Assembly (NCBI RefSeq): GCF_000026545.1 | Contig: NC_011601.1 | Strand: one strand, 5' to 3' | Origin: Escherichia coli O127:H6 str. E2348/69 | Lineage (GTDB): Bacteria; Pseudomonadota; Gammaproteobacteria; Enterobacterales; Enterobacteriaceae | Length of the DNA: 64,000 nucleotides | In this document: in pieces, positions 1 through 64,000 of the stretch | Layout of the letters: each line of letters opens with the position of its first letter | How positions within the stretch are numbered: position 1 is the stretch's first letter | Translations under genes and position numbers: made by a program | The notes under the pieces: model-generated | Told to the model about the DNA's origin: nothing | Databases searched by the model: none | The model's input: the letters and a program-made list of their open reading frames with translations, nothing else

Positions 1-1170
<1,170 letters not shown>

Positions 1171-1190
<20 letters not shown>

Positions 1191-2220
1191 AATCACCTGT
1201 TGTGTTGATAAGTTCCCTGACAACGCTGGTTGCAAAACTTCCCGCCGGAAGCCAGAAACGGATTTCTACGGTGACATCATCCCACCAGTTCCAGCTTAAT
1301 TGTTGCGGATACAGCAGCATCGCTCTGCGCGCGGCTTCAACTTTTTCGCGCACCAGTAAGGTTTGTAATTCAGTTTCTTCGGCGACAGCTGCTTGTTCGA
1401 ATGCCAGCGCTTCACGCTGAGTTCCCCACTCGCCACTGCCCGGCAATGCGGCGGTTATCATCAGCTCTTTATCGTTGACGCGACGCTGTAATTCCGCCAG
1501 TTCTTCGGTGGTTGCGACAAACCAGCTACCACGTCCGGCTAATTGTAGCGCATCGCCGTCAACAACTTGATTAACGTCTGCTTTTTTGAGGCGCTCAGCA
1601 ACAATCTGATTAAAAAACGCACTGCGGGCTGCCGACAACCAAAAACTCCGTTTATTGCGATCGCGCACCGGAGTATTGGTTTGCGCCCAGCGCAGCGCAC
1701 CCTGCAAGTTGCTACCGCCAATCCCAAAACGTTGGGCACCGAAGTAGTTCGGTACACCTTTTACGCAAATATCGATCAGACGTTGTTCAACGTCATCGCG
1801 ATTGCTCACTTCGCGTAGTACCAGGGTAAAGGCGTTACCTTTCAGCGCCCCTAAACGCAGCTTGCGCTTGTGCCGCGCATACTGCAGCACCTGGCAGCCT
1901 TCCAGTTGAAAGGCGCTCAGATCGGGCATCTCTTTGCCCGGCACGCGAGCGCATAACCACTGTTCCGTAACAGCATGTTTATCTTTTTGCCCAGCGAAGC
2001 TGACTTCACGGGTATGAATTTTCAGGAATTTCGCCAGTGCATCCGCCACAAAACGGGTATTGCAGCCGTTTTTGAGGATTCTAACCAGAATATGCTCACC
2101 TTCACCATCAGGCTCAAAGCCCAAATCTTCCACCACCACAAAGTCTTCCGGATTGGCTTTCAGCAGCCCGGTGCCTTGCGGTTTACCGTGGAGGTAAGTG
2201 AGATTATCAAACTCAATCAT
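1171..2220 (-). CDS. truD: tRNA pseudouridine13 synthase
   Basis: 349-aa [21 protein letters not shown]..., same length as K-12 TruD; position between ispF and surE. Confidence 0.9.
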
Positions 2221-2696
2221 TTTGTTGCCTTAATGAGTAGCGCCACCGCTTCACAGGCAATCCCTTCCCCACGTCCGGTAAATCCCAGTTTTTCCGTAGT
2301 AGTGGCTTTCACGTTAACATCATCCATATGGCAGCCGAGATCTTCGGCAATAAACACGCGCATTTGTGGAATGTGCGGCAACATCTTCGGTGCCTGAGCG
2401 ATGATAGTGACATCGACGTTGCCGAGGGCATAACCTTTCGCCTGAATACGACGCCAGGCTTCGCGCAACAGCTCGCGGCTGTCGGCACCTTTAAATGCCG
2501 GATCGGTATCCGGGAACAGCTTGCCGATATCTCCCTGCGCCGCCGCGCCAAGCAATGCATCGGTCAACGCATGGAGCGCCACGTCGCCATCAGAATGCGC
2601 CAGCAATCCTTTTTCGTAAGGAATGCGTACGCCACCAATGATAATTGGGCCTTCACCGCCAAAGGCGTGTACGTCAAAACCGTGTCCAATTCGCAT
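2217..2696 (-). CDS. ispF: 2-C-methyl-D-erythritol 2,4-cyclodiphosphate synthase
   Basis: 159 aa, [14 protein letters not shown]... IspF signature; overlaps ispD stop. Confidence 0.9.
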
Positions 2697-3406
2697 TATG
2701 TATTCTCCTGATGGATGGTTCGGGTGAGGTAAAATTCGGCCAGCGCCAAATCCTCCGGGCGCGTTACCTTGATGTTATCCGCGCGGCCTTCAACAAGTTG
2801 CGGATGAAAACCGCAATATTCCAGCGCCGAGGCCTCATCGGTAATGGTAGCGCCTTCATTTAGAGCGCGCGTCAGGCAGTCATGTAACAGCTCACGAGGG
2901 AAAAATTGCGGCGTCAGTGCGTGCCATAAGCCATTGCGATCAACGGTGTGAGCAATGGCATTTTTACCCGTCTCGGCGCGTTTCATCGTATCGCGCACCG
3001 GCGCAGCGAGGATCCCTCCCGTGCGGCTGGTTTCGCTCAACGCCAACAGGCGCGCGAGGTCATCCTGATGCAGACAAGGACGAGCGGCGTCATGCACCAA
3101 TACCCACTGCGCGTCGCCAGCGGCTTTCAGACCTGCCAGCACGGAATCGGCACGCTCTTCACCACCATCAACAACCGTGATTTGTGGATGATTCGCCAGA
3201 GGAAGTTGTGCAAAGCGGCTATCGCCAGGACTTATGGCAATGACGACACGTTTCACCCTGGGATGCGCCAGCAGCGCATGCACCGAGTGTTCAAGAATGG
3301 TTTGATTACCGATTGAGAGATATTGCTTAGGACATTCCGTTTGCATTCGGCGGCCAAATCCGGCCGCCGGAACCACGGCGCAAACATCCAAATGAGTAGT
3401 TGCCAT
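2696..3406 (-). CDS. ispD: 2-C-methyl-D-erythritol 4-phosphate cytidylyltransferase
   Basis: 236-aa ORF, same length as IspD, conserved ispDF arrangement. Confidence 0.9.
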
Positions 3407-3424
3407 GTTAATTCCCGGGCTGAT

Positions 3425-3736
3425 TTATCGATTGTTTTGCCCCGCAGACTGTGCGCGCTTTGACGCGTCAGGCACCAGACGATAAAACGTTTCGCCCGGC
3501 CTGGTCATGCTGAGTTCATTACGCGCACGCTCTTCGAGCGCCTCCTGGCCGCCATTGAGATCGTCAATTTCGGCAAAAAGCTGATCGTTTCGCGCTTTAA
3601 GTTTCGCGTTTGTAGCTTGCTGTGCCGCCACATCATTATTGACGCGAGTATAGTCATGTATACCGTTCTTACCGAACCACAGCGAATACTGTAGCCAGAC
3701 CAGAATAGCCAGCAACAGCAGCGTTAGTTTACCCAT
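3425..3736 (-). CDS. ftsB: cell division protein FtsB
   Basis: 103 aa, N-terminal TM region plus coiled-coil ([22 protein letters not shown]...). Confidence 0.9.
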
Positions 3737-3928
3737 CCTGCCCCCTGAAAAACGGCATCTTCATCCCATGCATCCGAAGACGACTCTACATCCTCTGTTG
3801 GGGATACCGCGACAACGCGGGCAAATGTACCACATTTGTCCATTGTTACGTATACCCAGGGCGTGCAGAACATAATCTCATTATTAGTTACGGATTGAAT
3901 TATGAACAGAATAGAGAGGAAAGAACAA

Positions 3929-4252
3929 TTAACCCAGTAGCCACATAAACAGCGCACCAAACATAATGCCAACCGTCGCCAGAGTGAAAACAATACTGTA
4001 GCGTAGCTTTCCGTCCATCAATGAATGCAGTGCAATCCCCACCACCACTGCGACGGGCATCAGCGCCAGAAAGAAAGGCCAGGTGTAGATAAAAAAGAGC
4101 AGCGTGTTAGAGCCATAAATCAACATCGGAATTGCCAACGCGCACAGCCACGATAAAAAACCAACCACAGCGCCTGGCAGCGACCATGTGGTGTCTTCAA
4201 CCTCAGTAAGGCTGTCGTTATTTGTTAATGTAATGTTGTGGCTGTTACGCAT
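3929..4252 (-). CDS. ygbE: inner membrane protein YgbE (DUF3561)
   Basis: 107-aa hydrophobic ORF in the K-12 ygbE position between ftsB and cysC. Confidence 0.8.
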   Translation of the reverse strand: MRNSHNITLTNNDSLTEVEDTTWSLPGAVVGFLSWLCALAIPMLIYGSNTLLFFIYTWPFFLALMPVAVVVGIALHSLMDGKLRYSIVFTLATVGIMFGALFMWLLG

Positions 4253-4301
4253 ATCTGATCCTGTTACTTTGACGAACCGGGCATGAAAACCCGGTGGTGT
4301 C

Positions 4302-4907
4302 TCAGGATCTGATAATATCGTTCTGTCTCAACAGATCTAATAATTGCTGTACCAAATTTGTTACTAATTGTTCACCATTGAGATGAATTTCTGCCGATTC
4401 AGGCGCTTCGTAAACGGAATCTATTCCCGTAAAGTTGCGCAGTTCACCGGCACGCGCTTTCTTATATAAACCTTTTGGATCGCGGGCTTCGCAAATCGCC
4501 AGCGGCGTATCGACAAACACTTCGATAAAGCGCCCTTCTCCTACGCGTTCGCGAACCATCTGGCGTTCGGCGCGGTGTGGCGAGATAAATGCGGTCAGCA
4601 CCACCAGTCCGGCTTCAACCATCAAATTCGCCACTTCACCGACGCGACGGATATTCTCTTTACGGTCGGCATCGCTAAAACCGAGATCGCTGCATAATCC
4701 GTGGCGAACATTGTCGCCATCCAGCAGATACGTACTGACGCCAAGTTTATGTAACGCCTCCTCCAGCGCCCCCGCGACGGTTGATTTACCGGAACCAGAG
4801 AGGCCGGTAAACCACAGCACAACACCACGATGACCGTGGTGCTGTTCGCGTTGTTGCGGAGTTACTGGGTGGCTATGCCAGACGACGTTTTCGTCATGCA
4901 GCGCCAT
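4302..4907 (-). CDS. cysC: adenylyl-sulfate kinase
   Basis: 201 aa, P-loop GLSGSGKST, same length as CysC. Confidence 0.9.
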
Positions 4908-6334
4908 TATTTATCTCCTAGCAAATCGCGCGCGCCCCAGTGCGGAAAGTGGCGGCGAACCAGAGCATTCAATTCCAGTTCGAATACACTGAATTGAGAT
5001 GGCGCAGCAGTTGCCTGGCTAACTGGCTCGTGCACCATACCGGCACCTACGGTCACATTGCTCAGGCGATCGATTAAAATCAGCCCACCGGTCACCGGAT
5101 TTTGCTGATAACGATCTAACACCAGTGGCTCGTCAAAAGTGAGATCCACCAGGCCGATGCCGTTCAGCGGCAGGTTTTCAACTTCGCGTTGGGTAAGGTT
5201 ATTGATATCAACCTGATAACGAATGCCATCAACACGAGCACGCGTCTTCTTACCGGCAATTTTGATGTCATAACTCTGGCCCGGGGAAAGCGGCTGTTCC
5301 GCCATCCATACCACATCCACCGACGCGCTCTGCACAGCCGGTAACGTTTCGTCTGCCGCCAGCAGCAGATCGCCACGGCTAATGTCGATCTCATCCGTCA
5401 GCACCAGGGTGATCGCTTCTCCGGCAAAGGCTTCTTCGCGATCGCCATCAAAAGTCACGATCCGCGCGACGTTTGATTCCACACCAGAGGGCAGCACTTT
5501 GACACGTTGCCCGACTTCCACGCGACCGGATGCCAGCGTTCCGGCGTAGCCACGAAAATCGAGATTCGGACGGTTAACGTACTGCACCGGGAAGCGCATT
5601 GGCTGAGCATCCACCACTCGCTGGATCTCCACGGTTTCCAGCACTTCCAGCAGTGTCGGACCGCTGTACCACGGCATACTTTCACTTTGCGAAGCCACGT
5701 TGTCGCCTTCCAGTGCGGAGAGCGGCACAAAGCGGATATCCAGATTACCCGGCAGCAGCCCGGCAAAAGTCAGATAATCTTCACGAATACGGGTGAACGT
5801 CTCTTCACTGTAATCCACCAGATCCATTTTGTTGATCGCCACGACCAGATGTTTGATCCCCAACAGTGTGGAGATAAAACTGTGACGACGGGTTTGATCG
5901 AGCACGCCTTTACGGGCATCGATCAGTAAGATCGCCAGTTCACATGTCGATGCGCCAGTCGCCATATTGCGGGTGTACTGCTCGTGCCCTGGGGTGTCGG
6001 CGATAATAAATTTACGCTTCTCGGTAGAGAAATAGCGGTAGGCCACATCAATAGTGATGCCCTGTTCGCGCTCAGCTTGCAGGCCGTCCACCAGCAGTGC
6101 CAGATCCAGCTTTTCGCCCTGGGTGCCGTGACGCTTACTGTCGTTATGCAGCGATGAGAGCTGATCTTCGTAGATTTGGCGGGTATCGTGCAGCAGGCGA
6201 CCAATCAGGGTACTTTTGCCGTCATCGACGCTACCACAGGTCAGAAAACGCAGCAGGCTTTTATGTTGTTGCGCAATCATCCAGGCTTCGACGCCGCCTT
6301 CATTGGCGATTTGTTGTGCAAGTGCGGTGTTCAT
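4907..6334 (-). CDS. cysN: sulfate adenylyltransferase subunit 1 (GTPase)
   Basis: 475 aa, GTP-binding motifs ([18 protein letters not shown]); stop overlaps cysC start. Confidence 0.9.
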
Positions 6335-6335
6335 C

Positions 6336-7244
6336 TTAAAAATACCCCTGACGTTTTTTCAGCTCCATAGACCCCGCCTGGTCGCGGTCAATCACGCGGC
6401 CCTGACGTTCACTGGTGGTGGAAACCAGCATCTCTTCGATGATCTCCGGCAGTGTTTGTGCATTTGACTCCACCGCACCGGTCAGCGGCCAGCAGCCCAG
6501 CGTACGGAAACGCACCATCCGTTTTTTAATCACTTCGCCCGGTTGCAGGTCGATACGGTTGTCATCAATCATCATCAACATACCGTCGCGTTCCAGAACC
6601 GGACGTTCCGCAGCGAGATACAGCGGCACAATGTCGATATTTTCCAGCCAGATGTATTGCCAGATATCCTGCTCGGTCCAGTTAGAGAGCGGGAAGACGC
6701 GGATGCTTTCGCCTTTGTTAATTTGCCCGTTGTAGTTGTGCCACAGCTCCGGGCGCTGATTTTTCGGATCCCAGCGATGGAAGCGGTCACGGAAAGAGTA
6801 GATTCGCTCTTTAGCGCGGGATTTCTCTTCGTCACGGCGCGCGCCACCGAAGGCGGCATCAAAACCGTATTTGTTCAGCGCCTGTTTCAGGCCTTCGGTT
6901 TTCATAATATCGGTATGTTTCGCGCTGCCGTGTACGAATGGATTAATCCCCATCGCCACGCCTTCCGGGTTTTTATGCACCAGCAGCTCGCAGCCGTAGG
7001 CTTTCGCCGTACGATCGCGGAACTCATACATCTCGCGGAATTTCCAGCCGGTATCGACATGCAGCAACGGGAAAGGCAGCGTACCTGGATAAAACGCCTT
7101 GCGCGCCAGATGCAGCATGACGCTGGAATCTTTACCGATAGAGTAGAGCATCACCGGATTTGAGAATTCTGCAGCCACCTCGCGAATAATGTGGATGCTT
7201 TCCGCCTCCAGTTGCCGCAGGTGGGTAAGTCGTTTTTGATCCAT
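6336..7244 (-). CDS. cysD: sulfate adenylyltransferase subunit 2
   Basis: 302 aa, PAPS-reductase-like fold ([16 protein letters not shown]...). Confidence 0.9.
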
Positions 7245-7495
7245 AACCGTTCCTTTGCAATACCGCTATTTTCTTGCCATCAGATGTTTCGACTATAGGG
7301 AGCGTAAGAGAACGAATGAAATTACCAATTAGAATGAGTAGTTCCTTAACGGAATAACGATTTGGCAAAGCTAATATCAAAAAGTGCTTAAGGCACCGGA
7401 TTTCGGGCGTTTAGGAAGATTTGAAATTGTTTTAGCGCAGCGGCAGTTTCATACTATGGCGGTAAAAAAATTTGCATGGTATTTAAGGACTCACT

Positions 7496-8533
7496 ATGTT
7501 TTCCGCATTGCGCCACCGTACCGCTGCCCTGGCGCTCGGCGTATGCTTTATTCTCCCCGTACACGCCTCGTCACCTAAACCTGGCGATTTTGCTAATACC
7601 CAGGCACGACATATTGCTACTTTCTTTCCGGGACGCATGACCGGAACTCCTGCAGAAATGTTATCTGCCGATTATATTCGCCAACAGTTTCAGCAAATGG
7701 GTTATCGCAGTGATATTCGGACATTTAATAGTCGGTATATTTATACCGCCCGCGATAATCGCAAGAGCTGGCATAACGTGACGGGAAGTACGGTGATTGC
7801 CGCTCATGAAGGCAAAGCGCCGCAGCAGATCATCATTATGGCGCATCTGGATACTTACGCCCCGCTGAGCGATGCTGACGCCGATGCCAATCTCGGCGGG
7901 CTAACGTTACAAGGAATGGATGATAACGCCGCAGGTTTAGGTGTCATGCTGGAACTGGCTGAACGCCTGAAAAATACGCCTACCGAGTATGGTATTCGAT
8001 TTGTGGCGACCAGCGGCGAAGAGGAAGGAAAATTAGGCGCTGAGAATTTACTCAAGCGGATGAGTGACACCGAAAAGAAAAATACGCTGCTGGTGATTAA
8101 TCTCGATAACTTAATTGTTGGCGATAAGCTGTATTTCAACAGTGGCGTAAAAACACCTGAAGCAGTAAGGAAATTAACGCGCGACCGGGCGCTGGCAATT
8201 GCCCGCAGCCATGGAATTGCCGCCACCACAAATCCAGGTTTGAATAAAAACTATCCGAAAGGCACCGGGTGTTGTAATGACGCAGAAATATTCGACAAAG
8301 CCGGTATTGCTGTACTTTCGGTGGAAGCGACTAACTGGAATCTTGGCAATAAGGATGGTTATCAGCAACGCGCAAAAACAGCCGCATTCCCTGCAGGAAA
8401 TAGCTGGCATGACGTAAGACTGGATAATCAACAGCATATTGATAAGGCACTTCCTGGAAGAATAGAACGCCGCTGCCGTGATGTTATGCGGATAATGCTA
8501 CCGCTGGTGAAGGAGCTGGCGAAGGCATCTTAA
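7496..8533 (+). CDS. iap: alkaline phosphatase isozyme conversion aminopeptidase
   Basis: 345 aa with signal peptide and M28 peptidase motifs; position after the cysDNC operon. Confidence 0.85.
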   Translation: MFSALRHRTAALALGVCFILPVHASSPKPGDFANTQARHIATFFPGRMTGTPAEMLSADYIRQQFQQMGYRSDIRTFNSRYIYTARDNRKSWHNVTGSTVIAAHEGKAPQQIIIMAHLDTYAPLSDADADANLGGLTLQGMDDNAAGLGVMLELAERLKNTPTEYGIRFVATSGEEEGKLGAENLLKRMSDTEKKNTLLVINLDNLIVGDKLYFNSGVKTPEAVRKLTRDRALAIARSHGIAATTNPGLNKNYPKGTGCCNDAEIFDKAGIAVLSVEATNWNLGNKDGYQQRAKTAAFPAGNSWHDVRLDNQQHIDKALPGRIERRCRDVMRIMLPLVKELAKAS

Positions 8534-8630
8534 TGGGTTTGAAATGATTACTCCCTTGCCTGCAGGAAATCAATGCCACCAGAAACAGAGTATAAAAAAG
8601 GGTGCAGGAGACCAAACCATCACAATTCAG

Positions 8631-8650
8631 TACGCGGGGTTTTACCCCGC
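8631..8650 (-). terminator. GC-rich stem-loop (cgcggggttttaccccgcg) just 3' of the hok-like ORF; candidate hok mRNA 3' terminal structure
   Basis: Perfect 7-bp stem with 5-nt loop, 8 nt downstream of the hok stop codon on the minus strand. Confidence 0.35.
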
Positions 8651-8657
8651 GTGGTGG

Positions 8658-8810
8658 CTACTTCTTCGATTCGTAAGCGAGAACTGCCTTAAACTCCATA
8701 CCACGTTCTCTGATACTCAACTCACACAACGAGTCGCCTACCATCAACGTGAATCCCAGTACTGTACAACACAGTACGATGATTGCCACAAGGGCATATT
8801 TTGTCAGCAT
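8658..8810 (-). CDS. Hok/Gef-family type I toxin (50 aa), HokE/HokA-like
   Basis: Minus-strand ATG at 8808-8810 gives [50 protein letters not shown]; single TM helix plus conserved DSLCE...AVLAYE Hok motif; below the 60-aa ORF-track cutoff. Confidence 0.7.
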
Positions 8811-8814
8811 GTCT

Positions 8815-10150
8815 GTGTAAGTTCACAGAGATATTGCAATTGCCTCCGGATAAGTAAGGGGAGATTGCACTATGCAAATGCAGCATCTGATGGTTGGCTA
8901 TCCTAAGTACTACCAAACGGCCGATTATGCGTTGAGGCTTTCAGTGATGGCTGATATAGCAACAATGAGAATGAAGGCTCTGCACTTCTGGGATAAACAC
9001 GGTATTTCTGCAGCTTCTGAAGCCTTTGGCGTGTCCTGCCGCACGCTTTACTGGTGGCGTCAGTTACTGAACAAGGAAGGACCTGAGGGGCTAATCCCGC
9101 ACAGTAAGGCACCTCTGGTGCGACGAAAAAAACACTGGCATCCCGATGTGCTGAAAGAGATTCGACGCCTCAGGACAGAGCTGCCGAACCTCGGTAAAGA
9201 GCAGATTTTTGTTCGCCTGAAGCCCTGGTGCGAACAGCGCTATCTGGCCTGTCCGAGTGTTTCCACCATCGGCAGAATGATCGCTGCCGCACATGATAAA
9301 ATGCGGATGATACCTGTGCGTCTGGGATCGCGGGGGAAGGCACTGCTTGTCAAAAAGCGGTCTGCCAAACCCCGCAGGCCAAAGCACTACCGCCCGGTAA
9401 AGACAGGTGAGCTCATTGGGATGGACGCCATTGAGCTCAGAATGGGCGAACTGCGTCGCTATGTCATCACCATGATCGACGAATGCAGCAATTACGCGCT
9501 GGCGCTGGCTGTGCCGTCACTCAACAGTGATATCGTCAATCACTTCTTCAGCCGCGCAGCCCGGTTGTTCCCGGTCGGTATCAGCCAGATAATCACAGAT
9601 AACGGAAAAGAGTTCCTGGGAAACTTCGACAAAACGCTGCAGGAAGCCGCTATCAAACACCTCTGGACCTATCCCTACACGCCAAAAATGAACGCTATCT
9701 GTGAACGTTTTAACCGGACGTTAAGAGAGCAGTTTATTGAATTTAATGAGATTTTACTCTTTGAAGATCTGGCGCTATTTAACCAGAAGCTGGCGGAATA
9801 TCTGGTGCTGTATAACAGCAAAAGACCCCACAAGGCGCTCGCACTAATGACGCCCGTGGAATATATTTTAAAAGAGAATAAAAATTGCAATATGTGGTGG
9901 ACCCATACAATGTCTTGCCTCCTTGCAAAGAAGAGACTAACATCCGAATTGCTTAGGTTCGAACGTAGGCCTCAGGTTGATAGAAATATCGCCTGGGGCT
10001 TTTGTCCATCTGGAACCTCGCGAATGCTTAACGCCAGACAGCCTCAAGCACCCAACGCCATTCTATACCTGTTAATTTTCCCTGCGATGTTCACCTTTAA
10101 ATGCCGGAATGCTGCTCGCAAAATAAAAACGCCCCATCATTTCTGACAGA
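8815..10150 (+). mobile_element. insertion sequence (boundaries approximate; terminal inverted repeats not confidently identified)
   Basis: Transposase gene in a locus that is otherwise K-12-collinear; left end must lie between the hok start (8810) and tnp start (8872). Confidence 0.4.
8872..10146 (+). CDS. DDE (rve integrase-core) transposase with N-terminal HTH; IS481-family-like single-ORF transposase; C-terminal ~90 aa may be read-through
   Basis: 424-aa ORF with HTH (GVSCRTLYWWRQ) followed by rve motifs (ITDNGKEF, NSKRPHKAL); sits where the cas genes are in K-12. Confidence 0.7.
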   Translation: MQMQHLMVGYPKYYQTADYALRLSVMADIATMRMKALHFWDKHGISAASEAFGVSCRTLYWWRQLLNKEGPEGLIPHSKAPLVRRKKHWHPDVLKEIRRLRTELPNLGKEQIFVRLKPWCEQRYLACPSVSTIGRMIAAAHDKMRMIPVRLGSRGKALLVKKRSAKPRRPKHYRPVKTGELIGMDAIELRMGELRRYVITMIDECSNYALALAVPSLNSDIVNHFFSRAARLFPVGISQIITDNGKEFLGNFDKTLQEAAIKHLWTYPYTPKMNAICERFNRTLREQFIEFNEILLFEDLALFNQKLAEYLVLYNSKRPHKALALMTPVEYILKENKNCNMWWTHTMSCLLAKKRLTSELLRFERRPQVDRNIAWGFCPSGTSRMLNARQPQAPNAILYLLIFPAMFTFKCRNAARKIKTPHHF

Positions 10151-10174
10151 GGCGTTTAATTTATCCGGCAATAT

Positions 10175-10909
10175 TTACCCTTCGTGTAATCCACATTCCC
10201 TTTTTAAGCCAAAGAAACGCGTTTCTTCTTCCGCCATGCCGGGTTCCCATTTACGGGTTGTATGGGTATCGCCCACCGATAAATATCCTTCATCCCATAA
10301 TGGGTGATATTTCAGGCCATGTTTTTGCAGGTACTGATAAATAGTTCGGTTATCCCAGTCGATAATCGGCAGCACTTTAAATACGCCACGCTGAATTGCC
10401 AGCACCGGTAAATTGGCGCGACTGCCGGATTGTTCACGGCGCAGGCCAGCAAACCAGGTTTGCGCATTCAGTTCTTTCAGCGCCCGGTTCATCGGTTCGA
10501 CTTTGTTGATGTCATTGTACTTTTCAATGCCTTCAACGCCCTGCTCCCACAGTTTGCCGTAGCGTGCTTCCTGCCAGGCGGCGCTTTCGGTAGCACGATA
10601 CACTTTCAGGTTGAGCTTGAGTTTGTCCGTTAACTCGTCAATAAAGCGGTAGGTTTCCGGGAACAGATAGCCGGTATCGGTGAGGATCACTGGAATATCC
10701 GGGCGAATCTGATTCACCAGATGCAGACTCACCGCCGCCTGAATGCCAAAGCTGGAAGAAAGTACATATTCACCGGGCAGATTATCCAGCGCCCAGGCTA
10801 CGCGGCCTTCAGCGTCCAGTTTTTCCAGTTGGGCGTTAGTTTCCGCCAGCGCCAGAATCCGGTCTACCTTTGGCAGTTCGTTCAGGGCGTTTAGATCGAG
10901 TTTGGACAT
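10175..10909 (-). CDS. cysH: phosphoadenosine phosphosulfate (PAPS) reductase
   Basis: 244 aa [27 protein letters not shown]... ending ...ECGLHEG; start taken at the internal Met of track ORF 10175..11062. Confidence 0.9.
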
Positions 10910-10930
10910 AAGTTCCTCACTGTTTGCCTT

Positions 10931-10968
10931 GCCTGATGCAACGCTTACACGTCTTATCAGGCCTACAA
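10931..10968. repeat. REP element in cysI-cysH intergenic
   Basis: gcctgatgcaacgcttacacgtcttatcaggcctacaag matches E. coli REP consensus. Confidence 0.6.
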
Positions 10969-10982
10969 GACCAGGCTGATGG

Positions 10983-12695
10983 TTAATCCCACAAATCGCG
11001 CGCCGGATCGAGCACCGGGCGAATGATGCCCGCACGCACCGTAAAGTCGCCGAAGCCTTCACCCACTTCGCGCTCTTTCGCCCAGCGCCCTATCAGTTCA
11101 TCAAGCGACGCCAGGATTTCCGACTCGGTGATGTTTTCTTTATACATCCGTGGGATACGTGTCCCAATGCGGTTGCCGCCAAGATGCAGGTTGTAGCGAC
11201 CCGGCGCTTTCCCCACCAGACCCACTTCCGCCAGCATCGCGCGACCACAACCGTTCGGGCAGCCTGTTACACGCATCACGATATGCTCATCGCTGACACC
11301 ATGTTTCGCCATTAAATTATCGATGTTGTCGATAAAAGACGGCAGGAAACGCTCCGCTTCCGCCATCGCCAGCGGGCAAGTCGGGAATGACACGCAGGCC
11401 ATTGAGTTTTCACGCTGCGGCGTGACGGCATTCATTAACCCGCTCTCTTTGGCGATCTTCTCGATCTTCGCTTTCTCGCTTTCCGGCACGCCGGCGATGA
11501 TCAGATTCTGGTTCGCCGTAATGCGGAAATCACCTTTGTGGATCTTCGCGATCTCCAGCAGGCCAGTTTTCAGCGGGCGCCCCGGATAATCAAGAATTCG
11601 ACCATTTTCGATAAACAGCGTCAGGTGCCAGTTATCATCAATGCCCTTAACCCAGCCAATACGATCGCCGCGTCCGGTAAACTCATACGGGCGAATCGGC
11701 TCGAATTTGATCCCCGCGCGACGCTCAACTTCCGCTTTAAACGTCTCAACCCCCACGCGCTCCAGCGTGTATTTGGTTTTGGCATTTTTACGATCGGTTC
11801 GGTTACCCCAGTCACGCTGAGTCGTCACGACGGCTTCTGCCACCGCCAGCGTATGCTCCAGCGGCAGATAACCAAACTCACTCGCCGTGCGGGCGTAGGT
11901 TTTCTTGTTGCCGTGCTCGATGGAAAGCCCACCGCCCACCAGCAGGTTAAAGCCCACCAGCTTGCCGTTTTCGGCGATCGCCACGAAGTTCATGTCGTTG
12001 GCGTGCAGATCGATATCGTTCTGCGGCGGGATCACTACCGTGGTTTTGAACTTACGCGGCAAATAAGTCTGACCGAGGATCGGTTCTTCATCGGTGGTGG
12101 CGACTTTTTCCTGATCGAGCCAGATCTCCGCATACGCGCGGGTACGCGGCAGCAGATGTTCAGAAATTTTCTTCGCCCATTCATATGCTTCCGCATGCAG
12201 CTGCGACTCGTAAGGGTTCGAGGTGCAGAGTACGTTACGGTTCATGTCGTTGGCGGTCGCCAGCGCATCAAGACCGACCGAGTGCAGCATCTGATGCACC
12301 GGTTTGACGTTCTTTTTCAGAATGCCGTGGAACTGGAATGTCTGGCGGTTGGTCAGGCGAATGCTGCCATAGATGGTGTTTTCACCGGCAAATTTGTCGA
12401 TCGCCTGCCACTGTTTAGTGGTAATCACCCCACCCGGCAGACGACAGCGAAGCAGCATCGCGTGACGTGGTTCCAGCTTCTGTTCAGCACGTTCGGCGCG
12501 GATGTCGCGGTCATCCTGCTGATACATGCCGTGGAAGCGGATCAACAGGAAGTTATCACCCTTAAAGCCGCCGGTCAGACCGTCATTTAAATCTTCCGCA
12601 ATGGTGCCGCGCAGGTAGTTGCTTTCAAGCTTCATGCGCTCGGCGTCTGTCAGTTTTCCTTCGACCACTAAAGGTCCTGGATGTTTTTCGCTCAT
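10983..12695 (-). CDS. cysI: sulfite reductase hemoprotein beta subunit
   Basis: 570 aa; siroheme/4Fe-4S sulfite reductase motifs; stop overlaps cysH region and start overlaps cysJ stop. Confidence 0.9.
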
Positions 12696-14494
12696 TAGTA
12701 GACATCTCGCTGATAACGGCGCTCTACGCGCAGCTCACTTAAAAATTCATCCGCCGCTTCGGTGTCCATGCCACCAAATTCGGCAATCACTTCCAGAAGT
12801 GCCTGCTCAACGTCTTTCGCCATGCGATTAGCGTCGCCGCAGACATAAATGTGGGCACCGTCATTGATCCAGCGCCACAGCTCTGCGCCCTGTTCGCGCA
12901 GTTTGTCTTGTACGTAAATTTTTTCTTTTTGATCGCGCGACCAGGCGAGATCGATGCGCGTCAGCACGCCTTCTTTGACGTAACGCTGCCATTCCACCTG
13001 GTAGAGGAAATCTTCCGTAAAGTGTGGGTTGCCAAAGAATAGCCAGTTTTTACCCGGCGCTTCGTCGGCAGCACGCTGCTGCATAAAGGCACGGAACGGC
13101 GCGATGCCGGTGCCAGGGCCAATCATGATCACCGGGGTTTCCGGATTGGTTGGCAGGCGGAAGTTGTCGTTATGTTCGATAAAGACGCGGACTTCACCCT
13201 CTTCTTCCACACGATCCGCGAGGAAGCTGGAGGCACCACCGGCACGGGCGCGGCCTTCCACGTCGCAACGCACCACACCAACGGTAACGTGCACTTCGTT
13301 CTCGACTTCCGCCTGCGAGGAGGCGATGGAATACAGGCGCGGGGTCAGCGGGCGCAGCAGATTAATCAGCGCTTCGGCATCCAGTTGCGCCGGAGAGAAA
13401 CGCACCATGTCGACAATCGGCGTCGTCGCGGCGTAATGCTGTAATTTCGCTTTATCGCCCACCAGCGGCAGCAGCGTTTCGCTGCGGGTAAGCGTGGCAT
13501 AGTTCTCAACAATGTTGGCGGTGTTAACGGTCAGTTCGAAGTGCCACTGTAGCGCTTCGTTCAGAGGCAACGTTTTGCCCTCGACGGTGACAGGTTCATC
13601 GCCTTTCAGCCACAGCAGTTCGACAAGTTCTTTCACCAGTGCCGGATCGTTCTGATACCAGACGCCCAGCGCGTCACCCGGCTGGTAACGCAGGCCAGAG
13701 TCACCTAAGTCAATTTCAATGTGACGAACGTCTTTTTCAGAGTTACGCCCGGTAATTTTCTGGTTAACAGAGAGGCTCGCCACCAGCGGCGCGTCTTTGC
13801 TATACGGGCTGGTGTGGATTTCATTTACCGTGCCAGTAGCGACGGATTGCGAAGGTGCCGCGACAGGCGCACGCGATTTAAGCGCATCAACCACGCGGGC
13901 GCGCCACTCGCTGGCAGCAGCCTGGTATTCAACATCGGCATCGACACGGTCGAGCAGGCGTTCACCGCCCAGTTCCGCCAGCTTACTGTCAAAATCTTTC
14001 CCGGACTGGCAGAAAAATTCATAAGAGCTATCGCCGAGGCTAAACACGGCAAACGCGGTGTTTTCCAGCTTTGACGCTTTTTTGGAGAACAGGAACTTAT
14101 GCAGCGCGACGGCTTCTTCCGGCGGTTCCCCTTCCCCTTGCGTTGACGTCACCACGATAAGCAGTTTTTCGCTGGCGATTTGTTTGAATTTATAGTCACC
14201 CGCGTTCACCAGCTTAACGTTCAGTTTTGCCGCTAATAAATCATCGCGTAATGCTTCAGCAACCCGGCGCGCATTGCCGGTTTGCGAGGCGGAGATAATA
14301 GTTATACCCGGCATTTCTGCGGCGGGCGCTGGCGTCGCTGCAAGCGCAGCAGGCTGCTGGTTGAGCACGCCCCAGAAATAGCCAGAAACCCAGGCAAGCA
14401 GGGTAGGAGTTAAATCGGTCGTGGCCGCCTGAAGGCGTGCCAGTTGCTCCGGGTTCAACGGAAGCAACGCGGAAGGTGGGACCTGTGTCGTCAT
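12695..14494 (-). CDS. cysJ: sulfite reductase flavoprotein alpha subunit
   Basis: 599 aa, flavodoxin plus FAD/NADPH reductase domains. Confidence 0.9.
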
Positions 14495-14809
14495 GCGTTG
14501 TTATGTTCCAGTAAGCAAAGCTGTTTCTGCGCCCTGTCAGCGCCCATAAAACAGAAGAGAAGGTAAGGTTAACGGGGTGAACGGTGTGGATTAAAGACGG
14601 GATAGCGATAACTAATAACCAAATCGACTAACCTGTTTTAGCAATAGTCTTTAACAACAAAATAGATTAACCAACCCAATGAAAAACAAATGAATATTGC
14701 CCATCAATAAGATAAATCAGCGATTTTGCGCAACAAAGTCGTTTTAGATAATGCGAAAAAACAGCCTTTCCGGTACTCTACGGCGGTTTTATCGTCATGT
14801 AGAGAAATT

Positions 14810-15175
14810 ATGATGTCCACCACGTTATTTAAAGATTTCACCTTCGAAGCCGCTCACCGCTTGCCGCATGTCCCACAAGGGCATAAATGTGGTCGCCTGC
14901 ACGGGCATTCCTTTATGGTGCGACTGGAAATTACCGGGGAAGTCGATCCGCATACGGGCTGGATTATCGATTTCGCTGAACTGAAAGCGGCGTTTAAACC
15001 AACTTATGAGCGCCTCGATCACCATTATCTCAATGATATTCCAGGTCTGGAAAACCCAACCAGCGAAGTTTTAGCAAAATGGATTTGGGATCAGGTTAAA
15101 CCCGTTGTGCCGCTGTTAAGTGCGGTGATGGTAAAAGAAACCTGCACCGCAGGTTGTATCTATCGCGGCGAATGA
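14810..15175 (+). CDS. queD: 6-carboxy-5,6,7,8-tetrahydropterin synthase
   Basis: 121 aa from internal Met ([35 protein letters not shown]...), PTPS family Cys/His motifs. Confidence 0.85.
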
Positions 15176-15252
15176 TAAGAGTGTGTCGGCGGTCAATTTC
15201 CCTTAAGTAACGCTATGTTAGGGTGTTGTGTTCTGGATATCTGGGGCATGAC

Positions 15253-16524
15253 ATGGAAGACGACTGCGACATTATTATTATCGGTGCCGGAATTGCTGGC
15301 ACCGCTTGCGCGTTACGCTGCGCGCGAGCGGGTTTATCCGTTTTGTTACTGGAACGAGCGGAGATTCCCGGCAGCAAAAATCTTTCCGGCGGGCGGCTAT
15401 ACACTCATGCGCTCGCGGAACTCCTCCCGCAATTTCACCTGACCGCGCCTCTTGAACGACGCATCACTCACGAAAGTCTTTCTCTGTTAACGCAAGATGG
15501 CGCAACGACGTTTTCCAGCTTACAGCCCGGCGGTGAATCCTGGAGTGTATTACGTGCACGATTCGATCCGTGGCTGGTTGCCGAAGCCGAAAAAGAAGGT
15601 GTCGAATGCATCCCCGGTGCGACGGTAGATGCACTGTATGAAGAAAACGGCAGGGTGTGTGGTGTCATTTGTGGTGACGATATTCTTCGCGCCCGTTATG
15701 TGGTGCTGGCAGAAGGTGCCAACAGCGTCCTGGCGGAACGCCACGGGTTAGTGACTCGTCCTGCTGGCGAAGCGATGGCATTGGGGATCAAAGAAGCGCT
15801 GGCGCTGGAACCATCCGCTATTGAAGAACGTTTTCATCTGGAGAATAACGAAGGCGCAGCGTTGCTGTTCAGCGGCGGAATCTGTGATGACTTACCCGGC
15901 GGCGCATTTCTTTATACTAATCAACAAACGCTCTCGTTAGGGATTGTTTGCCCGCTCTCCTCCCTTACGCAAAGTCGTGTTCCGGCAAGCGAGCTGCTGG
16001 CTCGCTTTAAAACGCATCCGGCAGTGCGCCCGCTTATCAAAAACACGGAATCACTGGAGTATGGTGCGCATCTGGTGCCAGAAGGTGGCCTGCGCAGTAT
16101 GCCGGTGCAATACGCCGGTAACGGCTGGCTGCTGGTGGGCGATGCGTTGCGCAGTTGCGTCAATACCGGAATTTCCGTGCGCGGTATGGATATGGCGCTA
16201 ACTGGCGCGCAGGCGGCGGCACAAACGCTGATAAGCGCCTGCCAGCACCGCGAGCCGCAAAATCTGTTTCCGCTTTATCATCACAACGTAGAGCGCAGCC
16301 TGCTGTGGGATGTTCTACAGCGTTATCAGCATGTTCCGGCGCTTTTGCAACGCCCTGGCTGGTATCGGGTGTGGCCTGGGTTAATGCAGGATATTTCCCG
16401 TGATTTATGGGATCAGGGGAATACACCTGTTCCACCGCTGCGCCAGTTGCTCTGGCGTCATTTACGTCGTCACGGCCTGTGGCATCTGACGGGCGATGTT
16501 ATCAGGAGTCTGCGATGTCTGTAG
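15253..16524 (+). CDS. ygcN: FAD-dependent oxidoreductase, FixC/ETF-QO-like
   Basis: 423 aa from Met 11 of track ORF; Rossmann GxGxxG (DIIIIGAGIAG). Confidence 0.8.
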   Translation: MEDDCDIIIIGAGIAGTACALRCARAGLSVLLLERAEIPGSKNLSGGRLYTHALAELLPQFHLTAPLERRITHESLSLLTQDGATTFSSLQPGGESWSVLRARFDPWLVAEAEKEGVECIPGATVDALYEENGRVCGVICGDDILRARYVVLAEGANSVLAERHGLVTRPAGEAMALGIKEALALEPSAIEERFHLENNEGAALLFSGGICDDLPGGAFLYTNQQTLSLGIVCPLSSLTQSRVPASELLARFKTHPAVRPLIKNTESLEYGAHLVPEGGLRSMPVQYAGNGWLLVGDALRSCVNTGISVRGMDMALTGAQAAAQTLISACQHREPQNLFPLYHHNVERSLLWDVLQRYQHVPALLQRPGWYRVWPGLMQDISRDLWDQGNTPVPPLRQLLWRHLRRHGLWHLTGDVIRSLRCL

Positions 16525-16775
16525 CCCGTAATCTCTGGCGCGCTGCCGATGCGCCGCACATTGTTCCGGCTGACTCCGTTGAGCGCCAGACGGCACAACG
16601 GTTGATTAACGCCTGTCCAGCAGGTCTTTTTTCGCTCACACCTGAAGGTGGCTTACGTGTTGATTATCACGGCTGCCTGGAGTGTGGCGCCTGCCGTTTG
16701 CTGTGCGACGAATCAACACTACAACAGTGGCGCTATCCGCCTTCCGGATTCGGCATCACCTACCGCTTTGGATAA
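16515..16775 (+). CDS. ygcO: ferredoxin-like protein, FixX-like
   Basis: 86 aa MSVARNLWRAADAPHIVPADSVE... with Cys cluster; overlaps ygcN end. Confidence 0.75.
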   Translation: MSVARNLWRAADAPHIVPADSVERQTAQRLINACPAGLFSLTPEGGLRVDYHGCLECGACRLLCDESTLQQWRYPPSGFGITYRFG

Positions 16776-16791
16776 ATAATAAGGATAATTT

Positions 16792-17367
16792 ATGCCCCTC
16801 TTACACCTGCTCCGCCAGAATCCGGTGATTGCTGCCGTTAAAGATAATGCCAGCCTGCAACTGGCAATCGACTCTGAATGCCAGTTTATTTCCGTGTTGT
16901 ACGGCAATATCTGCACCATTAGTAATATCGTTAAAAAGATTAAGAACGCCGGGAAATATGCTTTTATTCATGTTGATTTGCTGGAAGGCGCGTCAAATAA
17001 AGAAGTGGTGATTCAGTTTTTGAAACTGGTGACCGAGGCGGACGGAATTATCAGTACCAAAGCCTCAATGCTGAAAGCAGCAAGAGCGGAAGGTTTTTTC
17101 TGTATTCATCGACTGTTTATTGTTGATTCGATTTCGTTTCACAACATTGATAAGCAAGTTGCGCAATCGAATCCGGATTGTATTGAGATCCTGCCAGGCT
17201 GCATGCCTAAAGTGCTGGGCTGGGTGACGGACAAAATCCGCCAACCGCTGATTGCTGGCGGGCTGGTGTGCGATGAAGAAGATGCGCGTAATGCGATTAA
17301 CGCGGGTGTTGTGGCGCTTTCCACCACGAATACTGGGGTCTGGACGTTAGCGAAAAAATTGCTTTGA
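16792..17367 (+). CDS. ygcP: GlpP-family (glycerol-3-phosphate responsive antiterminator-like) protein
   Basis: 191-aa ORF in the K-12 ygcP position. Confidence 0.75.
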   Translation: MPLLHLLRQNPVIAAVKDNASLQLAIDSECQFISVLYGNICTISNIVKKIKNAGKYAFIHVDLLEGASNKEVVIQFLKLVTEADGIISTKASMLKAARAEGFFCIHRLFIVDSISFHNIDKQVAQSNPDCIEILPGCMPKVLGWVTDKIRQPLIAGGLVCDEEDARNAINAGVVALSTTNTGVWTLAKKLL

Positions 17368-17403
17368 CGGGATAATCGTAACAAGTTGAATTTGGTGTGA
17401 TTT

Positions 17404-17473
17404 GTAGGCTGCACGCCACATCCGACATCCAGCGCCTGATGCGACGCTTGACGCGTCTTATCAGGCCTACAAG
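17404..17473. repeat. BIME (two REP units in inverted orientation) between ygcP and ygcQ
   Basis: tgtaggctgcacgccacatccgacatc ... gcctgatgcgacgcttgacgcgtcttatcaggcctacaag. Confidence 0.6.
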
Positions 17474-17514
17474 TCCCCAGCCCAGAACCATCGGCAGGAT
17501 CATCCGGCAGCACG

Positions 17515-18375
17515 TTATTGGCAATCTGCGTGAATGTTTGTCACCAGTGCCTCCAGCACCACTTTCCAGTCATCAATCACGCCAACATCTGCCTGTGAAA
17601 ATACCGCTGCACTGGCGTCATGATTAATCGCCACCACAAACTTGCTATTGCGTACGCCCGCCATTAACGCTGCTGCGCCGGAAGCGCCAACAACAATACA
17701 CACCTCAGGTGCCAGCAGATGTCCGGAAATACCAATCACTTTTTCGGCATCAACGCCACCGTTCATCACTCGTGCCCGACTGTAGCCCACTTCGGCTCCC
17801 ATCTTTTCTGCCAGCATAGCGATTTCCTGGTTATCTGCCTCTCCGCCCTGCCCCACCACCAGCACCCGTCTGGCCTCAGCTAATGGGTCACGGGTAACAT
17901 TTTTCAGGTTTTCTATGCTGATAAGCCAGTCTGGAAGCGCGCCGGGGACAATGTTCAGTTGCTGCATCCCAGAGGGCAACGTGGCGTTTTTATCTGCTCC
18001 CGCCTGACGTGCCAGCGAAAGGCATAGCGGGCGTTTTTCTGTTTGCAGCGTCGCCGTTAGCGCATTTCCCCAGTGGGATTTGCGCACGCTTACGGTTGGA
18101 ATATCTAACGAAGTCACCTGGCAGATGCTTGCACCATGTAAACGCCAGGCCAGCCGGGTCGACAGTTCATCGCCAAACGTTCCCGGCGGAAAGAGAACAA
18201 CGTCCGCAGGCGTTCGTTGCCACTGTTCCACCAGCACATCCAGCACCTGTTCCGCAACCATCGGCTGTGGTTCTATTTGCCAATGTGCCAGGGTACAACC
18301 GCTGAAATCCTGCGCCGCCAGCCAGCTCGCTATTGCGGCATGTTCCTGATTTATTGTCACAATTGCGATATTCAT
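17515..18375 (-). CDS. ygcQ: electron transfer flavoprotein alpha-subunit-like
   Basis: 286 aa from internal Met MNIAIVTINQ...; ETF alpha FAD-binding C-terminal region. Confidence 0.8.
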   Translation of the reverse strand: MNIAIVTINQEHAAIASWLAAQDFSGCTLAHWQIEPQPMVAEQVLDVLVEQWQRTPADVVLFPPGTFGDELSTRLAWRLHGASICQVTSLDIPTVSVRKSHWGNALTATLQTEKRPLCLSLARQAGADKNATLPSGMQQLNIVPGALPDWLISIENLKNVTRDPLAEARRVLVVGQGGEADNQEIAMLAEKMGAEVGYSRARVMNGGVDAEKVIGISGHLLAPEVCIVVGASGAAALMAGVRNSKFVVAINHDASAAVFSQADVGVIDDWKVVLEALVTNIHADCQ

Positions 18376-19151
18376 GGCTGCATCCTTTGGCGTAAATAGT
18401 CCTGCCATAGCTTTTGCGCTTTTTCTGCTACCGTTTGCCCATCAATCAGCGCCGCTCTGCGTCGTTGCTCTGGCCTTGCCAGTTGCAGGCACTGTATCGC
18501 TGGCGCTTCCGCGGCAACAGTTTCGCGGGTAATCTCCGCTTTCCCCGCCGCCATTCGCTGGCGCATTCCCGGTACTGGCAAGGCCACTTCACCACACTGA
18601 CGCACGGCAATCACCGCAGGCAAGCGAACCCGGCAACAGCGTACCCCATGTTCAGTACGCTGTTCGAGGGTGATAAACGGTGCGTCGAGAGTAAAGCGCT
18701 CCACCTGGGTGAAGCAGGGCCAGACCAGCATTTCCGCCAGCAAAAATGGCGTTTGCCCATTCTGCCCTTCGCTGCTTTGGCAGCCAGTAATTATCAGATC
18801 CAGCGGATTCTGGTACTGCCATTCGGCAATATGGCGAGCGACAAATTCCGGCGCAAAGCACAGATCTGCCGCCGTCTCCAGCAATACAGCGTCCTCAAAC
18901 CCAAGAGCCATGAGATAGCGCAGCCAGTGCAACGCCCGTTCATCCCCCATGCTCAACGCGGTTAAAGACATCGGCGTACCGTTTTTTCTCTGCGCCAACA
19001 GCAGCGCGGCGGCAGCCTGTTCATCGGCACCGAGTAAACTTCGCAGAAGCGAAACATCCGGTCCGATATTACCCTGAGCCGCCGCCTGCCACTCTTTTTC
19101 CGCCAGCATTCCGGCATCCGGTTCGGCTTTAAACGCTAACAGAATGTTCAT
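18372..19151 (-). CDS. ygcR: electron transfer flavoprotein beta-subunit-like
   Basis: 259 aa MNILLAFKAEPD...; overlaps ygcQ start. Confidence 0.8.
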   Translation of the reverse strand: MNILLAFKAEPDAGMLAEKEWQAAAQGNIGPDVSLLRSLLGADEQAAAALLLAQRKNGTPMSLTALSMGDERALHWLRYLMALGFEDAVLLETAADLCFAPEFVARHIAEWQYQNPLDLIITGCQSSEGQNGQTPFLLAEMLVWPCFTQVERFTLDAPFITLEQRTEHGVRCCRVRLPAVIAVRQCGEVALPVPGMRQRMAAGKAEITRETVAAEAPAIQCLQLARPEQRRRAALIDGQTVAEKAQKLWQDYLRQRMQP

Positions 19152-20466
19152 TCGCACCTCCTACATTTCCCGCCGCCACCAGCGGGAGTGCTTTGGTTTC
19201 TGGTGCCCATAGCCAGGTCACAACAAAACCAACCAACAACACTGCCGCCAGGAGCAATAAGGTGACTTGCATTCCCCACTGCGCCAGCACCCACGGCAGC
19301 AGGCCCGTACTTACTGCCGCGCCCAACCGACTCATGGCGGTGGCAAAACCGACGCCCAGCGAGCGAATGTCAGTAGGAAAACTTTCCGCAGGCAAAATGC
19401 CCACCAGATTACTGACTGCCGAAATGGTGGTGCTGAAGAGAACAAAAAGCAGCAGCGTTAATGAACTGCCGGAAGGCAAACAGGCCATCACTACCAGCGT
19501 TGCCGCCAGCAGCAAAAAACTTCCCAGTAAAAATCTGCGATGTGCCAGCAGGTGCGTCAGAACTAATCCCAGCAGCGCGCCCACAATTAACAACGCATTA
19601 AGCATCAGGCTGGCAGTCAGCGCATCTTCCAGACCAATAGTTTGGGCGATGGTCGGCAGCCAGGTATAAATCACAAACCATGGGATTACGAGGCAGACAA
19701 AGAAGACGCTGTTAAACGCCGTGCGCCGCCAGTAGCGCGAAGAGAACAAGGTTTTGATGTGTTTATGGGTCGCCGTTGCCACTTCATCGCCCAGTAAAAC
19801 ATGCGGGCCAAAATAGCGATGAACGATAGCGTGAGCTTCTGCAAAACGCCCCTGGCGCAGTAGCCAGCGTGGCGATTCCGGCGTGCCCCAACGTAGCAGC
19901 GTAATCAGCAAAGCTGGTAACGCCGCTGATGCCAGCAGCCAGCGCCAGGCCTCCGGGCTTTCGGAAATAAAGTGATGTCCGGCAATACTTGCCAGCACAT
20001 AGCCTACGGTCCACACCACACTGAATGCGCCCAGCAAAATACCGCGATGGCGGCGCGGGGAAAATTCAGCCAGCAAGGTGTGACCGACTGAGTAATCGCC
20101 TCCCAGACCAATGCCGATCAAAATGCGCAATCCAATAAGATGCTCTGGCGTGGTGGCAAAAAATTGCAAGAACGAAGCGAGCGTAATCAGCATAAAACTG
20201 AAGGTGAAGATTTTTTGCCGCCCGATATGGTCGGAGATCCACCCCAAAACCAGGCTGCCAAGAAACAAACCAAGTAACGCCGAGCCGCCGATCATTCCCG
20301 CCATAAACGGCGTCAGTTGCATGGCGGGCGTAAGCTGAATAATGGCGTAACCAATGACGCCGAGAACATAACCGTCGGTCAGGTGTGCGCCGAAAGTGAG
20401 CGCAGCAATGCGGCAGTGAAAACGGTTAAGTGGTAAATCATCCATTCGCACCGGTGAAGTGTTCAT
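19129..20466 (-). CDS. ygcS: MFS transporter
   Basis: 445 aa from internal Met MNTSPVRMDD...; 12-TM hydrophobic profile. Confidence 0.8.
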   Translation of the reverse strand: MNTSPVRMDDLPLNRFHCRIAALTFGAHLTDGYVLGVIGYAIIQLTPAMQLTPFMAGMIGGSALLGLFLGSLVLGWISDHIGRQKIFTFSFMLITLASFLQFFATTPEHLIGLRILIGIGLGGDYSVGHTLLAEFSPRRHRGILLGAFSVVWTVGYVLASIAGHHFISESPEAWRWLLASAALPALLITLLRWGTPESPRWLLRQGRFAEAHAIVHRYFGPHVLLGDEVATATHKHIKTLFSSRYWRRTAFNSVFFVCLVIPWFVIYTWLPTIAQTIGLEDALTASLMLNALLIVGALLGLVLTHLLAHRRFLLGSFLLLAATLVVMACLPSGSSLTLLLFVLFSTTISAVSNLVGILPAESFPTDIRSLGVGFATAMSRLGAAVSTGLLPWVLAQWGMQVTLLLLAAVLLVGFVVTWLWAPETKALPLVAAGNVGGANEHSVSV

Positions 20467-20559
20467 CTTTACCCCTTCATTGTCCGGTAATAAGAACGGC
20501 TTCTCGCCTGAGAAGCCGAAAAGGCAACGCCCTGTCATCGAGGAACGCTGCCTCACACA

Positions 20560-22014
20560 TTATTTTTCAATCGGATAGATAGTACCCGTATTCATAATGC
20601 CGTTAGGATCGAACTGTTTTTTCAGACCTTCCAGCAACGTCCACGCGCTGCCGTGTTCCAGTTTGCTCCAGTGAACGCGATGTTTACCGATACCGTGGTG
20701 GTGCACCATCGAACCGCCGAGACGAATGGTTTCTTCGCAGATGATTTTGTTGAGCGGATTGTGGTACTTGTCGATTTCCTCTTCCGGCTTACAGTCAACG
20801 ACGTTGTAGTCGTAGACGAAGTACATGTTGGTGCCGTTCTGATAGCTATGAGAGGAGTGACCGCCCAGCATGGTGATGTCGTCGGCGTGCGGGAACTCGG
20901 TACGAATACGGTTAATAACGCTTTCGTAGATTTCGTGAATGCAGCTCCAGCAGCCGGACACTTCAGTGGTAAAGCCCATGTTGCCGGTTTTGAGGATCTG
21001 CACACGTTCGGCAGCCACTTTATCCGGTCCCCAGTTCAGGTTGTTAAACCAGGTTTCGATCAGCTTGCTGTCCACGCGCTGGCACTGCGGGTAGCACGCC
21101 ACGATTTCAGCAATCCCTTCACCCGTCGCCTTCGCAATGCGAGGGTTACCTTCAGCCATAAAGATCAGCACGCATTTGCCGTCGGCAAAATGGGTGAAGT
21201 GTTGGGTGCCATCTTCAGCATCATACAAACGAGCAATCGACGGACGATACCCTTCCACCATGATTTCACGCAGGATGTTGAAGCCGGTTTTCATGTCTTC
21301 CAGCACATAGCCATAGAAGAGATTGTTTTCCGGCGTAAATTTGAAGATTTTCACTGTGACTTCAGTGATATAGCACAGTGCACCTTCGTTGCCGATGATG
21401 ATATGACGAATGTCCGGGCCAGCCGCGCGACGTGGCACGTTTTTAATGCGTGTGACGGTGCCATCTGCCAGCACCGCTTCCAGACCAACGACCATATCCT
21501 CGATTGCGCCGTAGAGTGTGGAAAACTGCCCGATACTGCGGGTCGCCACCAGGCCGCCCATCTGCGCCAGCGGCTTTGACTGCGGAGAATGCCCCGTGGT
21601 GTAACCTTTTTCACGCAGCGCGTTTTCCAGCACCTCCAGCGGAACGCCACATTGCGCCGTGGCCTGCATATTCTCAATATCAATATTAATGATTTGATTC
21701 ATGGCGGAGCCGTCGAGCACCACCGAGTTTTCCACAACGGTTTCCAGCCCACCTTCGGTGGCGGAAGCACCGGTACGTGGCACACCGTTAATTTTGTGCG
21801 CATTCATAAAATTCAGCACACGGGATACTTGTTCTGTGGAACCGAGTTTTACGACCGCTGCCGGAATTGGCAAAGTATAAATGCCATGAATATCCGGAAA
21901 TTTACGAAAACGGTCAATACTGTTCTTCTTTAATACTGTTTCATCGGTAATTACGCGATCTGCACCAACAATTTCCTTTAGCTGGTCGACAATCGCTACG
22001 CGAGATAAAGACAT
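20560..22014 (-). CDS. ygcU: FAD-linked oxidase (GlcD / alkyl-DHAP-synthase-like)
   Basis: 484 aa, FAD_binding_4-like N-terminus. Confidence 0.8.
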   Translation of the reverse strand: MSLSRVAIVDQLKEIVGADRVITDETVLKKNSIDRFRKFPDIHGIYTLPIPAAVVKLGSTEQVSRVLNFMNAHKINGVPRTGASATEGGLETVVENSVVLDGSAMNQIINIDIENMQATAQCGVPLEVLENALREKGYTTGHSPQSKPLAQMGGLVATRSIGQFSTLYGAIEDMVVGLEAVLADGTVTRIKNVPRRAAGPDIRHIIIGNEGALCYITEVTVKIFKFTPENNLFYGYVLEDMKTGFNILREIMVEGYRPSIARLYDAEDGTQHFTHFADGKCVLIFMAEGNPRIAKATGEGIAEIVACYPQCQRVDSKLIETWFNNLNWGPDKVAAERVQILKTGNMGFTTEVSGCWSCIHEIYESVINRIRTEFPHADDITMLGGHSSHSYQNGTNMYFVYDYNVVDCKPEEEIDKYHNPLNKIICEETIRLGGSMVHHHGIGKHRVHWSKLEHGSAWTLLEGLKKQFDPNGIMNTGTIYPIEK

Positions 22015-22083
22015 AGTAATTCCTTCCTGATAATAAAAATGGAATAGTTATTAATAAGAGAAAACAGAAACCACCGTTATGAA

Positions 22084-22869
22084 TTAGCGCACTAAATAAC
22101 CGCCATCAACCACTAATAAATGTCCGTTGACATAATTCGATGCCGGACTTGCGAGGAATACGGCTGCACCCATTAAATCCTGAGTATCACCCCAACGGTT
22201 TGCCGGAATATGATCAAGAACACGCTGGTTAGTTTCTGGATTACTACGGGTCGCCAGCGTAATATCGGTTGCATAATAACCAGGAGCAATACCATTCACC
22301 TGAATATTATATTGGCCTAATTCATCGCAATAGGCTTTGGTGAATCCGGCAAGAGCATGTTTAGTGGCAGAATAAGCAGGTGACCATTGACCACCTAAGT
22401 AAGAGAACAATGAACAGATATTAATGATTTTACCGCTTTTCTGCGGGATCATAATTTTTGCCGCTTCGTAGCTTAACTCGAATGCGGCGGTCAGGTTCAC
22501 GTCAATCATCGGGTCCCAGTCGGCACGACCAAAGTCCAGCACCTTATTCAGCTTACAAATACCGGCATTGTTAACCAGAATATCTACGGTACCGAAGCGC
22601 TCACAGCAGGCAGCGATAATCTTCTGCGGCGCGCCTTCTGCGGTGATATCCACCTGCATAAAATCAACTTCGACACCCTGTTTTTCAATCATTTCCTTTG
22701 TTTCGCCGTTATCTTTGACGAAACTAGGAATAAAGACATTTGCGCCAGCTTTGGCCAACGCCATGGCAAATGCCTGGCCTAAACCGCTATTCCCGCCAGT
22801 AACAATTGCTGTTTTACCTTTCAGGGAGAAAAAATCCATTGAGAACGCATTGAGAGATTCGATTGACAT
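22084..22869 (-). CDS. ygcW: short-chain dehydrogenase/reductase
   Basis: 261 aa from internal Met MSIESLNAF...; TGGNSGLG cofactor motif, YxxxK. Confidence 0.8.
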   Translation of the reverse strand: MSIESLNAFSMDFFSLKGKTAIVTGGNSGLGQAFAMALAKAGANVFIPSFVKDNGETKEMIEKQGVEVDFMQVDITAEGAPQKIIAACCERFGTVDILVNNAGICKLNKVLDFGRADWDPMIDVNLTAAFELSYEAAKIMIPQKSGKIINICSLFSYLGGQWSPAYSATKHALAGFTKAYCDELGQYNIQVNGIAPGYYATDITLATRSNPETNQRVLDHIPANRWGDTQDLMGAAVFLASPASNYVNGHLLVVDGGYLVR

Positions 22870-22984
22870 AGTTAGCTCCAATTTCCGTAAGGCAAAAAAA
22901 AAGAAAGGTAACTTCCCCCGCGAGAGGGAAGTTACCTTTCTCATTATCTCTGGTAACTGGAGATAATTTTTAGCATAAGGACAT

Positions 22985-23000
22985 AACTGCTAATGTGATC
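22985..23000. promoter_or_regulatory. perfect CRP consensus site TGTGA-N6-TCACA in ygcW/yqcE divergent intergenic region
   Basis: tgtgatcgtaatcaca. Confidence 0.45.
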
Positions 23001-23186
23001 GTAATCACAGTGTGATGTTCGTATTGTCAAATAATTTAAAAAAGCAGAAGCGTGATTACTCTCACACAACACCTCTGCTTTCCATGTTATTTCTTATTGC
23101 AATTACTAGAGACCTGAGAAAAGTAATCCACCTGAAAGGGCGGCTTACTTTTCTCTTTTTTTGTCTATTACAAATGGGAATACGAT

Positions 23187-24464
23187 ATGCAACACAACTC
23201 ATATCGCCGTTGGATAACCCTCGCGATAATTAGTTTTAGCGGCGGCGTTAGTTTCGACCTGGCTTATTTACGTTATATTTATCAAATTCCCATGGCAAAA
23301 TTTATGGGATTCAGCAATACCGAGATAGGTTTAATAATGAGTACCTTTGGTATTGCGGCCATTATTTTCTATGCCCCTAGCGGCGTTATTGCCGATAAAT
23401 TTTCACATCGCAAAATGATTACTTCCGCGATGATCATTACCGGATTACTGGGTCTGTTAATGGCAACATATCCACCGCTGTGGGTAATGCTCTGTATTCA
23501 GGTCGCCTTTGCGATAACGACGATTTTAATGCTGTGGTCGGTGTCGATTAAAGCCGCATCGTTGCTGGGCGATCATAGCGAGCAAGGGAAAATTATGGGC
23601 TGGATGGAAGGGCTGCGCGGCGTCGGTGTAATGTCGCTGGCGGTGTTTACCATGTGGGTCTTTTCTCGCTTTGCACCGGATGACAGCGCCAGCCTGAAAA
23701 CGGTCATTATTATCTATAGTGTGGTTTACATTCTGCTGGGCATTTTGTGTTGGTTTTTTGTTAGCGATAACAACAATCTGCGCAGTGCCAATAACGAAGA
23801 AAAACAGTCATTCCAGCTTAGCGACATCCTGGCCGTTTTGCGCATCAGCACCACCTGGTATTGCAGCATGGTGATTTTTGGTGTCTTCACCATCTACGCC
23901 ATTCTGAGTTACTCCACCAACTATCTGACCGAAATGTACGGCATGTCGTTGGTGGCGGCGAGCTACATGGGGATTGTGATCAACAAAATCTTCCGCGCGC
24001 TGTGCGGCCCACTTGGCGGCATTATCACCACCTACAGTAAAGTGAAATCCCCTACCCGCGTGGTCCAAATCCTTTCCATCATCGGTTTGCTGGCGTTGAC
24101 AGCCCTGCTCGTCACGAACTCTAACCCGCAATCGGTCGCGATGGGGATTGGCCTGATTTTATTACTGGGATTCACCTGTTACGCCTCACGCGGGCTGTAC
24201 TGGGCCTGCCCTGGCGAAGCGAGAACACCGTCTTACATTATGGGCACCACGGTAGGTATTTGTTCGGTGATTGGATTTCTGCCGGATGTCTTCGTTTACC
24301 CGATTATCGGCTACTGGCAAGACACCCTGCCCGCTGCAGAAGCCTACCGCAACATGTGGCTAATGGGCATGGCGGCGCTTGGCATGGTGATCATCTTTAC
24401 CTTTTTGCTGTTCCAAAAAATTCGTACTGCTGATAGCGCCCCCGCAATGGCTAGCAGCAAGTAA
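23187..24464 (+). CDS. yqcE: MFS transporter
   Basis: 425-aa polytopic membrane ORF in the K-12 yqcE position. Confidence 0.8.
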   Translation: MQHNSYRRWITLAIISFSGGVSFDLAYLRYIYQIPMAKFMGFSNTEIGLIMSTFGIAAIIFYAPSGVIADKFSHRKMITSAMIITGLLGLLMATYPPLWVMLCIQVAFAITTILMLWSVSIKAASLLGDHSEQGKIMGWMEGLRGVGVMSLAVFTMWVFSRFAPDDSASLKTVIIIYSVVYILLGILCWFFVSDNNNLRSANNEEKQSFQLSDILAVLRISTTWYCSMVIFGVFTIYAILSYSTNYLTEMYGMSLVAASYMGIVINKIFRALCGPLGGIITTYSKVKSPTRVVQILSIIGLLALTALLVTNSNPQSVAMGIGLILLLGFTCYASRGLYWACPGEARTPSYIMGTTVGICSVIGFLPDVFVYPIIGYWQDTLPAAEAYRNMWLMGMAALGMVIIFTFLLFQKIRTADSAPAMASSK

Positions 24465-24490
24465 GCCAGGAAAATTACAGGAGAAAAATC

Positions 24491-25969
24491 ATGTCGAAAA
24501 AATACATCATAGGGATTGATGGCGGAAGTCAGAGCACAAAAGTGGTGATGTACGATCTGGAAGGTAATGTGGTTTGCGAAGGCAAAGGCTTATTGCAGCC
24601 GATGCACACGCCAGATGCCGATACCGCAGAACATCCTGACGACGATTTATGGGCATCACTATGTTTTGCCAGTCACGATTTGATGAGCCAGTTTGCCGGA
24701 AATAAAGAAGATATTGTCGGCATTGGCCTGGGCTCAATCCGTTGCTGCCGTGCGTTATTGAAAGCCGATGGTACGCCAGCCGCGCCGTTGATTAGCTGGC
24801 AGGATGCACGCGTTACACGCCCTTACGAACACACTAATCCTGACGTGGCCTATGTCACCTCTTTTTCGGGTTATCTGACACATCGCTTAACCGGCGAGTT
24901 TAAAGACAATATCGCCAACTATTTTGGTCAGTGGCCGGTGGATTATAAGAGCTGGGCATGGAGCGAAAATGCCGCGGTAATGGAAAAGTTTAATATCCCC
25001 CGCCAGATGCTTTTTGACGTGCAAATGCCAGGCACTGTTCTTGGGCATATCACACCACAAGCTGCGCTGGCGACACATTTCCCGGCTGGGCTGCCGGTTG
25101 TTTGTACCACCAGTGATAAACCGGTAGAAGCTCTGGGAGCCGGGTTACTGGATGATGAAACGGCGGTAATTTCTCTTGGCACCTACATCGCGTTGATGAT
25201 GAACGGCAAAGCACTGCCGAAAGATCCGGTCGCGTACTGGCCGATTATGTCTTCTATTCCGCAAACATTGCTGTATGAAGGTTACGGTATTCGCAAAGGC
25301 ATGTGGACGGTGAGCTGGCTGCGCGACATGTTAGGCGAGTCGTTAATTCAGGATGCCAAAGCACAGGATCTTTCACCGGAAGATTTGCTCAACAAAAAAG
25401 CGTCTTGCGTGCCACCTGGTTGTAATGGGCTGATGACGGTGCTGGACTGGCTGACCAATCCGTGGGAACCGTACAAACGCGGAATTATGATCGGCTTTGA
25501 TTCCAGCATGGATTACGCATGGATATATCGTTCGATACTGGAAAGCGTGGCGCTGACGCTGAAGAACAATTACGACAATATGTGTAATGAAATGAATCAC
25601 TTTGCAAAGCATGTGATCATTACTGGCGGCGGTTCGAACAGCGATCTGTTTATGCAGATTTTTGCCGACGTGTTCAACCTTCCGGCACGCCGTAACGCCA
25701 TTAATGGTTGTGCAAGTCTGGGGGCAGCGATCAATACGGCGGTAGGTCTGGGGCTATACCCGGATTACGCAACGGCTGTCGACAAAATGGTTCGCGTGAA
25801 AGATATCTTTATGCCTGTTGAGAGCAACGCCAAACGCTACGACGCGATGAATAAAGGCATTTTCAAAGACCTAACCAAACACACTGATGTGATCCTGAAA
25901 AAATCGTATGAAGTGATGCATGGGGAATTGGGGAATGCGGATTCGATCCAGAGCTGGTCGAATGCGTAA
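24491..25969 (+). CDS. ygcE: FGGY-family carbohydrate kinase
   Basis: 492 aa, N-terminal IGIDGGSQSTKVVMYD actin-fold kinase motif. Confidence 0.8.
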   Translation: MSKKYIIGIDGGSQSTKVVMYDLEGNVVCEGKGLLQPMHTPDADTAEHPDDDLWASLCFASHDLMSQFAGNKEDIVGIGLGSIRCCRALLKADGTPAAPLISWQDARVTRPYEHTNPDVAYVTSFSGYLTHRLTGEFKDNIANYFGQWPVDYKSWAWSENAAVMEKFNIPRQMLFDVQMPGTVLGHITPQAALATHFPAGLPVVCTTSDKPVEALGAGLLDDETAVISLGTYIALMMNGKALPKDPVAYWPIMSSIPQTLLYEGYGIRKGMWTVSWLRDMLGESLIQDAKAQDLSPEDLLNKKASCVPPGCNGLMTVLDWLTNPWEPYKRGIMIGFDSSMDYAWIYRSILESVALTLKNNYDNMCNEMNHFAKHVIITGGGSNSDLFMQIFADVFNLPARRNAINGCASLGAAINTAVGLGLYPDYATAVDKMVRVKDIFMPVESNAKRYDAMNKGIFKDLTKHTDVILKKSYEVMHGELGNADSIQSWSNA

Positions 25970-26086
25970 GTGAGATAAACAGTGCCGGGTAGATGATTAA
26001 TCCCGGCATATTCACGTTTCCACCACAAAATACCGGGTAACCACTGCTGAATATTGTTCTCTCCTGAGTAGCGTTTATGCTTTAAT

Positions 26087-26117
26087 TGCTAAACCGATTT
26101 AATTAGTTTAGCAATTA
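26087..26117. promoter_or_regulatory. palindromic LacI-family (ScrR-type) operator upstream of scrK
   Basis: TTGCTAAACcgatttaattaGTTTAGCAA inverted repeat, 17 bp upstream of scrK ATG. Confidence 0.45.
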
Positions 26118-26133
26118 GTATATTGGAGCCTTT

Positions 26134-27054
26134 ATGAGCGCAAGAGTATGGGTACTCGGTGATGCGGTTGTTGATTTATTACCCGAAAGCCAGGGGAGAC
26201 TACTACAGTGTCCTGGCGGGGCGCCTGCTAATGTTGCAGTCGGTATCGCAAGGCTGGGGGGGAAAAGTGCCTTTATTGGCAAAGTTGGCGATGATCCTTT
26301 CGGTCGCTTTATGTATCAGACACTGAGTACAGAAAATGTTGATACACGTTATATGTCTCTTGATCCTCAACAACGCACCTCAATTGTGGCTGTAGGACTT
26401 GATGAGCAAGGAGAAAGAAACTTTACCTTTATGGTACGCCCAAGTGCCGATCTTTTTTTACAACCTGATGACCTTCCTACATTTGGGCCGGGTGAATGGC
26501 TCCATCTTTGTTCCATTGCGCTCAGTGCAGAACCTTCCCGAAGTACCGCATTTCTGGCTATGGAGAAAATACGTCAGGCTGGCGGAAACATCAGTTTTGA
26601 TCCCAATATCCGCAGCGATCTCTGGCAGAGTGAAGCGCTATTAAGAAAATACCTTGATCGCGCGCTTTCGCTGGCGAATATCGCTAAATTGTCCGAAGAA
26701 GAGTTGCTATTCATCAGTGGCGAAAGCCAGGTTCAGCAAGGCGCATATTCATTAGTACAACGTTATTCGTTGACTTTATTGCTTATCACACAAGGAAAAA
26801 ATGGCGTACTTGTGTATTTTCAGGGGCAGTTTATCCACTATCCCGCCAAACCTGTTTCTGTCGTCGATACGACCGGGGCAGGAGATGCTTTTGTCGCTGG
26901 ATTACTTGCAGGTCTGGCTGATTCTGGAATACCAACAAATACCAGACAGCTTGAACGAATCATTGCACAAGCTCAGATTTGTGGTGCTCTGGCGACCACG
27001 GCTAAAGGCGCGATGACCGCCTTACCCCGACAACACGATCTCCCTTCACAATAG
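26134..27054 (+). CDS. scrK: fructokinase (PfkB family)
   Basis: 306 aa, ribokinase-family motifs (GGAPANVA, DTTGAGDAF). Confidence 0.85.
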   Translation: MSARVWVLGDAVVDLLPESQGRLLQCPGGAPANVAVGIARLGGKSAFIGKVGDDPFGRFMYQTLSTENVDTRYMSLDPQQRTSIVAVGLDEQGERNFTFMVRPSADLFLQPDDLPTFGPGEWLHLCSIALSAEPSRSTAFLAMEKIRQAGGNISFDPNIRSDLWQSEALLRKYLDRALSLANIAKLSEEELLFISGESQVQQGAYSLVQRYSLTLLLITQGKNGVLVYFQGQFIHYPAKPVSVVDTTGAGDAFVAGLLAGLADSGIPTNTRQLERIIAQAQICGALATTAKGAMTALPRQHDLPSQ

Positions 27055-27104
27055 TGATCCTGCTGTTGTATCTGTAACCCGATTTGTCGTGCCTGTCACA
27101 TTTA

Positions 27105-27178
27105 CTAAATCGGTTTAGCGAAAATAATTGCTCTGGCTAAAAAGTCAGCTTTATTATCAACACCTAAACCGGTTTAGC
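27105..27178. promoter_or_regulatory. two palindromic operators (ctaaatcggtttag and ctaaaccggtttag) in scrY promoter region
   Basis: 14-bp near-perfect and perfect palindromes 45 bp apart, same half-site (AAACCG) as the scrK operator. Confidence 0.5.
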
Positions 27179-27197
27179 ATTTTAGCAATTTTTATAA

Positions 27198-28739
<1,542 letters not shown>

Positions 28740-28799
28740 TACCAGACAGCCTCACGGATGTGAGGCTTTTACTGAAATAACAATGAATTAGAGGGTTAT

Positions 28800-30170
28800 A
28801 TGGATTTCGATAAAATCGCCCAATCGTTGCTTCCTTTATTAGGTGGTAAGGAGAACATCGCCAGTGCAGCACATTGCGCCACTCGCCTACGGCTGGTACT
28901 GGTTGACGACACACTTGCCGATCAACATGCCATTGGCCAGATTGATGGAGTGAAAGGTTGTTTTCGTAATTCAGGGCAAATGCAAATCATCTTTGGCACC
29001 GGCGTGGTTAATAAAGTCTATGCTGCCTTTATTCAGGTTGCAGGTATTAGCGAATCCAGTAAAGCAGATACCGCTCGACTCGCCGCTCAAAAACTCAATC
29101 CTTTTCAGCGAATAGCACGGCTACTTTCTAATATTTTTGTCCCCATCATTCCAGCCATTGTTGCTTCTGGTTTATTAATGGGGCTCCTGGGAATGGTGAA
29201 AACATATGGCTGGGTGAATGCCGATAATGCGATTTATATCCTGCTGGATATGTGCAGTTCAGCCGCATTTATTATTCTCCCCATCCTTATTGGCTTTACT
29301 GCTGCTCGTGAATTTGGTGGAAATCCTTATCTTGGCGCGACATTAGGAGGGATTCTGACTCACCCGGCACTCACAAATGCCTGGGGCGTTGCTGCGGGAT
29401 TTCAGACAATGAACTTCTTCGGTTTTGAAATCGCCATGATTGGCTATCAGGGAACGGTTTTCCCCGTGCTTCTGGCAGTATGGTTTATGAGCATAGTGGA
29501 AAAACAGTTACGCAGGTTTATCCCTGATGCTCTGGATCTCATTCTGACGCCATTTCTGACTGTCGTCATTTCTGGCTTTATCGCTCTTTTGATTATTGGT
29601 CCGGCAGGACGAGCGTTAGGTGACGGTATCTCTTTCGTTCTCAGCACGCTGATTGCACACGCAGGCTGGTTAGCAGGGTTGTTATTCGGCGGGCTATATT
29701 CAGCGATTGTTATTACGGGTATTCATCATAGCTTCCACGCAATTGAAGCAGGACTTTTAGGTAACCCTGCAATCGGTGTTAATTTCCTGCTGCCTATTTG
29801 GGCAATGGCAAACGTTGCGCAAGGAGGTGCATGTCTGGCGGTATGGTTTAAAACCAAAGATACAAAAATTAAAGCAATCACCCTACCCTCGGCCTTTTCC
29901 GCAATGTTAGGGATTACTGAAGCCGCTATTTTTGGTATCAACCTTCGTTTTGTTAAACCTTTTATTGCGGCCTTAATTGGTGGCGCTGCCGGCGGTGCCT
30001 GGGTTGTCTCTGTTCACGTTTATATGACTGCCGTTGGTCTGACCGCAATACCCGGCATGGCAATCGTTCAGCCAACATCGTTGGTTAATTATATTATTGG
30101 AATGGTGATTGCTTTCGCTGTCGCTTTTAGCCTCTCTTTATTACTCAAATACAAAACGGACGAGGAGTAA
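28800..30170 (+). CDS. scrA: PTS sucrose-specific EIIBC
   Basis: 456 aa, EIIB Cys motif (AAHCATRLR) plus EIIC membrane domain. Confidence 0.85.
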   Translation: MDFDKIAQSLLPLLGGKENIASAAHCATRLRLVLVDDTLADQHAIGQIDGVKGCFRNSGQMQIIFGTGVVNKVYAAFIQVAGISESSKADTARLAAQKLNPFQRIARLLSNIFVPIIPAIVASGLLMGLLGMVKTYGWVNADNAIYILLDMCSSAAFIILPILIGFTAAREFGGNPYLGATLGGILTHPALTNAWGVAAGFQTMNFFGFEIAMIGYQGTVFPVLLAVWFMSIVEKQLRRFIPDALDLILTPFLTVVISGFIALLIIGPAGRALGDGISFVLSTLIAHAGWLAGLLFGGLYSAIVITGIHHSFHAIEAGLLGNPAIGVNFLLPIWAMANVAQGGACLAVWFKTKDTKIKAITLPSAFSAMLGITEAAIFGINLRFVKPFIAALIGGAAGGAWVVSVHVYMTAVGLTAIPGMAIVQPTSLVNYIIGMVIAFAVAFSLSLLLKYKTDEE

Positions 30171-31579
30171 TGTCGATGCCTTCACAAATGCCCGCGATTT
30201 TACAGGCAGTGATGAAAGGTCAGTCCAAAGCACTGGCAGATGCCCACTATCCTTGTTGGCATCTCGCTCCAGTCACCGGACTAATGAACGATCCAAATGG
30301 CTTTTGTTGGTCTGGAGGCCGCTATCATCTGTTTTATCAATGGAATCCACTGGCTTGTGATCATAAGTACAAATGTTGGGGGCACTGGAGTTCGACGGAT
30401 TTATTGCACTGGCAGCATGAACCATTAGCGCTAATGCCCGATAAAGAGTACGACCGTAATGGTTGTTACTCAGGAAGCGCGGTTAATAATCAGGGCGTTC
30501 TCACACTTTGCTATACCGGTAATGTTAAGTTTGATGATGGCAGCAGAACGGCATGGCAATGCCTGGCCACCGAAAATAACCAGGGCGGGTTTGATAAACT
30601 AGGCCCTGTCATACCGTTACCTGATGGTTACACCGGACATGTTCGTGATCCAAAAGTCTGGAAGCACAACAGCCAATGGTACATGGTGCTTGGCGCGCAA
30701 GATAAAGAGAAACGGGGGAAAGTGCTGCTGTATTCCTCTGTCGATCTCTATACCTGGTCTTTTCATGGAGAAATTGCTGGTAACGGTCTGAATGAAATAG
30801 ATAACGCAGGATACATGTGGGAATGTCCTGATCTTTTCGCCCTTGATGGTGAATACATTCTCCTCTGTTGCCCCCAGGGAATGGTGCGCGAACATGAGCG
30901 CTATCTGAATACTTATCCCTGCGCCTGGCTACATGGACAGTTTGATTACGAGACAGGCAAATTTACGCATGGCGCTTTCTCAGAGCTGGATGCGGGATTT
31001 GAATTCTATGCACCACAGACGATGGAAGCCCCGGACGGGCGACGATTGCTGGTCGGCTGGATGGGGGTTCCTGATGGCGAAGAGATGTTGCAGCCAACCA
31101 GAAAGCATCATTGGCAGCATCAAATGACCTGTTTTCGCGAACTCTCATTCCAGAAGGGAAAATTGTTTCAGATGCCAATCAGGGAACTCGCGCAACTGCG
31201 TGAAGCTGAACACTTCTGGCAAGGAAAAGCGGATCATGCGCCGCATGTCGAAATTGAACGCCTGGAAATGGACATCATTCCGTCGGGTGAGCTGTATCTG
31301 AATTTTGGCAATGCGCTGGCACTGCATCTTAATGACGATGGTATTCAACTACAGAGGAGAAGCCTTGCAGGGCAAGAGAAACTAACTCGTTACTGGCGAG
31401 GAAGCGTAACGTCACTGAAGATTCTCTGTGACAGTTCCAGCGTAGAGATATTCATCAATAATGGTGAAGGTGTAATGAGTAATCGTTATTTTCCCCATCA
31501 TCCAGCTTCGCTGATATTACAGGGTGAGTCTGACGTCACGTTACGCTACTGGTCGCTACGCGCCTGCATGGTAGAATGA
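30170..31579 (+). CDS. scrB: sucrose-6-phosphate hydrolase (GH32)
   Basis: 469 aa, GH32 motifs (NDPNG, RDP, EC); start overlaps scrA stop. Confidence 0.85.
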
Positions 31580-31604
31580 GGGTTTTGAATTACGGATCCT
31601 CGTC

Positions 31605-32612
31605 GTGAGAAAAACCAAACGCGTTACTATTAAAGACATTGCTGAACTGGCGGGAGTGTCGAAAGCAACCGCCAGTCTGGTTCTCAATGGTCGTGGCAAA
31701 GAGTTACGTGTTGCGCAGGAAACGCGTGAGCGTGTGCTGAGTATTGCCCAACAGCAGCATTATCAGCCCAGCATTCATGCCCGCTCATTACGGGACAACC
31801 GCAGTCATACCATTGGTCTCGTCGTTCCTGAAATCACTAACTACGGATTTGCAGTATTTTCCCATGAACTGGAAACATTGTGTCGGGAAGCGGGCGTCCA
31901 GCTCCTCATATCCTGTACTGATGAAAATCCTTCACAGGAAACAATGGTGGTGAACAATATGATTGCCCGCCAGGTTGATGGGTTAATCGTCGCATCCAGT
32001 ATGCTGCATGATAATGACTATCAAAAACTTAGCGAGCAATTACCTGTTGTGTTGTTCGATCGCCACATGAACGGCAGTACATTGCCATTGGTCATTACTG
32101 ACTCTGTTTCTCCCACCGCCGCTCTGGTGGCAGATATTGCACGGAGTCACCCGGATGAATTCTATTTTCTGGGCGGACAACCCCGTTTGTCACCGACTCG
32201 CGATCGACTGGAAGGATTTACACAAGGCTTGCAGCAAGCCGGAGTAACGCTACAACCTGAATGGATTATTCACGGTAATTATCATCCGAGCTCAGGCTAT
32301 GAAATGTTTGCCGCGCTATGCGCTCGTTTAGGACGTCCCCCTAAAGCCTTATTCACTGCCGCTTGTGGATTACTGGAAGGCGTTCTGCGCTATATGAGCC
32401 AATATAATTTACTCGACAGTAAAATACACCTGGCGAGTTTTGATGATCATTACTTGTATGATTCACTTTCGGTAAGAATCGACACAATACAACAGGATAA
32501 TCGCCAACTTGCTTTTCACTGCTTTGAACTTATTTCGCAACTGATTGAAGGTGAAACGCCATCCCCATTACAGCGTTATCTTCCTGCCAGTCTACAAAAA
32601 CGCTACCGATAA
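31605..32612 (+). CDS. scrR: LacI-family sucrose operon repressor (GTG start)
   Basis: 335 aa, N-terminal [26 protein letters not shown]. Confidence 0.85.
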
Positions 32613-32631
32613 TCCCGTCACTATCTTGCAT

Positions 32632-32659
32632 CGCCCCTGTAAAACGGGGCGATTATTTT
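32632..32659 (+). terminator. rho-independent terminator after scrR
   Basis: cgcccctgtaaaacggggcg followed by attatttt. Confidence 0.5.
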
Positions 32660-32696
32660 CATCCTGAACGTTAAATATTAATGATGAATAATCAAA

Positions 32697-33368
32697 TCAG
32701 GCAATATTCAAATATTTATGTGTCTGCATCGACAAACGCCAGTTGCGCGCAATGCAGGTATCGATACATAAACGCGTAGCATCTTCCTTCTGGCTAATTG
32801 GCTGAAGTGCAATGACTCGCGGTTTATCATCGGTCAGCGTCGCAAGCAATTCATCCAGTGCTTCGATATCACGTACGCGTCCAACTGGGTGTTTGATTTC
32901 GTTAGCTCGCTCCAGGGCTTGCGACAATACTTCATAGCCGCCGCGCATGTTCAGCTTTGGCGATACGGTAACCCAGGTATTCGGTGTGCAGCGTACCTCA
33001 TGAGTACCACTGGTTTCGATCTGGCAGCTAAAACCGTTCTTTTCGAGCAGGTCAGTCAGTGGCAGCAAATCATGAATGCAAGGCTCACCACCCGTAATCA
33101 CCACGTGACGCGCGGTGTATCCCTGACGGCCAATGACAGCCAGCAAATCTTCACTGCTCGCCGCCCCCCACTTATCACTCTCTTTGGTCTTCGCCAGAAT
33201 GCTGAAAAGGGAGACTTCCCGATCCTCAAGCTTTTCCCAGGTGTGTTTGGTGTCGCACCAGGCACAGCCAACCGGACATCCCTGTAAACGAATAAAAATG
33301 GCGGGGACGCCGGTAAAGTAACCCTCACCTTGCAGGGTCTGGAACATCTCGTTAATCGGGTACTGCAT
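32697..33368 (-). CDS. queE: 7-carboxy-7-deazaguanine synthase (radical SAM)
   Basis: 223 aa with CxxxCxxC-type cluster (GCPVGCAWCDT). Confidence 0.9.
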   Translation of the reverse strand: MQYPINEMFQTLQGEGYFTGVPAIFIRLQGCPVGCAWCDTKHTWEKLEDREVSLFSILAKTKESDKWGAASSEDLLAVIGRQGYTARHVVITGGEPCIHDLLPLTDLLEKNGFSCQIETSGTHEVRCTPNTWVTVSPKLNMRGGYEVLSQALERANEIKHPVGRVRDIEALDELLATLTDDKPRVIALQPISQKEDATRLCIDTCIARNWRLSMQTHKYLNIA

Positions 33369-33661
33369 AGCATTCTCTGTGAAGTGGATAATTGTTAATT
33401 ATTGCAGATCTCGCCGCAATATTCATGCTTTATTAACATTCTGTTACAGGCAGGTTTAAAGAAAAAAGCGAAACATATCGTTAATAATAAAAGGGAGTGA
33501 CATATTATGTCAGAAAGAAATAAAGTAAAGGGATTTTATCATGTCAAAAACATTCACCATAATTATATTTATCTTTTCTGTATTCATTTTTAATTATAAC
33601 GAATCTCAAATTACCGATACCGCCGTCAATTTATTTATCCAGCTTTAATAGGACATTTATA

Positions 33662-34534
33662 ATGCGCTATTTCATACTAATATTCACACTCGTGTGTTCC
33701 TTTGTTGCAGCCCAACCAACTATTGTCCCACAATTACAGCAACAAGTTACGGATCTTACGAGTAGCTTAAACTCACAAGAAAAGAAAGAACTGACGCACA
33801 AGTTAGAATCTATTTTCAATAATACCCAAGTACAAATTGCTGTATTAATTATTCCCACAACCAAAGACGAGACAATTGAACAATATGCTGCAAGGGTTTT
33901 TGACAATTGGCGTTTAGGAGATGCCAAACGCAATGATGGGATACTGATCATTGTTGCCTGGTCGGATCGCACTGTCCGCATCCAGGTAGGTTATGGGCTG
34001 GAAGAAAAGGTAACCGATGCTCTGGCTGGCAATATCATCCGTAGCATCATGATACCCGCATTTAAACAACAAAAATTAGCTAAGGGATTAGAGTTAGCTA
34101 TAATCGCTTTGAATAACCAACTCACTTCACAACACCAATATTCGTCTAATCCTTCAGAAAGTGAATCAGCGTCTTCCAGTGATCATTACTACTTTGCTAT
34201 TTTTTGGGTATTTGCAGTGATGTTCTTCCCTTTCTGGTTTTTTCATCAAGGCAATAATTTTTGTCGGGCATTTAAAAGCAGTGTTTGTATTTCAACAGTC
34301 TATCTTATAGATTTATTCCTGTTCTCCGATCAAACTTTTTCCATTGCTGTATTTTCCTTCTTTTTTGCTTTCACCACCATTATGGTCTTTACCTGTTTAT
34401 GTGTACTTCAGAAAAAAGCATCTGGTAGAAGTTATCATTCAGACAACAGCGGTTCCGGTGGTGGCTCAAGTGGCGGCGGATTTAGCGGCGGGGGCGGTTC
34501 TTCTGGCGGTGGCGGCGCGTCCGGTCGCTGGTAA
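33662..34534 (+). CDS. ygcG: TPM-domain protein with TM segment and Gly/Ser-rich C-terminal tail
   Basis: 290 aa, signal peptide [18 protein letters not shown]-terminal [23 protein letters not shown]. Confidence 0.8.
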
Positions 34535-34544
34535 CTCAACCATA

Positions 34545-34575
34545 AAAAATGCCAGCCCGAAGGCTGGCATTTTTA
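34545..34575. terminator. bidirectional intrinsic terminator between ygcG and eno
   Basis: aaaaatgccagcccgaaggctggcattttt, perfect hairpin flanked by A-run and T-run. Confidence 0.6.
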
Positions 34576-34593
34576 AATCAGATAAAGTCAGAC

Positions 34594-35907
<1,314 letters not shown>

Positions 35908-35979
35908 TCACTAGTTAAACTGAAACTCCAGACAAACAACGCGTACCCAGGGTACGCGTTGCCGTTCTAACTTTTTTAC

Positions 35980-37632
<1,653 letters not shown>

Positions 37633-37844
37633 TTAGGTTGAAAAGACGATGGAATAACCAGGACGGGAAAGCAGTATACCCGAACATGACCTGTGCCACA
37701 AACTTTCATTATCCCTCCTCTTCGCCAGCGCACTATTGAAATCAGGAGTGAGAAAATAGCCCCTTTGGGGTAAATGTTTTTGACGCAAATCAAGCGCTTG
37801 TCATTTAAAAAATGACACAAATCGCGCTTGACCGCGTAATTCCC

Positions 37845-38636
37845 TTAGAGATCAATTTCCTGCCGTTTTACCTGTTGCCAGACTTCTTCCATTGTTTCGA
37901 GGTCAACACCTGTCATTTCCAGTCCACGCGCGGCAACAATACGCTCCACTTCGCGAAAACGACGCTCGAATTTTTCGTTCGCTTTTTGCAATGCGATTTC
38001 CGCTTTTGTCCCTAAATGACGAGCCAGATTGACCGTGGCAAACAGCAGGTCACCCATTTCCTCCTCCAGTTTAGCCTGGTCGACAACAGCCTGCCGCGCC
38101 TCGTACATCACCTCGTCGATCTCTTCGTAGACTTTATCGACTACCGGACCAAGCGTCGTCCAGTCGAAACCAACGTTGGCGCAACGTTTCTGGATTTTTT
38201 GCGCACGCATTAAAGCCGGTAAACTACGAGGAATATCGTCCAGCGCCGAATGCTGCGCTTTCTGCGCGCGCTCTTCGGTTTTGATTTGCTCCCAACGGGC
38301 AAGCACTTCACTACTATTTTCGGCAGAACTGTCAGCAAAAACATGCGGATGGCGACGCTCTAATTTATCGCTAATAGCAGCGCAAATATCATTAAAGTCA
38401 AAGCGCCCTTCTTCCTGAGCCATTTGTGCGTAAAACACCACCTGGAACAGCAGATCGCCCAGTTCACCGCGCAGATCGTCAAAATCTTCACGGGCGATGG
38501 CGTCCAGCACCTCGTAGGTTTCTTCAAGGGTGTAAGGCGCAATGGTGGCAAATGTCTGCTCTTTATCCCACGGGCAGCCGTTTTCCGGGTCGCGCAGGCG
38601 CTGCATGATGGTGAGCAAACGGTCGATTTGATTCAT
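37845..38636 (-). CDS. mazG: nucleoside triphosphate pyrophosphohydrolase
   Basis: 263-aa ORF, same length as MazG, tandem MazG domains; downstream of mazF. Confidence 0.9.
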   Translation of the reverse strand: MNQIDRLLTIMQRLRDPENGCPWDKEQTFATIAPYTLEETYEVLDAIAREDFDDLRGELGDLLFQVVFYAQMAQEEGRFDFNDICAAISDKLERRHPHVFADSSAENSSEVLARWEQIKTEERAQKAQHSALDDIPRSLPALMRAQKIQKRCANVGFDWTTLGPVVDKVYEEIDEVMYEARQAVVDQAKLEEEMGDLLFATVNLARHLGTKAEIALQKANEKFERRFREVERIVAARGLEMTGVDLETMEEVWQQVKRQEIDL

Positions 38637-38707
38637 TGAATTATCCTGAAAATTGCGGGTCCGTCAGGTGGAAACCTGTGACCAGAATAGAAGTGAGTTA
38701 GTAACAC

Positions 38708-39043
38708 CTACCCAATCAGCACGTTAATTTTGGCTTTAATGAGTTGTAATTCCTCTGGAGCAACTGTTCCTTTCTTCGTTGCTCCTCTTGCCCGCCAGGC
38801 GATACTTTTTACCTGATCAGCTAACGCTACGCCATCACGTTCCTGACCGGATAGAACAACTTCGAACGGATATCCTTTTGATTGCGTTGTACAAGGAACA
38901 CACAGACACATACCTGTTTTGTTGTTGTACATGAACGGACTCAGGACAACAGCCGGACGATGTCCGGCTTGCTCGCTACCTTTTGTCGGGTCAAAATCAA
39001 CCCAAATCAGATCGCCCGTATCGGGTACGTATCGGCTTACCAT
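38708..39043 (-). CDS. mazF: mRNA interferase toxin MazF
   Basis: 111 aa [33 protein letters not shown]... Confidence 0.9.
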   Translation of the reverse strand: MVSRYVPDTGDLIWVDFDPTKGSEQAGHRPAVVLSPFMYNNKTGMCLCVPCTTQSKGYPFEVVLSGQERDGVALADQVKSIAWRARGATKKGTVAPEELQLIKAKINVLIG

Positions 39044-39291
39044 TACCAGACTTCCTTATCTTTCGGCTCCCCCCAGTCGATATTCTCGTGGAGGTTTTCC
39101 GGCGTGATGTCGTTGACCAGTTCAGCAAGCGTAAATACGGGCTCTTTACGCACTGGCTCAATAATTAATTTGCCATCCACCAGGTCAATCTTCACTTCAT
39201 CATCAATATTCAGATTGAGCGCCTGCATTAACGTAGCCGGGATCCGCACCGCCGGTGAATTTCCCCAACGCTTTACGCTACTGTGGATCAT
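39043..39291 (-). CDS. mazE: antitoxin MazE
   Basis: 82 aa [27 protein letters not shown]...; stop overlaps mazF start. Confidence 0.9.
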
Positions 39292-39368
39292 AACCCTTTC
39301 CTCAAACCGCTATCATATGTAGATACAGTATATATCAATCTACATTGTAGATACGAACAAGTTTCGGC

Positions 39369-41603
39369 CTAACTCCCGTGCAACCGACGCGCGTCGATAA
39401 CATCCGGCACCTGGTTGAGTTTACCCAGCACGCGACCCAGCACTTGCAGGTTGTAAATCTCAATGGTCATGTCGATGGTCGCCAGTTGCTGTTTGGTGTC
39501 GCTACGGCTGGCAACGCCAAGTACGTTCACCTTCTCGTTGGCGAGAATGGTCGTGATATCACGTAACAACCCACTACGATCATTAGCCACCACGCGGACC
39601 ACCAGCGAATATCCGGCGGAGTAGCTCTCACCCCATACCGCGTCAACAATGCGTTCTGGCGCATGGGAGCGCAGTTCCGCCAATTGTTCGCAATCGGCGC
39701 GGTGTACTGAAATACCGCGCCCCTGGGTAATGAAGCCGACAATCTCATCTCCAGGAATCGGCTGGCAGCAGCGCGCGATGTGGTGCATCAGGTTACCAAC
39801 ACCTTCTACCACCACACGACCGTTATCTTTACTGCGGTTTTGCGGCGTATAGCTTTTTTGCTGAAGTTGCTTCAGCGCGGCGGCATCCTGCTCTTCGGCA
39901 CTCGGCTTATTAAATTGCGATTGCAGGAAGTTCACCATCTGATTGAGACGGATATCCCCGCCACCAATTGCCGCCAGCAACTCGTCGACATCATTGAAGT
40001 TGTAACGCGGCAGCAGATGTTTTTCTGCTTCTTTCAGGCTGATCCCCAGATGTTCCAGCTCGTCGTCAAGGATTTGCCGCCCAGCCAGAATGTTTTTGTC
40101 ACGGTCCTGTTTACGGAACCAGGCGTGAATTTTCGAACGCCCACGGCTGGTTGTGACGTAACCGAGGTTTGGGTTTAACCAGTCACGGCTGGGGTTCGGC
40201 TGTTTCTGGGTGATAATTTCAATCTGGTCGCCCATCTGCAGCTGGTAGGTGAACGGCACAATGCGCCCGCCAATTTTTGCCCCGATGCAGCGGTGTCCGA
40301 CATCACTGTGGATGTGGTAAGCGAAGTCCAGCGGTGTTGATCCCGCAGGCAAATCAACGACATCACCTTTCGGCGTAAAGACGTACACCCGGTCGTCAAA
40401 GACCTGGCTACGTACTTCGTCGAGCATTTCGCCGGAATCAGCCATCTCTTCCTGCCACGCAATCAGTTTACGCAGCCAGGCAATCCGGTCTTCATGTCCC
40501 GAACGTGCGCCGCCAGCTGCCGCGCCCTCTTTATATTTCCAGTGTGCAGCAACACCCAACTCTGCATCTTCATGCATCTGTTTGGTGCGGATTTGGATCT
40601 CAACGGTTTTGCCACCCGGCCCCAGAACCACGGTATGAATAGACTGATAACCGTTTGGTTTCGGGTTAGCGACGTAATCGTCAAACTCATCCGGCAGGTG
40701 GCGATAGTGAGTGTGCACTATCCCCAGTGCGGCATAACAATCCTGTAAACGCTCGGCGACAATACGTACCGCACGCACATCAAACAGCTCATCGAAGGCG
40801 AGGTTCTTTTTCTGCATTTTGCGCCAGATGCTGTAGATGTGTTTCGGACGACCATACACTTCAGCTTTAACGCCTTCAGCTTTCATCTCAGCGCGCAGAT
40901 GGCCGACAAACTCTTCGATATAGTGTTCGCGGTCAAGACGGCGTTCATGCAGCAGTTTTGCGATGCGTTTGTATTCGGTCGGGTGCAGATAACGGAAGCA
41001 GTAATCTTCCAGCTCCCATTTCAGTTGCCCAATCCCAAGACGGTTCGCCAACGGCGCGTAGATATTGGTGCACTCTTTTGCCGCCAGTACGCGTTCATCT
41101 TCCGGCGCATCTTTTACTTCGCGCAGGTGAGCAATACGCTCCGCCAGTTTGATGACCACGCAGCGAAAATCATCGACCATCGCCAATAACATCCGGCGAA
41201 CGTTATCGACCTGTTCGGAGGAAACAGAATCGGTATGCGTCGCTTTCAGCTGGCGGATCGCCGCCATATCACGCACGCCGTGAATAAGGTTAACGACCGA
41301 CTTACCGACGCTCTCACGCAGCACATCTTCGCTGACTACGTTGGCATCGGCCAGAGGGAACAGCAGCGCCGCCCGCAGCGTGTCAATGTCCATACTTAAT
41401 GTCGAGAGGATCTCCACCATCTCAACACCACGCCACAATAACAGACTGGCATCCGGATGCCCCTGCGTCTGTTGCAGACAATACGCCCAGGTTTCGGCTA
41501 AGCACTCACACGACTTCTGGCTGGTAATACCCAGACTTGCGATCCATTTTTCCGGATCAAATTCACCAGCCTTATTGATATGTGCACTTCTTACCGCAAC
41601 CAT
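39369..41603 (-). CDS. relA: GTP pyrophosphokinase ((p)ppGpp synthetase I)
   Basis: 744 aa, RelA/SpoT synthetase, TGS and ACT domains. Confidence 0.95.
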   Translation of the reverse strand: MVAVRSAHINKAGEFDPEKWIASLGITSQKSCECLAETWAYCLQQTQGHPDASLLLWRGVEMVEILSTLSMDIDTLRAALLFPLADANVVSEDVLRESVGKSVVNLIHGVRDMAAIRQLKATHTDSVSSEQVDNVRRMLLAMVDDFRCVVIKLAERIAHLREVKDAPEDERVLAAKECTNIYAPLANRLGIGQLKWELEDYCFRYLHPTEYKRIAKLLHERRLDREHYIEEFVGHLRAEMKAEGVKAEVYGRPKHIYSIWRKMQKKNLAFDELFDVRAVRIVAERLQDCYAALGIVHTHYRHLPDEFDDYVANPKPNGYQSIHTVVLGPGGKTVEIQIRTKQMHEDAELGVAAHWKYKEGAAAGGARSGHEDRIAWLRKLIAWQEEMADSGEMLDEVRSQVFDDRVYVFTPKGDVVDLPAGSTPLDFAYHIHSDVGHRCIGAKIGGRIVPFTYQLQMGDQIEIITQKQPNPSRDWLNPNLGYVTTSRGRSKIHAWFRKQDRDKNILAGRQILDDELEHLGISLKEAEKHLLPRYNFNDVDELLAAIGGGDIRLNQMVNFLQSQFNKPSAEEQDAAALKQLQQKSYTPQNRSKDNGRVVVEGVGNLMHHIARCCQPIPGDEIVGFITQGRGISVHRADCEQLAELRSHAPERIVDAVWGESYSAGYSLVVRVVANDRSGLLRDITTILANEKVNVLGVASRSDTKQQLATIDMTIEIYNLQVLGRVLGKLNQVPDVIDARRLHGS

Positions 41604-41650
41604 CGTCCTCTCCTTTAGGGACCAGACCTGCCGAAATCGGCAAATCGTAA

Positions 41651-42952
41651 CTATTTAACGCGCGAGAAAAGTACCATCGATTCCAGATGTCCCGTGTGTG
41701 GGAACATATCCAGCATCGCCAGTCGCGCAATGGTATATCCTGCTTTTAATAACGCTTCGCTATCCCGAGCCAGCGTTGCAGGGTTACAGGATACATAAAC
41801 TATACGAATAGGTTCCAGTTTTATAATTTGCTGCATAACACCTGCGGCACCTGCTCGCGCCGGGTCCAGCAACACTTTATCGAAGCCGTTTTTCGCCCAC
41901 GGCTGCTTTGTGACATCTTCTTCAAGATTTTCGTGATAAAACGTCACATTCTGTAAGCCATTAAGACGCGCATTCTGCTGGCCTTTTTCCACCAGCGCCG
42001 GAACACCTTCTACACCGACCACACTGGCAGCTTGTGTCGCCAATGGCAGTGTAAAGTTGCCCATACCGCAGAACAGATCCAGTACGCGATCTTCAGGTTG
42101 TACATCCAGCCATTCCAACGCACGCGCTACCATTTTTTGGTTCACACCCGCATTGACCTGAATAAAATCGCGCGGGCTAAAAGTTAAGCGCAACCCGTTT
42201 GAGTCATACCAGGGCATCTCACCAGAGACGGTTTCGAGTATCTCACTATCGGGGGCGAGATACAGATCCAGGCCTTCAGAATGCGAAAAGCGTTCCAGTT
42301 TTTCGCGATCAGCCGAACTTAGCGGTGCGGTATGGCGCAAAATCATCAGCGTGCCGCTGGTTGCCTGTACCAGTTCAACATGACCAAGATGGCGCATAGC
42401 TTGTAAGCTGCCCAGGCATGCCCTGACTTTGGGCAGCAATGCTTCAAGTTGGGGCACTAAAATGGGACATTGTTTAACGTCGACAATGTCACTGGAGCCC
42501 GCTTTGCGAAACCCCATCTGAAGTTGCTGTGTTTTCGGTAAGTAGTTCAGACTTAAACGCGCGCGACGGCGATAGCCCCAGGGAACATCGGCGATCACTT
42601 CAGAGACTTCGTGTTTCATTAATCGGGCGAGTGCCGCACTTTTGCTTCGCTGCTGTAAATCCACGCTGGCGTGTTGTTGCTGACAGCCGCCGCATACGCC
42701 AAAATGAGGACAGCGTGGCGTTTCGCGTTCCGGGCTATCGCTTAACCGGCGCACGACTTTAGCGCGGGCGTATTGTTTTTTATCTTCAGTAACAGTAACT
42801 TCCGCGTTTTCCTGTGGCAATAATCCAGGAATAAATAACGCTTTGCCGTTATGTCGTGCCACGCCCTGACCAAAAGAGTCGAGGTCGTTGACTGAAACAG
42901 TTATGATCTGACGCGTCGTCGTGCGTCGTTTTGCAGAGTAGAATTGCGCCAT
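41651..42952 (-). CDS. rlmD: 23S rRNA (uracil1939-C5)-methyltransferase
   Basis: 433 aa, TRAM domain, Cys cluster, SAM MTase motifs. Confidence 0.9.
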
Positions 42953-43008
42953 TGGCGAGACTTTCTCAATTTAACAGTGTGACCTTAATTGTCCCATAAC
43001 GGAACTCC

Positions 43009-45765
43009 ATGACCAACTACAGCCTGCGCGCACGCATGATGATTCTGATCCTGGCACCGACCGTCCTTATTGGTTTATTGCTGAGTATCTTTTTCGTTGT
43101 GCATCGCTATAACGACTTGCAGCGTCAACTGGAAGATGCCGGAGCCAGCATTATTGAGCCGCTTGCAGTTTCTACTGAATATGGCATGAGCCTGCAAAAC
43201 CGCGAATCTATCGGTCAGTTAATAAGCGTACTGCATCGTCGCCATTCCGATATTGTTCGCGCGATTTCGGTTTATGATGAAAATAACCGACTCTTTGTCA
43301 CCTCCAATTTTCATCTTGATCCCTCATCAATGCAGCTCGGCAGCAACGTGCCGTTTCCTCGCCAGCTCACTGTCACCCGTGACGGCGATATTATGATCCT
43401 CCGCACGCCGATTATTTCTGAGAGTTACTCCCCCGACGAATCGCCCAGTAGCGATGCCAAAAATAGTCAAAATATGCTGGGATATATTGCGCTGGAGCTG
43501 GATCTTAAATCGGTTCGCTTGCAGCAATATAAAGAGATCTTTATTTCCAGCGTGATGATGCTGTTTTGTATCGGTATTGCGCTTATTTTTGGCTGGCGCT
43601 TAATGCGCGATGTAACCGGTCCGATTCGCAATATGGTGAATACCGTCGACCGCATCCGTCGCGGGCAACTCGACAGCCGTGTGGAAGGATTTATGCTCGG
43701 CGAGCTGGATATGCTGAAAAACGGTATCAACTCGATGGCAATGTCGCTGGCTGCTTATCACGAAGAGATGCAGCACAATATCGACCAGGCGACGTCCGAT
43801 CTGCGTGAAACGCTGGAGCAGATGGAAATTCAGAACGTTGAGTTGGATCTGGCGAAAAAGCGCGCCCAGGAAGCGGCGCGTATTAAATCCGAGTTTCTTG
43901 CAAATATGTCACACGAGCTGCGTACACCACTGAATGGTGTTATTGGCTTTACCCGCCTGACGCTGAAAACAGAATTAACACCAACGCAGCGCGATCACCT
44001 GAATACGATTGAACGTTCGGCAAATAATTTGCTGGCAATTATTAATGATGTTCTCGACTTCTCGAAACTGGAAGCCGGTAAGCTGATTCTGGAAAGTATT
44101 CCATTCCCACTACGCAGCACGCTGGATGAAGTCGTTACCCTGCTGGCACATTCTTCTCACGATAAAGGGCTGGAACTGACGCTCAATATTAAAAGCGACG
44201 TGCCTGATAACGTTATCGGCGACCCACTACGATTACAGCAAATCATCACTAACCTGGTGGGGAATGCAATTAAATTCACCGAGAATGGCAACATTGATAT
44301 TCTGGTAGAAAAACGTGCGCTGAGTAATACCAAAGTGCAGATTGAAGTGCAGATTCGGGATACCGGCATTGGTATTCCTGAACGCGATCAATCGCGCTTA
44401 TTCCAGGCCTTCCGACAGGCTGATGCCAGTATTTCCCGCCGTCATGGTGGCACCGGGCTGGGGCTGGTGATTACACAAAAACTGGTTAATGAAATGGGCG
44501 GCGATATTTCGTTTCATAGCCAGCCGAATCGCGGTTCAACTTTCTGGTTCCACATTAATCTCGATCTGAATCCGAACATTATTATTGAAGGGCCATCCAC
44601 CCAGTGCCTCGCCGGTAAACGCCTGGCCTATGTCGAACCAAACTCCGCAGCAGCGCAATGCACGCTGGATATTTTAAGTGAAACGCCGCTGGAGGTGGTT
44701 TATAGCCCAACGTTCTCCGCGCTGCCTCCCGCGCATTACGACATGATGTTGTTAGGCATCGCGGTGACCTTCCGCGAGCCGCTAACAATGCAACATGAGC
44801 GATTAGCGAAAGCGGTATCGATGACCGATTTCCTGATGCTGGCACTTCCTTGCCATGCACAAGTCAATGCTGAAAAACTCAAGCAAGATGGTATCGGCGC
44901 GTGTCTGCTGAAACCATTAACACCTACGCGCCTGTTGCCTGCCCTGACGGAATTTTGTCATCACAAACAAAACACGCTTTTGCCTGTAACCGATGAAAGT
45001 AAGCTGGCAATGACAGTCATGGCGGTTGATGACAACCCCGCTAACCTGAAACTTATCGGCGCATTGCTGGAAGATATGGTGCAACATGTGGAACTTTGCG
45101 ATAGCGGGCATCAGGCGGTTGAACGGGCGAAACAGATGCCGTTCGATTTGATCTTAATGGATATTCAAATGCCGGACATGGACGGCATTCGGGCCTGCGA
45201 ACTCATCCACCAGCTCCCCCATCAGCAACAAACGCCGGTTATCGCGGTAACGGCGCATGCAATGGCCGGGCAAAAAGAGAAGCTGCTTGGCGCAGGGATG
45301 AGCGATTATCTGGCGAAACCGATTGAAGAAGAGCGATTGCATAATTTGTTGTTGCGCTACAAGCCTGGCAGCGGTATTTCCTCTCGCGTCGTGACGCCCG
45401 AAGTCAACGAAATTGTGGTGAACCCGAATGCGACCCTCGACTGGCAACTGGCACTACGCCAGGCAGCAGGAAAAACCGATTTAGCGCGCGATATGCTGCA
45501 AATGTTACTCGATTTCCTGCCTGAAGTTCGCAACAAAGTTGAGGAACAGCTGGTTGGAGAAAACCCGGAAGGCCTGGTTGATTTGATTCATAAACTGCAT
45601 GGCAGTTGCGGCTATAGCGGTGTGCCGCGTATGAAGAATATCTGCCAACTGATCGAACAACAGCTACGTAGCGGTACTAAAGAAGAAGATTTAGAGCCGG
45701 AGCTGCTGGAACTGTTGGACGAGATGGATAATGTAGCGCGCGAAGCCAGCAAAATTCTCGGGTAA
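43009..45765 (+). CDS. barA: hybrid sensor histidine kinase BarA
   Basis: 918 aa: TM-HAMP-HisKA(H box SHELRTPLN)-HATPase-REC-HPt. Confidence 0.95.
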
Positions 45766-45837
45766 TGGACGTCTTGTCGAGTAGCAACCGGATTTTTATG
45801 ACGCTGGTTTCAGATTGGTGAAAAGTGCCTGTGTTTA

Positions 45838-45873
45838 TGCCGGATGCGGCGTTAACGCCTTATCCGGCCTGCA
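45838..45873. repeat. REP element in barA-gudD intergenic
   Basis: gccggatgcggcgttaacgccttatccggcctgca. Confidence 0.5.
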
Positions 45874-45995
45874 AAACCAATTAAGTTCAATGAATTAAAA
45901 AATGATGTAACCCTGATACGTAGCGCAACAGGCAATTTTGCGTTTGGCATCAGTCTCAAACCGGCTCCAGATAGAGCCGGTTTTGGTTTTCTGTC

Positions 45996-47336
45996 TTAAC
46001 GCACCATGCACGGACGCTTGTTATCGAACGTCCAGCCGGGGATCAGGTACTGCATTCCCATCGCATCGTCACGCGCGCCAAGCCCGTGTTTCTGATACAG
46101 CTCGTGCGCTTTCATCACTTGATCCATATCGATTTCTACACCCAGCCCCGGTTTTTCTGGCACCTGAACCAGACCGCCTTTGATCTCTAACGGTTCTTTG
46201 GTCAGACGCTGATTGCCTTCCTGCCAGATCCAGTGCGTATCAATAGCAGTAATTTTACCCGGTGCAGCAGCGGCTACATGGGTAAACATCGCCAGGGAAA
46301 TATCGAAGTGGTTGTTAGAGTGTGAACCCCAGGTCAGGCCAAATTCATGGCACATTTGCGCCACACGTACCGAACCTTGCATCGTCCAGAAATGCGGATC
46401 CGCCAGCGGGATATCAACGGATTGTAACGAGAGCGTATGGCCCATCTGCCGCCAGTCGGTGGCGATCATATTGGTTGCGGTCGGCAGGCCAGTCGCGCGA
46501 CGGAACTCTGCCATCACTTCACGCCCGGAGAAACCTTGCTCCGCACCACACGGATCTTCTGCATAAGCCAGCGAACCTTTCAGGTATTTACCAATTTTAA
46601 TCGCTTCGTTCAGCGACCAGGCACCGTTAGGATCGAGGGTAATACGCGCCTGTGGGAAGCGTTGCGCCAGTGCCACAATAGATTCTGCTTCTTCTTCCCC
46701 GGCCAGTACACCACCCTTCAGTTTGAAATCGTTGAAGCCATATTTTTCATATGCCGCTTCCGCCAGGCGCACCACCGCATCCGGCGTCATCGCTTCTTCG
46801 TGACGCAGGCGATACCAGTCACATTTATCATCCGGCTGGCTTTGATACGGCAGCGGTGTGGCTTTGCGATTACCGACGAAGAACAGATAACCGAGCATTT
46901 CGACTTCGCTACGCTGTTGACCATCGCCCAGCAGCGATGCCACGTTAACCCCCAGATGCTGCCCCAGCAGATCCAGCATTGCCGCTTCTATCCCGGTAAC
47001 TACATGAATAGTGGTCCGCAAATCAAATGTCTGCAAACCGCGCCCGCCGGCATCACGATCGGCAAATGTATTACGCACCAGCGTCAGAACGTTTTTGTAT
47101 TCACCCAGCGTTTTACCCACCACCAGCGGAATCGCATCTTCCAGCGTTTTACGGATTTTCTCGCCGCCGGGAATTTCCCCTACCCCAGTGTGACCAGAAT
47201 TATCTTTGATAATCACAATATTACGCGTGAAGAACGGTGCGTGTGCACCACTCAGATTCATCAGCATACTGTCATGGCCCGCCACCGGGATGACCTGCAT
47301 TTCAGTAACAACAGGCGTCGTAAATTGAGAACTCAT
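45996..47336 (-). CDS. gudD: glucarate dehydratase
   Basis: 446 aa from internal Met [25 protein letters not shown]...; enolase superfamily. Confidence 0.9.
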
Positions 47337-47356
47337 ATTTATGTCCTTTTTCAAAA

Positions 47357-48697
47357 TCAATGACGGCCGAAAACGGGACGTTTACGGTCAAAGGTCCAGC
47401 CGGGGATCAGGTACTGCATCGGGCCCGCGTCGTTACGCGCACCGCCAGGCAGACGTTTATAGGCCTCATGCGCCTTTTGTACCTGCTCCCAGTCCAGTTC
47501 CACGCCCAGACCGGGCGCATCAGGAACGGCAATTTTTCCGTTTTTAATCTCCAGCGGATTTTGGGTCAGGCGACAATCGCCCTCCTGCCAAATCCAGTGG
47601 GTATCGATAGCGGTAGGATTACCCGGTGCCGCCGCACCCACATGGGTAAACATCGCCAGAGAGATATCAAAGTGGTTATTGGAATGGCAGCCCCAGGTCA
47701 GCCCCCAGTCGTCGCAAAGCTGCGCTACGCGGACTGCACCGGAAAGCGTCCAGAAGTGCGGATCGGCAAGTGGAATATCTACCGCATTGAGCATCACCGC
47801 ATGACCCATTTCGCGCCAGTTGGTGGCGATCATGTTGGTCGCGACGGGCAAGCCGGTCGCCCGTCGAAACTCCGCCATCACTTCACGACCGGAGAAACCC
47901 TGCTCAGCGCCGCACGGGTCTTCCGCATAGGTAAGAACATCATTCAGCCCTTTGCACAGAGAAATGGCTTCATCAAGCAGCCAGGCACCATTGGGATCAA
48001 CGGTAATCCGCGCATCAGGGAAGCGTTTCTTCAATGCACGAACAGTGTCGATTTCTTGCTCGCCAGGTAACACGCCACCCTTAAGTTTGAAATCTTTAAA
48101 GCCATAGCGATCCTGTGAGGCTTCCGCCAGACGCACAACGGCTTCGCTGTTCATCGCTTTCTGATGCCGCAACTGATACCACTCATGGTTGCCCGGCGTA
48201 TTTTCCAGATAAGGAAGATCGGTTTTGGTCCGATCACCGATATAAAACAGATAACCGAGAACGGTAATAGCATCACGTTGCTTGCCTGGCCCTAACAGTT
48301 CGCAGACCGGAACATTCAGCGCCTGACCTAACAGGTCAAGCAAGGCGGCTTCCAGCGCCGCCACGGCATTAACGCGCAATTCAAAAGTCCAGGCACCTTT
48401 GCCGAAGGCATCAAAATCGGCTGCCTGATTACCTTTATGCACCTGCTGAACCACTTTATTCAGGCGCGCAACTTCCTGGCCCAGCACCATCGGAATAGCC
48501 TCGACCAGTGTTTGATAAATCACCTCTCCGCCCGGCGCTTCACCAATGCCGGTATGCCCGGCATTATCGGTGAGTACCACAATATTGCGGGTGAAATATG
48601 CGTTATGTGCACCACCAATATTAAGCAACATGCTGTCATGTCCGGCGACCGGAATGACTTTCATATCAGTAATAACAGGACTGGATTGTGTCGTCAT
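47357..48697 (-). CDS. gudX: glucarate dehydratase-related protein
   Basis: 446-aa paralog immediately upstream of gudD. Confidence 0.85.
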
Positions 48698-48698
48698 C

Positions 48699-50051
48699 TT
48701 ATTGCCCCGCGACAGGTTTCAGCTCAATACGCTTGATATCGCCCACCAGCACCAGGTAGCTGAGTACCGCGATTAAGGCATGAACACCAACATAAATCAG
48801 CGCCCCATTAAAGGAGCCAGTCGTGCCAACGATATAACCAATTGCGATTGGCGTGACGATGCCAGAAATGTTACCAAACATGTTAAACAGGCCACCGGAA
48901 AGACCGCTGATCTCTTTTGGCGCAGTATCAGCCATTACAGCCCAACCCAGCGCACCGATCCCCTTACCGAAGAAGGCCAGCGCCATAAAGCCGATGATCA
49001 TCCACTCAACGTTGACGTAGTTGCAGAACACCATCACCATCGACAACAACATGCCCATCACGATCGGTGTTTTACGCGCAATGTTCAGTGAACCCGTGCG
49101 ACGCATCAGCCAGTCGGAAATAATCCCACCCAGCACACCGCCGATAAAACCGCAAACCGCCGGAACGGAAGCCACAAAGCCCGCTTTCAGAATCGACATC
49201 CCGCGCGCCTGCACCAGATAAACCGGGAACCAGGTAATGAAAAAGTAAGTCAGGGCGTTGATACAGTACTGACCGATATAAACGCCGATCATCATCCGTG
49301 ACCCGAGCAGCTGTTTGATCTGCCCCCACTTCACGCTAAACGGCACTTTAACTTTGGTGTTTTGCTGATCCATATTGATCAGCGCGCCACCCGCGGCGAT
49401 GTACTCCAGCTCTTTCTGATTTACGACCGGATGTTGATTTGGCTCGTGGATGACTTTCAACCAGATAAAGCTGATGACAATGCCCAGACCGCCCATAAAG
49501 AAAAAGACGTGTGACCAGCCCACTTCATGCGTCAGCCAGCCCATAATCGGCGCGAAGATAACCGTTGCGAAGTATTGAGCGGAGTTAAAAATCGACACCG
49601 CCGTTCCCCTTTCCTGCGCCGGAAACCAGGCCGCAACAATGCGACTGTTGCCGGGGAAAGAGGGCGCTTCAGCAAGCCCGACCAGGAAGCGCAGCGTAAA
49701 CAGGGCAACGATAATGCCGAATCCACTAAAGATATCGACGAAGCCTTGCAGCAAGGTAAACATCGACCAGATAAAGATCGACCAGAAGTAGACGCGTTTT
49801 GAACCAAAACGATCCAGCAACCAGCCACCAGGGATCTGCCCGATAACATACGCCCATGAGAAGGCAGAGAACACATAGCCCATTCCCACGGGATCAAGGC
49901 CGATATCTTTGGCCATTTCCGAACCGGCAATAGAAAGCGTAGCGCGGTCGCCGTAGTTGAAGGATGTGACGATAAACAACATCACCACTATCCAGTAACG
50001 AGCATTCGTGCGTTTTTCCACACTGCTCGCAGCCTGACTTAAAGAACTCAT
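48699..50051 (-). CDS. gudP: glucarate/galactarate MFS transporter
   Basis: 450-aa 12-TM MFS protein heading the gudPXD operon. Confidence 0.85.
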
Positions 50052-50377
50052 TGTTGCACTCCTGAAAATTCGCGTTAGCCACGCTCACTCTGGACTGCGA
50101 CATCGCCAGGAAATCAGAGGTGACGTAGGGTGTTTTTGCCGTTTTTATAGGTCGTTCGCCGAATACGGCGCGTGTTTATATCTGGCAATAGCAGTATAAA
50201 AAGCGCGCCATAGCGGCTCACCGTGCAACAACACAACATTAATGCGTTCAATGAGGCCCGATTTTGGCATTAGCCCTGGACGGTGGAATCCACTTCACGG
50301 AAATGAAAACAAGAACAAGAAAGGAAGGATTAAAACGAAGAAATAAAGAAGAGTATGAAATGGATCGCTTGACTCCA

Positions 50378-50430
50378 GGCAAACGCCAGTAAAAATCCGC
50401 GCTATGAAGCAGTTTTTACTGGCATTTGCC
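50378..50430 (-). terminator. long hairpin downstream of the yqcC-truC-yqcA operon (candidate bidirectional terminator)
   Basis: ggcaaacgccagtaaaaa ... tttttactggcatttgcc, 17-bp stem. Confidence 0.5.
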
Positions 50431-50484
50431 TGAAAAGATTCGATTCAGCACCGCTAAAACGGCATTTACCGCTCGCTGAACATA

Positions 50485-50934
50485 TCAGGACAACATCGTG
50501 CCCCAATGTTCAACCCACGGATTTGATTCCGTTTCCGGTTCCGGGTTCTCACTGGCGTCAATCAACAGCATTTCTCCCACCCGCTGAGCGCTCTGTTCCT
50601 GCAACAAGGCATCGAACTGTTTGCCGCCATTGCAGAAATTCACATAACTACTGTCGCCGAGCGCAATCACGCCATAACGCAGATTCGGCTGGAAGCCCAG
50701 ACTATCTTTGATTCCCTGAAAGAGTGGCACAATGCTATCAGGAAGGTCGCCCTGCCCGGTCGTGGACGTAACCACCAGAACATACTTATCCTGATAGGGC
50801 AGCCAGTCGCTTAATTCAGGCTCTTCAAATACCGTTGCTTTGTGGCCCTGCGCGGTCAGAATCGCTTCCGCTTCTTCGGCCACTAACAGTGAATTCCCGT
50901 ACATGGTGCCGACAAAAATACCAATTTCCGCCAT
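50485..50934 (-). CDS. yqcA: flavodoxin-like protein
   Basis: 149 aa [26 protein letters not shown]... Confidence 0.8.
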
Positions 50935-50951
50935 ACCGTTTTCTCCCTGGA

Positions 50952-51734
50952 TTAGGAACTTATCTCTCCATCCTGACCCGATGGCGCACTGAACTCAACC
51001 CTTTCATTTTCAGGAAGCAGACCGCGCCAGCCAAATTGTGATAACGCCTGCATCCAGGTGTCGTCCAGGCCCGCGTGAATAGTCAGCGGCTCGCCAGTAA
51101 AAGGATGCGTCAATGACAACTGACTGGCATGCAGCATTAACCGCTGAAGGCCAAAATGCTCAGCACCGCTGCGATTCTGGCGTAAATCACCATGTTTGCT
51201 GTCGCCAATAATCGGGTGCCGCAAATGGGCAAGATGGCGACGAAGCTGGTGCTTGCGTCCAGTTTTCGGCTCCAGTTCCACCAGGCCGTAGCGCGTGGTC
51301 GGGTAACGTCCGGTCGCTACCGGCATTTCTACGGTCGCCAGACCGCGATAATGCGTCACTGCTGGCTGCGGGCCTTTATCTTCGCGGGCAAATTTATCAG
51401 CGATTTTGTCCAGTTCTTCCACCAGTGGATAATCCAGCACCGCTTCTTCCATCAACCAGCCACGCACAATCGCATGGTAACGTTTCTGGATTTGGTGCTG
51501 TTCAAACTGTTGTGCCAGCAGCCGTCCGGCTTCGCTGGATAATCCCATCAACAACACACCAGAAGTTGGTCGGTCCAGACGATGAGCAGTAAAAACATGC
51601 TGGCCTATCTGGTCACGCACGGTTTGCATGACCACTACTTTCTCGTCGCGATCCAGCCAGCTGCGGTGAACCAACCAGCCGGAGGGTTTATTTACCGCAA
51701 CCAGCCATTCATCCTGATAGAGTATTTCCAGCAT
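50952..51734 (-). CDS. truC: tRNA pseudouridine65 synthase
   Basis: 260 aa, RluA-family motif ([12 protein letters not shown]). Confidence 0.85.
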
Positions 51735-52063
51735 TAGCTCGCATCATCCGCAAAAAGAGCATCCAGTTTTTCCAGCTCTGCCAGAATAAGCGCGCGTTGC
51801 GGGTGGTCCGTCGCCAGCGCCATTTCATAATAAGGCGCAACAGCAAAAGCGCCCGGTAACGGCTGGTTGTTATCTAACAAATCGTGCATTCGCGGGATCA
51901 GCACCCACTGCAACCACTCCAGTGGTTCCATGGTGTCCATAAAGAACGGTTGAGTACTGTTAAATTGATGCGGCAGGGGTTCATCGTTTCGCCAGTGCTG
52001 ATGTTCACGCAGTAACGCTTCAAGCGCCTGCAACTGGAGACGAACGCGGTCATGAGTGGTCAT
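51734..52063 (-). CDS. yqcC: DUF446 protein YqcC
   Basis: 109 aa; stop overlaps truC start. Confidence 0.8.
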   Translation of the reverse strand: MTTHDRVRLQLQALEALLREHQHWRNDEPLPHQFNSTQPFFMDTMEPLEWLQWVLIPRMHDLLDNNQPLPGAFAVAPYYEMALATDHPQRALILAELEKLDALFADDAS

Positions 52064-52106
52064 AAAGCAACCTCAATAAGAAAAACTGCCGCGAAGAATA
52101 GCAGGA

Positions 52107-52474
52107 ATAAAAAAAGGGAGCACTGTATTCACAGTGCTCCCGGTTCGTTTCGCAGCATTCCGGCTACTTTTATTGCTCCCTGCTCATCCTTGACAACTTT
52201 TCCTCTGGCCTTACGGCCAATCGTTCATCCTGAACTATTGCTTCCTGCTCACACCACCCCGATGTGATACTTCATCCTGAAGTGTTCCTGGCCTTCCTGA
52301 CCCACCGAATCATCCTGACCGGTTCTCATTCTCCATCCTGGAGGTGTCCTTTAACGCGTCCTGCGTCATCCTCTTCGCTTCATCCAGAAGCCTTTCCCTG
52401 AAACACCATCCTGGTGTGTCCTTCAGAAGTGTCATCATCCTGATGTTCACTTCGTTGTCTGACTCCCTGTCGAC
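52107..52474 (-). ncRNA. csrB: CsrB sRNA (CsrA-sequestering)
   Basis: About 18 copies of CAGGA(U/A)G on the minus strand (seen as catcctg on plus); 5' end GTCGACAGGGAGTCAGACAACGAAGTGAACATCAGGATGATGACAC; 3' terminator gggagcactgtattcacagtgctccc plus U-run. Confidence 0.85.
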
Positions 52475-52684
52475 GAAGATAGAATCGTCTTTTTCTCGAA
52501 GTCTTACAAGGCGCTTACAGACAATGCCTTAAGGAAAATTTCATATGAAAGTTAAGAATTAACAAGCAACATGTTGTTTTTAAATGAGAATAACGATTCT
52601 TATCTTTTTAAGTATTCGCTTATTTCCTGGCGATCTCCTACAGAGTCTGTAAGAGATCTCTCACAACCAGATGGGGTATTTGGA

Positions 52685-53230
52685 TTACAGAAGAGGCTTA
52701 AGTTGATTAAGGAATTCCGCAAGATTTGAGGCTAAATGCGTCCGTTTACGTGTTCCCAGCGTCTCTTTGCACACTTCACCGGAGAGATTACACACCGAGA
52801 TGACCTCTAACTCTTCTTCCAGCGTCGCGATAAATAGCGTGGGCGGCAGTTTTAGCCTTTTCTGAGTCACCAGATGACCAATCAGATTTTCCTGCACCCG
52901 ACGGAAGTCGTCTTCACTCCAGGTTTGCAGCAATGTCAGTTTGATATCGCCAAACTGCGCGTGCATATCCCCGGCAAACTGAGTCGTATAAAAGGTATGA
53001 ATCGTGGGTTGTATCACAATATCAAAAGCGCGTTCAACCGCGTTTACATTTTGTTCCCCGGTAAACGGCTGGGGTTGCCAGTATACGGCATCTTCGGTAG
53101 TTGAAATAATGCACGGTGAAGGAACGCCGTACAGTTCCTCACTTAACGGCCAGCTTTTATGCTCTTCATGCCACGCATCGCAGTAGCGTGCAGTAAAATC
53201 TTTCAGGGCTTGTGCGGTCAAATCGTCCAC
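52685..53230 (-). CDS. syd: SecY-interacting protein Syd
   Basis: 181 aa [23 protein letters not shown]... Confidence 0.85.
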
Positions 53231-53297
53231 TAATTTCTCTCTTCACTTAAACCAGATACACTTGTCGTTTAGTTTATCTGGTTTATGACGGTGAAAC

Positions 53298-54146
53298 ATG
53301 TCTTCTTATGCAAACCATCAGGCACTTGCGGGCCTGACACTTGGAAAATCAACCGATTATCGGGATACCTATGACGCCAGCCTACTGCAAGGCGTACCAC
53401 GCAGCCTGAATCGCGACCCGCTGGGTCTGAAAGCGGATAACCTGCCTTTTCACGGTACGGATATCTGGACGCTGTATGAACTTTCCTGGCTGAATGCGAA
53501 AGGTTTGCCGCAGGTCGCTGTCGGTCATGTTGAACTTGATTACACCAGCGTAAATCTGATTGAGTCGAAGAGTTTTAAGCTCTATCTCAACAGTTTTAAC
53601 CAGACGCGTTTTAATAACTGGGATGAGGTGCGCCAGACGCTGGAGCGCGACTTAAGCACTTGCGCCCAGGGTAAGGTTAGCGTGGCGTTATATCGTCTTG
53701 ATGAACTGGAAGGCCAGCCGATAGGTCATTTCAATGGCACCTGCATTGATGACCAGGATATCACTATCGATAACGATGAATTCACTACTGACTATCTGGA
53801 GAATGCCACCAGTGGTGAAAAAGTAGTGGAAGAGACGCTTGTCAGCCACCTGCTGAAATCAAACTGCCTGATCACCCATCAACCAGATTGGGGTTCGATC
53901 CAAATTCAGTATCGTGGACGCCAAATTGACAGAGAAAAACTGCTGCGTTACCTGGTCTCTTTCCGTCATCACAACGAGTTCCACGAACAGTGCGTGGAAC
54001 GCATCTTTAATGACCTGTTACGCTTCTGCCAGCCAGAAAAATTGAGCGTTTACGCACGTTATACCCGTCGTGGCGGTCTGGACATTAACCCGTGGCGCAG
54101 TAATAACGATTTTGTCCCATCGACCACAAGACTGGTTCGGCAATAA
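53298..54146 (+). CDS. queF: NADPH-dependent 7-cyano-7-deazaguanine reductase
   Basis: 282-aa two-domain QueF. Confidence 0.9.
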
Positions 54147-54257
54147 ATTTTTTCTCAATTTTGCGTGCTGGATTCACGCAGAAGGTTGTGAAAGGTCAGC
54201 AGGCAGGGCTATTGTAATCAAAGGGAATGACGATATTCGTCCCATAAGGAGTTTTTC

Positions 54258-55622
54258 TTGATTACACATATTAGCCCGCTTGGCTCCATGGATATGTTGT
54301 CGCAGCTGGAAGTGGATATGCTTAAACGCACCGCCAGCAGCGACCTCTATCAACTGTTTCGCAACTGTTCACTTGCCGTACTGAACTCCGGTAGTTTGAC
54401 CGATAACAGCAAAGAATTGCTGTCTCGTTTTGAAAATTTCGATATTAACGTCCTGCGCCGTGAACGCGGCGTAAAGCTGGAACTGATAAATCCCCCGGAA
54501 GAGGCTTTTGTCGATGGGCGAATTATTCGCGCTTTGCAGGCCAACTTGTTCGCGGTTCTGCGTGACATTCTCTTCGTTTATGGGCAAATTCATAACACCG
54601 TTCGTTTTCCCAACCTGAATCTCGACAACTCCGTCCACATCACTAACCTGGTCTTTTCCATCTTGCGTAACGCTCGCGCGCTGCATGTCGGTGAAGCGCC
54701 AAATATGGTGGTCTGCTGGGGCGGTCACTCAATTAACGAAAACGAGTATTTGTATGCCCGTCGCGTCGGGAACCAGCTGGGCCTGCGTGAGCTGAATATC
54801 TGCACCGGCTGTGGTCCGGGAGCGATGGAAGCGCCGATGAAAGGTGCTGCGGTCGGACACGCGCAGCAGCGTTACAAAGACAGTCGCTTTATTGGTATGA
54901 CAGAGCCGTCGATTATCGCCGCTGAACCGCCTAACCCGCTGGTCAACGAATTGATCATCATGCCAGATATCGAAAAACGTCTGGAAGCGTTTGTCCGTAT
55001 CGCTCACGGTATCATTATCTTCCCTGGCGGTGTGGGTACAGCAGAAGAGTTGCTGTATTTGCTGGGAATTTTAATGAACCCGGCCAACAAAGATCAGGTT
55101 TTACCATTGATCCTCACCGGCCCGAAAGAGAGCGCCGACTACTTCCGCGTACTGGACGAGTTTGTCGTGCATACGCTGGGTGAAAACGCGCGCCGCCATT
55201 ACCGCATCATCATTGATGACGCCGCTGAAGTCGCTCGTCAGATGAAAAAATCGATGCCGCTGGTGAAAGAAAATCGCCGCGACACTGGTGACGCTTACAG
55301 CTTTAACTGGTCAATGCGCATTGCGCCAGATTTGCAAATGCCGTTTGAGCCGTCTCACGAGAATATGGCTAATCTGAAGCTTTACCCGGATCAACCCGTT
55401 GAAGTGCTGGCTGCCGACCTGCGCCGTGCGTTCTCCGGTATTGTGGCGGGTAATGTAAAAGAAGTCGGTATTCGCGCCATTGAAGAGTTTGGTCCTTACA
55501 AAATCAACGGCGATAAAGAAATTATGCGTCGTATGGACGACCTGCTACAGGGTTTTGTTGCCCAGCATCGTATGAAGTTGCCAGGCTCAGCCTACATCCC
55601 TTGCTACGAAATCTGCACGTAA
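54258..55622 (+). CDS. ppnN: pyrimidine/purine nucleotide 5'-monophosphate nucleosidase (LOG family)
   Basis: 454 aa, formerly YgdH. Confidence 0.85.
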
Positions 55623-56178
55623 GCTCCCCTCCCCCGGTGACGTTTGTTGCCGGGTTTTCTCGTTTTTGGTCACTTACTCATCAACTCATTTCATTTGTTA
55701 TATGAATGTTTCTTACCATCCTCACGCGATAAATATCACCACAGTTAATATGTCATACAATTTATGTTGAAACGCAAACGTTTCCCTATTTTCATAAACC
55801 ACATTTTATCGCCATAAAAAAGAAATTATCGCCATGATTAACTAAAAGTATTGATTTTTTCAGTTCAACCTACATATATTGCGCGCCCCGGAAGAAGTCA
55901 GATGTCGTTTAATGGGCAAATATTGCCCTTAAATTCTCTTTTACTTTTGATTTACAGAGTAAAGCGTTGGGATTATCTATCTTCCAAGTAGATTATTGTA
56001 TTTGGGATCAAGATCACTGATAGATACATAACTTGTGTGTATCTTTCCGCCCTCAAATTATTACGGTGGAAAATGATTAAGCCATCGCCGATAGACAGAT
56101 TTCATTTTTACGGTCAGGCACCTTCCCGGGCTGAACTGGCTAAAAGCTGAATTATTTGCATTCCTCCAGGAGAAATAG

Positions 56179-57468
56179 ATGGAAACGACTCAAACCAGCA
56201 CGATTGCGTCGAAAGACTCTCGTAGTGCCTGGCGCAAGACAGACACCATGTGGATGCTGGGCCTTTACGGCACGGCAATCGGCGCGGGCGTGCTGTTCCT
56301 GCCAATCAACGCTGGTGTTGGCGGTATGATCCCGCTGATCATCATGGCTATCCTTGCGTTCCCGATGACGTTTTTTGCTCACCGCGGCCTGACTCGCTTC
56401 GTACTGTCTGGTAAAAACCCGGGCGAAGACATCACCGAGGTTGTAGAAGAACACTTTGGTATTGGCGCAGGTAAACTGATTACCCTGCTCTACTTCTTCG
56501 CTATCTACCCGATCCTGCTGGTTTATAGCGTGGCAATCACCAATACAGTTGAAAGCTTCATGTCTCACCAGCTGGGTATGACGCCACCGCCGCGTGCGAT
56601 TCTGTCGCTGATCCTGATCGTGGGTATGATGACCATCGTTCGCTTCGGTGAGCAAATGATCGTTAAGGCGATGAGTATTCTGGTATTCCCGTTTGTTGGC
56701 GTACTGATGCTGCTGGCTCTGTACTTGATCCCGCAGTGGAACGGCGCAGCACTGGAAACGCTGTCTCTGGACACTGCATCTGCAACCGGAAACGGTCTGT
56801 GGATGACCCTGTGGCTGGCAATTCCGGTAATGGTGTTCTCGTTCAACCACTCTCCGATCATCTCTTCTTTCGCCGTTGCGAAGCGTGAAGAGTACGGCGA
56901 TATGGCAGAACAGAAATGCTCTAAGATCCTGGCATTCGCACACATCATGATGGTGCTGACCGTAATGTTCTTCGTCTTCAGCTGCGTACTGAGCCTGACT
57001 CCGGCAGACCTGGCTGCGGCTAAAGAGCAGAACATCTCGATTCTGTCTTACCTGGCTAACCACTTTAACGCGCCGATTATCGCGTGGATGGCTCCGATTA
57101 TCGCGATTATCGCTATCACCAAATCCTTCCTCGGCCACTACCTGGGCGCACGTGAAGGCTTCAACGGTATGGTGATTAAATCTCTGCGTGGTAAAGGTAA
57201 GTCTATCGAAATCAACAAGCTGAACCGTATCACTGCGCTGTTCATGCTGGTAACGACTTGGATTGTTGCCACCCTGAACCCGAGCATCCTGGGTATGATT
57301 GAAACCCTGGGCGGCCCAATCATCGCGATGATCCTGTTCCTGATGCCGATGTACGCAATTCAGAAAGTACCGGCAATGCGTAAGTACAGCGGTCACATCA
57401 GCAACGTATTCGTTGTCGTGATGGGTCTGATTGCAATCTCCGCAATCTTCTACTCTCTGTTCAGCTAA
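56179..57468 (+). CDS. sdaC: serine:H+ symporter
   Basis: 429-aa HAAAP-family transporter. Confidence 0.9.
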
Positions 57469-57525
57469 GTCCTTTCGCGCCGCTTTCGGGCGGCGCTTCC
57501 TCCGTTTTAACGCGATGTATTTCCT

Positions 57526-59759
<2,234 letters not shown>

Positions 59760-59762
59760 CGG

Positions 59763-59802
59763 CGTGCCGGATACGGCGCAAACGTCGCATCCGGCATTAT
59801 CA
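59763..59802. repeat. REP-like element between xni and fucO
   Basis: cggcgtgccggatacggcgcaaacgtcgcatccggcatta. Confidence 0.5.
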
Positions 59803-59813
59803 CATCAGCGCAT

Positions 59814-60965
59814 TTACCAGGCGGTATGGTAAAGCTCTACAATATCCTCAAGCGTTGCTTCACGCGGGTTGCCACCGGTACAAACATCATCCAGTGCCGC
59901 CTGCGCCAGTGTCGGAATATCTTCCTTACGTACACCAACATCACGTAAATGTGGCGGAATACCGACATCACGGTTGAGAGCAAACACCGCTTCAACAGCG
60001 GCATTACGCGCCTCTTCCAGGCTCATACCTTCCACTTTCACGCCCATAACGCGTGCGATATCGCGGTACTTCTCACCGGTAAAGTCAGCGTTATAACGCA
60101 TAACATGCGGTAACAGGATGGCGTTCGCAACACCGTGTGGCGTGTTGTAAAACGCGCCCAGTGGATGCGCCATACCATGCACCAACCCTAACCCAACATT
60201 CGAGAATCCCATACCCGCAACATACTGCCCGAGCGCCATTTCTTCTCCGGCATCCTTATCACCAGCAACCGATCCTCGCAGCGCCCCAGCAATGATTTCA
60301 ATCGCTTTAATGTGCAGCGCATCGGTTAGCGCCCACGCGCCACGGGTAATATACCCCTCAATAGCATGAGTGAGCGCATCGACACCCGTCGCGGCTTTCA
60401 GCGCTGGAGGCATACCATCCATCATGTCAGCGTCAATAAACGCCACCTGCGGGATATCATGCGGATCAACGCAAACAAACTTGCGCCGTTTTTCTTCGTC
60501 AGTGATCACGTAGTTAATGGTCACTTCTGCCGCAGTACCTGCTGTGGTGGGGATTGCCAGAATCGGTACACTGGGTTTATTGGTCGGGGAAAGCCCTTCC
60601 AGGCTACGCACATCGGCAAACTCCGGGTTGTTGCTGATAATGCCAATCGCTTTACAAGTATCCTGTGGAGAACCGCCACCAATAGCGATCAGGTAATCCG
60701 CGCCGCTATTCTGGAATACACCGAGCCCTTCTTTGACGACAGTAATTGTTGGGTTCGGCACTACGCCGTCGTAAATCGCCCATGCCAGCCCTGCAGCATC
60801 CATCTTATCGGTCACTTTTGCCACCACGCCGCATTGCACCAGCGTTTTATCGGTGACGATCAGCGCCTTCTGATAACCACGGCGTTTCACCTCATCGGTT
60901 AAAGCTCCAACAGCCCCCCGACCAAACCATGCCGTTTCGTTCAGAATCATTCTGTTAGCCATCAT
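59814..60965 (-). CDS. fucO: L-1,2-propanediol oxidoreductase
   Basis: 383 aa MMANRMILNETAWFGRGAVGAL..., iron-dependent ADH. Confidence 0.9.
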   Translation of the reverse strand: MMANRMILNETAWFGRGAVGALTDEVKRRGYQKALIVTDKTLVQCGVVAKVTDKMDAAGLAWAIYDGVVPNPTITVVKEGLGVFQNSGADYLIAIGGGSPQDTCKAIGIISNNPEFADVRSLEGLSPTNKPSVPILAIPTTAGTAAEVTINYVITDEEKRRKFVCVDPHDIPQVAFIDADMMDGMPPALKAATGVDALTHAIEGYITRGAWALTDALHIKAIEIIAGALRGSVAGDKDAGEEMALGQYVAGMGFSNVGLGLVHGMAHPLGAFYNTPHGVANAILLPHVMRYNADFTGEKYRDIARVMGVKVEGMSLEEARNAAVEAVFALNRDVGIPPHLRDVGVRKEDIPTLAQAALDDVCTGGNPREATLEDIVELYHTAW

Positions 60966-60989
60966 CCTTCTCCTTGTTGCTTTACGAAA

Positions 60990-61637
60990 TTACTCTTCAA
61001 TCCGTAACCCGTAGGTTTTGAATTTCTCCAGCACTACGGCAATCTCTTCATCGCTCAGCACTGGCACCGGGTCCGTAATCGCCAGGGTCGTCAGGTAAAG
61101 TTGCGCCAGCACTTCAACTTCATGCGCCAGCCATAACGCTTTCTCCAGATTCACCTCACAAGCGATAAGCCCATGATGTTGTAACAAAGTTGCCTTACGA
61201 TTTTTGAGAGCCAGCGCAACATGTTCAGAAAGTTCGCGTGTTCCAAAGGTCGCATAAGGCGCGCAAGGAATAGAATTACCGCCAGCCGCCGCAATCATGT
61301 AGTGAATCGCGGGGATCGGTCGGTTAAGAATGGAAACTGCCGTACAATGAACGGCATGATTGTGAACAACCGCGTTGGCATCCGGTCTGCTTTGATAGGC
61401 CGCCATATGGAAACGCCACTCGCTTGAGGGGAGCTTTCCTTCCTCATGTTTGCCGTTGCCATCAATAAAGACAATATGCGACTCCGTCAGTTTTTCATAT
61501 GGAATGCCTGTAGGCGTAATCAGCATCCCATCCTGATAACGTACACTGACGTTACCCGCTGTCCCCTGGTTCAGTCCCAGGCGGGTCATTTCCAGGCAAG
61601 TGTCAATAATCTGACGAGCAAGTTTATTTCGTTCCAT
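60990..61637 (-). CDS. fucA: L-fuculose-phosphate aldolase
   Basis: 215 aa MERNKLARQIIDTCLEMTRLGLNQGTAGNVS... Confidence 0.9.
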   Translation of the reverse strand: MERNKLARQIIDTCLEMTRLGLNQGTAGNVSVRYQDGMLITPTGIPYEKLTESHIVFIDGNGKHEEGKLPSSEWRFHMAAYQSRPDANAVVHNHAVHCTAVSILNRPIPAIHYMIAAAGGNSIPCAPYATFGTRELSEHVALALKNRKATLLQHHGLIACEVNLEKALWLAHEVEVLAQLYLTTLAITDPVPVLSDEEIAVVLEKFKTYGLRIEE

Positions 61638-62183
61638 TAGCTACCTCTCTCTGATTCAAAACAGGGCAATAATGTTGTTCCTTTCACACTATTGAATTAG
61701 CCGTTTAATTACCCACCATCTTCTTCCTGATTAACCAGAAAGAAATTCACAAGCTTATATTTTGTGACCTGGTTCAACTAATCACAGTAAATAACTGCAA
61801 GTTCTCTTTTTATAACCCTATTAAAAATGACCGCTCTTAAAAATATTTATCAAAACGGTCATTTTTCCATTCCCCCTCGCCAGAAATGCCCGTTTTCGGC
61901 ACAAACAATTAATACGGTCATCGGGTTTGTGTTTTTTATGATTTATTTTCTGAAACGGGCATGAAATTTCGATTATTAAAGTGATGGTAGTCACATAAAG
62001 TCACCTCCCAACTAATAAGTGTGACCGCCGTCATATTACAGAGCGTTTTTTATTTGAAAATGAATCCATGAGTTCATTTCTGACAGGCAAATATTCACTG
62101 ATATGAAGCCCGAACTCGCTGGTTTTGCACTTTTGAAAACATAACCGATTACGTGCTTAAGCTTCTGAACCTAAGAGGATGCT
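61638..62183. promoter_or_regulatory. divergent fucAO / fucPIK control region with CRP-like sites
   Basis: tgtgacctggttcaac (61764-61779) and gtgatggtagtcacat (61981-61996) resemble CRP half-sites. Confidence 0.5.
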
Positions 62184-63500
62184 ATGGGAAACACATCAAT
62201 ACAAACGCAGAGTTACCGTGCGGTAGATAAAGATGCAGGGCAAAGCAGAAGTTACATTATTCCATTCGCGCTGCTGTGCTCACTGTTTTTTCTTTGGGCG
62301 GTAGCCAATAACCTTAACGACATTTTATTACCTCAATTCCAGCAGGCTTTTACGCTGACAAATTTCCAGGCTGGCCTGATCCAATCGGCCTTTTACTTTG
62401 GTTATTTCATTATCCCAATCCCTGCTGGGATATTGATGAAAAAACTCAGTTATAAAGCAGGGATTATTACCGGATTATTTTTATATGCCTTGGGCGCTGC
62501 ATTATTCTGGCCCGCTGCAGAAATAATGAACTACACCTTATTTTTAGTTGGCCTATTTATTATTGCAGCTGGATTAGGTTGTCTGGAAACTGCCGCAAAC
62601 CCTTTTGTTACGGTATTAGGGCCGGAAAGCAGTGGTCACTTCCGCTTAAATCTTGCGCAAACATTTAACTCGTTTGGCGCAATTATCGCGGTTGTCTTTG
62701 GACAAAGTCTTATTTTGTCTAACGTGCCACATCAATCGCAAGACGTTCTCGATAAAATGTCTCCAGAGCAATTGAGTGCGTATAAACACAGCCTGGTATT
62801 ATCGGTACAGACACCTTATATGATCATCGTGGCTATCGTGTTACTGGTCGCCCTGCTGATCATGCTGACGAAATTCCCGGCATTGCAGAGTGATAATCAC
62901 AGTGACGCCAAACAAGGATCGTTCTCCGCATCGCTTTCTCGTCTGGCGCGTATTCGTCACTGGCGCTGGGCGGTATTAGCGCAATTCTGCTATGTCGGCG
63001 CGCAAACGGCCTGCTGGAGCTATTTGATTCGCTACGCTGTGGAAGAAATTCCAGGTATGACCGCAGGCTTTGCCGCTAACTATTTAACCGGAACCATGGT
63101 GTGCTTCTTTATTGGTCGTTTCACCGGTACCTGGCTCATCAGTCGCTTCGCACCACACAAAGTCCTGGCAGCCTACGCATTAATCGCTATGGCACTGTGC
63201 CTGATCTCAGCCTTCGCTGGCGGTCATGTGGGCTTAATAGCCCTGACATTATGCAGTGCCTTTATGTCGATTCAGTACCCAACAATCTTCTCGCTGGGCA
63301 TTAAGAATCTCGGCCAGGACACCAAATACGGTTCGTCCTTCATCGTTATGACCATTATTGGCGGCGGTATTGTCACTCCGGTCATGGGTTTTGTCAGTGA
63401 CGCGGCGGGCAACATCCCCACTGCTGAACTGATCCCCGCACTCTGCTTCGCGGTCATCTTTATCTTTGCCCGTTTCCGTTCTCAAACGGCAACTAACTGA
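62184..63500 (+). CDS. fucP: L-fucose:H+ symporter
   Basis: 438-aa MFS. Confidence 0.9.
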   Translation: MGNTSIQTQSYRAVDKDAGQSRSYIIPFALLCSLFFLWAVANNLNDILLPQFQQAFTLTNFQAGLIQSAFYFGYFIIPIPAGILMKKLSYKAGIITGLFLYALGAALFWPAAEIMNYTLFLVGLFIIAAGLGCLETAANPFVTVLGPESSGHFRLNLAQTFNSFGAIIAVVFGQSLILSNVPHQSQDVLDKMSPEQLSAYKHSLVLSVQTPYMIIVAIVLLVALLIMLTKFPALQSDNHSDAKQGSFSASLSRLARIRHWRWAVLAQFCYVGAQTACWSYLIRYAVEEIPGMTAGFAANYLTGTMVCFFIGRFTGTWLISRFAPHKVLAAYALIAMALCLISAFAGGHVGLIALTLCSAFMSIQYPTIFSLGIKNLGQDTKYGSSFIVMTIIGGGIVTPVMGFVSDAAGNIPTAELIPALCFAVIFIFARFRSQTATN

Positions 63501-63532
63501 ACATATTTTCCGAATAAAGTGAGGAATCTGTA

Positions 63533-64000
63533 ATGAAAAAAATCAGCTTACCGAAAATTGGTATCCGCCCGGTTATTGACGGTCGTCGCATGGGTGTTCG
63601 TGAGTCGCTTGAAGAACAAACAATGAATATGGCGAAAGCCACGGCTGCACTGCTGACCGAGAAACTGCGCCATGCCTGTGGAGCTGCCGTCGAGTGTGTC
63701 ATTTCCGATACCTGTATCGCGGGTATGGCTGAAGCCGCTGCTTGCGAAGAAAAATTCAGCAGTCAGAATGTAGGCCTCACCATTACGGTAACGCCTTGCT
63801 GGTGCTATGGCAGTGAAACCATCGACATGGATCCAACCCGCCCGAAAGCCATTTGGGGCTTTAACGGCACTGAACGTCCCGGCGCTGTTTACCTGGCTGC
63901 GGCTTTGGCAGCTCACAGCCAGAAAGGCATCCCGGCATTCTCCATTTACGGTCATGACGTTCAGGATGCCGATGACACATCGATTCCTGCTGATGTTGAA
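63533..64000 (+). CDS. fucI: L-fucose isomerase (N-terminal part; the gene continues beyond the window)
   Basis: Translation from the ATG at 63533 gives [36 protein letters not shown]... Confidence 0.9.

Follow-up and report, generated by a model that had tools for sequence, protein, structure and literature searches.

A cas-less iap-cysH interval in Escherichia coli E2348/69 with a resident hokX/sokX locus and a probable IS481-family insertion

The EPEC strain E2348/69 (O127:H6) of Escherichia coli has a short interval between iap and cysH that holds a toxin gene and a transposase gene, which raises the question of what became of type I-E CRISPR-Cas at this locus and whether either gene took its place. 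The window analyzed here is a 64,000-nucleotide stretch of the chromosome. Within it, the iap stop (8533) and the end of cysH (10175) are separated by 1,641 bp (8534-10174) according to the ORF calls, in agreement with the 1.64 kb of the original prediction; the corresponding gap in K-12 measures 9,959 bp and not the ~12 kb given in the original prediction. The interval contains two substantial ORFs, identified from the ORF list and by Pfam as the Hok-family ORF (HOK_GEF) and the rve-type transposase ORF (rve, rve_3 and HTH) that had been predicted. RefSeq lists in order iap, a 'Hok/Gef family protein', an 'integrase core domain-containing protein' flagged as partial, and cysH. The interval is 100% identical in three E2348/69 assemblies, and positions 1-49957 of the window are the exact reverse complement of NZ_CP059840.2 1027100-1077056. 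The flanking gene order had been described as identical to that of K-12, which holds near the locus; at ygcE-queE, the second I-E array site, a sucrose-utilisation cluster stands in place of CRISPR-II in this window. The features of the interval and its borders are collected in Table 1.

Table 1. Features of the iap-cysH interval and its borders, in window positions.
Feature	Position	Strand	Basis
iap, left border gene, alkaline phosphatase isozyme conversion aminopeptidase	7496-8533	+	ORF; Pfam Peptidase_M28; RefSeq E2348/69
DNA 3' of iap common to cas-positive strains, 11 bp	8534-8544	.	blastn vs O103:H2 and K-12
Junction filler, 48 bp, specific to cas-less allele	8545-8592	.	blastn; local alignment
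hokX mRNA 3' UTR	8593-8657	-	blastn; fold of IS-free allele
hokX CDS, 50 aa Hok-family toxin, intact ORF	8658-8810	-	Pfam HOK_GEF; WP_000956458.1
Target-site duplication ATGTC, left copy; the ATG serves as start codon of hok (- strand)	8809-8813	.	empty-site reconstruction
IS481-family IS, 1,096 bp	8814-9909	+	boundaries by empty-site reconstruction; NCBIfam
Transposase ORF, 424 aa	8872-10146	+	ORF list; Pfam HTH, rve, rve_3
Target-site duplication ATGTC, right copy	9910-9914	.	empty-site reconstruction
hokX mRNA leader, 5' end GGGUGCUUGAGG, Sok target region	9910-10053	-	Rfam RF01794
sokX antisense RNA gene	9951-10009	+	homology to K-12 b4701 (K-12 locus 13354-13412)
Terminator-like hairpin 3' of cysH	10132-10151	-	sequence scan
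cysH, right border gene, PAPS reductase	10175-10909	-	ORF; Pfam PAPS_reduct; RefSeq

The proposed absence of type I-E CRISPR-Cas between iap and cysH was borne out by repeat, direct-repeat, tblastn and blastn-short searches. Across the whole 64-kb window, the K-12 I-E repeat found no match with up to three mismatches allowed, and no families of direct repeats of at least 22 nt spaced within 120 nt were present. Sixteen Cas proteins, eight from each of the two E. coli I-E variants ('E1' of O103:H2 and 'E2' of K-12), gave only chance tblastn hits to the window (E of 0.019 or higher, at most 25 bits), none of them in 8534-10174. Array and leader DNA of both variants had no match within the interval by blastn-short, and a Pfam search of the gap returned only Hok and rve-type domains and no cas gene. 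What makes up a type I-E locus, namely cas3, casA-E, cas1 and cas2 together with ~29-bp repeats, ~32-bp spacers and a leader, is not found in the interval; neither a cas3 or cas1 fragment nor a repeat array, which the prediction had named as evidence against itself, turned up there. The hairpin CGCGGGG...CCCCGCG at 8634-8652 was considered as a degenerate CRISPR repeat and rejected, as cas-positive strains have it too and it forms the stem-loop at the end of the hok mRNA.

The extent of the missing DNA could be mapped, as had been proposed, by comparison with K-12 and O103:H2. On the left, blastn homology to both strains spans 8300-8544, comprising the end of iap and a further 11 bp, which places the left deletion endpoint after 8544. 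On the right, homology to the O103:H2 locus resumes at 8593 and continues to 10400 with 98.4% identity, starting 127 bp upstream of cas3. Measured against the E1 arrangement, 9,571 bp (O103:H2 locus 4430-14000) are absent from the window: the degenerate terminal repeat, the array, the leader, the genes from cas2 to cas3 and the 127 bp preceding cas3. The right endpoint falls at the 3' terminus of the hok transcript. Between the two blocks is a 48-bp filler, for which local alignment to both cas-positive loci (9.6 kb) on both strands gave chance-level matches only. In a blastn search of complete E. coli genomes, the filler was found once and at full length in 1,127 of 5,426, and nowhere else, and it therefore represents one widespread allele; the entire junction is present in 1,129 genomes, O25:H4 strains among them.

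Since the deletion reaches exactly as far as this terminus and no further, hokX is a spared neighbour. The original prediction had described the toxin gene as left at the scar, a description that does not survive comparison with strains that have cas genes. The cas-positive O103:H2 strain PV16-126 has the arrangement iap - CRISPR - cas2...cas3 - Hok/Gef - 'integrase core' ORF - cysH, and its Hok protein (WP_000956458.1) is identical to that of the window. Escherichia albertii is an outgroup of E. coli, and in its strain NBRC 107761, where homology to the window begins at 8595, an E1-type cas3 (82.5% identical) directly adjoins the hokX 3' region. In K-12, sokX alone lies between cas3 and cysH, and homology to the window begins at the right end of the IS. 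Almendros et al. 2014 (mBio 5:e00767-13; PMC3903273) count a hok sok system among the components of this locus, CRISPR-I, in all strains but those with cas-E2. A 2025 survey of 237 urinary (uropathogenic) isolates reports hok/sokX adjoining cysH in 90% of them, with cas present or not (PMC12736100). As judged from these sequence comparisons, hokX/sokX is the normal resident of the locus, spared by the deletion, rather than a scar.

The same comparisons bear on the possibility that a toxin and a transposase replaced the cas genes or mark their scar, for example through an IS-mediated replacement carrying an addiction module. Both ORFs are the sole coding features of the gap, and IS elements are implicated in other rearrangements of the CRISPR-I locus in the accessible text of PMC3903273; nevertheless, O103:H2 has this hok and this IS next to a cas operon that is intact, hokX adjoins cas3 in E. 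albertii, and the junction (8545-8592) is 220 bp from the IS and without any IS end. The distribution among genomes points the same way. More than 1,000 genomes have the cas-less junction, while the interval with the IS occurs in only 35 of 5,426 complete genomes; of those listed, about 12 show the cas-less junction, and cas is present in at least 18. Replacement by toxin and transposase is considered extremely improbable. Of the earlier view that this locus exemplifies a known replacement of I-E in some lineages, the lineage-specific absence is indeed known, but the casting of toxin and transposase as substitutes for cas is not sustained. On the evidence of sequence, the insertion of the IS is a rare event, separate from and later than the cas deletion.

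Turning to the toxin locus itself, the Hok ORF matches Pfam HOK_GEF (PF01848) with 39.1 bits against a cut-off of 22, and also matches the NCBIfam HokA and Hok models, below their cut-offs. The full Rfam model RF01794 (sok) aligns to 9904-10053 on the minus strand with 104.6 bits (E = 3.4e-24; gathering score 59); the model represents the hok leader up to the AUG, and the last positions of the match extend into the IS end. In the 3' UTR are the terminal hairpin CGCGGGG-TTTTA-CCCCGCG and a 3' element, GGUCUCCUGCACCC, that is predicted to pair with the mRNA 5' end. End-to-end pairing of the mRNA is typical of hok mRNAs. An IS-free allele of the locus, from FDAARGOS_536, folds as a 355-nt RNA (z = -4.28 vs shuffles) in which 5' GGGUGC is predicted to pair with 3' GCACCC (window ~8593-8610), whereas this predicted 5'-3' (tac/fbi) pairing is impossible within one transcript of the window allele. 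Leader, Shine-Dalgarno and toxin ORF are contiguous in the FDAARGOS_536 allele and not in the window allele, where the 1,096-bp IS lies between them. The locus thus resembles known hok/sok systems in its Hok-family ORF, RF01794 leader, antisense sokX and, for the IS-free allele, predicted 5'-3' pairing, and differs from them in the splitting of leader and CDS by the IS and in the frame at the mok position, which has an in-frame stop ~25 nt before the hok ATG; an upstream 36-codon ORF ends there.

The element that splits hokX was delimited by reconstruction of the empty site. Removal of the IS with one copy of ATGTC (8814-9914) yields the IS-free B2 allele of FDAARGOS_536, with seven small differences over 540 bp. 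The IS has TGT...ACA ends, TGTGTAAG... and ...CCCATACA, with subterminal perfect 11-nt inverted repeats at 8831-8841 and 9883-9893 and otherwise imperfect inverted repeats. Its transposase scores 221.6 bits with NCBIfam NF033577 (transpos_IS481), whose cut-off is 224, and the next family, IS3, follows at 98 bits; Pfam adds a weak LZ_Tnp_IS481 match. An identical IS copy elsewhere carries the PGAP name 'IS481 family transposase', and relatives ~75% identical in nucleotide sequence are annotated as ISKpn28 family. Within the IS, the transposase frame meets no stop codon; it consists of 346 IS-encoded codons plus 78 from the hokX leader. This run of 78 codons into flanking DNA accounts for the partial flag given by PGAP. 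At hokD, the product of the same IS is 363 aa, with 17 extra codons, also ends in flank DNA and is called intact.

Members of the IS481 family, among which ISKpn28 is the nearest named relative, share with this element a length of ~1.1 kb, one DDE (rve) transposase with an N-terminal HTH, and short duplications, and the TGT...ACA ends of ISKpn28-type copies are nearly identical to its own. It differs in being ~75% identical to ISKpn28-type copies at the nucleotide level, in having no stop in its transposase frame, and in its marked association with hok and ldr translation-start regions. Copies of the IS were located at 1,927 places in 1,419 genomes, with up to 38 per genome, and 100% identical copies are found at hokX, hokD and ldr. 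When genome contigs were scanned with the transposase, the matches were limited to an E. albertii draft, which is fragmented, and to distant homologues in Steroidobacteraceae and Nonomuraea. The IS is apparently intact and recently active.

At hokX, the empty site on the hok-sense strand reads AAGGAGGCAAGACATGCTG, which puts the start codon on one side of the IS and the Shine-Dalgarno on the other. The hok CDS is consequently parted from its promoter, 5' end, Sok target region and Shine-Dalgarno, and sokX is on the far side as well; the Shine-Dalgarno AGGAGG, at 9917-9922 within the leader, is now 1.1 kb from the CDS. The sequence that now precedes the hok ORF, …CTTACACAGACATG, is without a Shine-Dalgarno. 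A consensus scan detected no outward promoter at the IS end and no Shine-Dalgarno before the hok ATG, although this is a weak scan that also missed the native hok/sok promoters. From this anatomy, hok is probably silent but unmutated, being neither transcribed from its own promoter nor translated. Several chromosomal hok loci of K-12 are reportedly inactivated by nearby IS elements, an observation attributed to Pedersen and Gerdes in 1999.

The age of the insertion can be gauged from the divergence between E2348/69 and O103:H2, a B2 and a B1 strain. Within the IS, the two strains have no differences over 1,096 nt, whereas the surrounding DNA differs by 1.4% in hok, 6.8% in the leader-to-cysH spacer, 3.4% in cysH and 2.9% in iap. 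This disparity most probably reflects independent, recent hits at the same position, in the same orientation and with the same duplication, although gene conversion among copies could in principle have removed the differences instead. One old insertion that B2 and B1 strains inherited or acquired by recombination would readily explain why E2348/69, O103:H2 and E. albertii share the position, orientation and 5-bp duplication of the IS, and it would suit the K-12 breakpoint, whose location exactly at the right end of the IS shows a long history of the insertion site here. At the 3% divergence of the adjoining genes, however, ~30 differences would be expected in the IS; the insertion is also rare and scattered (35/5,426 genomes), and other toxin genes have identical copies at equivalent positions. 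One old event is therefore judged unlikely, and recurrent insertion at the same site is the preferred explanation. The K-12 homology breakpoint itself (…ATACA-C-ATGTCTTGCC…) fits the proposal in the accessible text of PMC3903273 that ISu-bearing intermediates preceded the cas-E2 swap.

Taken together, the observations are very probably explained by three layers: an ancestral locus with both cas-E1 and hokX/sokX, a ~9.6-kb deletion, and a later, independent IS insertion that would have silenced hok. The ancestral order would have been iap - CRISPR2.1 - cas-E1 operon - hokX/sokX - cysH. In an ancestor of the lineage, one deletion of ~9.6 kb would have removed the array, the leader, all genes from cas2 to cas3 and the promoter region of cas3. 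Beginning 11 bp beyond iap and ending where the hokX transcript has its 3' terminus, it would have left the 48-bp filler and spared hokX/sokX. Later and independently, the 1,096-bp IS481-family IS would have entered hokX, generating an ATGTC duplication that overlaps the hok start codon. The insertion would have taken hok off its own promoter and Shine-Dalgarno and made it silent, while the leader, sokX and an apparently intact IS would stay in place.

The opposite polarity would make the short iap-hokX junction the ancestral state of a lineage that was always without cas, with CRISPR-cas inserted at this spot in the others. It finds some accord with the want of repeat, leader or cas remnants in the interval and with the filler, which is confined to cas-less genomes and might represent original sequence that was displaced in other lineages. 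The E1-type cas3 of E. albertii nevertheless abuts hokX at the same boundary, and in Klebsiella pneumoniae the canonical I-E system is likewise in the cysH-iap region (PMC7301723). Because of these two placements, the cas-less state is best read as secondary loss. The parsimony scenario given in PMC3903273 also puts the cas-E1 arrangement A as the oldest and derives the cas-less forms by deletion and then ISu insertion. An ancestral absence of cas is regarded as very unlikely.

Much of this arrangement has been described before. Almendros et al. (PMC3903273) define arrangements A, B and C of the CRISPR-I locus together with an 'uncharacterized ISu', to which the IS of the window corresponds and whose insertion site is ascribed to GC-richness. 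By our reading of that text, rather than from a per-strain entry, the E2348/69 interval is 'arrangement C', and the window shows no structural difference from arrangements B/C as described there. Since the arrangement is published, the finding as originally given was already known. The detail added here at the level of bases, namely the deletion endpoints, filler, IS family, ends, duplication and start-codon position, was not found in the accessible text of PMC3903273. This base-level anatomy and the association of the IS with toxin genes are the only additions to the known, published cas-less iap-cysH arrangement.

The latter association extends beyond hokX. Two identical copies of the IS are each found 13 nt before a toxin gene, one of them a prophage hokD (duplication TCTCC) and the other an ldr gene (duplication CTGTG). 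Copies of the IS and its ISKpn28-like relatives also abut hokD, three plasmid-type hok genes (MKLPRN…/MKLPGN…), a HokA-like gene (MPQKYLL…) and a divergent Hok (MSQKSLTA…). In those loci, the distance from the start codon is 3-15 nt and the left IS end always faces the toxin ORF. These further toxin-abutting copies were drawn from 80 metagenome loci and 27 viral contigs, and Pfam confirmed HOK_GEF or Ldr_toxin for the toxin ORFs abutted by the IS. A 5-bp duplication was confirmed at 14 site entries, which correspond to 13 distinct sites because the window and O103:H2 share the hokX position; about nine of the 13 are toxin start regions. The base following the duplication is T in all 14 entries and the sequence is TTG or TTGC in 12 of them; TTGC also occurs within the inverted-repeat core of the IS, ATATTGCAAT. 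Non-toxin sites occur as well, for example the phage sites GAGYA|TTGAAAC. Many IS copies have chimeric flanks, which indicates recombination between copies.

Targeting by a sequence motif alone was considered and set aside, given that NNNNC|TTG(C) is too short to account for the concentration at toxin genes and that the phage sites GAGYA|TTGAAAC represent other preferred targets. A wider proposal, to which an even chance of being right may be given, is that ISu and its ISKpn28-like relatives are target-selective elements. They would insert in one orientation at a motif of five bp, subsequently duplicated, followed by TTG(C), the complement of GCAAGGAG, which is conserved around the hok Shine-Dalgarno; the starts of hokX, hokD, plasmid and prophage hok, and ldr would be their targets, and the toxins would be disarmed. 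In the same proposal, the hokX copy would act as a recombination handle for the exchange or loss of I-E cas, a role suggested by the K-12 breakpoint at this very IS end. The data fit targeting as well as selection for toxin inactivation. The association between this IS and toxin genes seems unreported: a literature search found no description of IS481-family/ISKpn28-like targeting of hok/ldr starts, and a recent survey of Hok mentions no more than a high frequency of IS-related genes in the vicinity of some hok loci.

For E2348/69, the main value of these results lies in annotation. The hok gene here is an IS-split, probably silent hokX, and the transposase 'pseudogene' is likely an intact IS481-family element. 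That B2-type E. coli such as E2348/69 are without I-E at iap-cysH is a published polymorphism found again, and hok/sok next to cysH is the constant neighbour. The association of the IS with toxin genes could matter more than the cas-less locus itself. If the IS does home to the starts of type I toxin genes, it would offer a natural way to disarm addiction modules and would explain the frequent association of chromosomal hok loci with IS elements. Such homing would also provide a mechanistic basis for the role in CRISPR-I remodelling that PMC3903273 assigns to ISu.

The start codons of hokX, hokD, ldr and several plasmid and prophage hok paralogues each have, 3-15 nt upstream, a copy of the IS481-family element found in the window or of its ISKpn28-like relatives. 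At the loci listed in the table, the copies lie upstream of hok or ldr starts with the toxin ORF always on the side of the left IS end, and the target consists of the 5-bp duplication followed by TTG(C). The transposase frame (window 8872-10146) has no stop codon within the element, and its C-terminus is instead encoded by the flank at the insertion site, which adds 78 codons in the window and 17 at hokD. Since the C-terminus thus comes from differing flanks, PGAP annotates the window transposase as a pseudogene while calling an identical copy intact.

Insertion sequence copies at toxin gene starts and genes bordering the CRISPR-II site (L numbers denote compared loci or contigs)
Feature	Location	Remark
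IS copy	window 8814-9909	at toxin start
IS copy	L005 1501-2596	at toxin start
IS copy	L008 1501-2596	at toxin start
IS or ISKpn28-like copies	L027, L028, L029, L056, L063, L088; L107-L110	further loci, at toxin starts
ygcE	window 24491-25969	border of CRISPR-II site
queE	window 32697-33368	border of CRISPR-II site

In plasmid R1, mok occupies the frame overlapping hok; in hokX this frame meets an in-frame stop approximately 25 nt ahead of the hok ATG, as read in the IS-free B2 allele (L004 2703-2930, minus strand; corresponding to window 8722-8810 plus 9915-10049). Any mok-like ORF of hokX therefore ends upstream of hok, without overlap. In E. albertii NBRC 107761, hokX adjoins cas3 (L018 874-2560 and L011) and carries two insertions, an IS4-family element in the 3' UTR and the IS481-family element at the start codon. 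A hokD-like gene of the same genome is flanked on both sides by copies of the IS481-family element.

At CRISPR-II, the second I-E array site (ygcE-ygcF/queE), repeats are absent from window 26134-32612. In their place is a sucrose-utilisation cluster encoding a kinase, a porin, PTS IIBC, sucrose-6-phosphate hydrolase and a LacI-family regulator, in agreement with 'region C' of PMC12736100.

Similarity between K-12 (L003 13307-13317) and the window (9905-9914) starts exactly at the right IS end (ATACA-C-ATGTC), suggesting that the K-12 hok CDS was lost in an event using an IS copy at the same site as that in the window. Between iss and iroB, many ColV-type plasmids carry a fixed, degraded copy of the IS with ~93% identity (L007 and the L038 cluster); an ldr leader sequence forms its right flank in the L038 variant, a hint that the plasmid copy derives from an ldr insertion. 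On metagenome contigs L059, L070, L074 and L084, ISKpn28-like copies have left and right flanks from different hok loci and no target duplication, which implies that elements residing at separate hok loci recombined with each other.

Follow-up and report, generated by a model that had tools for sequence, protein, structure and literature searches.

Does the 50-codon frame on the minus strand at 8658-8810 of the 64,000-nucleotide stretch of Escherichia coli O127:H6 str. E2348/69 analysed here (the window) encode a genuine Hok/Gef toxin, and does it lie in a locus that can still produce it? The answer we arrive at has two parts: the frame is the toxin gene hokX of the hokX/sokX locus, and a 1096-bp insertion sequence (IS) at its start codon leaves it without Shine-Dalgarno (SD) sequence, leader and promoter, so that what we see is very probably a silenced copy that has not decayed.

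The 50-aa peptide proposed in the first-pass annotation is reproduced exactly by translation of the window at 8658-8810 (-), and its placement in the Hok/Gef family of type I toxins holds: the match to the Pfam profile HOK_GEF (PF01848) exceeds the gathering score (39.1 bits, cutoff 22, E = 5.7e-10) and covers profile positions 1-42 of 42. A search of a 5.8-billion-protein collection recovers 318 homologues of the peptide; among the matches listed, all those with a Pfam assignment carry PF01848, and the named ones are Hok/Gef or Hok family toxins. The product is typical of the family in being about 50 aa long, with a Cys...LCE...AYE core and a hydrophobic N-terminal half. The transmembrane helix claimed for its N-terminus is borne out by mean Kyte-Doolittle values above 2 in 19-residue windows over approximately residues 1-28, and so is the conserved Hok signature: C14, T16, L28, E30, E39 and A45 are all present and are invariant with HokA-E of K-12. 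If the peptide is made, its N-terminal helix would be expected to insert in the inner membrane and collapse the membrane potential.

Compared with the K-12 paralogs, the peptide is 78% identical to HokE, 48% to HokA, 39% to HokC, 38% to HokD and 33% to HokB. The initial impression that the peptide is closest to HokE and HokA is thus right as a ranking of these paralogs, but the gene is an ortholog of neither. Orthology with HokA is rejected, as the match to the NCBIfam equivalog NF007290 reaches 53 bits, short of its cutoff of 89, and identity to K-12 HokA is 48%. Orthology with HokE is rejected at 78% identity because the gene occupies the cysH-iap locus, whereas hokE of K-12 lies elsewhere, between ybdK and entD; it is hence a paralog of hokE. 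The reading that so small a frame is a chance ORF, or a decayed pseudogene without relation to Hok function, draws on small size alone, and the Pfam E-value, the 78% identity to K-12 HokE and the presence of an identical protein across thousands of genomes make it an exceedingly remote prospect. Neither a missing profile match nor a frame disrupted among close relatives is seen: annotations of other E. coli include the identical protein. The remark that the ORF had been missed is accurate for the program-made list consulted at the time, which has a 60-aa cutoff (a mechanical list with a lowered length cutoff includes 8658-8810 (-)), but RefSeq already annotates the gene. Judged by its sequence, this ORF is a genuine, known and already annotated Hok/Gef gene.

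The genomic neighbourhood supplies its name. The window region is 100% identical to the E2348/69 chromosome, for which RefSeq gives the order: cysC, cysN, cysD, iap, the Hok/Gef family protein WP_000956458.1, an integrase core domain-containing protein carrying a pseudogene flag, cysH, cysI and cysJ. In uninterrupted alleles the identical protein is encoded directly downstream of cysH, and is followed by iap (Seattle 1946) or by cas3 (type I-E CRISPR-Cas). All that K-12 has retained between cysH and cas3 is sokX (b4701), an annotated small RNA. The cysH-adjacent locus has been named hokX/sokX (PMC7232551, PMC12736100); among uropathogenic strains, hok together with sokX is found beside cysH in 90%, and the remainder have sokX alone (PMC12736100). 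The window locus has the same position beside cysH, here next to iap, and also contains the SokX sequence. The ORF at 8658-8810 is hokX, the toxin gene of this chromosomal type I toxin-antitoxin locus, which the majority of E. coli have beside cysH. Three further observations concern the surroundings. At the hokX-iap junction of the window neither the type I-E CRISPR-Cas cluster of other E. coli nor its array is present, and homology to cas3-bearing strains stops right past the hok U run. Between iap and the 3' end of the hok mRNA there are only about 60 bp (window 8534-8593). A REP-like match to Rfam naRNA4 at 10930-10962 (+) is sub-threshold (24 bits against 59.5) and apparently falls in the cysH-cysI intergenic region.

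The first-pass annotation treated this locus as intact, that is, as a self-contained hok/sok locus with regulatory RNA elements flanking the ORF, and presumably functional. The ORF is indeed intact and a true Hok, and the elements of the 3' UTR lie directly downstream of it. Alignment with the uninterrupted alleles, however, refutes the view at the sequence level and leaves it very improbable: a 1096-bp IS481-family element sets the hok ATG apart from its SD, leader, promoter and Sok gene, and the 60 nt directly before the ATG are IS sequence (Table 1). The insertion site lies between the SD and the ATG of hok, in a 5-bp GACAT that spans the start codon. The native sequence ...GCA(G/A)GGAGGCAAGACATGCTGACAAAATAT... 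is interrupted after GACAT, with the break point at GGAGGCAAGACAT^G in the alignment with intact alleles; in the window the two junctions read ...GGAGGCAAGACAT|TGTATGGGTCC... at 9910/9909 and ...CTTACACA|GACATGCTGAC... at 8814/8813. The hok ATG (8810-8808) survives because the duplication provides its first two bases.

Table 1. Features of the interrupted hokX/sokX locus, in window coordinates.
Feature	Position	Strand	Description
hokX ORF	8658-8810	-	50 codons + stop, frame intact; translation, Pfam, RefSeq CDS WP_000956458.1
fbi-like element and U6 run	8594-8613	-	GGUCUCCUGCACCC at 8600-8613, U6 run at 8594-8599; 3' end of hok mRNA; complementary to 5' end GGGUGCUUGAGGCU
3'-UTR long-range segment	8614-8631	-	pairs with leader positions 94-110 (9944-9960) in IS-excised mRNA; MFE and centroid
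conserved GC hairpin of hok 3' UTR	8632-8652	-	ACGCGGGGUAAAACCCCGCGU; between stop codon and fold-back elements
target-site duplication GACAT (- strand), hok-proximal	8809-8813		alignment with uninterrupted alleles; supplies AT of hok ATG
IS481-family IS	8814-9909	+	1096 bp; + strand ends TGTGTAAG...CCCATACA; imperfect terminal inverted repeats of ~27 bp
transposase ORF	8872-10146	+	346 codons inside IS, no stop
upstream ORF	9779-9943	-	12 codons (MLVSSLQGGKTC) in intact alleles, stopping 4 nt inside hok; here 54 codons, running into IS
target-site duplication GACAT (- strand), leader-proximal	9910-9914		alignment with uninterrupted alleles
hokX mRNA leader	9910-10053	-	144 nt; from 5' tac-like end GGGUGCUUGAGG at 10042-10053 down to SD; Rfam RF01794
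putative sokX promoter	9915-9943	+	-35 TTGCCT at 9915-9920, 17-nt spacer, -10 TAACAT at 9938-9943
hokX Shine-Dalgarno GGAGG	9918-9922	-	1.1 kb from hok ATG here
SokX antisense RNA homologue	9951-10009	+	59 nt; 55/59 identical to K-12 sokX b4701
putative hokX promoter -10 TAGAAT	10060-10065	-	6 nt upstream of mRNA 5' end; by sequence inspection

The affinities of the element are clear from several of its features: a transposase of the DDE type, inverted repeats, a short target duplication and a length in the range of ~1-1.3 kb. The transposase matches Pfam rve and rve_3 and scores 220.8 bits with the NCBIfam model transpos_IS481, just below the cutoff of 224 (E = 2.5e-65); other copies of the element carry the RefSeq name 'IS481 family transposase'. 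The termini are TGT...ACA with imperfect inverted repeats, including an 11/11 internal repeat, and a 5-bp duplication is seen at the hokX site and at seven other insertion sites of this IS. Copies that are 100% identical over 1-1096 occur on many plasmids, for which reason we regard the element as intact and recently mobile; its ends are conserved at other sites. The transposase gene is directed away from hok. Its frame has no stop inside the IS, which accounts for the RefSeq flag 'incomplete, missing C-terminus', and continues for another 78 codons, read antisense to the hokX leader and into the spacer between cysH and hok. In other copies the transposase frame is closed by a flanking stop no more than a few codons past the IS, for instance the TGA created by a TCAA target.

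Beyond the element lies the other half of the locus. A scan of 7000-11500 finds an Rfam RF01794 'sok' match at 9904-10053 (-), 1.1 kb from the ORF, with 104.6 bits, exceeding the gathering score of 59. This 'sok antitoxin' model describes the hok-sense strand, namely the whole leader from its 5' end to the start codon, and the antisense Sok RNA itself is unmatched; in the window its last three positions (AUG) are aligned to an ATG in the tip of the IS. In intact alleles the leader is contiguous with hok and the GGAGG SD stands 7 nt ahead of the ATG, whereas in the window the two do not adjoin on one mRNA. As expected of a cis-encoded Sok antisense RNA, the complement of leader positions 45-103 corresponds to window 9951-10009 (+), the SokX homologue, which folds into a hairpin/stem-loop followed by UUUUGU (z = -3.1). 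The -35 element of its putative promoter is complementary to the SD region of hok and borders on the IS, with its first base just outside the duplicated GACAT. This promoter was read by eye relative to the 5' end of K-12 SokX; with 8 of 12 matches it was left unflagged by a consensus scan. A canonical long mok frame that overlaps hok and has a start codon was not found at the hokX locus. In the intact alleles, the 12-codon upstream ORF has a TGA that overlaps codon 2 of hok, and it might serve for coupling in the manner of mok.

The two halves can be rejoined computationally. Removal of the IS and of one duplication copy in silico yields a 359-nt hok mRNA identical to the Seattle 1946 allele except at one base. 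Its predicted folding energy is -133.2 kcal/mol, shuffled sequences giving -108.4 ± 5.0 (z = -4.99), and in both the MFE and the centroid fold positions 1-14 pair with 340-353, closing the 5' end on the 3' end: the partners are 5' GGGUGC..GAGGCU (window 10053-10040) and GGUCUC..GCACCC (8613-8600). A tac/fbi fold-back architecture of this kind is known from the R1 hok mRNA, and the restored hokX mRNA shows it in its classic 5'-3' form in the predicted folds of the IS-excised sequence only. The ~400 nt of minus-strand transcript originally suggested for folding would run into the IS, but the fold-back that was anticipated does appear once the IS is excised. The GC stem-loop noticed in the first-pass annotation is also present: CGCGGGGTTTTACCCCGCG is at 8633-8651 (+), 1-2 nt from the quoted 8631-8650, with the full helix at 8632-8652. 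It forms an independent local 9-bp helix in every fold computed and is not, as had been supposed, the fold-back element; the pairing partner of the 5' end is located 20-50 nt further downstream, at 8600-8613. In the 3' 76 nt folded alone, stability is not significant (z = -1.2) and the hairpin is the only robust structure; the fold-back needs the 5' end. An uninterrupted allele would thus be expected to give a hok mRNA of ~359 nt that begins at GGGUGCUUGAGG, has the SokX target in its leader, and ends with the GC hairpin, the fbi-like element and the U run. By analogy with R1 hok/sok, the fold would keep the full-length mRNA untranslated, and SokX would trigger decay of the activated form.

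How common is the interrupted form? Of 5426 complete E. coli genomes, 4182 have the uninterrupted allele by a 101-nt probe over the native SD-ATG junction, at a coverage of at least 80%, and 35 have the IS-hok junction that marks the IS allele. Twelve of these 35 are iap-adjacent as in the window; in the rest, O103:H2 strains among them, cas3 is the downstream neighbour. Most of the remaining genomes match in the leader half only, as does K-12. In the sokX-only allele of K-12, homology to intact hokX ends at the hok ATG, 1-2 bp from the IS insertion point. An origin of that allele by IS-mediated deletion is unsupported: past the breakpoint in K-12 no IS remnant was detectable, only chance matches of 8-10 nt.

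The insertion at hokX is also not a singular event. The same IS lies 3-15 nt upstream of the ATG in at least nine hok paralogs, both chromosomal and plasmid-borne, always in one orientation and with the transposase divergent; sampled blind to the flank, the hok start zone accounts for ~9 of ~32 distinct insertion sites. Metagenome contigs were scanned for exact matches to the hok-proximal IS end, giving 116 contigs with ~31 distinct flanks, in eight of which a full-length Hok ORF starts 5-15 nt past the IS tip (hmmsearch E = 1e-8 to 1e-29). The hok types found behind the IS are diverse: hokC/D-like (MKQQKA...), R1-hok-like (MKLPG...), hokA-like next to cspA (MPQKY...), hokE-like (MLTKY...), srnB-like, and the divergent MKVPP... 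and MSQKS... types. Where both flanks of metagenomic hok sites are available, the duplications are GGAGA, GGAGG and GTGCT, and the other flank is a hok leader. An IncFII plasmid carries, in this order, a hok leader (Rfam match), the IS and an srnB-like hok, with the duplication AGTTT and the IS end 5 nt before the ATG; this IncFII srnB-like IS-hok junction is found in 12 PLSDB plasmids. One of three identical plasmid copies of the IS that were inspected has a hok beside psiA (IncF) in the same arrangement, the junction itself being unread. A scan of species-representative genomes for the IS end gave two uninformative matches only, an E. ruysiae fragment and a Streptomyces assembly. The latter is a 566-bp contig of Streptomyces malaysiensis in which 27 nt match the enterobacterial IS end exactly, and is most likely contamination. 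A frameshifted copy of the IS between arsC/agrB and dinQ is beside a different type I toxin locus, which may be coincidence.

Since positions and duplications differ among the hok sites, they point to independent transpositions rather than to spread by recombination. With 5-10 hok loci per genome we estimate that ~0.0003 such sites would be expected by chance, and chance is not a credible explanation for ~9 of ~32 sites in a ~12-nt window of a few loci. The insertion sites outside hok have in common only the short pattern [G/T]CAA|RNNNN, a motif that alone cannot explain the hok association; degenerate hok leaders were not recognized in their flanks, either by eye or by Rfam. In our estimate there is an even chance that this IS481-family element prefers the ~12-nt SD/ATG window of hok loci, with the transposase always pointing away from hok. 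The pattern may reflect true targeting, or strong selection for insertions that silence the toxin and spare the antitoxin. No description of an association between IS481-family elements and hok was found in the searchable literature, ISfinder lying outside its scope, and this recurrence is the only part of the analysis that might be new. A real preference would give hok loci two dedicated IS hot spots, this one and the IS186 site in the 3' GC hairpin, and would mean that the element uses toxin-antitoxin loci either as safe landing sites or as targets for antitoxin-sparing silencing. Recurrent landing of this kind suggests that type I toxin-antitoxin loci are targeted on the basis of sequence or structure and would help to explain why IS-inactivated hok genes are frequent.

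What remains of hokX function in the window can be considered in terms of three blocks: promoter, leader, SokX and SD (9910-10065); the IS (8814-9909); and ATG, hok ORF and 3' UTR (8594-8813). As the IS cuts the ORF off from its SD, its leader and its Sok antisense RNA, hokX is probably silent, and from the loss of these signals we infer that it is untranslated and probably little transcribed. SokX, and a truncated leader transcript that runs into the IS, could still be made. It could be argued that hok is nevertheless expressed, either by transcripts from the hokX promoter that read through the element or from an outward-facing promoter at the IS end, as a toxin module under altered control that possibly benefits the IS. 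A crude scan shows no intrinsic terminator on the hok strand within the element, so that read-through from the hokX promoter is conceivable; the hok strand of the IS end has a GGAGGCAAT motif; and at the nine hok loci the Hok ORF remains full length behind the IS, five of them keeping SD and ATG together with the IS just upstream of the SD. In the window, however, the SD has been removed, and the nearest GGAGG is more than 30 nt from the hok ATG, too far to serve as one. An admittedly insensitive consensus scan detects no promoter-like site facing hok between the IS and the ORF. Moreover, an IS-borne transcript would be without the Sok target and the inhibitory fold, and unregulated Hok should, judging from R1, be lethal; read-through RNA, with 1.1 kb largely untranslated, would be a likely substrate for Rho. 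We consider continued expression improbable on these grounds. The hokX ORF is undamaged in all IS-allele carriers listed, and the lack of decay in ORF, leader and 3' UTR fits a recent insertion but also continued function, and gives no power to detect relaxed selection. With silencing as the preferred reading, E2348/69 is probably a natural hokX-silent, SokX-positive variant. Cloning or folding the 'hok locus' of this strain as the sequence around the ORF would omit the leader, the SD and SokX, which are 1.1 kb away.

The closest known systems are the hokX/sokX loci of other E. coli, which share the position, the leader and SokX, and encode an identical protein (e.g. Seattle 1946); the window copy differs in being split at its start codon by the IS481-family element, and K-12 in having lost the hok half. 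In E. coli B, hokX has IS421/IS186 in its 3' hairpin, downstream of the ORF, in place of an IS481-family element. The plasmid R1 hok/sok system has in common with hokX a 50-aa toxin with an N-terminal transmembrane helix and an antisense RNA against the leader. In the full-length R1 mRNA, 5' tac pairs with 3' fbi, and a GC hairpin follows the stop codon. For hokX the corresponding tac/fbi fold-back is seen in silico in the IS-excised sequence. R1 hok/sok is plasmid-borne, whereas hokX is chromosomal and interrupted and has a 12-codon upstream ORF, no long mok having been found. HokE of K-12 (b4415) has 78% amino-acid identity and a related leader, but belongs to the ybdK-entD locus.

Inactivation by IS elements is itself a familiar fate of chromosomal hok loci in K-12 (Pedersen and Gerdes, 1999, as cited in PMC7232551). 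In K-12 hokA, IS150 lies 32 bp upstream of the ATG and mokA is truncated; in hokC and hokE, IS186 is found ~19 bp downstream. IS186/IS421 sits inside the GC hairpin past the hok stop in both K-12 hokE (duplication around GGAGTAATCC) and hokX of E. coli B. As in the window, the IS-inactivated hokA, hokC and hokE retain an intact ORF with the IS close by but outside the frame. They differ in the IS families concerned (IS150 for hokA, IS186 for hokC and hokE), and the window insertion falls exactly at the start codon, SD|ATG. The window copy is therefore a known kind of IS-inactivated hok locus, such inactivation having been known since 1999.

Follow-up and report, generated by a model that had tools for sequence, protein, structure and literature searches.

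The hokX/sokX toxin-antitoxin locus of enteropathogenic Escherichia coli E2348/69 (O127:H6) has very probably been split by an IS481-family insertion sequence in a way that keeps hok silent while SokX is still made, the element having been directed to its place by the register of a promoter. These three parts jointly give the best explanation of the locus, which lies in a 64,000-nucleotide stretch of DNA (the window) that is 100% identical to the E2348/69 chromosome. The new element of the finding is the targeting by this clade of insertion sequences, which is in register with the promoter and biased towards antitoxin promoters.

The order of genes is iap (+), hok (−), a transposase open reading frame (+), and cysH (−). 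The left boundary of the locus is iap (7496–8533, +), defined by its reading frame and by the RefSeq annotation of the identical E2348/69 sequence, and the right boundary is the terminator hairpin of cysH (10132–10151, −), a gene that starts at 10175. The hok toxin reading frame (hokX; 8658–8810, −) is intact, encodes 50 amino acids, and matches the Pfam family HOK_GEF (PF01848, Hok/Gef; E = 5.7e-10, 39.1 bits against a cutoff of 22). Its protein carries a RefSeq accession, WP_000956458.1, common to E2348/69 and the IS-free strain ESBLEC_HM24. The 3′ untranslated part of the hok mRNA (8594–8657, −) contains a stem-loop (8628–8657) and the fbi box GCACCC (8600–8605), followed by a run of T. Between the hok start codon (8810, −) and the divergent transposase start codon (8872, +) lie exactly 61 nt (8811–8871), just as the original prediction had it, and both reading frames are backed by Pfam, that of the transposase by NCBIfam as well. 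This interval is composed of the last four bases of a target-site duplication (8811–8814) and the left 57 bases of the insertion sequence (8815–8871).

The boundaries of the element are given by strain HM24, where the same iap-hok-cysH region occupies 542 bp. Homology with HM24 stops on the left side at 8814 and resumes on the right side at 9910. The empty site reads ...CAGCATGTCT|TGCCTCC..., and the base-by-base comparison reads ...TTTTGTCAGCATGTCT|TGCCTCCCTGCAAAG.... These break points, together with the hexamer ATGTCT on both sides (8809–8814, overlapping the AT of the hok start codon, and 9910–9915), define an element of 1,095 bp (8815–9909, +) with a 6-bp target duplication. The break in homology at 8814/8815 is thus the left end of the insertion sequence, 4 nt from the hok start codon, which bears out the earlier suggestion that an insertion cuts hok from what it needs upstream. 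The termini are imperfect inverted repeats of about 26 bp that share a perfect 11-bp core (8831–8841 and 9883–9893).

The reading frame from 8872 encodes a single DDE (rve) transposase with an N-terminal helix-turn-helix, as seen from matches to Pfam rve, rve_3, and HTH_32/28. Residues 33–331 match positions 2–283 of the 284 in the NCBIfam profile transpos_IS481 with 220.8 bits, against a cutoff of 224, and PGAP names the product “IS481 family transposase” in copies of the element that have a stop codon. The element itself contains no stop codon, and PGAP therefore labels the transposase here as missing its C-terminus (8872–9906). The element encodes 346 codons (8872–9909), and the frame then runs across the sok promoter, SokX, and the hok promoter for 78 further codons, to end at 10146. 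How the frame ends depends on the target: where the −35 box is TTGAnn, the TGA of the box terminates the transposase at 348 amino acids, whereas at TTGCnn sites, such as hokX of E2348/69, the frame continues past the end of the element. Copies of the ISKpn28 family share about 75% DNA identity and about 80% protein identity with the element in the window, which is on this DNA identity a distinct but related insertion sequence.

The regulatory half of the toxin gene lies on the far side of the element. The only match to the Rfam family sok (RF01794) between 8400 and 10400 is at 9904–10053 (−), with 104.6 bits and E = 3.6e-24 (gathering score 59), and this model spans the whole leader of the hok mRNA, starting at the transcript's 5′ end and reaching up to the start codon of hok. 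Together with a reconstruction of the mRNA, the match delimits a detached hok leader (9910–10053, −) that contains the 5′ tac end (10040–10053), the Sok target (9951–10009), the start codon of a leader reading frame (9941–9943), and the hok Shine-Dalgarno sequence GGAGG (9918–9922). Six nucleotides upstream of the Rfam-defined mRNA 5′ end is the hexamer TAGAAT (10060–10065, −), probably the −10 box of the hok promoter; it was read off the sequence and was not flagged by the promoter scan. On the opposite strand, the SokX antisense antitoxin gene is intact (9951–10009, +), as the K-12 noncoding RNA sokX (b4701) maps to it with 4 mismatches. The sok promoter (9915–9943, +) consists of a −35 box TTGCCT (9915–9920), a 17-nt spacer, and a −10 box TAACAT (9938–9943), its position following from the K-12 sokX 5′ end at 9951, 7 nt after the −10 box. 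SokX is predicted to fold (z = −3.1) into a stem-loop flanked by a 5′ tail and a U-rich tail. The original prediction that mok/sok signals are missing from 8811–8871 is correct for the interval next to hok, but they have not gone from the locus, for leader, sok promoter, and SokX gene are intact at 9910–10065. Two sub-threshold Rfam matches, to sR19 (8883–8956) and to ctRNA_p42d (10118–10159), were rejected as chance matches, the latter being the hairpin of the cysH terminator.

The hok mRNA as it would have been before insertion was reconstructed by deleting the element and one copy of the duplication. It begins at 10053 and has the Sok target at nt 45–103, the Shine-Dalgarno sequence GGAGG at nt 132–136, and the hok start codon at nt 143. 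The leader reading frame had 12 codons (MLVSSLQGGKTC), and its TGA overlapped the hok start (ATGCTGA). The GCACCC box of the 3′ end is complementary to GGGUGC at the 5′ end, and in the minimum free energy fold nt 1–6 pair with 348–353, nt 9–14 pair with 340–345, and the hok Shine-Dalgarno sequence is sequestered. The predicted tac/fbi pairing and sequestered ribosome-binding site are hallmarks of hok mRNAs that the modeled pre-insertion transcript alone would possess, as the two pairing partners are now parted by the element in E2348/69. The canonical mok start codon of hokC, R1-type, and prophage loci is absent from hokX, and there is no long mok frame that co-terminates with hok. The mok equivalent is the leader frame, now joined to antisense sequence of the element to give 54 codons' worth of protein (54 aa; 9779–9943, −). 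An overlapping frame at 8722–8916 (−), previously put forward as mok-like, does exist as an open reading frame, but it is not mok: its upstream part is sequence of the element, it lacks a start codon once the intact locus is reconstructed, and it was dismissed as an artefact of the left end of the insertion sequence.

The element inserted between the Shine-Dalgarno sequence of hok and its start codon, duplicating 6 bp of target, which placed the hok reading frame and its 3′ fold-back element on the left and kept intact on the right the hok promoter, tac end, Sok target, leader frame, hok Shine-Dalgarno sequence, sok promoter, and SokX gene. The toxin frame is no longer contiguous with its leader and promoter, as the element sits between Shine-Dalgarno sequence and start codon; the control region of hok is displaced by 1.1 kb and not lost, and the antitoxin side is intact. 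Deprived of promoter, ribosome-binding site, and translational coupling, hok is probably silent. Judged by the anatomy of the locus, it is most likely that hok is silenced and that SokX is still transcribed, and the hok promoter may now give rise to antisense RNA against the 3′ end of the transposase gene.

The 1,095-bp unit is found at many sites besides hokX, and further copies were gathered from complete genomes, metagenomes, and viral contigs. The element or its relative of about 80% protein identity, named ISKpn28 family by NCBI, adjoins Hok reading frames of at least eight subtypes, seven of which, in addition to hokX, pass Pfam. The Hok loci that are hit include plasmid R1-type, plasmid repA-linked, P2-like prophage, and Gef/HokD-like prophage loci and hokD; other loci adjoined include ldr/rdlD and dinQ/agrA, and at one target STnc100 is the immediate right-hand neighbor. 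The 6-bp duplication is confirmed at 22 unique sites, and the many copies that have no duplication point to recombination between copies. Type I toxin-antitoxin loci are far over-represented among the sites relative to ordinary promoters.

The junctions follow the pattern NNNNCT|IS|NNNNCT-TG..., in which a −35-like hexamer (TTGCCT, TTGACT, TTGCAA, and others) is made up of the last T of the duplication plus the five bases that follow it. Insertion takes place 5 nt before the −35 box, and the duplication spans −41 to −36. TTG is in register at 18 of 21 unique duplication-verified sites, and outside sok loci at 7 of 10, against a background of 1.7%. At the TTG sites that are not sok loci, a −10-like hexamer (with A2 and T6 and at least four of six matches) follows at a spacer of 16–18 in 12 of 13 cases, with at most 4 of 13 for any other spacer class. 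In 20,000 composition-preserving shuffles this count averaged 1.26 and reached 7 at most, and the control rate at 2,173 TTG sites in the window is 3.4%. Annotated or Rfam-defined RNA 5′ ends follow the end of the element by 42 nt for SokX, 41 nt for RdlD, and 42 nt for AgrA, and these right-hand small RNAs are always co-oriented with the transposase, which marks the targets as genuine promoters. At every TTG-register site the orientation of the element is fixed. Three of the 21 verified sites have no TTG, and ISKpn28 is reported to have inserted within the coding sequence of mgrB during colistin selection (PMC6101004), which together indicate that target specificity is strong but not absolute. 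Statistically, the register and the orientation are clear; from them we infer the manner of targeting.

Three other readings of these data bear weighing. The original prediction raised the alternative that an outward-reading promoter of the insertion sequence drives hok, and the gene could accordingly be rewired and not silenced, whether by such a promoter at the left end or by read-through. The hok reading frame is indeed intact, and the site scan found no terminator-like site on the minus strand within the element, so transcripts from the hok promoter (starting near 10053) could in principle reach hok. However, the 40 nt before the hok start codon belong to the element and contain no Shine-Dalgarno sequence at a usable distance, and the leader frame needed for coupling now terminates within the element. 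A relaxed promoter scan of the minus strand of the element yielded three weak 8/12 matches, equal to the background of the window (2.7 per kb). A strict scan of that strand gave no match, a negative that is weak alone because the same scan missed the genuine sok and hok promoters. A promoter at the junction was sought by eye, and nothing convincing was seen. Continued expression of hok is on this evidence quite improbable. A second reading concerns history and not expression. Uninterrupted hok-sok junctions are present in 4,182 of 5,426 complete E. coli genomes, and 35 carry the element at the junction; a 2025 survey found hok and sokX beside cysH in 90% of urinary isolates (PMC12736100). All 35 could descend from a single ancestral insertion spread by homologous recombination, as would fit the target duplication being the same in all of them and the near identity of the left flanks of E2348/69 and an O103:H2 strain (2 mismatches in 215 nt). 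Against this, the element is identical over 1095 of 1095 positions in E2348/69, the O103:H2 strain, and strain E2, while its flanks differ by 4–10%, beginning 14 nt out on the right and 37 nt out on the left, and the three contexts differ as well (iap-hok, cas3-hok, and CRISPR-IS421-hok, respectively). An identical element within divergent flanks and contexts argues that this one nucleotide was hit independently more than once. The left junction recurs in the E. albertii type strain, with 8 flank differences in 120 nt. A single origin is accordingly unlikely. In a scan of one genome per species, the element was present only in fragmented E. albertii contigs, a result that informs on host range and not on target sites.

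The third reading would make insertion essentially random and attribute the recurrence at toxin-antitoxin loci to selection only. It has in its favor that insertions which kill the toxin and spare the antitoxin are expected to be neutral or beneficial, and that such loci are over-represented as described above. The roughly 30 unique sites sampled were drawn from assemblies and metagenomes and not from de novo transposition, so post-insertion selection contributes some share to the pattern. Selection could not reach, however, to a register of a single nucleotide, in which the duplication ends on the T that opens the −35 box, nor would it fix the orientation at every TTG-register site. The hok subtypes share the insertion position even as the distance from start codon to element varies from 4 to 16 nt, and the same −35/−10 register is seen at sites with no nearby toxin (L008, L027, L058, L067, and L144). 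Selection as the sole cause is very improbable and the least favored of the three readings, and a split by a promoter-directed element remains the preferred account of hokX.

The evidence tilts slightly towards a general rule for the clade formed by the element in the window and ISKpn28. By this rule, the elements would home in one orientation to sigma-70-type promoters, placing the duplication at −41 to −36, would prefer promoters of antitoxin small RNAs, and would disarm the toxin with the antitoxin running, possibly by way of promoter-bound RNA polymerase and with the TTGA of a −35 box serving as the stop of the transposase. The commonest targets are the constitutive promoters of the antitoxin RNAs Sok, RdlD, and AgrA. 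The transposase may read the promoter sequence directly, and the inverted repeats of the element themselves carry TTGCAA; a promoter-like layout within the ends of the element was sought by eye as a clue to target choice, with nothing convincing seen. Alternatively, the transposase may be drawn to promoter DNA that is occupied or bent by RNA polymerase, and guidance of this kind would favor strong constitutive promoters such as those of antitoxin small RNAs. After insertion, selection would favor events that disarm the toxin and spare the antitoxin. When a sok promoter is hit at −41, the toxin loses its translation signals and the antitoxin is spared, so selection must add to the enrichment.

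We know of no described bacterial insertion sequence that reads promoter architecture, meaning −35 box, spacer, and −10 box in register and in one orientation. The literature searched yielded no paper describing such a target specificity. Searches on IS481 with hok, on target specificity of the IS481 family, and on IS481 with albertii returned nothing relevant, and a 2025 preprint on Hok diversity makes no mention of the element in the window. The hokX locus offers a natural example in which the toxin has been uncoupled and its antitoxin is still there. If the targeting rule is true, the insertion sequence would be a natural reporter of active promoters and a handle for site-directed integration beside them. 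It would also explain the disarming of plasmid and prophage addiction modules and account for a break in the E. coli iap-cysH CRISPR region at precisely the insertion nucleotide. The targeting also concerns a frequent element of Klebsiella resistance plasmids, ISKpn28.

At the level of maps, the split arrangement is already known and represents an ordinary kind of event. Almendros et al. (2014, mBio, PMC3903273) mapped the iap-cysH (CRISPR-I) region across E. coli, and their arrangement B comprises strains without cas-E genes that keep the hok sok system. In arrangement C, which derives from B, the intergenic region next to cysH has gained an “uncharacterized IS, ISu” at its end away from cysH; ISu is probably the element described here. 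Copies of ISu were proposed to mediate the replacement that gave the K-12-type locus without hok, and the map-level treatment of the region in that paper gives no account of the nature of ISu, the exact hok/sok junction, or a target rule (PMC3903273). The iap-cysH region of K-12 keeps the sok side only, with homology that starts at CATGTCTTGCC, at most 1 nt from the insertion point in E2348/69. The bases before the K-12 break are ATACA, like the tip of the element, and no further remnant of it is recognizable at the break.

As a toxin-antitoxin system, hokX resembles hok/sok of R1 and hokC/sokC of K-12 in encoding a Hok/Gef toxin and, from a separate promoter within the leader, an antisense Sok RNA, and in its 5′-3′ tac/fbi pairing and sequestered hok Shine-Dalgarno sequence. 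It is unlike them in having only a 12-codon leader frame, whereas mokC and hokC of K-12 co-terminate. The likeness to disrupted K-12 loci proposed in the original prediction applies to the outcome but not to the geometry. In both K-12 hokC and E2348/69 hokX, a chromosomal hok/sok homologue appears disabled by an insertion sequence with its hok reading frame intact. At hokC, however, IS186A lies 3′ of the gene, 19 bp downstream of the hokC/mokC stop, and removes the 3′ fold-back region, whereas at hokX the element lies 5′, 4 nt upstream of the start codon, and detaches the whole 5′ control region. The families differ too, being IS4-like at hokC and IS481 at hokX. Inactivation of K-12 hokA by IS150 and of hokE by IS186 was reportedly described by Pedersen and Gerdes in 1999.

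The closest known element is ISKpn28 of Klebsiella and E. coli plasmids, which matches the element in the window in length (1,095 bp), terminal sequences, and target register, likewise makes a 6-bp duplication, and likewise has no internal stop codon. On a KPC plasmid, ISKpn28 lies in an R1-type hok/sok locus in that register, and its co-localization with FlmC, a mok homologue, was left uninterpreted in a preprint (PMC12248084).

The yeast elements Ty1 and Ty3 home to the upstream edge of Pol III genes, and in bacteria the REP-targeting IS1397 homes to defined extragenic motifs. Like these, the element in the window would integrate with specific orientation and position by a transcription signal, at a “safe” site; unlike them, its target would be a bacterial sigma-70-type promoter.

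The insertion sequence (IS) carries no stop codon of its own for its transposase, and the end of the reading frame is supplied by the DNA into which it inserts. At sites with a -35 box of the form TTGAnn, the TGA of that box closes the transposase ORF at 348 aa. In the window (9907-10146, + strand), the frame instead reads on for 78 codons past the IS, crossing the sok promoter, SokX, and then the promoter of hok before it reaches the cysH terminator.

The leader of hokX, the toxin gene of the split type I toxin-antitoxin locus hokX/sokX, lacks the canonical mok start codon, both in the window and in the reconstructed pre-insertion mRNA. The sole upstream ORF in that mRNA is 12 codons long. 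Its ATG (window 9941-9943) is the reverse complement of the three bases that end the -10 box of sok, and its stop codon overlaps the second codon of hok. The mok ATG is likewise missing in P2-type hok loci.

The identical IS has entered other type I toxin-antitoxin loci. Beside bcsG in E. coli 2015C-3163 and MB06101 (L141 and L142), the IS lies 14 nt 5' of the ATG of an Ldr toxin, the RdlD antitoxin RNA, scored by Rfam at 83.7 bits, begins 41 nt past the IS end, and the target duplication is CTGTGT. In the gor-dinQ-ars region of E. coli EC12 (L007), the IS has entered dinQ/agrAB and sits directly 5' of the -35 box in the promoter for the AgrA sRNA, a position verified against the K-12 annotation.

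Copies of the related element ISKpn28 occupy comparable positions. On the KPC plasmid pKPC-fusion-1 (L147), ISKpn28 lies within a hok/sok locus of the R1 type (Hok MKLPRNTLLG...) and divides it, with a duplication, TCTCCT, that is the hok Shine-Dalgarno read on the other strand; the sole Hok-family CDS annotated there by RefSeq is a shorter one (117 nt, ~38 aa). On two IMG/VR prophage contigs (L114 and L118), the STnc100 sRNA (Rfam, 104-108 bits) lies directly downstream of ISKpn28-type copies and is co-oriented with them. The Rfam STnc100 model begins just 12 nt past the IS end, so the model may include promoter sequence.

In many copies of the IS or ISKpn28 (L052, L054, L055, L062, L065, L066, L116, and others), the left flank is of hok type, the right flank is unrelated to it, and a target duplication is missing. 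This pattern suggests that IS copies on plasmids and prophages have recombined with one another or that deletions have occurred between them. Old IS copies, 93-94% identical, are fixed at two sites in ~1,100 E. coli records: between galF and yegH on the chromosome (L004), and beside iss on ColV-type plasmids (L005; 1,085 bp, degenerate). A clean duplication is absent from both.

From iap to cysH (8534-10175), the window contains neither a CRISPR array nor cas genes, the B2-type layout, which lacks type I-E CRISPR-Cas. The K-12 cas3-cysH spacer (L003 1440-1520; L136 1100-1160) was compared with window 9900-9925. Homology to hokX/sokX starts in K-12 at CATGTCTTGCC, at most 1 nt from the IS insertion point, preceded by TATACA, which is similar to the IS right tip CATACA; beyond TATACA, no more IS sequence is recognisable in the spacer. 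The K-12 break fits either a second element with equal target preference or the replacement model mediated by ISu, the uncharacterized IS of this region, as described in Almendros 2014 (PMC3903273).

Follow-up and report, generated by a model that had tools for sequence, protein, structure and literature searches.

The window, the stretch of 64,000 nucleotides of Escherichia coli O127:H6 str. E2348/69 that was analysed, harbors a transposase open reading frame (ORF) at 8872-10146, a single uninterrupted frame of 424 aa situated between a hok toxin gene and cysH. RefSeq annotates it as an 'integrase core domain-containing protein', a pseudogene 'missing C-terminus', with iap, a Hok/Gef family protein and cysH as its neighbours. 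The features of the locus, in order of coordinates, are as follows.

8658-8810, minus strand: hok toxin coding sequence, 50 aa, Hok/Gef family (Pfam HOK_GEF 39.1 bits, cutoff 22; RefSeq 'Hok/Gef family protein').
8809-8813: left copy of the target-site duplication ATGTC, overlapping the A and T of the hok start codon (junction sequences).
8814-9909, plus strand: IS481-family insertion sequence (IS), a relative of ISKpn28; a 1,096-bp unit that recurs in unrelated flanks (L002, L003, L011 and L013 among others).
8814-8841, plus strand: left terminal inverted repeat (IRL), TGTGTAAGTTCACAGAGATATTGCAATT (repeat pairing and junctions).
8872-9909, plus strand: IS-encoded part of the transposase, 346 codons without a stop, with N-terminal HTH domains and the rve catalytic core (Pfam rve, rve_3, HTH).
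9883-9909, plus strand: right terminal inverted repeat (IRR), AATTGCAATATGTGGTGGACCCATACA, which codes for the last IS-derived residues, NCNMWWTHT.
9910-9914: right copy of the target-site duplication ATGTC (junction sequences).
9910-10146, plus strand: read-through tail of the transposase ORF, 78 codons (9910-10143) and a TGA over host DNA.
9915-9943, plus strand: probable Sok promoter, -35 TTGCCT (9915-9920) and -10 TAACAT (9938-9943), placed from the 5' end of K-12 sokX and the 17-nt spacing.
9915-10053, minus strand: hok mRNA leader (Rfam RF01794 'sok' match), normally directly upstream of hok.
9951-10009, plus strand: Sok antisense RNA gene, homologue of K-12 sokX; the annotated K-12 sokX maps here, and there is a terminator hairpin.
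10118-10157, minus strand: hairpin (10127-10157) and T-run (10118-10126) downstream of cysH, the probable cysJIH intrinsic terminator.
10175-10909, minus strand: cysH, the right-hand neighbour (RefSeq annotation).

The limits of the element are apparent from its other copies. A BLAST search of 5,426 complete E. coli genomes with 8811-9920 as query returned hundreds of copies at unrelated places, the matches starting at query position 3-5 and ending at 1099-1102 (window 8813-8815 to 9909-9912), while a plasmid copy of 100% identity matches exactly 8814-9909. The common 1,096-bp unit, which starts TGTGTAAGTTCACAG... and finishes ...GGACCCATACA, is found at junctions in an IncI1 plasmid, the galF/yegH interval, ColV-type plasmids and a prophage. 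Its ends are imperfect inverted repeats that match at ~20 of 28 positions in a hand alignment and have in common a perfect 11-bp core, AATTGCAATAT, detected by an inverted-repeat pair search. IRL opens with TGTGTAAG and IRR, read as its reverse complement, with TGTATGGG, the tips being TGT...ACA, and the IRR sequence is unique in the window, with 0 chance matches expected. The corresponding empty site in IS-free genomes (...CAGCATGTCTTGCC...) contains a single ATGTC, as does the IS-free junction ...TTTTGTCAGCATGTCTTGCCTCC... of Nissle 1917 and two others, and the site is uninterrupted in 4,145 of the 5,426 genomes. Across the IS lineage most simple insertions are flanked by a perfect 5-bp duplication, which was seen at 16 distinct ones. 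As the element has terminal inverted repeats as well as a 5-bp duplication of its target, the right boundary of the IS can be placed at 9909/9910, so that 9880-9909 is the IS end, formed by IRR, and 9910-10174 is host DNA. The original prediction, which had flagged 9880-10174, saw no convincing terminal inverted repeat and treated the right boundary as unsettled; neither view holds, as IRR lies inside the flagged interval and shares its core with IRL, and together with the ATGTC duplication it sets the boundary.

Assignment of the element to the IS481 family is based on the score of its transposase, on its TGT ends and size, and on the names given to its relatives. Against NCBIfam NF033577 (IS481) the transposase obtains 221.6 bits over profile positions 2-283 of 284, just under the curated cutoff of 224 (2.4 higher), with the next-best family, IS3, far under this at 98 bits, and Pfam reports a weak match to LZ_Tnp_IS481. 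RefSeq names relatives 'IS481-like element ISKpn28 family transposase', and at some junctions of the hokD type the transposase is an 'IS481 family transposase'. The element displays the traits of the family, namely a length of 1-1.3 kb, one ORF, inverted repeats starting 5'-TGT, a short target-site duplication and a transposase frame that is not closed inside the element. The NCTAGN target of the IS481 type proper is absent, with no CTAG in any of the duplications, which sets the element apart from that type and not from the wider IS481 family. By inspection, D185, D243 and E278 are candidate DDE residues of the transposase.

To the left, the IS abuts the toxin gene, whose start codon occupies 8810-8808, and it sits between the hok ribosome-binding site and this codon, 3 bp upstream of the latter. 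In empty sites the native leader (...GGGAGGCAAGACATG) runs directly into the gene, the hok strand reading ...TTTGCAGGGAGGCAAGAC-ATG, whereas in the window IS-derived DNA precedes the ATG (...CTTACACAGAC-ATG). The ribosome-binding site GGAGG (plus-strand CCTCC, 9918-9922) is now 1.1 kb from the hok ATG, and leader and start codon are no longer contiguous, with a GGAGG-ATG gap of 1,101 bp made up of the IS and one copy of the duplication. The displaced leader is recognised by Rfam RF01794 'sok' at 9904-10053 on the minus strand (104.6 bits, E = 3.6e-24, gathering score 59), the last ~10 nt of the match running by chance into the IS tip. Within it, the sok gene at 9951-10009 folds with -25.6 kcal/mol (z = -3.7), and 9969-10053 is invariant among six genomes. 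The -35 hexamer of the probable Sok promoter starts directly after the target duplication; a consensus promoter scan called neither a Sok nor a hok promoter, the Sok hexamers, with 8 of 12 matches, falling below its threshold. The hok/sok of the window is a disrupted member of the type I toxin-antitoxin class. From the geometry, hok is probably silenced or untranslated, cut as it is from promoter, leader and ribosome-binding site, and sok is probably still expressed, its gene and putative promoter being intact. RNA started at the hok promoter would run into the IS in antisense orientation with respect to the transposase, and that of the transposase gene would leave the IS in the Sok sense.

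Target choice by the element was assessed in IS copies that came from E. coli records and from contigs of viruses and metagenomes, whose 108 right flanks represent 38 independent sites; a scan for IRR in one genome per species returned just one locus in Escherichia ruysiae and one on a 'Streptomyces' contig of 566 bp, too few for a logo. At 20 of the 38 sites TTG is present at positions 6-8 past the IS tip, directly after the 5-bp duplication, as opposed to ~0.6 sites expected (binomial p ~2e-26). TTGA occurs at 9 of the 38, giving an in-frame TGA and a 348-aa transposase, and TTGC at another 9, where the frame reads through. A symmetric CAA-N5-TTG target was also sought, and inspection of the left flanks revealed no consensus; the target preference is one-sided, 5 bp and then TTG.

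Several of these sites lie at toxin genes. At four different genes of the Hok family, copies sharing at least 99.9% DNA identity with the window element are located within 15 nt upstream of the start codon, the duplication being a different one each time: ATGTC at the hokX-type paralogue, TCTCC at the hokD-type paralogue of a prophage, CCTCC at the hok paralogue of L051 and AGCAC at that of L050. At two hok genes of plasmid type (L079, L086) the equivalent position is taken by a copy of the ISKpn28 type, and a further such copy (L092) adjoins a sok leader, with no hok ORF detected on its left. The Hok candidates beside L013, L079, L086, L050 and L107 match Pfam HOK_GEF, and Rfam sok matches lie directly to the right of the IS at L013, L023, L092, L099, L051 and L097. 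The hokX insertion is carried by 35 complete genomes and the hokD-type junction by 53. As the duplications differ while the IS is nearly identical, it can be argued that these are separate insertions and hence that the hok start region is a hot spot. A non-exhaustive literature search (hok with IS481; ISKpn28), which is no proof of novelty, found no report of hok targeting. Separately, one copy (L061) borders on rdlD, an antisense RNA that belongs to a different type I system.

A reading offered here tentatively, and held at slightly less than an even chance, is that the IS lineage made up of ISKpn28 and the E. coli element has a real, sequence-directed preference for TTGC/TTGA 5 bp from the joint and thereby acts as a recurrent, near-site-specific disarmer of Hok. 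In hok/sok loci the TTGC/TTGA would coincide with the Sok -35 hexamer, itself overlapping the ribosome-binding site of hok, so that the IS would cut the toxin from its translation signals and spare the antitoxin, be it on chromosomes, prophages or plasmids. On this reading, the likeness between TTGC/TTGA and the TTGCAA core within the inverted repeats of the IS would suggest that the transposase uses its end-binding domain to choose the target as well. The association could also have arisen through recombination or gene conversion among hok paralogues, or through survival bias, with no intrinsic target preference at all, an account that seems unlikely although it has real points in its favor: the paralogues share conserved ribosome-binding-site and sok -35 sequence, several loci have mismatched flanks indicative of recombination between IS copies, and insertions that destroyed sok but spared hok would be lethal and so never be seen. 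However, near-identical copies in four hok paralogues with four different duplications speak for separate transpositions, the TTG after the duplication is equally found at sites not flagged as hok-associated (L002, L047, L049, L080, L025, L029), and its excess over the expected frequency extends to the whole set of independent sites.

The DNA to the right of the boundary, 9910-10174, is, judged by its sequence, the conserved hok/sok (sokX) leader, a functional RNA element. Whether or not cas genes are present, it is matched partly or wholly in 5,425 of the 5,426 complete E. coli genomes, and from the hok start codon to cysH the locus aligns at ~93% identity with the cas3-cysH intergenic region of K-12. 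The hok coding sequence itself is missing from K-12 and from 1,172 genomes with the K-12 cas3-upstream junction, a junction that is identical in all 1,172 and for which no intermediate was found. In a published survey hok and sokX were located together next to cysH in 90% of the uropathogenic strains, with sokX alone in K-12-like ones (PMC12736100). The K-12 junction (...CAGTGATATACA joined to CATGTC) was considered as a possible relic of a related IS end at this spot; its resemblance to IRL in a hand alignment, ~11 of 12 positions with a 3-nt gap, is suggestive but too short to carry weight.

It had been proposed that the flagged interval combines an IS 3' end with a relic of cas3-proximal sequence. 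The IS end and a native flank are indeed present, but the flank is the near-universal hok/sok leader and no relic. A related explanation would make 9910-10174 a degenerate remnant of a CRISPR-cas (cas3) deletion in this lineage, perhaps driven by the IS. This is very improbable, even though the flank aligns with the K-12 cas3-cysH region and the iap-cysH interval of E2348/69 is devoid of cas genes. The IS-free order hok-leader-cysH exists both in cas-less strains (Nissle, L007) and in cas3-bearing ones (L008), and the identical IS insertion is present in cas3-positive O103:H2 strains (L009). Moreover, the perfect 5-bp duplication denotes a simple insertion with no adjacent deletion, neither a mismatched duplication nor sequence loss was seen relative to IS-free relatives, and the Rfam sok match marks the region as a functional RNA element, part of which is invariant. 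The K-12 and O103:H2 cas loci are different type I-E variants, and no similarity was found between the K-12 cas3-upstream DNA and the cas3-hok spacer of O103:H2.

The same boundary divides the transposase ORF. Homology to transposases ends at residue 328 for Pfam rve_3 and at 331 for NCBIfam IS481, and 91 codons come after VEYIL (residues 329-333), in line with the ~90 that the original prediction counted past the rve domain. The first 13 of these (codons 334-346, KENKNCNMWWTHT) are IS-encoded, lie inside IRR and recur unchanged in the other copies of the E. coli type inspected, the corresponding residues of ISKpn28 being ESKNCNMWWPHT. All full-length 1,096-bp copies comprise 346 codons with remainder 0, finish on ACA, the last bases of IRR, and contain no stop. 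The 78 residues encoded by the flank match no NCBIfam family, and a Pfam search of the whole 424-aa ORF gave no match beyond residue 331, which bears out the earlier impression that this part does not look like a protein domain. Substitutions in the tail among six genomes are distributed 11/5/5 over codon positions 1/2/3, with no third-position bias, the opposite of a coding pattern.

Tail length varies with the insertion site. It amounts to 2 aa at L002, L047 and L049, which are TTGA sites with an in-frame TGA, 13 aa at L051, 16 aa at L013, at L050 and for ISKpn28 in L011, and 78 aa at the window site. An O103:H2 strain with the IS at the same chromosomal site (L009) has a tail of 132 aa, longer because of one extra C in a C-run, a 1-nt indel relative to E2348/69; in the hairpin region E2348/69 has CCCC, compared with CCCCC in five other genomes. 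In the galF-yegH copy (L003/L005) the open frame runs in phase into yegH. The hairpin noted beside the end of the ORF does exist: the minus strand pairs over 10127-10157 in a stem of 13 bp capped by a GAAA loop, with UUUUUAUUUU coming next (-22.3 kcal/mol, z-score -4.3). It lies 18 nt past the cysH stop codon, is conserved in K-12 and, from its position and form, is likely and most simply the cysJIH terminator. The stop codon of the read-through ORF (10144-10146) falls inside this hairpin, leaving a gap of 28 nt to cysH (10146 versus 10175), close to the 29 bp first stated. No 424-aa transposase colinear to the end was found, nor any IRR near 10150.

A genuine C-terminal domain of a transposase of ~424 aa, with the IS reaching ~10150 beside the hairpin, could appeal to the one unbroken ORF and to the superficial resemblance of the hairpin to an IS end, but it is refuted by the empty sites and the variable tails, as in every other copy the element terminates at the position corresponding to 9909 and the tail is different, 9915-10174 is contiguous with hok in the 4,145 IS-free genomes, the tail lacks both a family match and third-position bias, and a 1-nt indel suffices to alter its length at the very same site. 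The tail is thereby shown to be an annotation artefact of geometry rather than a protein domain; the ORF is extended because the IS has no stop codon of its own, and that alone explains the tail.

We therefore regard it as highly probable that a stop-less 1,096-bp element of the IS481 family has inserted into the cysH-side hok/sok locus and that its ORF overruns by accident into the flank. In the mechanism proposed, the IS (8814-9909) would have entered the chromosomal hok near cysH between ribosome-binding site and start codon, duplicating ATGTC. The transposase frame would exit at the last base of IRR and end wherever the flank offers a stop. A preferred target of 5 bp and TTGA would supply an in-frame TGA and a protein of 348 aa; because the flank here starts with TTGC rather than TTGA, the frame would run for 78 more codons across the hok leader and sok, as far as the stop in the cysH terminator hairpin.

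The read-through finding is ordinary and explained by known biology, and if anything is new, it is the one-sided rule of 5 bp plus TTG and the repeated hits at hok start regions. For annotation, a stop-less IS demonstrates why transposase ORFs can appear too long or be listed as a 'pseudogene, missing C-terminus', and because the element has no stop codon the length of the ORF says nothing about the element boundary. In E2348/69, an EPEC reference strain, the cysH-side hok is uncoupled from its regulatory leader. If the hits at hok do reflect target choice, they would constitute a simple natural route for neutralising type I toxins, including those of plasmid-stabilising hok/sok modules.

Dependence on the target for a stop codon has precedents in the IS481 family. 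In ISLxc2 and ISLxx4 (PMC2516522), and likewise in ISRe46 (PMC6794481), the stop codon is supplied by the target, the duplicated NCTAGN giving a TAG (PMC2516522, PMC6794481). The window element resembles the IS481 type, ISLxc2, ISLxx4 and ISRe46 (TnRErm46) in its length of ~1.1 kb, its single DDE (rve) transposase, its inverted repeats starting TGT, and a frame that crosses IRR and is closed by target DNA. In those elements, however, the 6-bp NCTAGN is duplicated and the frame is invariably closed by the TAG that it contains, whereas the window element has a 5-bp duplication without consensus, and its TGA stop comes from a TTGA just outside the duplication at only 9 of 38 sites, TTGC sites such as that of the window resulting in tails of 13 to more than 100 aa.

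Among the relatives of the element is ISKpn28 of Klebsiella pneumoniae, an IS481-family element of ~1,100 bp with the same inverted-repeat core (PMC6101004). It equals the window element in length (1,096 bp, L011) and in its 346-codon frame without a stop, the core common to the two being ATATTGCAATT/AATTGCAATAT, and it shares the preference for TTG and for hok sites. With only ~75% identity in DNA and 80% in protein between them, the E. coli element, on sequence comparison, is a sister IS distinct from ISKpn28.

Two systems in K-12 are comparable on the side of the toxin. The sokX region of K-12 has a leader and sok homologous to those of the window but lacks the hok coding sequence, which E2348/69 retains, albeit displaced by the IS. 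The chromosomal hok/sok loci of K-12 were reportedly found by Pedersen and Gerdes in 1999 to be inactivated by IS150 and IS186 near hokA, hokC and hokE, the elements being said to lie ~22 bp downstream of the hok reading frame. A placement comparable to these is seen at L010, where IS421 lies ~20 bp downstream of the cysH-side hok. The window locus is similar to hokA, hokC and hokE in that a chromosomal toxin-antitoxin system of type I has been disabled by an IS; in those the IS lies downstream of hok, whereas in the window it is inserted 3 bp upstream of the start codon and splits off the ribosome-binding site and the leader.

Insertions of the same IS lineage occupy the interval between the ribosome-binding site and the start codon in at least six different hok paralogues, which comprise chromosomal, prophage and plasmid types. 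The copies located in this interval are as follows.

IS copies in the hok ribosome-binding-site to start-codon interval
Window 8809-9920: the E2348/69 copy near cysH
L013: copy at a hokD-type prophage locus
L050 and L051: other hok-adjacent copies
L079, L086 and L092: ISKpn28-type copies (L092 with a sok leader, no hok ORF being detected on its left)

Considering all sites of the lineage, the trinucleotide TTG lies directly 3' of the 5-bp duplication in 20 of 38 independent insertion sites.

The length of the flank-encoded transposase tail differs between loci, and the 78 aa read in the window, instead of the 132 aa at locus L009, result from a single-nucleotide difference alone. This lies in the cysH terminator hairpin (window 10128-10131), where E2348/69 carries CCCC, whereas five other E. 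coli, including K-12, carry CCCCC.

The corresponding K-12 locus (L006) is without the hok coding sequence, and its homology to the hok locus has the start codon of hok, CATGTC, as its precise beginning (L006 11300-11320 against window 9905-9915), 1 nt away from the site of IS insertion. This hok-less junction is common to all 1,172 genomes having the K-12 cas3-upstream junction. In K-12, the bases immediately to the left of this junction, CAGTGATATACA, bear a loose resemblance to an end of this IS family, in a stretch too short to judge.

An older copy of the IS, with approximately 94% identity, is situated upstream of yegH (L003 and L005, 1560 to beyond 2667), the galF-yegH intergenic region being its site in many E. 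coli. The stop-less transposase frame of this copy is in phase with yegH with zero stops in between, so that a transposase-YegH fusion ORF is predicted. IS copies at 90–95% identity were present in 1,118 records, a count which covers the whole band irrespective of site. In a Streptomyces assembly, a 566-bp contig labelled Streptomyces malaysiensis (NZ_BAAAHF010000206.1) contains an exact copy of the enterobacterial IRR and, after it, a flank resembling a hok leader; this contig is most likely a contaminant.

At L061 (about 1990-2099), one IS copy ends ca. 35 nt upstream of the gene for the antisense RNA rdlD (Rfam, 87.6 bits), a member of a type I toxin-antitoxin family different from hok/sok; the left flank of this copy derives from another site, indicating a recombinant locus. 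In strain MSB1_8G (L010 334-1675), the hok gene that corresponds to that of the window has the IS4-like element IS421 on its downstream side, at a distance of roughly 20 bp; in K-12, IS150 and IS186 are similarly placed near hok genes.

Follow-up and report, generated by a model that had tools for sequence, protein, structure and literature searches.

Antitermination by GlpP is described in Bacillus subtilis, where GlpP and glycerol-3-phosphate (G3P) act on glpD, glpFK and glpTQ, and where the 5' UTRs of GlpP targets share the layout that we report here for Escherichia coli, namely promoter, GlpP site and terminator (PMC9604022). Other described systems resemble the ygc locus in further respects: the anaerobic carnitine system caiTABCDE-fixABCX of E. 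coli, the LctBCD lactate dehydrogenase-ETF complex of Acetobacterium woodii, the Brucella/Rhizobium erythritol pathway, and the eukaryotic ether-lipid enzyme alkyl-DHAP synthase (ADPS/AGPS). We find that the locus is best modelled as a three-transcript catabolic regulon (ygcNOP, ygcWUSRQ and yqcE-ygcE). As the best explanation of its function we tentatively propose, a little short of calling it probable, the use of a small glycerol-like (vicinal-diol) compound with a cationic or zwitterionic 'onium' head of the BCCT/OpuC type.

Gene content of the locus

The window analysed is a stretch of 64,000 nucleotides (64 kb) of E. coli O127:H6 str. E2348/69 (contig NC_011601.1). RefSeq annotation places ten genes within the limits 15253-25969, exactly as in a preliminary description made from the sequence alone, which had proposed an uncharacterised catabolic cluster with an ETF/ETF:quinone oxidoreductase (ETF-QO) module and a GlpP-like antiterminator; that proposal is supported, and all of its domain calls were upheld by Pfam and NCBIfam. 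On the plus strand, ygcN (15253..16524) encodes a FixC-like FAD oxidoreductase and putative ETF-QO (Pfam DAO and ETFQO_UQ-bd), which scored 380 and 363 bits against the NCBIfam FixC-type subfamily models, under their cut-offs. It overlaps by 10 nt with ygcO (16515..16775), encoding a FixX-like ferredoxin that we class as a FixX paralogue because its 81 bits fall under the 166-bit cut-off of the NCBIfam FixX model. Next, ygcP (16792..17367) encodes a GlpP-family antiterminator protein (Pfam PF04309 G3P_antiterm, E 2.4e-62) that matches the Listeria GlpP structure 3kts (E 2e-27) and has orthologues of 56-63% identity in Firmicutes and Vibrionaceae.

The minus strand carries ygcQ (17515..18375), for an ETF alpha subunit without ferredoxin domain (Pfam ETF_alpha and ETF); ygcR (18372..19151), for ETF beta (Pfam ETF), overlapping ygcQ by 4 nt; ygcS (19129..20538), for an MFS transporter (Pfam Sugar_tr and MFS_1) whose NCBIfam matches include the aromatic-acid symporter, sugar porter and TIGR00898 cation transport protein families; ygcU (20560..22014), for a VAO/GlcD-superfamily flavoenzyme (Pfam FAD_binding_4 and FAD-oxidase_C); and ygcW (22084..22869), for a KduD-like SDR (Pfam and NCBIfam) conserved across phyla at 65-81% identity. 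Back on the plus strand, and likewise assigned with Pfam and NCBIfam, are yqcE (23187..24464), for a second MFS transporter, and ygcE (24491..25969), for an FGGY kinase with N- and C-terminal domains (42-58% identity across phyla). The yqcE gene always lies immediately upstream of the kinase gene; in Photobacterium, where the YqcE orthologue is 58% identical, and in Vibrio hannami alike, an MFS gene adjoins that for the kinase.

None of the ten proteins reached the cut-off of a function-specific (equivalog) NCBIfam model (June 2026). A full-text literature search on all ten gene names returned no reported phenotype or inducer and no defined substrate, the last in keeping with the preliminary description, and YgcE was still called an uncharacterised kinase in 2021 (PMC8605246).

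CRP sites and leader RNAs

A high-affinity CRP site with perfect half-sites, TGTGATCGTAATCACA, lies at 22994..23009, as identified by motif scan and published binding, and is the sole exact match within the window (0.05 expected by chance). The preliminary description had pointed to this site; it is real and CRP control stands, but it is not new, having been predicted in 2007 (PMC1794230), later demonstrated by genomic SELEX (PMC3105977) and by ChIP in ETEC (PMC4287617), and assigned a Kd of ~1.7 nM by Footprint-seq (PMC12871828). In addition, yqcE-ygcE is listed among Crp-activated operons (PMC8085971), and a second CRP-like site with one mismatch, CGTGATTACTCTCACA (23051..23066), is suitably placed for the yqcE promoter and may serve it.

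The preliminary description lacks the terminator/antiterminator RNAs of the leaders, through which YgcP acquires a role. Both CRP-dependent operons are headed by a conserved, previously undescribed leader, in which a predicted antiterminator hairpin shares sequence with an intrinsic terminator. In the ygcW leader (22892..22961, minus strand), antiterminator arms at 22958-22952 and 22936-22930 enclose the loop AGAGAUAAUGAGAAA and overlap a 19-bp intrinsic terminator detected by terminator scan (22942-22901), followed by a U-run; the fold z-score is -5.6 and the covariance model match 80.3 bits. The yqcE leader (23098..23164, plus strand; z-score -4.4, 73.7 bits) has arms at 23101-23107 and 23122-23128 around the loop AGAGACCUGAGAAA, overlapping a terminator hairpin at 23116-23155 that is followed by U7. 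A leader-sized small RNA 5' of yqcE, on the same strand, has been detected in K-12 by RNA-seq and northern blot (PMC4681348).

The loop motif common to both leaders has two matches within the window against 0.01 expected, and the leader motif (AGUUACY, loop, RGUAACU) matches no Rfam family. In the leader alignment, pairing is 96% in the antiterminator helix, where two pairs are compensatory, and 90% in the terminator helix, where seven are; columns 10/30/64 display three-way covariation. The covariance model found the element in 11/11 non-enteric loci with P and in 0/21 without it, and in Sporomusa-type loci the BCCT gene has a copy of the element to itself. We propose that the two divergent promoters are activated by cAMP-CRP and that each transcript would then run into the intrinsic terminator in its own leader, unless YgcP, a GlpP-type RNA-binding protein presumably loaded with a phosphorylated pathway intermediate, steadies the 7-bp antiterminator hairpin, the 3' arm of which is part of the terminator stem, and so permits read-through. 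This regulatory half of the model can largely be read from sequence; the enzymology half, set out below, is one that we infer.

The conserved core and candidate substrates

Across 81 loci from different species, the core that recurs everywhere consists only of W (SDR), U (flavoenzyme) and K (FGGY kinase), with ETF beta/alpha 3' of U in 54-55 loci and P in 49. This core has no aldolase, isomerase or dehydratase as a conserved partner, and three enzymes must therefore be enough to reach central metabolism. YgcU, 66-74% identical across phyla, is the signature enzyme. Its best solved relative is ADPS (E 3.7e-56 in profile search), which also accounts for all top 34 Foldseek matches (E 4e-29), although the merely moderate quality of the AlphaFold prediction for YgcU (pLDDT 70.5) counts against our reading. 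The invariant residues R262, Y398 and H438-440 align with Arg419, Tyr578 and His615-617 of ADPS, and retention of these three catalytic hallmarks points to a DHAP-like keto-phosphate as the probable substrate. In Photobacterium and Clostridium sediminicola, U has its own etfBA pair, apart from the pair of a second, LctD-like oxidase, and ETF adjoins U in every anaerobe locus with enough flanking sequence, which argues that U is a genuine ETF-linked dehydrogenase.

The gene neighbourhoods suggest what kind of compound the pathway may take up. BCCT or OpuC-type ABC genes are co-operonic with or adjoin the core in Halobacillus, Virgibacillus, Pontibacillus, Alkalihalobacillus, Photobacterium, V. 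hannami, Arenicella and C. sediminicola, and BCCT, OpuAC, MttB or MtbB lies at most 10 kb away in 25 of the 31 non-enteric loci that span 12 kb or more. In Desulfobacterales, the operon is abutted by the gene for an MtgB-like enzyme (E 6e-118 to glycine betaine methyltransferase) and the core lies by pyrrolysine TMA/DMA methyltransferases; the MttB and MtbB genes of two loci (L062 and L077) have an in-frame TAG at the pyrrolysine position. Taken together, these neighbours suggest that the substrate is probably choline- or betaine-like, an onium compound that bears a diol, rather than an ordinary sugar acid. Some of the adjacency could be chance, as MttB and BCCT genes are abundant in marine Desulfobacterales and halophiles.

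Under our model, the compound would be imported via YgcS and/or YqcE, YgcW would oxidise its secondary alcohol to a ketone in an NAD(P)-dependent step, and YgcE would phosphorylate the terminal CH2OH, giving X-CH2-CO-CH2-OP. YgcU would bind this DHAP-like keto-phosphate through an Arg/Tyr/His-His-His site as in ADPS and enolise it onto the flavin, with the C1 substituent X (possibly trimethylammonium, a choline or phosphocholine group, or a betaine-bearing ether) expelled or oxidised off. The nucleophile would be water and not a fatty alcohol, leaving the flavin reduced and giving a triose-level keto- or oxo-aldehyde phosphate as product; electrons would pass from YgcU through ETF (YgcRQ) and YgcNO to quinone. 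The W, K and U steps are placed in an arbitrary order, ADPS chemistry is itself redox-neutral so that only a chemical argument accounts for the need for ETF, and the model does not predict the Fae homologue and YghZ/YdjG-like aldo-keto reductase that replace ETF in Serratia- and Pantoea-type loci.

Catabolism of a neutral polyol or sugar acid, as the preliminary description had proposed, is probably too generic a reading given the cationic or zwitterionic BCCT-type solute suggested by the non-enteric neighbourhoods, and we consider it unlikely. In that case YgcW would act as a dehydrogenase of the KduD or 5-keto-gluconate type and YgcE as a kinase for a pentulose or tetrulose, and YgcU together with ETF would oxidise a 2-hydroxyacid or a polyol phosphate, comparable to EryA/EryB of erythritol catabolism. 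The E. coli proteins lend this some weight. YgcE has XylB and LsrK as best family matches, and the structures nearest to YgcW are those of 2-deoxy-D-gluconate 3-dehydrogenase and gluconate 5-dehydrogenases. Three further points also count against the onium-diol model: KduD is the best family of YgcW (350 bits, cut-off 369), YqcE weakly resembles organic-anion carriers of the D-galactonate transporter family, and the E. coli cluster has MFS but no BCCT transporters. A polyol or sugar-acid route is, however, hard to reconcile with the lack of a conserved aldolase, isomerase or dehydratase, with BCCT/OpuC transporters in at least eight non-enteric lineages (one with the same leader riboregulator), with adjoining methylamine methyltransferases, and with YgcU active-site residues that are those of ADPS and not of D-LDH.

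Slightly less probable still is a second route for glycerol, G3P or a glycerophosphodiester such as glycerophosphocholine. Here YgcE would form glycerol-phosphate, which YgcU, as an ETF-linked dehydrogenase, would convert to DHAP; the ligand sensed by YgcP would be G3P itself, and choline or phosphocholine would be released as by-product. The PF04309 family takes its name from G3P, the ADPS-like site binds a DHAP moiety, genes resembling those for betaine aldehyde dehydrogenase, glycine betaine methyltransferase and TMA/DMA methyltransferases lie nearby in other phyla, and in Arenicella a PAF-acetylhydrolase-family esterase gene follows ygcU. Against this, E. coli already has complete glp and ugp systems, the closest solved relative of YgcE is LsrK, an AI-2 kinase (E 1.5e-29), with glycerol kinases behind it (~1e-19), neither GlpF nor GlpQ has a homologue conserved alongside the core, and the highly conserved SDR would be left without a role.

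It is very improbable that the cluster is a silent, decaying remnant, functionless today in E. coli, as the literature silence on phenotype and inducer and the much faster divergence of the ETF and ETF-QO proteins than of the core might suggest. Every one of the ten ORFs is intact, and the cluster is present, at 80% length coverage or more, in 5060 of 5426 complete E. coli genomes (93%). Comparison with other Escherichia and Citrobacter shows purifying selection on all ten genes (dN/dS 0.01-0.26), with values of 0.01-0.03 in W, U and P and of 0.07-0.26 in the ETF module, and 4870 genomes carry the ygcW leader at 99% identity or more. The orphan cluster is real and intact, and its function is now open to direct tests.

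Comparison with known systems

ADPS, the best sequence and fold match to YgcU, shares with it the catalytic Tyr, phosphate-binding Arg and HHH loop, but YgcU has no counterpart of the ADPS N-terminal region (roughly 150 to 190 residues), its residues 274-343 do not align with the lipid-tunnel cap region (ADPS 429-521), its gene accompanies those for ETF, and its setting is soluble catabolism rather than ether-lipid synthesis. The erythritol pathway likewise pairs an FGGY kinase with subsequent flavin oxidation of a polyol phosphate to a keto-phosphate, whereas the ygc locus has no isomerases (EryC, TpiA2, RpiB) and employs another dehydrogenase family and other transporters. As in LctBCD, a GlcD-superfamily FAD dehydrogenase gene stands beside etfB and etfA, and the second oxidase of the anaerobe cluster versions is LctD-like, its EtfA having a ferredoxin domain; YgcU, however, is not LctD-like (E 8e-22 versus 4e-40 for ADPS), YgcQ lacks the ferredoxin domain, and in E. 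coli ETF-QO replaces the confurcating arrangement.

With cai-fix, the locus shares a FixABCX-type ETF and ETF-QO module dedicated to one catabolic operon, CRP dependence and, on our model, a quaternary-amine substrate. It differs in that YgcRQNO are paralogues under all Fix equivalog cut-offs, their partner is a VAO-type flavoenzyme rather than an acyl-CoA dehydrogenase, and there are no CoA-transferase or CoA-ligase genes. Compared with the B. subtilis glp regulon, the host is Gram-negative with CRP in place of CcpA, its kinase does not resemble GlpK, an ADPS-like, ETF-linked enzyme stands where glp has GlpD, an additional SDR is obligatory, and the transporters of such loci are MFS, BCCT or OpuC rather than GlpF; both nevertheless combine a PF04309 regulator, catabolite control on top, and an FGGY kinase with a flavin dehydrogenase acting on the phosphorylated product.

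A maintained locus with a core shared across phyla

Window positions 15253-25969 match the E. coli O127:H6 E2348/69 chromosome at 100%, and the ten genes listed in the preliminary description agree exactly with the RefSeq annotation: ygcN (15253-16524), ygcO (16515-16775) and ygcP (16792-17367) on the + strand; ygcQ (17515-18375), ygcR (18372-19151), ygcS (19129-20538), ygcU (20560-22014) and ygcW (22084-22869) on the - strand; and yqcE (23187-24464) and ygcE (24491-25969) on the + strand. Based on gene overlaps and short gaps, these were grouped into three transcription units, ygcNOP, ygcWUSRQ and yqcE-ygcE. All previous domain assignments were upheld by Pfam and NCBIfam; none of the ten proteins reached the cut-off of a function-specific (equivalog) NCBIfam model (June 2026), and curated annotation therefore gives them no function. 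Full-text searches with all ten gene names returned genome-wide screens and incidental mentions only, so the earlier statement that no substrate is assigned stands, and no published substrate or pathway was found in the literature searched. Overexpression of YgcS raises NMN production from nicotinamide (PMC8601175), D-serine induces ygcU 1.7-fold in EHEC, where ygcU deletion is without effect (PMC13012123), and YgcE is raised in inhibitor-stressed cells, its role being termed 'not yet clear' (PMC8605246).

Of 5426 complete E. coli genomes, 5060 carry at least 80% of the cluster length. Purifying selection acts on every cluster gene: dN/dS is 0.01-0.03 in ygcW, ygcU and ygcP, and 0.07-0.26 in the genes of ETF and ETF-QO. 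This prevalence and selection indicate a maintained, functional locus and no relic. The ETF/ETF-QO proteins (15253-19151) evolve far faster than the core of YgcW, YgcU and YgcE (compared over 20560-22869): against Citrobacter, YgcN, YgcO, YgcQ and YgcR are 59-76% identical (dN/dS 0.12-0.22) and YgcP, YgcU and YgcW 92-96% (dN/dS 0.01-0.04). Within-species hypervariability of the ETF genes was rejected, as locus L005 of the comparison set comes from a divergent Escherichia (dS ~0.3 in all genes) with purifying selection throughout. In E2348/69 a sucrose-utilisation island (~26134-32600) lies between ygcE and queE and encodes a fructokinase-like kinase, ScrY porin, sucrose PTS IIBC, sucrose-6-phosphate hydrolase and a LacI-type regulator; in K-12, queE presumably follows ygcE directly. 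The iap-cysH interval (~8658-9906) contains a gene for a Hok/Gef toxin and an IS remnant, a pseudogene with a truncated integrase core.

The ten E. coli proteins were scored against 80 loci, one genome per species, plus five further contexts, and all ORFs were clustered. This check of gene-neighbourhood conservation revealed YgcW, YgcU and YgcE as the only proteins recurring at all loci (65-81%, 66-74% and 42-58% identical to E. coli outside the enterics, respectively), with YgcU relatives 71-74% identical in Sporomusa, Desulfobacula, Alkalihalobacillus and Photobacterium. At 54-55 loci, among them all anaerobe loci with enough sequence, the genes for ETF beta and alpha come after ygcU, and 49 loci encode YgcP. 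ORF clustering over the comparison loci brought out no aldolase, isomerase or dehydratase conserved with the core. With W, U, K and P denoting orthologues of YgcW, YgcU, YgcE and YgcP, the typical order at anaerobe loci is W-U-etfB-etfA-(second oxidase)-K, and that of halophilic Bacilli is P<, then W-K-U-transporter. In Photobacterium and Clostridium sediminicola, U is accompanied by an etfBA of its own, and the second oxidase, which is LctD/D-LDH-like, has a separate etfBA whose alpha subunit bears a ferredoxin domain. Loci of Serratia, Pantoea and Erwinia without ETF/FixCX (L038-L044, L076) carry ygcS in an operon with a homologue of Fae (formaldehyde-activating enzyme), above the TIGR03126 cut-off, and a YghZ/YdjG-like aldo-keto reductase, with a LysR regulator adjoining (examples at L039 2273-2776 and L038 1294-2397); the Fae homologue and reductase appear to be an alternative module to ETF/ETF-QO.

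Leader RNAs, YgcP and CRP sites

Probable leader control by YgcP is the firmest new result of this analysis. YgcP matches PF04309 (G3P_antiterm) over the full profile (E 2.4e-62) and the Listeria GlpP structure 3kts (E 2e-27), as befits a GlpP-type regulator, and a terminator scan revealed the intrinsic terminators typical of such systems in the 5' UTRs of both target operons. That of ygcW (22942-22901, -) is a 19-bp hairpin followed by a U-run, ~30 nt 5' of the start codon (fold z-score -5.6), and that of yqcE (23116-23155, +) is a hairpin followed by U7, ~25 nt 5' of the start codon (fold z-score -4.4). Just 5' of each terminator lies a potential 7-bp antiterminator hairpin, AGUUACC-AGAGAUAAUGAGAAA-GGUAACU for ygcW and AAUUACU-AGAGACCUGAGAAA-AGUAAUC for yqcE, whose 3' arm is part of the terminator's 5' arm. 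The loop motif occurs at two places in 64 kb, both of them leaders (0.01 expected), and the leader element is also found 5' of ygcW in enterics, and 5' of ygcW and of yqcE or a BCCT gene in other phyla. The longest ygcW ORF (22084-22944, -) starts at 22944, within the terminator hairpin; of the two starts, it is that of RefSeq at 22869, with GGAG before it, that fits the leader structure.

Covariation was tested on an alignment of 40 leader sequences. Pairing in the antiterminator helix stands at 96.4%, and two of its pairs are fully compensatory (G-C replaced by A-U in 12 sequences, U-A by C-G in 7); none of 500 shuffles reached the observed covariation score, which collapsed in slid controls. 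For the terminator helix, pairing is 90.2% and the compensatory pairs number seven. Column 30, common to both helices, covaries with both partners (C-G-C in 7, U-A-U in 30), and this three-way covariation is a signature of mutually exclusive structures. As in GlpP-type systems, the conserved element competes with the terminator and co-occurs with the regulator: a covariance model detected it at all 11 searched non-enteric loci with YgcP and at none of 21 without. In GlpP-type systems the leader RNA is bound only by glycerol-3-phosphate-loaded protein; the effector of YgcP may be a different one. In the window, this model retrieved two true copies and no more, and across 5426 E. coli genomes BLAST placed leader copies at a median of two places per genome, so that there is no sign of further regulon members in E. 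coli. In 4870 E. coli genomes the ygcW leader, which is unannotated, is conserved at 99% identity or more, and no Rfam family covers either leader. The sole Rfam match within the cluster is a sub-threshold one to naRNA4 (39.9 bits against a gathering score of 59.5), at a REP-like element in the convergent ygcP/ygcQ gap (17384-17467, +). In K-12, RNA-seq detected, and a northern blot confirmed, a small RNA 'upstream of yqcE on the same strand' (PMC4681348). Its size is that of a terminated leader, and this is what a constitutively terminated leader would look like.

The perfect CRP site noted previously in the ygcW/yqcE divergent region (TGTGATCGTAATCACA, 22994-23009) is real, being the sole perfect match in the window (0.05 expected), and has the features of a CRP-activated promoter, namely perfect half-sites and high affinity near a predicted core promoter. 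It is not new: PhyloScan predicted it in 2007 (PMC1794230), genomic SELEX recovered it (PMC3105977), CRP binds it in vivo in ETEC (PMC4287617), Footprint-seq gives a Kd of ~1.7 nM (PMC12871828), and a Crp-activated list includes yqcE-ygcE (PMC8085971). The distance from the yqcE leader to a second CRP-like site (23051-23066, one mismatch) is about the same as that from the ygcW leader to 22994-23009, and this similarity suggests that each divergent promoter is served by its own CRP site. Taken together, these sequence data make it probable that the cluster forms a CRP-dependent, YgcP-antiterminated regulon. The switch, comprising two leader terminators and YgcP, could be used as a reporter in inducer screens, or deleted to force expression. 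Two further one-mismatch CRP-like sites in the fucA-fucP divergent region (61980-61995 and 62020-62035) are presumably the known CRP sites of the fuc regulon.

YgcU, YgcE and electron transfer

Among solved structures, YgcU is closest to the alkyl-DHAP synthases (ADPS) of mammals and Dictyostelium, ahead of glycolate oxidase, LctD and D-LDH, with E-values against ADPS of 3.7e-40 in a single-sequence search and 3.7e-56 in a profile search. The AlphaFold model of YgcU is of moderate quality (pLDDT 70.5), and its best 34 Foldseek matches are all ADPS (E 4e-29, TM 0.70). Because the PDB contains Arg419His and Tyr578Phe mutants of ADPS, the catalytic positions could be fixed directly in the alignment: Arg419 corresponds to R262 of YgcU (motif ARLYD), Tyr578 to Y398 (GTNMYFVY) and His615-617 to H438-440 (HHHGIGK). 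All are invariant in the YgcU family, which shares both the FAD_binding_4 fold and the catalytic residues of ADPS. The N-terminal domain of ADPS and its hydrophobic tunnel for fatty acyl/alcohol chains are absent from YgcU (484 aa vs 658 aa): the alignment begins at ADPS residue 199 and does not extend to ADPS 429-521, the cap segment forming the lipid tunnel. With ADPS-like residues but without the N-terminal region and cap, YgcU is predicted to be ADPS-like at the flavin, and not an ADPS. This singles it out as a bacterial relative of an ether-lipid enzyme, probably with new chemistry.

In ADPS, the Arg, Tyr and His residues bind the phosphate of acyl-DHAP, take the C1 proton and stabilise the enolate, which attacks flavin N5, whereupon the C1 substituent leaves; the reaction is a redox-neutral exchange of acyl for alkyl on DHAP. 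The genetic linkage of YgcU to ETF/ETF-QO argues for net electron transfer over such an exchange, and the dedicated etfBA of U in Photobacterium and C. sediminicola, together with the ETF beside U at all anaerobe loci with enough sequence, indicates that YgcU itself is a putative ETF-linked dehydrogenase. The cluster has the make-up of a FixABCX-type module: beside ETF alpha/beta it encodes a FixX ferredoxin and a FixC-like flavoprotein that has a quinone-binding domain. None of these reaches the Fix equivalog/subfamily cut-offs, and they are thus paralogues of FixABCX and not orthologues. An LctBCD-type arrangement, in which EtfA has a ferredoxin domain at its N-terminus and the dehydrogenase is LctD-type and metal-dependent, is not seen in YgcQ/YgcU, as YgcQ has no Fer4 domain and YgcU is nearer to ADPS than to LctD, and is found only in the second oxidase/ETF set of anaerobe loci. 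YgcE possesses the FGGY_N and FGGY_C domains of an FGGY kinase and reaches no substrate-specific equivalog cut-off (best XylB, 143 of 380 bits, and LsrK, 141 of 528). Its nearest solved relative is LsrK, which phosphorylates the terminal CH2OH of a small keto-diol.

Substrate class and candidate pathway

In enterics the transporters at the cluster are the MFS proteins YgcS and YqcE. In Halobacillus, Virgibacillus, Pontibacillus, Alkalihalobacillus, Photobacterium, Vibrio hannami, Arenicella and C. sediminicola, the core genes share an operon with, or lie next to, genes for a BCCT transporter or for OpuC-type ABC transport with an OpuAC binding protein, and in Sporomusa-type loci the BCCT gene has its own copy of the leader RNA 5', placing it in the same regulon as the core. 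Substrates of BCCT and OpuC transporters are nearly all quaternary ammonium, sulfonium or related zwitterions. In Desulfobacterales, methyltransferase genes adjoin the operon, including a non-pyrrolysine MttB-family member nearest to glycine betaine methyltransferase (E 6e-118; 9yce, 2qne), with corrinoid and pterin-binding partners beside it. Two Desulfobacterales MAG loci encode MttB and MtbB next to a ygcW-ygcU-type operon (L062 7174-8646 (+) and 1340-2770 (-); L077 1167-2700 (+) and 2826-4300 (+)), and an in-frame TAG at the pyrrolysine position marks these as genuine trimethylamine and dimethylamine methyltransferases. A split MttB at another locus, L069, proved to be a reading-frame artefact, its stop being TGA and its sequence unrelated. 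Across the 31 non-enteric loci of at least 12 kb, 25 have BCCT, OpuAC, MttB or MtbB within 10 kb, and a betaine-aldehyde-dehydrogenase-like gene is present at three loci. At the BCCT-W-K-U locus of Arenicella (L082), a PAF-acetylhydrolase-family esterase gene (6453-7934) directly follows the ygcU orthologue.

From these transporter and methyltransferase neighbours we infer that the substrate bears an onium-type (choline- or betaine-like) head group, a methylated amine or betaine being substrate moiety or product. An onium-bearing diol is our tentative choice of class, held with clearly less than even confidence. Several specific compounds were not supported: carnitine leaves the FGGY kinase without a role, plain choline has no diol, DHPS is anionic and misfits the BCCT and methylamine genes, and nicotinamide riboside, prompted by the YgcS/NMN result (PMC8601175), leaves YgcW and YgcU unexplained.

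We posit that the regulon's transport would import such a diol, which by analogy to ADPS would be X-CH2-CHOH-CH2OH, X being the C1 substituent that YgcU would expel. YgcW would oxidise C2 and YgcE phosphorylate the CH2OH, giving X-CH2-CO-CH2-OP as the putative substrate of YgcU. On chemical argument, water in place of a fatty alcohol would add to the flavin iminium, yielding a 2-oxoaldehyde phosphate and a reduced flavin, which would explain the ETF requirement, and in E. coli YgcNO (FixCX-like, with the ETF-QO quinone-binding domain) would pass the electrons on to quinone. The LctD-like second oxidase of anaerobes and the aldo-keto reductase at Serratia and Pantoea loci without ETF, a relative of L-glyceraldehyde-3-phosphate and methylglyoxal reductases, weakly fit a downstream 2-oxoaldehyde or 2-hydroxyacid. 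The model as a whole, in which a CRP-dependent, YgcP-antiterminated regulon converts an onium diol to a triose-level phosphate via an ADPS-like, ETF-linked flavoenzyme, falls slightly short of an even chance in our judgement.

The preliminary description had placed the FGGY kinase in a polyol or sugar-acid route; its view of the cluster as catabolic and uncharacterised holds, and the inferred onium head group goes beyond, and partly against, that class. We judge an ordinary neutral polyol or sugar-acid pathway unlikely, and a second route for glycerol, glycerol-3-phosphate or glycerophosphocholine a shade less likely still. Purifying selection on every gene makes a decaying remnant scarcely credible. 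The onium-diol model also has a most specific form, which we offer as a long shot: YgcW, YgcE and YgcU would perform a previously unknown cleavage of a C-N+ or C-O bond beside a glycerol backbone, turning a 2,3-dihydroxypropyl-onium compound, or a glyceryl ether or phosphodiester bearing choline or betaine, into an X-DHAP analogue from which the ADPS-like enzyme would expel X (trimethylamine, choline/phosphocholine or betaine), with electrons passing to ETF and a new class of GlpP-type riboregulator in control.

If true, most E. coli and many gut, plant-associated and marine bacteria would possess a new trimethylamine- or betaine-releasing route, which, were X trimethylamine or choline, would bear on gut trimethylamine production and on osmolyte turnover in marine sediments and salterns. 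Literature searches found no described pathway uniting FGGY kinase, BCCT, ETF and quaternary amines, tying ADPS to trimethylamine, or acting on dihydroxypropyl-trimethylammonium or homoserine betaine. The function of these ten genes, carried by ~93% of E. coli genomes, has been missing for nearly thirty years; where the search for a substrate began with 'some sugar', it is now narrowed to a limited class of diols that bear an onium group. The cluster was already known as an uncharacterised y-gene locus, and what this analysis adds, namely a core shared across phyla, a link to onium compounds, an ADPS-like active site in YgcU and a riboregulator in the leaders, makes a long-standing question directly testable. 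As far as the literature searched shows, the YgcP system would be the first GlpP-type antitermination in E. coli. GlpP targets of B. subtilis carry a promoter, a GlpP site and a terminator in the 5' UTR (PMC9604022), and the ygc leaders share this layout of promoter, regulator element and terminator.

Follow-up and report, generated by a model that had tools for sequence, protein, structure and literature searches.

The csrB small RNA locus of Escherichia coli O127:H6 E2348/69 and the spurious open reading frames that overlie it

The minus-strand locus between syd and yqcC in Escherichia coli O127:H6 str. E2348/69 is almost certainly the chromosomal csrB gene, specifying a non-coding regulatory RNA, and the open reading frames (ORFs) that overlie it are by-products of six-frame translation. 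The locus lies within a 64-kb window, a term used here for the whole stretch of DNA analysed (64,000 nucleotides), and E2348/69 is 100% identical to a 1.6-kb stretch around csrB. An earlier reading of this DNA from the sequence alone had placed csrB on the minus strand, beneath two protein ORFs that it regarded as spurious; that finding is correct and ordinary, concerning a gene that is already known, and no observation made here speaks against it. The evidence is drawn from family membership, gene ends placed by homology, CsrA-binding motifs, an intrinsic terminator, a UvrY box, synteny and conservation across relatives, with no coding conservation in the overlying frames. The genes that define the locus, with the sensor kinase gene that lies near it, are as follows.

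52106..52474, minus strand: csrB, small regulatory RNA of 369 nt with 22 GGA triplets (Rfam RF00018 and alignment to K-12 b4408)
51734..52063, minus strand: yqcC, the downstream neighbour of csrB (ORF list and RefSeq)
52685..53230, minus strand: syd, the upstream neighbour of csrB (NF003439, 286.7 bits; RefSeq)
43009..45765, plus strand: barA, sensor kinase, a 918-aa ORF (NF008318 BarA equivalog, 1623 bits against a cutoff of 890; RefSeq)

Family membership is unambiguous. The Rfam covariance search that the sequence-only reading had put forward as its check returned a match to CsrB (RF00018) at 52106..52465 on the minus strand, rather than the absence of a match that had been named as refuting it: the alignment scores 382 bits (E 4e-111), five times the gathering score of 71 for this family, and covers positions 1-356 of the 356-position model untruncated. 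When the whole window was scanned against Rfam at gathering thresholds, just two matches were obtained, of which CsrB is one. Alignment to the annotated K-12 ncRNA csrB (b4408, 369 nt) is free of gaps, with 363 of 369 positions identical (98.4%, six substitutions), and it is from this K-12 annotation that the ends of the gene (52106 and 52474) were transferred by homology. The locus is close to universal in the species, having been found in 5425 of 5426 complete E. coli genomes.

Gene neighbourhood points the same way. Across the relevant part of the window the order runs barA (plus strand), gudD, gudX, gudP, yqcA, truC and yqcC (minus strand), followed by a 621-bp gap and then syd (minus strand) and queF; the order around csrB in K-12 MG1655 is the same, and in both strains csrB sits between syd and yqcC with all three genes on one strand. 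The RefSeq record for E2348/69 annotates neither csrB nor any CDS in the yqcC-syd gap, and the curated K-12 record likewise holds no CDS there. BarA phosphorylates UvrY, which in turn activates csrB, and the placing of barA some 7 kb away was a fair approximation, the distance being 6.3 kb from the barA stop codon to the csrB 3' end and 9.5 kb from the barA start to the csrB 5' end. Other genes of the regulatory circuit (uvrY, csrA, csrC and csrD) are absent among those annotated across the 64-kb window.

The most conspicuous property of the RNA is its abundance of GGA triplets, of which there are 22 in the 369 nt of csrB and two on the opposite strand. At 21-22 per 360 nt, their density is the maximum for the window, where the strand averages 4.9 (sd 2.4); composition-matched shuffles yield 11.9 (sd 2.7), and the cluster lies far outside chance. 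Numbered from 1 to 22, with site 22 falling in the terminator, these triplets agree with the site numbering of Vakulskas et al. 2016 (PMC5027483). The longer heptamer CAGGA(U/A)G is less frequent, occurring eight times exactly, 13 times when at least six of seven positions are required to agree and 15 times at five or more of seven. A statement that csrB carries about 18 such repeats therefore holds for imperfect repeats only and fails as a description of the exact pattern; the figure is the one given in the literature for imperfect repeats, and not an actual count.

Folding places many of these triplets in hairpin loops or unpaired linkers. In the minimum free energy (MFE) structure of the single sequence, 12 of the 21 GGA triplets within the Rfam span occupy hairpin loops, six lie in unpaired linkers and three are at least partly paired, and a more conservative consensus fold of 19 orthologues puts nine of 22 in loops; counting GGA motifs in predicted hairpin loops, a further check suggested at the outset, thus gave a positive answer by either route. 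The full-length RNA has an MFE of -117.7 kcal/mol (z = -4.4 relative to mononucleotide shuffles). RNAalifold predicts a consensus of 58 pairs, 20 of them with compensatory changes on both sides, from an alignment that was MAFFT-based and not model-fitted, and the loops of this consensus bear GGA. Transcription would end at a hairpin that lies next to a small group of 3' elements.

52109..52141, minus strand: intrinsic terminator, comprising a hairpin (52116..52141) and a U7 tract (52109..52115)
52159..52181, minus strand: GGA sites 20 (52177..52179) and 21 (52159..52161), the last two CsrA sites towards the 3' end
52142..52151, minus strand: single-stranded GAAACGAACC, linking the site-21 hairpin to the terminator (identity to K-12; conservation)

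The terminator was expected to be strong and is so: a terminator scan describes a stem of 11 bp with seven GC pairs, a 4-nt loop and a run of seven U (T7 in the DNA), at -21.3 kcal/mol. GGA number 22 is contained within the 5' arm of this stem, whose pairs are kept, with compensatory changes, across the 19-orthologue alignment. Sites 20 and 21 are retained in 19 of 19 orthologues, and in K-12 they shield CsrB from RNase E (PMC5027483). The adjoining GAAACGAACC segment is identical to that of K-12 and invariant or nearly so across the 19 orthologues; by analogy with the K-12 work from which its function is known (PMC5027483), it is a putative RNase E entry site. Taken as a unit, the 3' module, which runs from site 20 through the site-21 hairpin and single-stranded GAAACGAACC to the terminator, is nearly invariant among the 19 orthologues.

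Conservation extends well beyond the species. Using Syd as an anchor, 65 loci were fetched from other species, and in each of the 20 loci scanned (20/20, from 16 genera) a full-length CsrB was found directly downstream of syd and on the same strand, scoring 187-382 bits. The 19 orthologues that were aligned carry 20-27 GGA triplets each, with identity to the window falling to ~50-60% in the most distant genera, and 21 of the 22 triplets in the window recur at, or within ~4 alignment columns of, their position in at least 16 of 19 orthologues. RF00018 RNAs of other Enterobacterales (Citrobacter, Kosakonia and the RsmB of Erwinia, among others) resemble that of E2348/69 in matching the full-length model downstream of syd, with 20-27 GGA triplets, the same terminator and 3' module and a conserved UvrY box. 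As for differences, the CsrB/RsmB of Erwinia and Pantoea has a middle section 40-65 nt shorter than in E2348/69, and Apirhabdus carries two tandem copies of CsrB. Closer to home, csrB of K-12 MG1655 shares with E2348/69 the same 22 GGA sites, the same terminator and an identical UvrY inverted repeat together with its half-site, and barA lies equally far away. Among the six substitutions in the RNA, one changes site 3 from CAGGAC to AAGGAC, one shifts site 14, another alters the base beside site 21, and a further one gives E2348/69 a fully Watson-Crick terminator stem in place of one that includes a G-U pair in K-12.

Upstream of the gene, the regulatory region can be read in similar detail, from an activator site distant from the promoter down to the start of the transcript.

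52648..52665, minus strand: UvrY-P binding site, TGTGAGAGATCTCTTACA, an inverted repeat of 18 nt whose centre is at -183/-182 relative to the 5' end (52474)
52634..52642, minus strand: an extra half-site, TGTAGGAGA, on the downstream side of the UvrY inverted repeat and 5 bp from it (sequence comparison)
52567..52579, minus strand: an IHF-consensus-like site, AAACAACATGTTG, at -105..-93, with one mismatch to WATCAANNNNTTR
52481..52509, minus strand: putative sigma-70 promoter, with -35 TTGTAA (52504..52509), a 17-nt spacer, -10 GATTCT (52481..52486) and start G at 52474

In both sequence and position, TGTGAGAGATCTCTTACA is the UvrY-P site that Zere et al. 2015 (PMC4682653) mapped in K-12 with ChIP-exo and DNase I footprints. 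It is identical in 14 of 15 promoters (nine genera), the exception, Atlantibacter, having one substitution. The half-site matches that published for K-12 in sequence and spacing (PMC4682653) and is kept as TGT(A/G)(A/G)GAGA in 14 of the 15 promoters, with TGTGAGATA in Atlantibacter. Nearer to the gene, CTTGTAAGA and ATTCTAT are invariant among the 15 promoters of nine genera, and the -10 hexamer GATTCT has an A at -11 and a T at -7; these invariant blocks, together with the geometry of the sequence, fit the putative sigma-70 assignment given above. A consensus sigma-70 scan of the csrB locus reported no promoter on either strand, as is expected where the csrB promoter is weak and dependent on an activator.

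Of five substitutions that separate E2348/69 from K-12 in the promoter region (210 bp upstream), four fall together at the IHF-like site. The literature places a putative IHF site between two regions of UvrY crosslinking (PMC4682653), and it probably corresponds to the 13-mer at 52567..52579. K-12 has the perfect AATCAAAATGTTG, matching WATCAANNNNTTR, whereas E2348/69 has AAACAACATGTTG, with the core AACAA in place of ATCAA. Since the ATCAA core is found in K-12, Shigella, three other Escherichia species and Citrobacter murliniae, the comparison suggests that the AACAA state of E2348/69 is derived. It is by no means peculiar to this strain, as the exact 80-nt promoter allele of E2348/69 is common to 913 of 5426 complete E. 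coli genomes. With one position of the IHF core departing from K-12, the IHF dependence of csrB could differ quantitatively between the two strains.

Structural kinship among Csr/Rsm RNAs raises the question of whether this RNA is some other member of the clan, namely CsrC or a diverged paralogue, rather than csrB. Families of clan CL00106 have a GGA-loop architecture in common. CsrC of E. coli and RsmX/Y/Z of Pseudomonas are, like csrB, sponges for CsrA or RsmA with many GGA motifs in loops and linkers, but they are shorter, have fewer sites, occupy other loci and belong to different Rfam families. As with csrB, CsrC and RsmX/Y/Z are activated by BarA-UvrY or GacS-GacA via an upstream palindrome (PMC4682653 and established knowledge), although in E. 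coli csrC the inverted repeat is weaker and activation IHF-independent, unlike csrB (PMC4682653). At the present locus, clan competition in cmscan retained CsrB at 382 bits over the full model, the 98.4%-identical K-12 csrB occupies the same syd-yqcC position, and the UvrY inverted repeat is a perfect one of the csrB type rather than the weaker csrC version. Synteny and identity refute the assignment to CsrC or a diverged paralogue, which is so improbable as to be negligible, and leave the RNA as csrB itself. It remains to consider whether the frames that cross this gene encode anything; four of them appear in the six-frame list.

52052..52267, plus strand: ORF A, 71 aa, ATG start, antisense to the 3' part of csrB and the start of yqcC; a chance ORF
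52344..52532, plus strand: ORF B, 62 aa, GTG start, antisense to the 5' part of csrB and its promoter; a chance ORF
52264..52401, plus strand: ORF C, 45 aa, over csrB (ORF list), passed over in the sequence-only reading
52310..52450, minus strand: ORF D, 46 aa, with a GTG start, contained in csrB and read in the same sense; judged spurious (ORF list; deposited elsewhere)

ORFs A and B had been flagged as lying inside or antisense to csrB. Both exist as described and both are antisense, but neither is inside, each overrunning an end of the gene: ORF A covers 162 nt at the 3' end of csrB, then continues across the spacer to yqcC and into the first 12 nt of that gene, and ORF B covers 131 nt at the 5' end of csrB together with 58 nt of the csrB promoter. 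That one or both might be real small-protein genes opposite csrB draws what support it has from their being open in E2348/69 and K-12 alike, with ATG or GTG as start codon. Frames of this size are nevertheless cheap, with 240 six-frame ORFs reaching 62 aa or more, and 185 reaching 71 aa or more, in a window to which RefSeq assigns only a few dozen CDS, and A and B are plain background, no more than chance would supply. They are ordinary chance ORFs because the region is not unusually stop-poor: the antisense strand has 11 stop triplets per 369 nt, and 36% of window positions are as low or lower. CATCCTG, the reverse complement of the repeat, contains no stop in any frame, and the idea that this stop-free motif gave rise to the antisense ORFs was rejected, the region having an ordinary density of stops.

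Searches for any trace of protein character in the antisense frames were negative throughout. Pfam gave no match for ORFs A, B, C or D at E values up to 1, NCBIfam gave none for A or B, and the exact sequences of the three antisense ORFs (A, B and C) are missing from a collection of ~15 billion proteins, a look-up by exact sequence whose reach stops short of variants with other start codons. No CDS is recorded for them in RefSeq or K-12, the consensus scan detected nothing resembling a promoter on either strand, and the start of ORF A would fall inside yqcC, antisense to it. Nor do the frames survive comparison with relatives. In E. whittamii, E. ruysiae and E. albertii a frameshift leaves ORF A with a read-through of only 16 aa; in-register stops cut ORF B to 50 aa in E. 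albertii and to 14 aa in two of three Citrobacter; ORF C, too, has a frameshift in E. albertii; and in every one of the more distant genera the antisense ORFs contain stops or frameshifts as the RNA features persist. These frameshifts effectively refute the antisense ORFs as genes, a reading that is extremely unlikely, and the verdict that the two flagged ORFs are spurious is upheld.

ORF D, which runs in the sense of csrB, raises a separate possibility, in that CsrB of Escherichia could conceivably have a dual function as a CsrA sponge and as a template for low-level translation of ORF D from the GTG at 52450. The frame lies within the transcript, an AGGGAG occurs 13-14 nt upstream of the GTG, and the ORF is intact across Escherichia (E. 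coli K-12, E. ruysiae, E. whittamii and E. albertii); it is, moreover, annotated in several GenBank records, has been deposited as hypothetical protein ECP_2774 (E. coli 536; UniRef A0A1L7AR16) and occurs on 62 contigs. Such intactness is, however, expected without selection at a nucleotide identity of at least 96%, and the sole difference from K-12 within ORF D alters an amino acid. Of 17 orthologues outside Escherichia, 14 have lost the start codon and nine contain in-register stops, whereas the features of the RNA are conserved. The frame, as noted above, has no Pfam match, and a deposited 56-aa variant begins 6 nt upstream of the csrB 5' end and hence before its transcription start. CsrA bound at the GGA sites would probably block the access of ribosomes. 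RIBOseq of EHEC EDL933 gave CsrB a ribosome coverage value (RCV) of 0.04, and it served those authors as an example of an untranslated RNA (PMC5331693); a literature search for translation of CsrB turned up evidence against it only. Translation of ORF D is thus very unlikely, and csrB is best regarded as a non-coding RNA on its sense strand also.

These results alter what the locus can teach about annotation. Its proposed use as a control for over-annotation was half right: it fails for the antisense ORFs to which it was applied and holds for ORF D, which was deposited as a hypothetical protein and had gone without mention. The real over-annotation at the csrB locus is this sense-strand ORF. 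Mechanical ORF tracks routinely yield ORFs of 60-70 aa over non-coding genes, and the flagged antisense pair were never called by public annotation pipelines; the sense-strand ECP_2774 did enter the databases. For E2348/69, the current fault in RefSeq/PGAP is a missing csrB RNA gene rather than a false protein. As a textbook sRNA cleanly recovered, csrB serves here as a calibration point only.

Experimental work on K-12 has established that CsrB binds CsrA (PMC5027483), and by analogy with this 98.4%-identical gene one may expect CsrB of E2348/69 to share its sequestration of CsrA, its activation through UvrY and IHF and its turnover by RNase E and CsrD. Under such a scheme BarA, encoded 6.3 kb from csrB, would phosphorylate UvrY, and UvrY-P would activate csrB transcription via the 18-nt inverted repeat at -183/-182, with IHF probably introducing a bend in the DNA that carries UvrY to a weak sigma-70 promoter. 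Transcription would then run from 52474 to the intrinsic terminator near 52106 and yield an untranslated RNA of 369 nt, whose 22 GGA motifs are predicted to be shared between the loops of short hairpins, which take about half, and single-stranded linkers, which take most of the remainder. CsrA on sites 20 and 21 would shield the single-stranded RNase E entry site that precedes the terminator, a protection that CsrD would lift. The GGA motifs of CsrB would mimic the ribosome-binding-site-like targets of the CsrA dimer, such that one molecule of CsrB may sequester many CsrA dimers and so relieve the control that CsrA exerts over its mRNA targets.

The interval between yqcC and syd (52064..52684) carries no feature whatever in the RefSeq/PGAP annotation of E2348/69, and csrB, the CsrA-sponge RNA of 369 nt encoded there (52106..52474, minus strand; Rfam RF00018), is therefore not annotated as a non-coding RNA; the curated K-12 annotation includes it. 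RefSeq listings of the ten best-matching genomes likewise have no feature over csrB. A 46-aa open reading frame on the sense strand within the RNA gene (ORF D, 52310..52450, minus strand) has entries in GenBank and UniRef, where it is called a hypothetical protein (ECP_2774 of E. coli 536; A0A1L7AR16), and is found on 62 contigs. A 56-aa variant of this frame starts upstream of the csrB transcription start and, among the orthologous csrB loci compared, ORF D shows no conservation beyond Escherichia and Citrobacter.

Of the 20 syd-anchored loci scanned for CsrB, 19 hold a single copy, whereas that of Apirhabdus apintestini (CP138906.1) holds two in tandem downstream of syd, both full-length:

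3259..3618: CsrB copy, 252 bits
3944..4304: CsrB copy, 257 bits

Elsewhere in the window, RefSeq annotation and an Rfam scan gave no CRISPR array or cas operon in the iap-cysH interval (8658..10053), which in K-12 is the site of its type I-E CRISPR-Cas system. The interval contains the following features, from which an IS insertion appears to have split a hok/sok locus:

8658..8810, minus strand: Hok/Gef coding sequence
8872..9906, plus strand: truncated IS integrase pseudogene
9904..10053, minus strand: sok antitoxin (Rfam match, 104.6 bits)

A sucrose-utilisation-type cluster (26134..32612), flanked by ygcE and queE and not known from this position in K-12, encodes a kinase, a carbohydrate porin, a sucrose PTS IIBC component, a sucrose-6-phosphate hydrolase and a LacI-family regulator.

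Closer to csrB, and both less than 13 kb from it (region 39369..45765), lie two genes whose order is shared with K-12:

39369..41603: relA
43009..45765: barA

Both ppGpp/DksA and BarA have been discussed as inputs to csrB expression (Zere et al. 2015, PMC4682653), and nothing indicates that the linkage of relA, barA and csrB itself has a function.

Comparison of the csrB promoter with that of K-12 placed four of five substitutions in a cluster at the IHF consensus, where a site was assigned by consensus match:

52567..52579: IHF-like site, within the compared stretch 52545..52624

The K-12 site is a perfect AATCAAAATGTTG, and that of E2348/69 reads AAACAACATGTTG, with the core changed from ATCAA to AACAA. 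On sequence comparison the AACAA core looks derived, because ATCAA is found in K-12, Shigella, three other Escherichia species and Citrobacter murliniae. The exact 80-nt promoter allele (52545..52624) is carried by 913 of 5426 complete E. coli genomes; in K-12, IHF activates csrB approximately 10-fold (PMC4682653).
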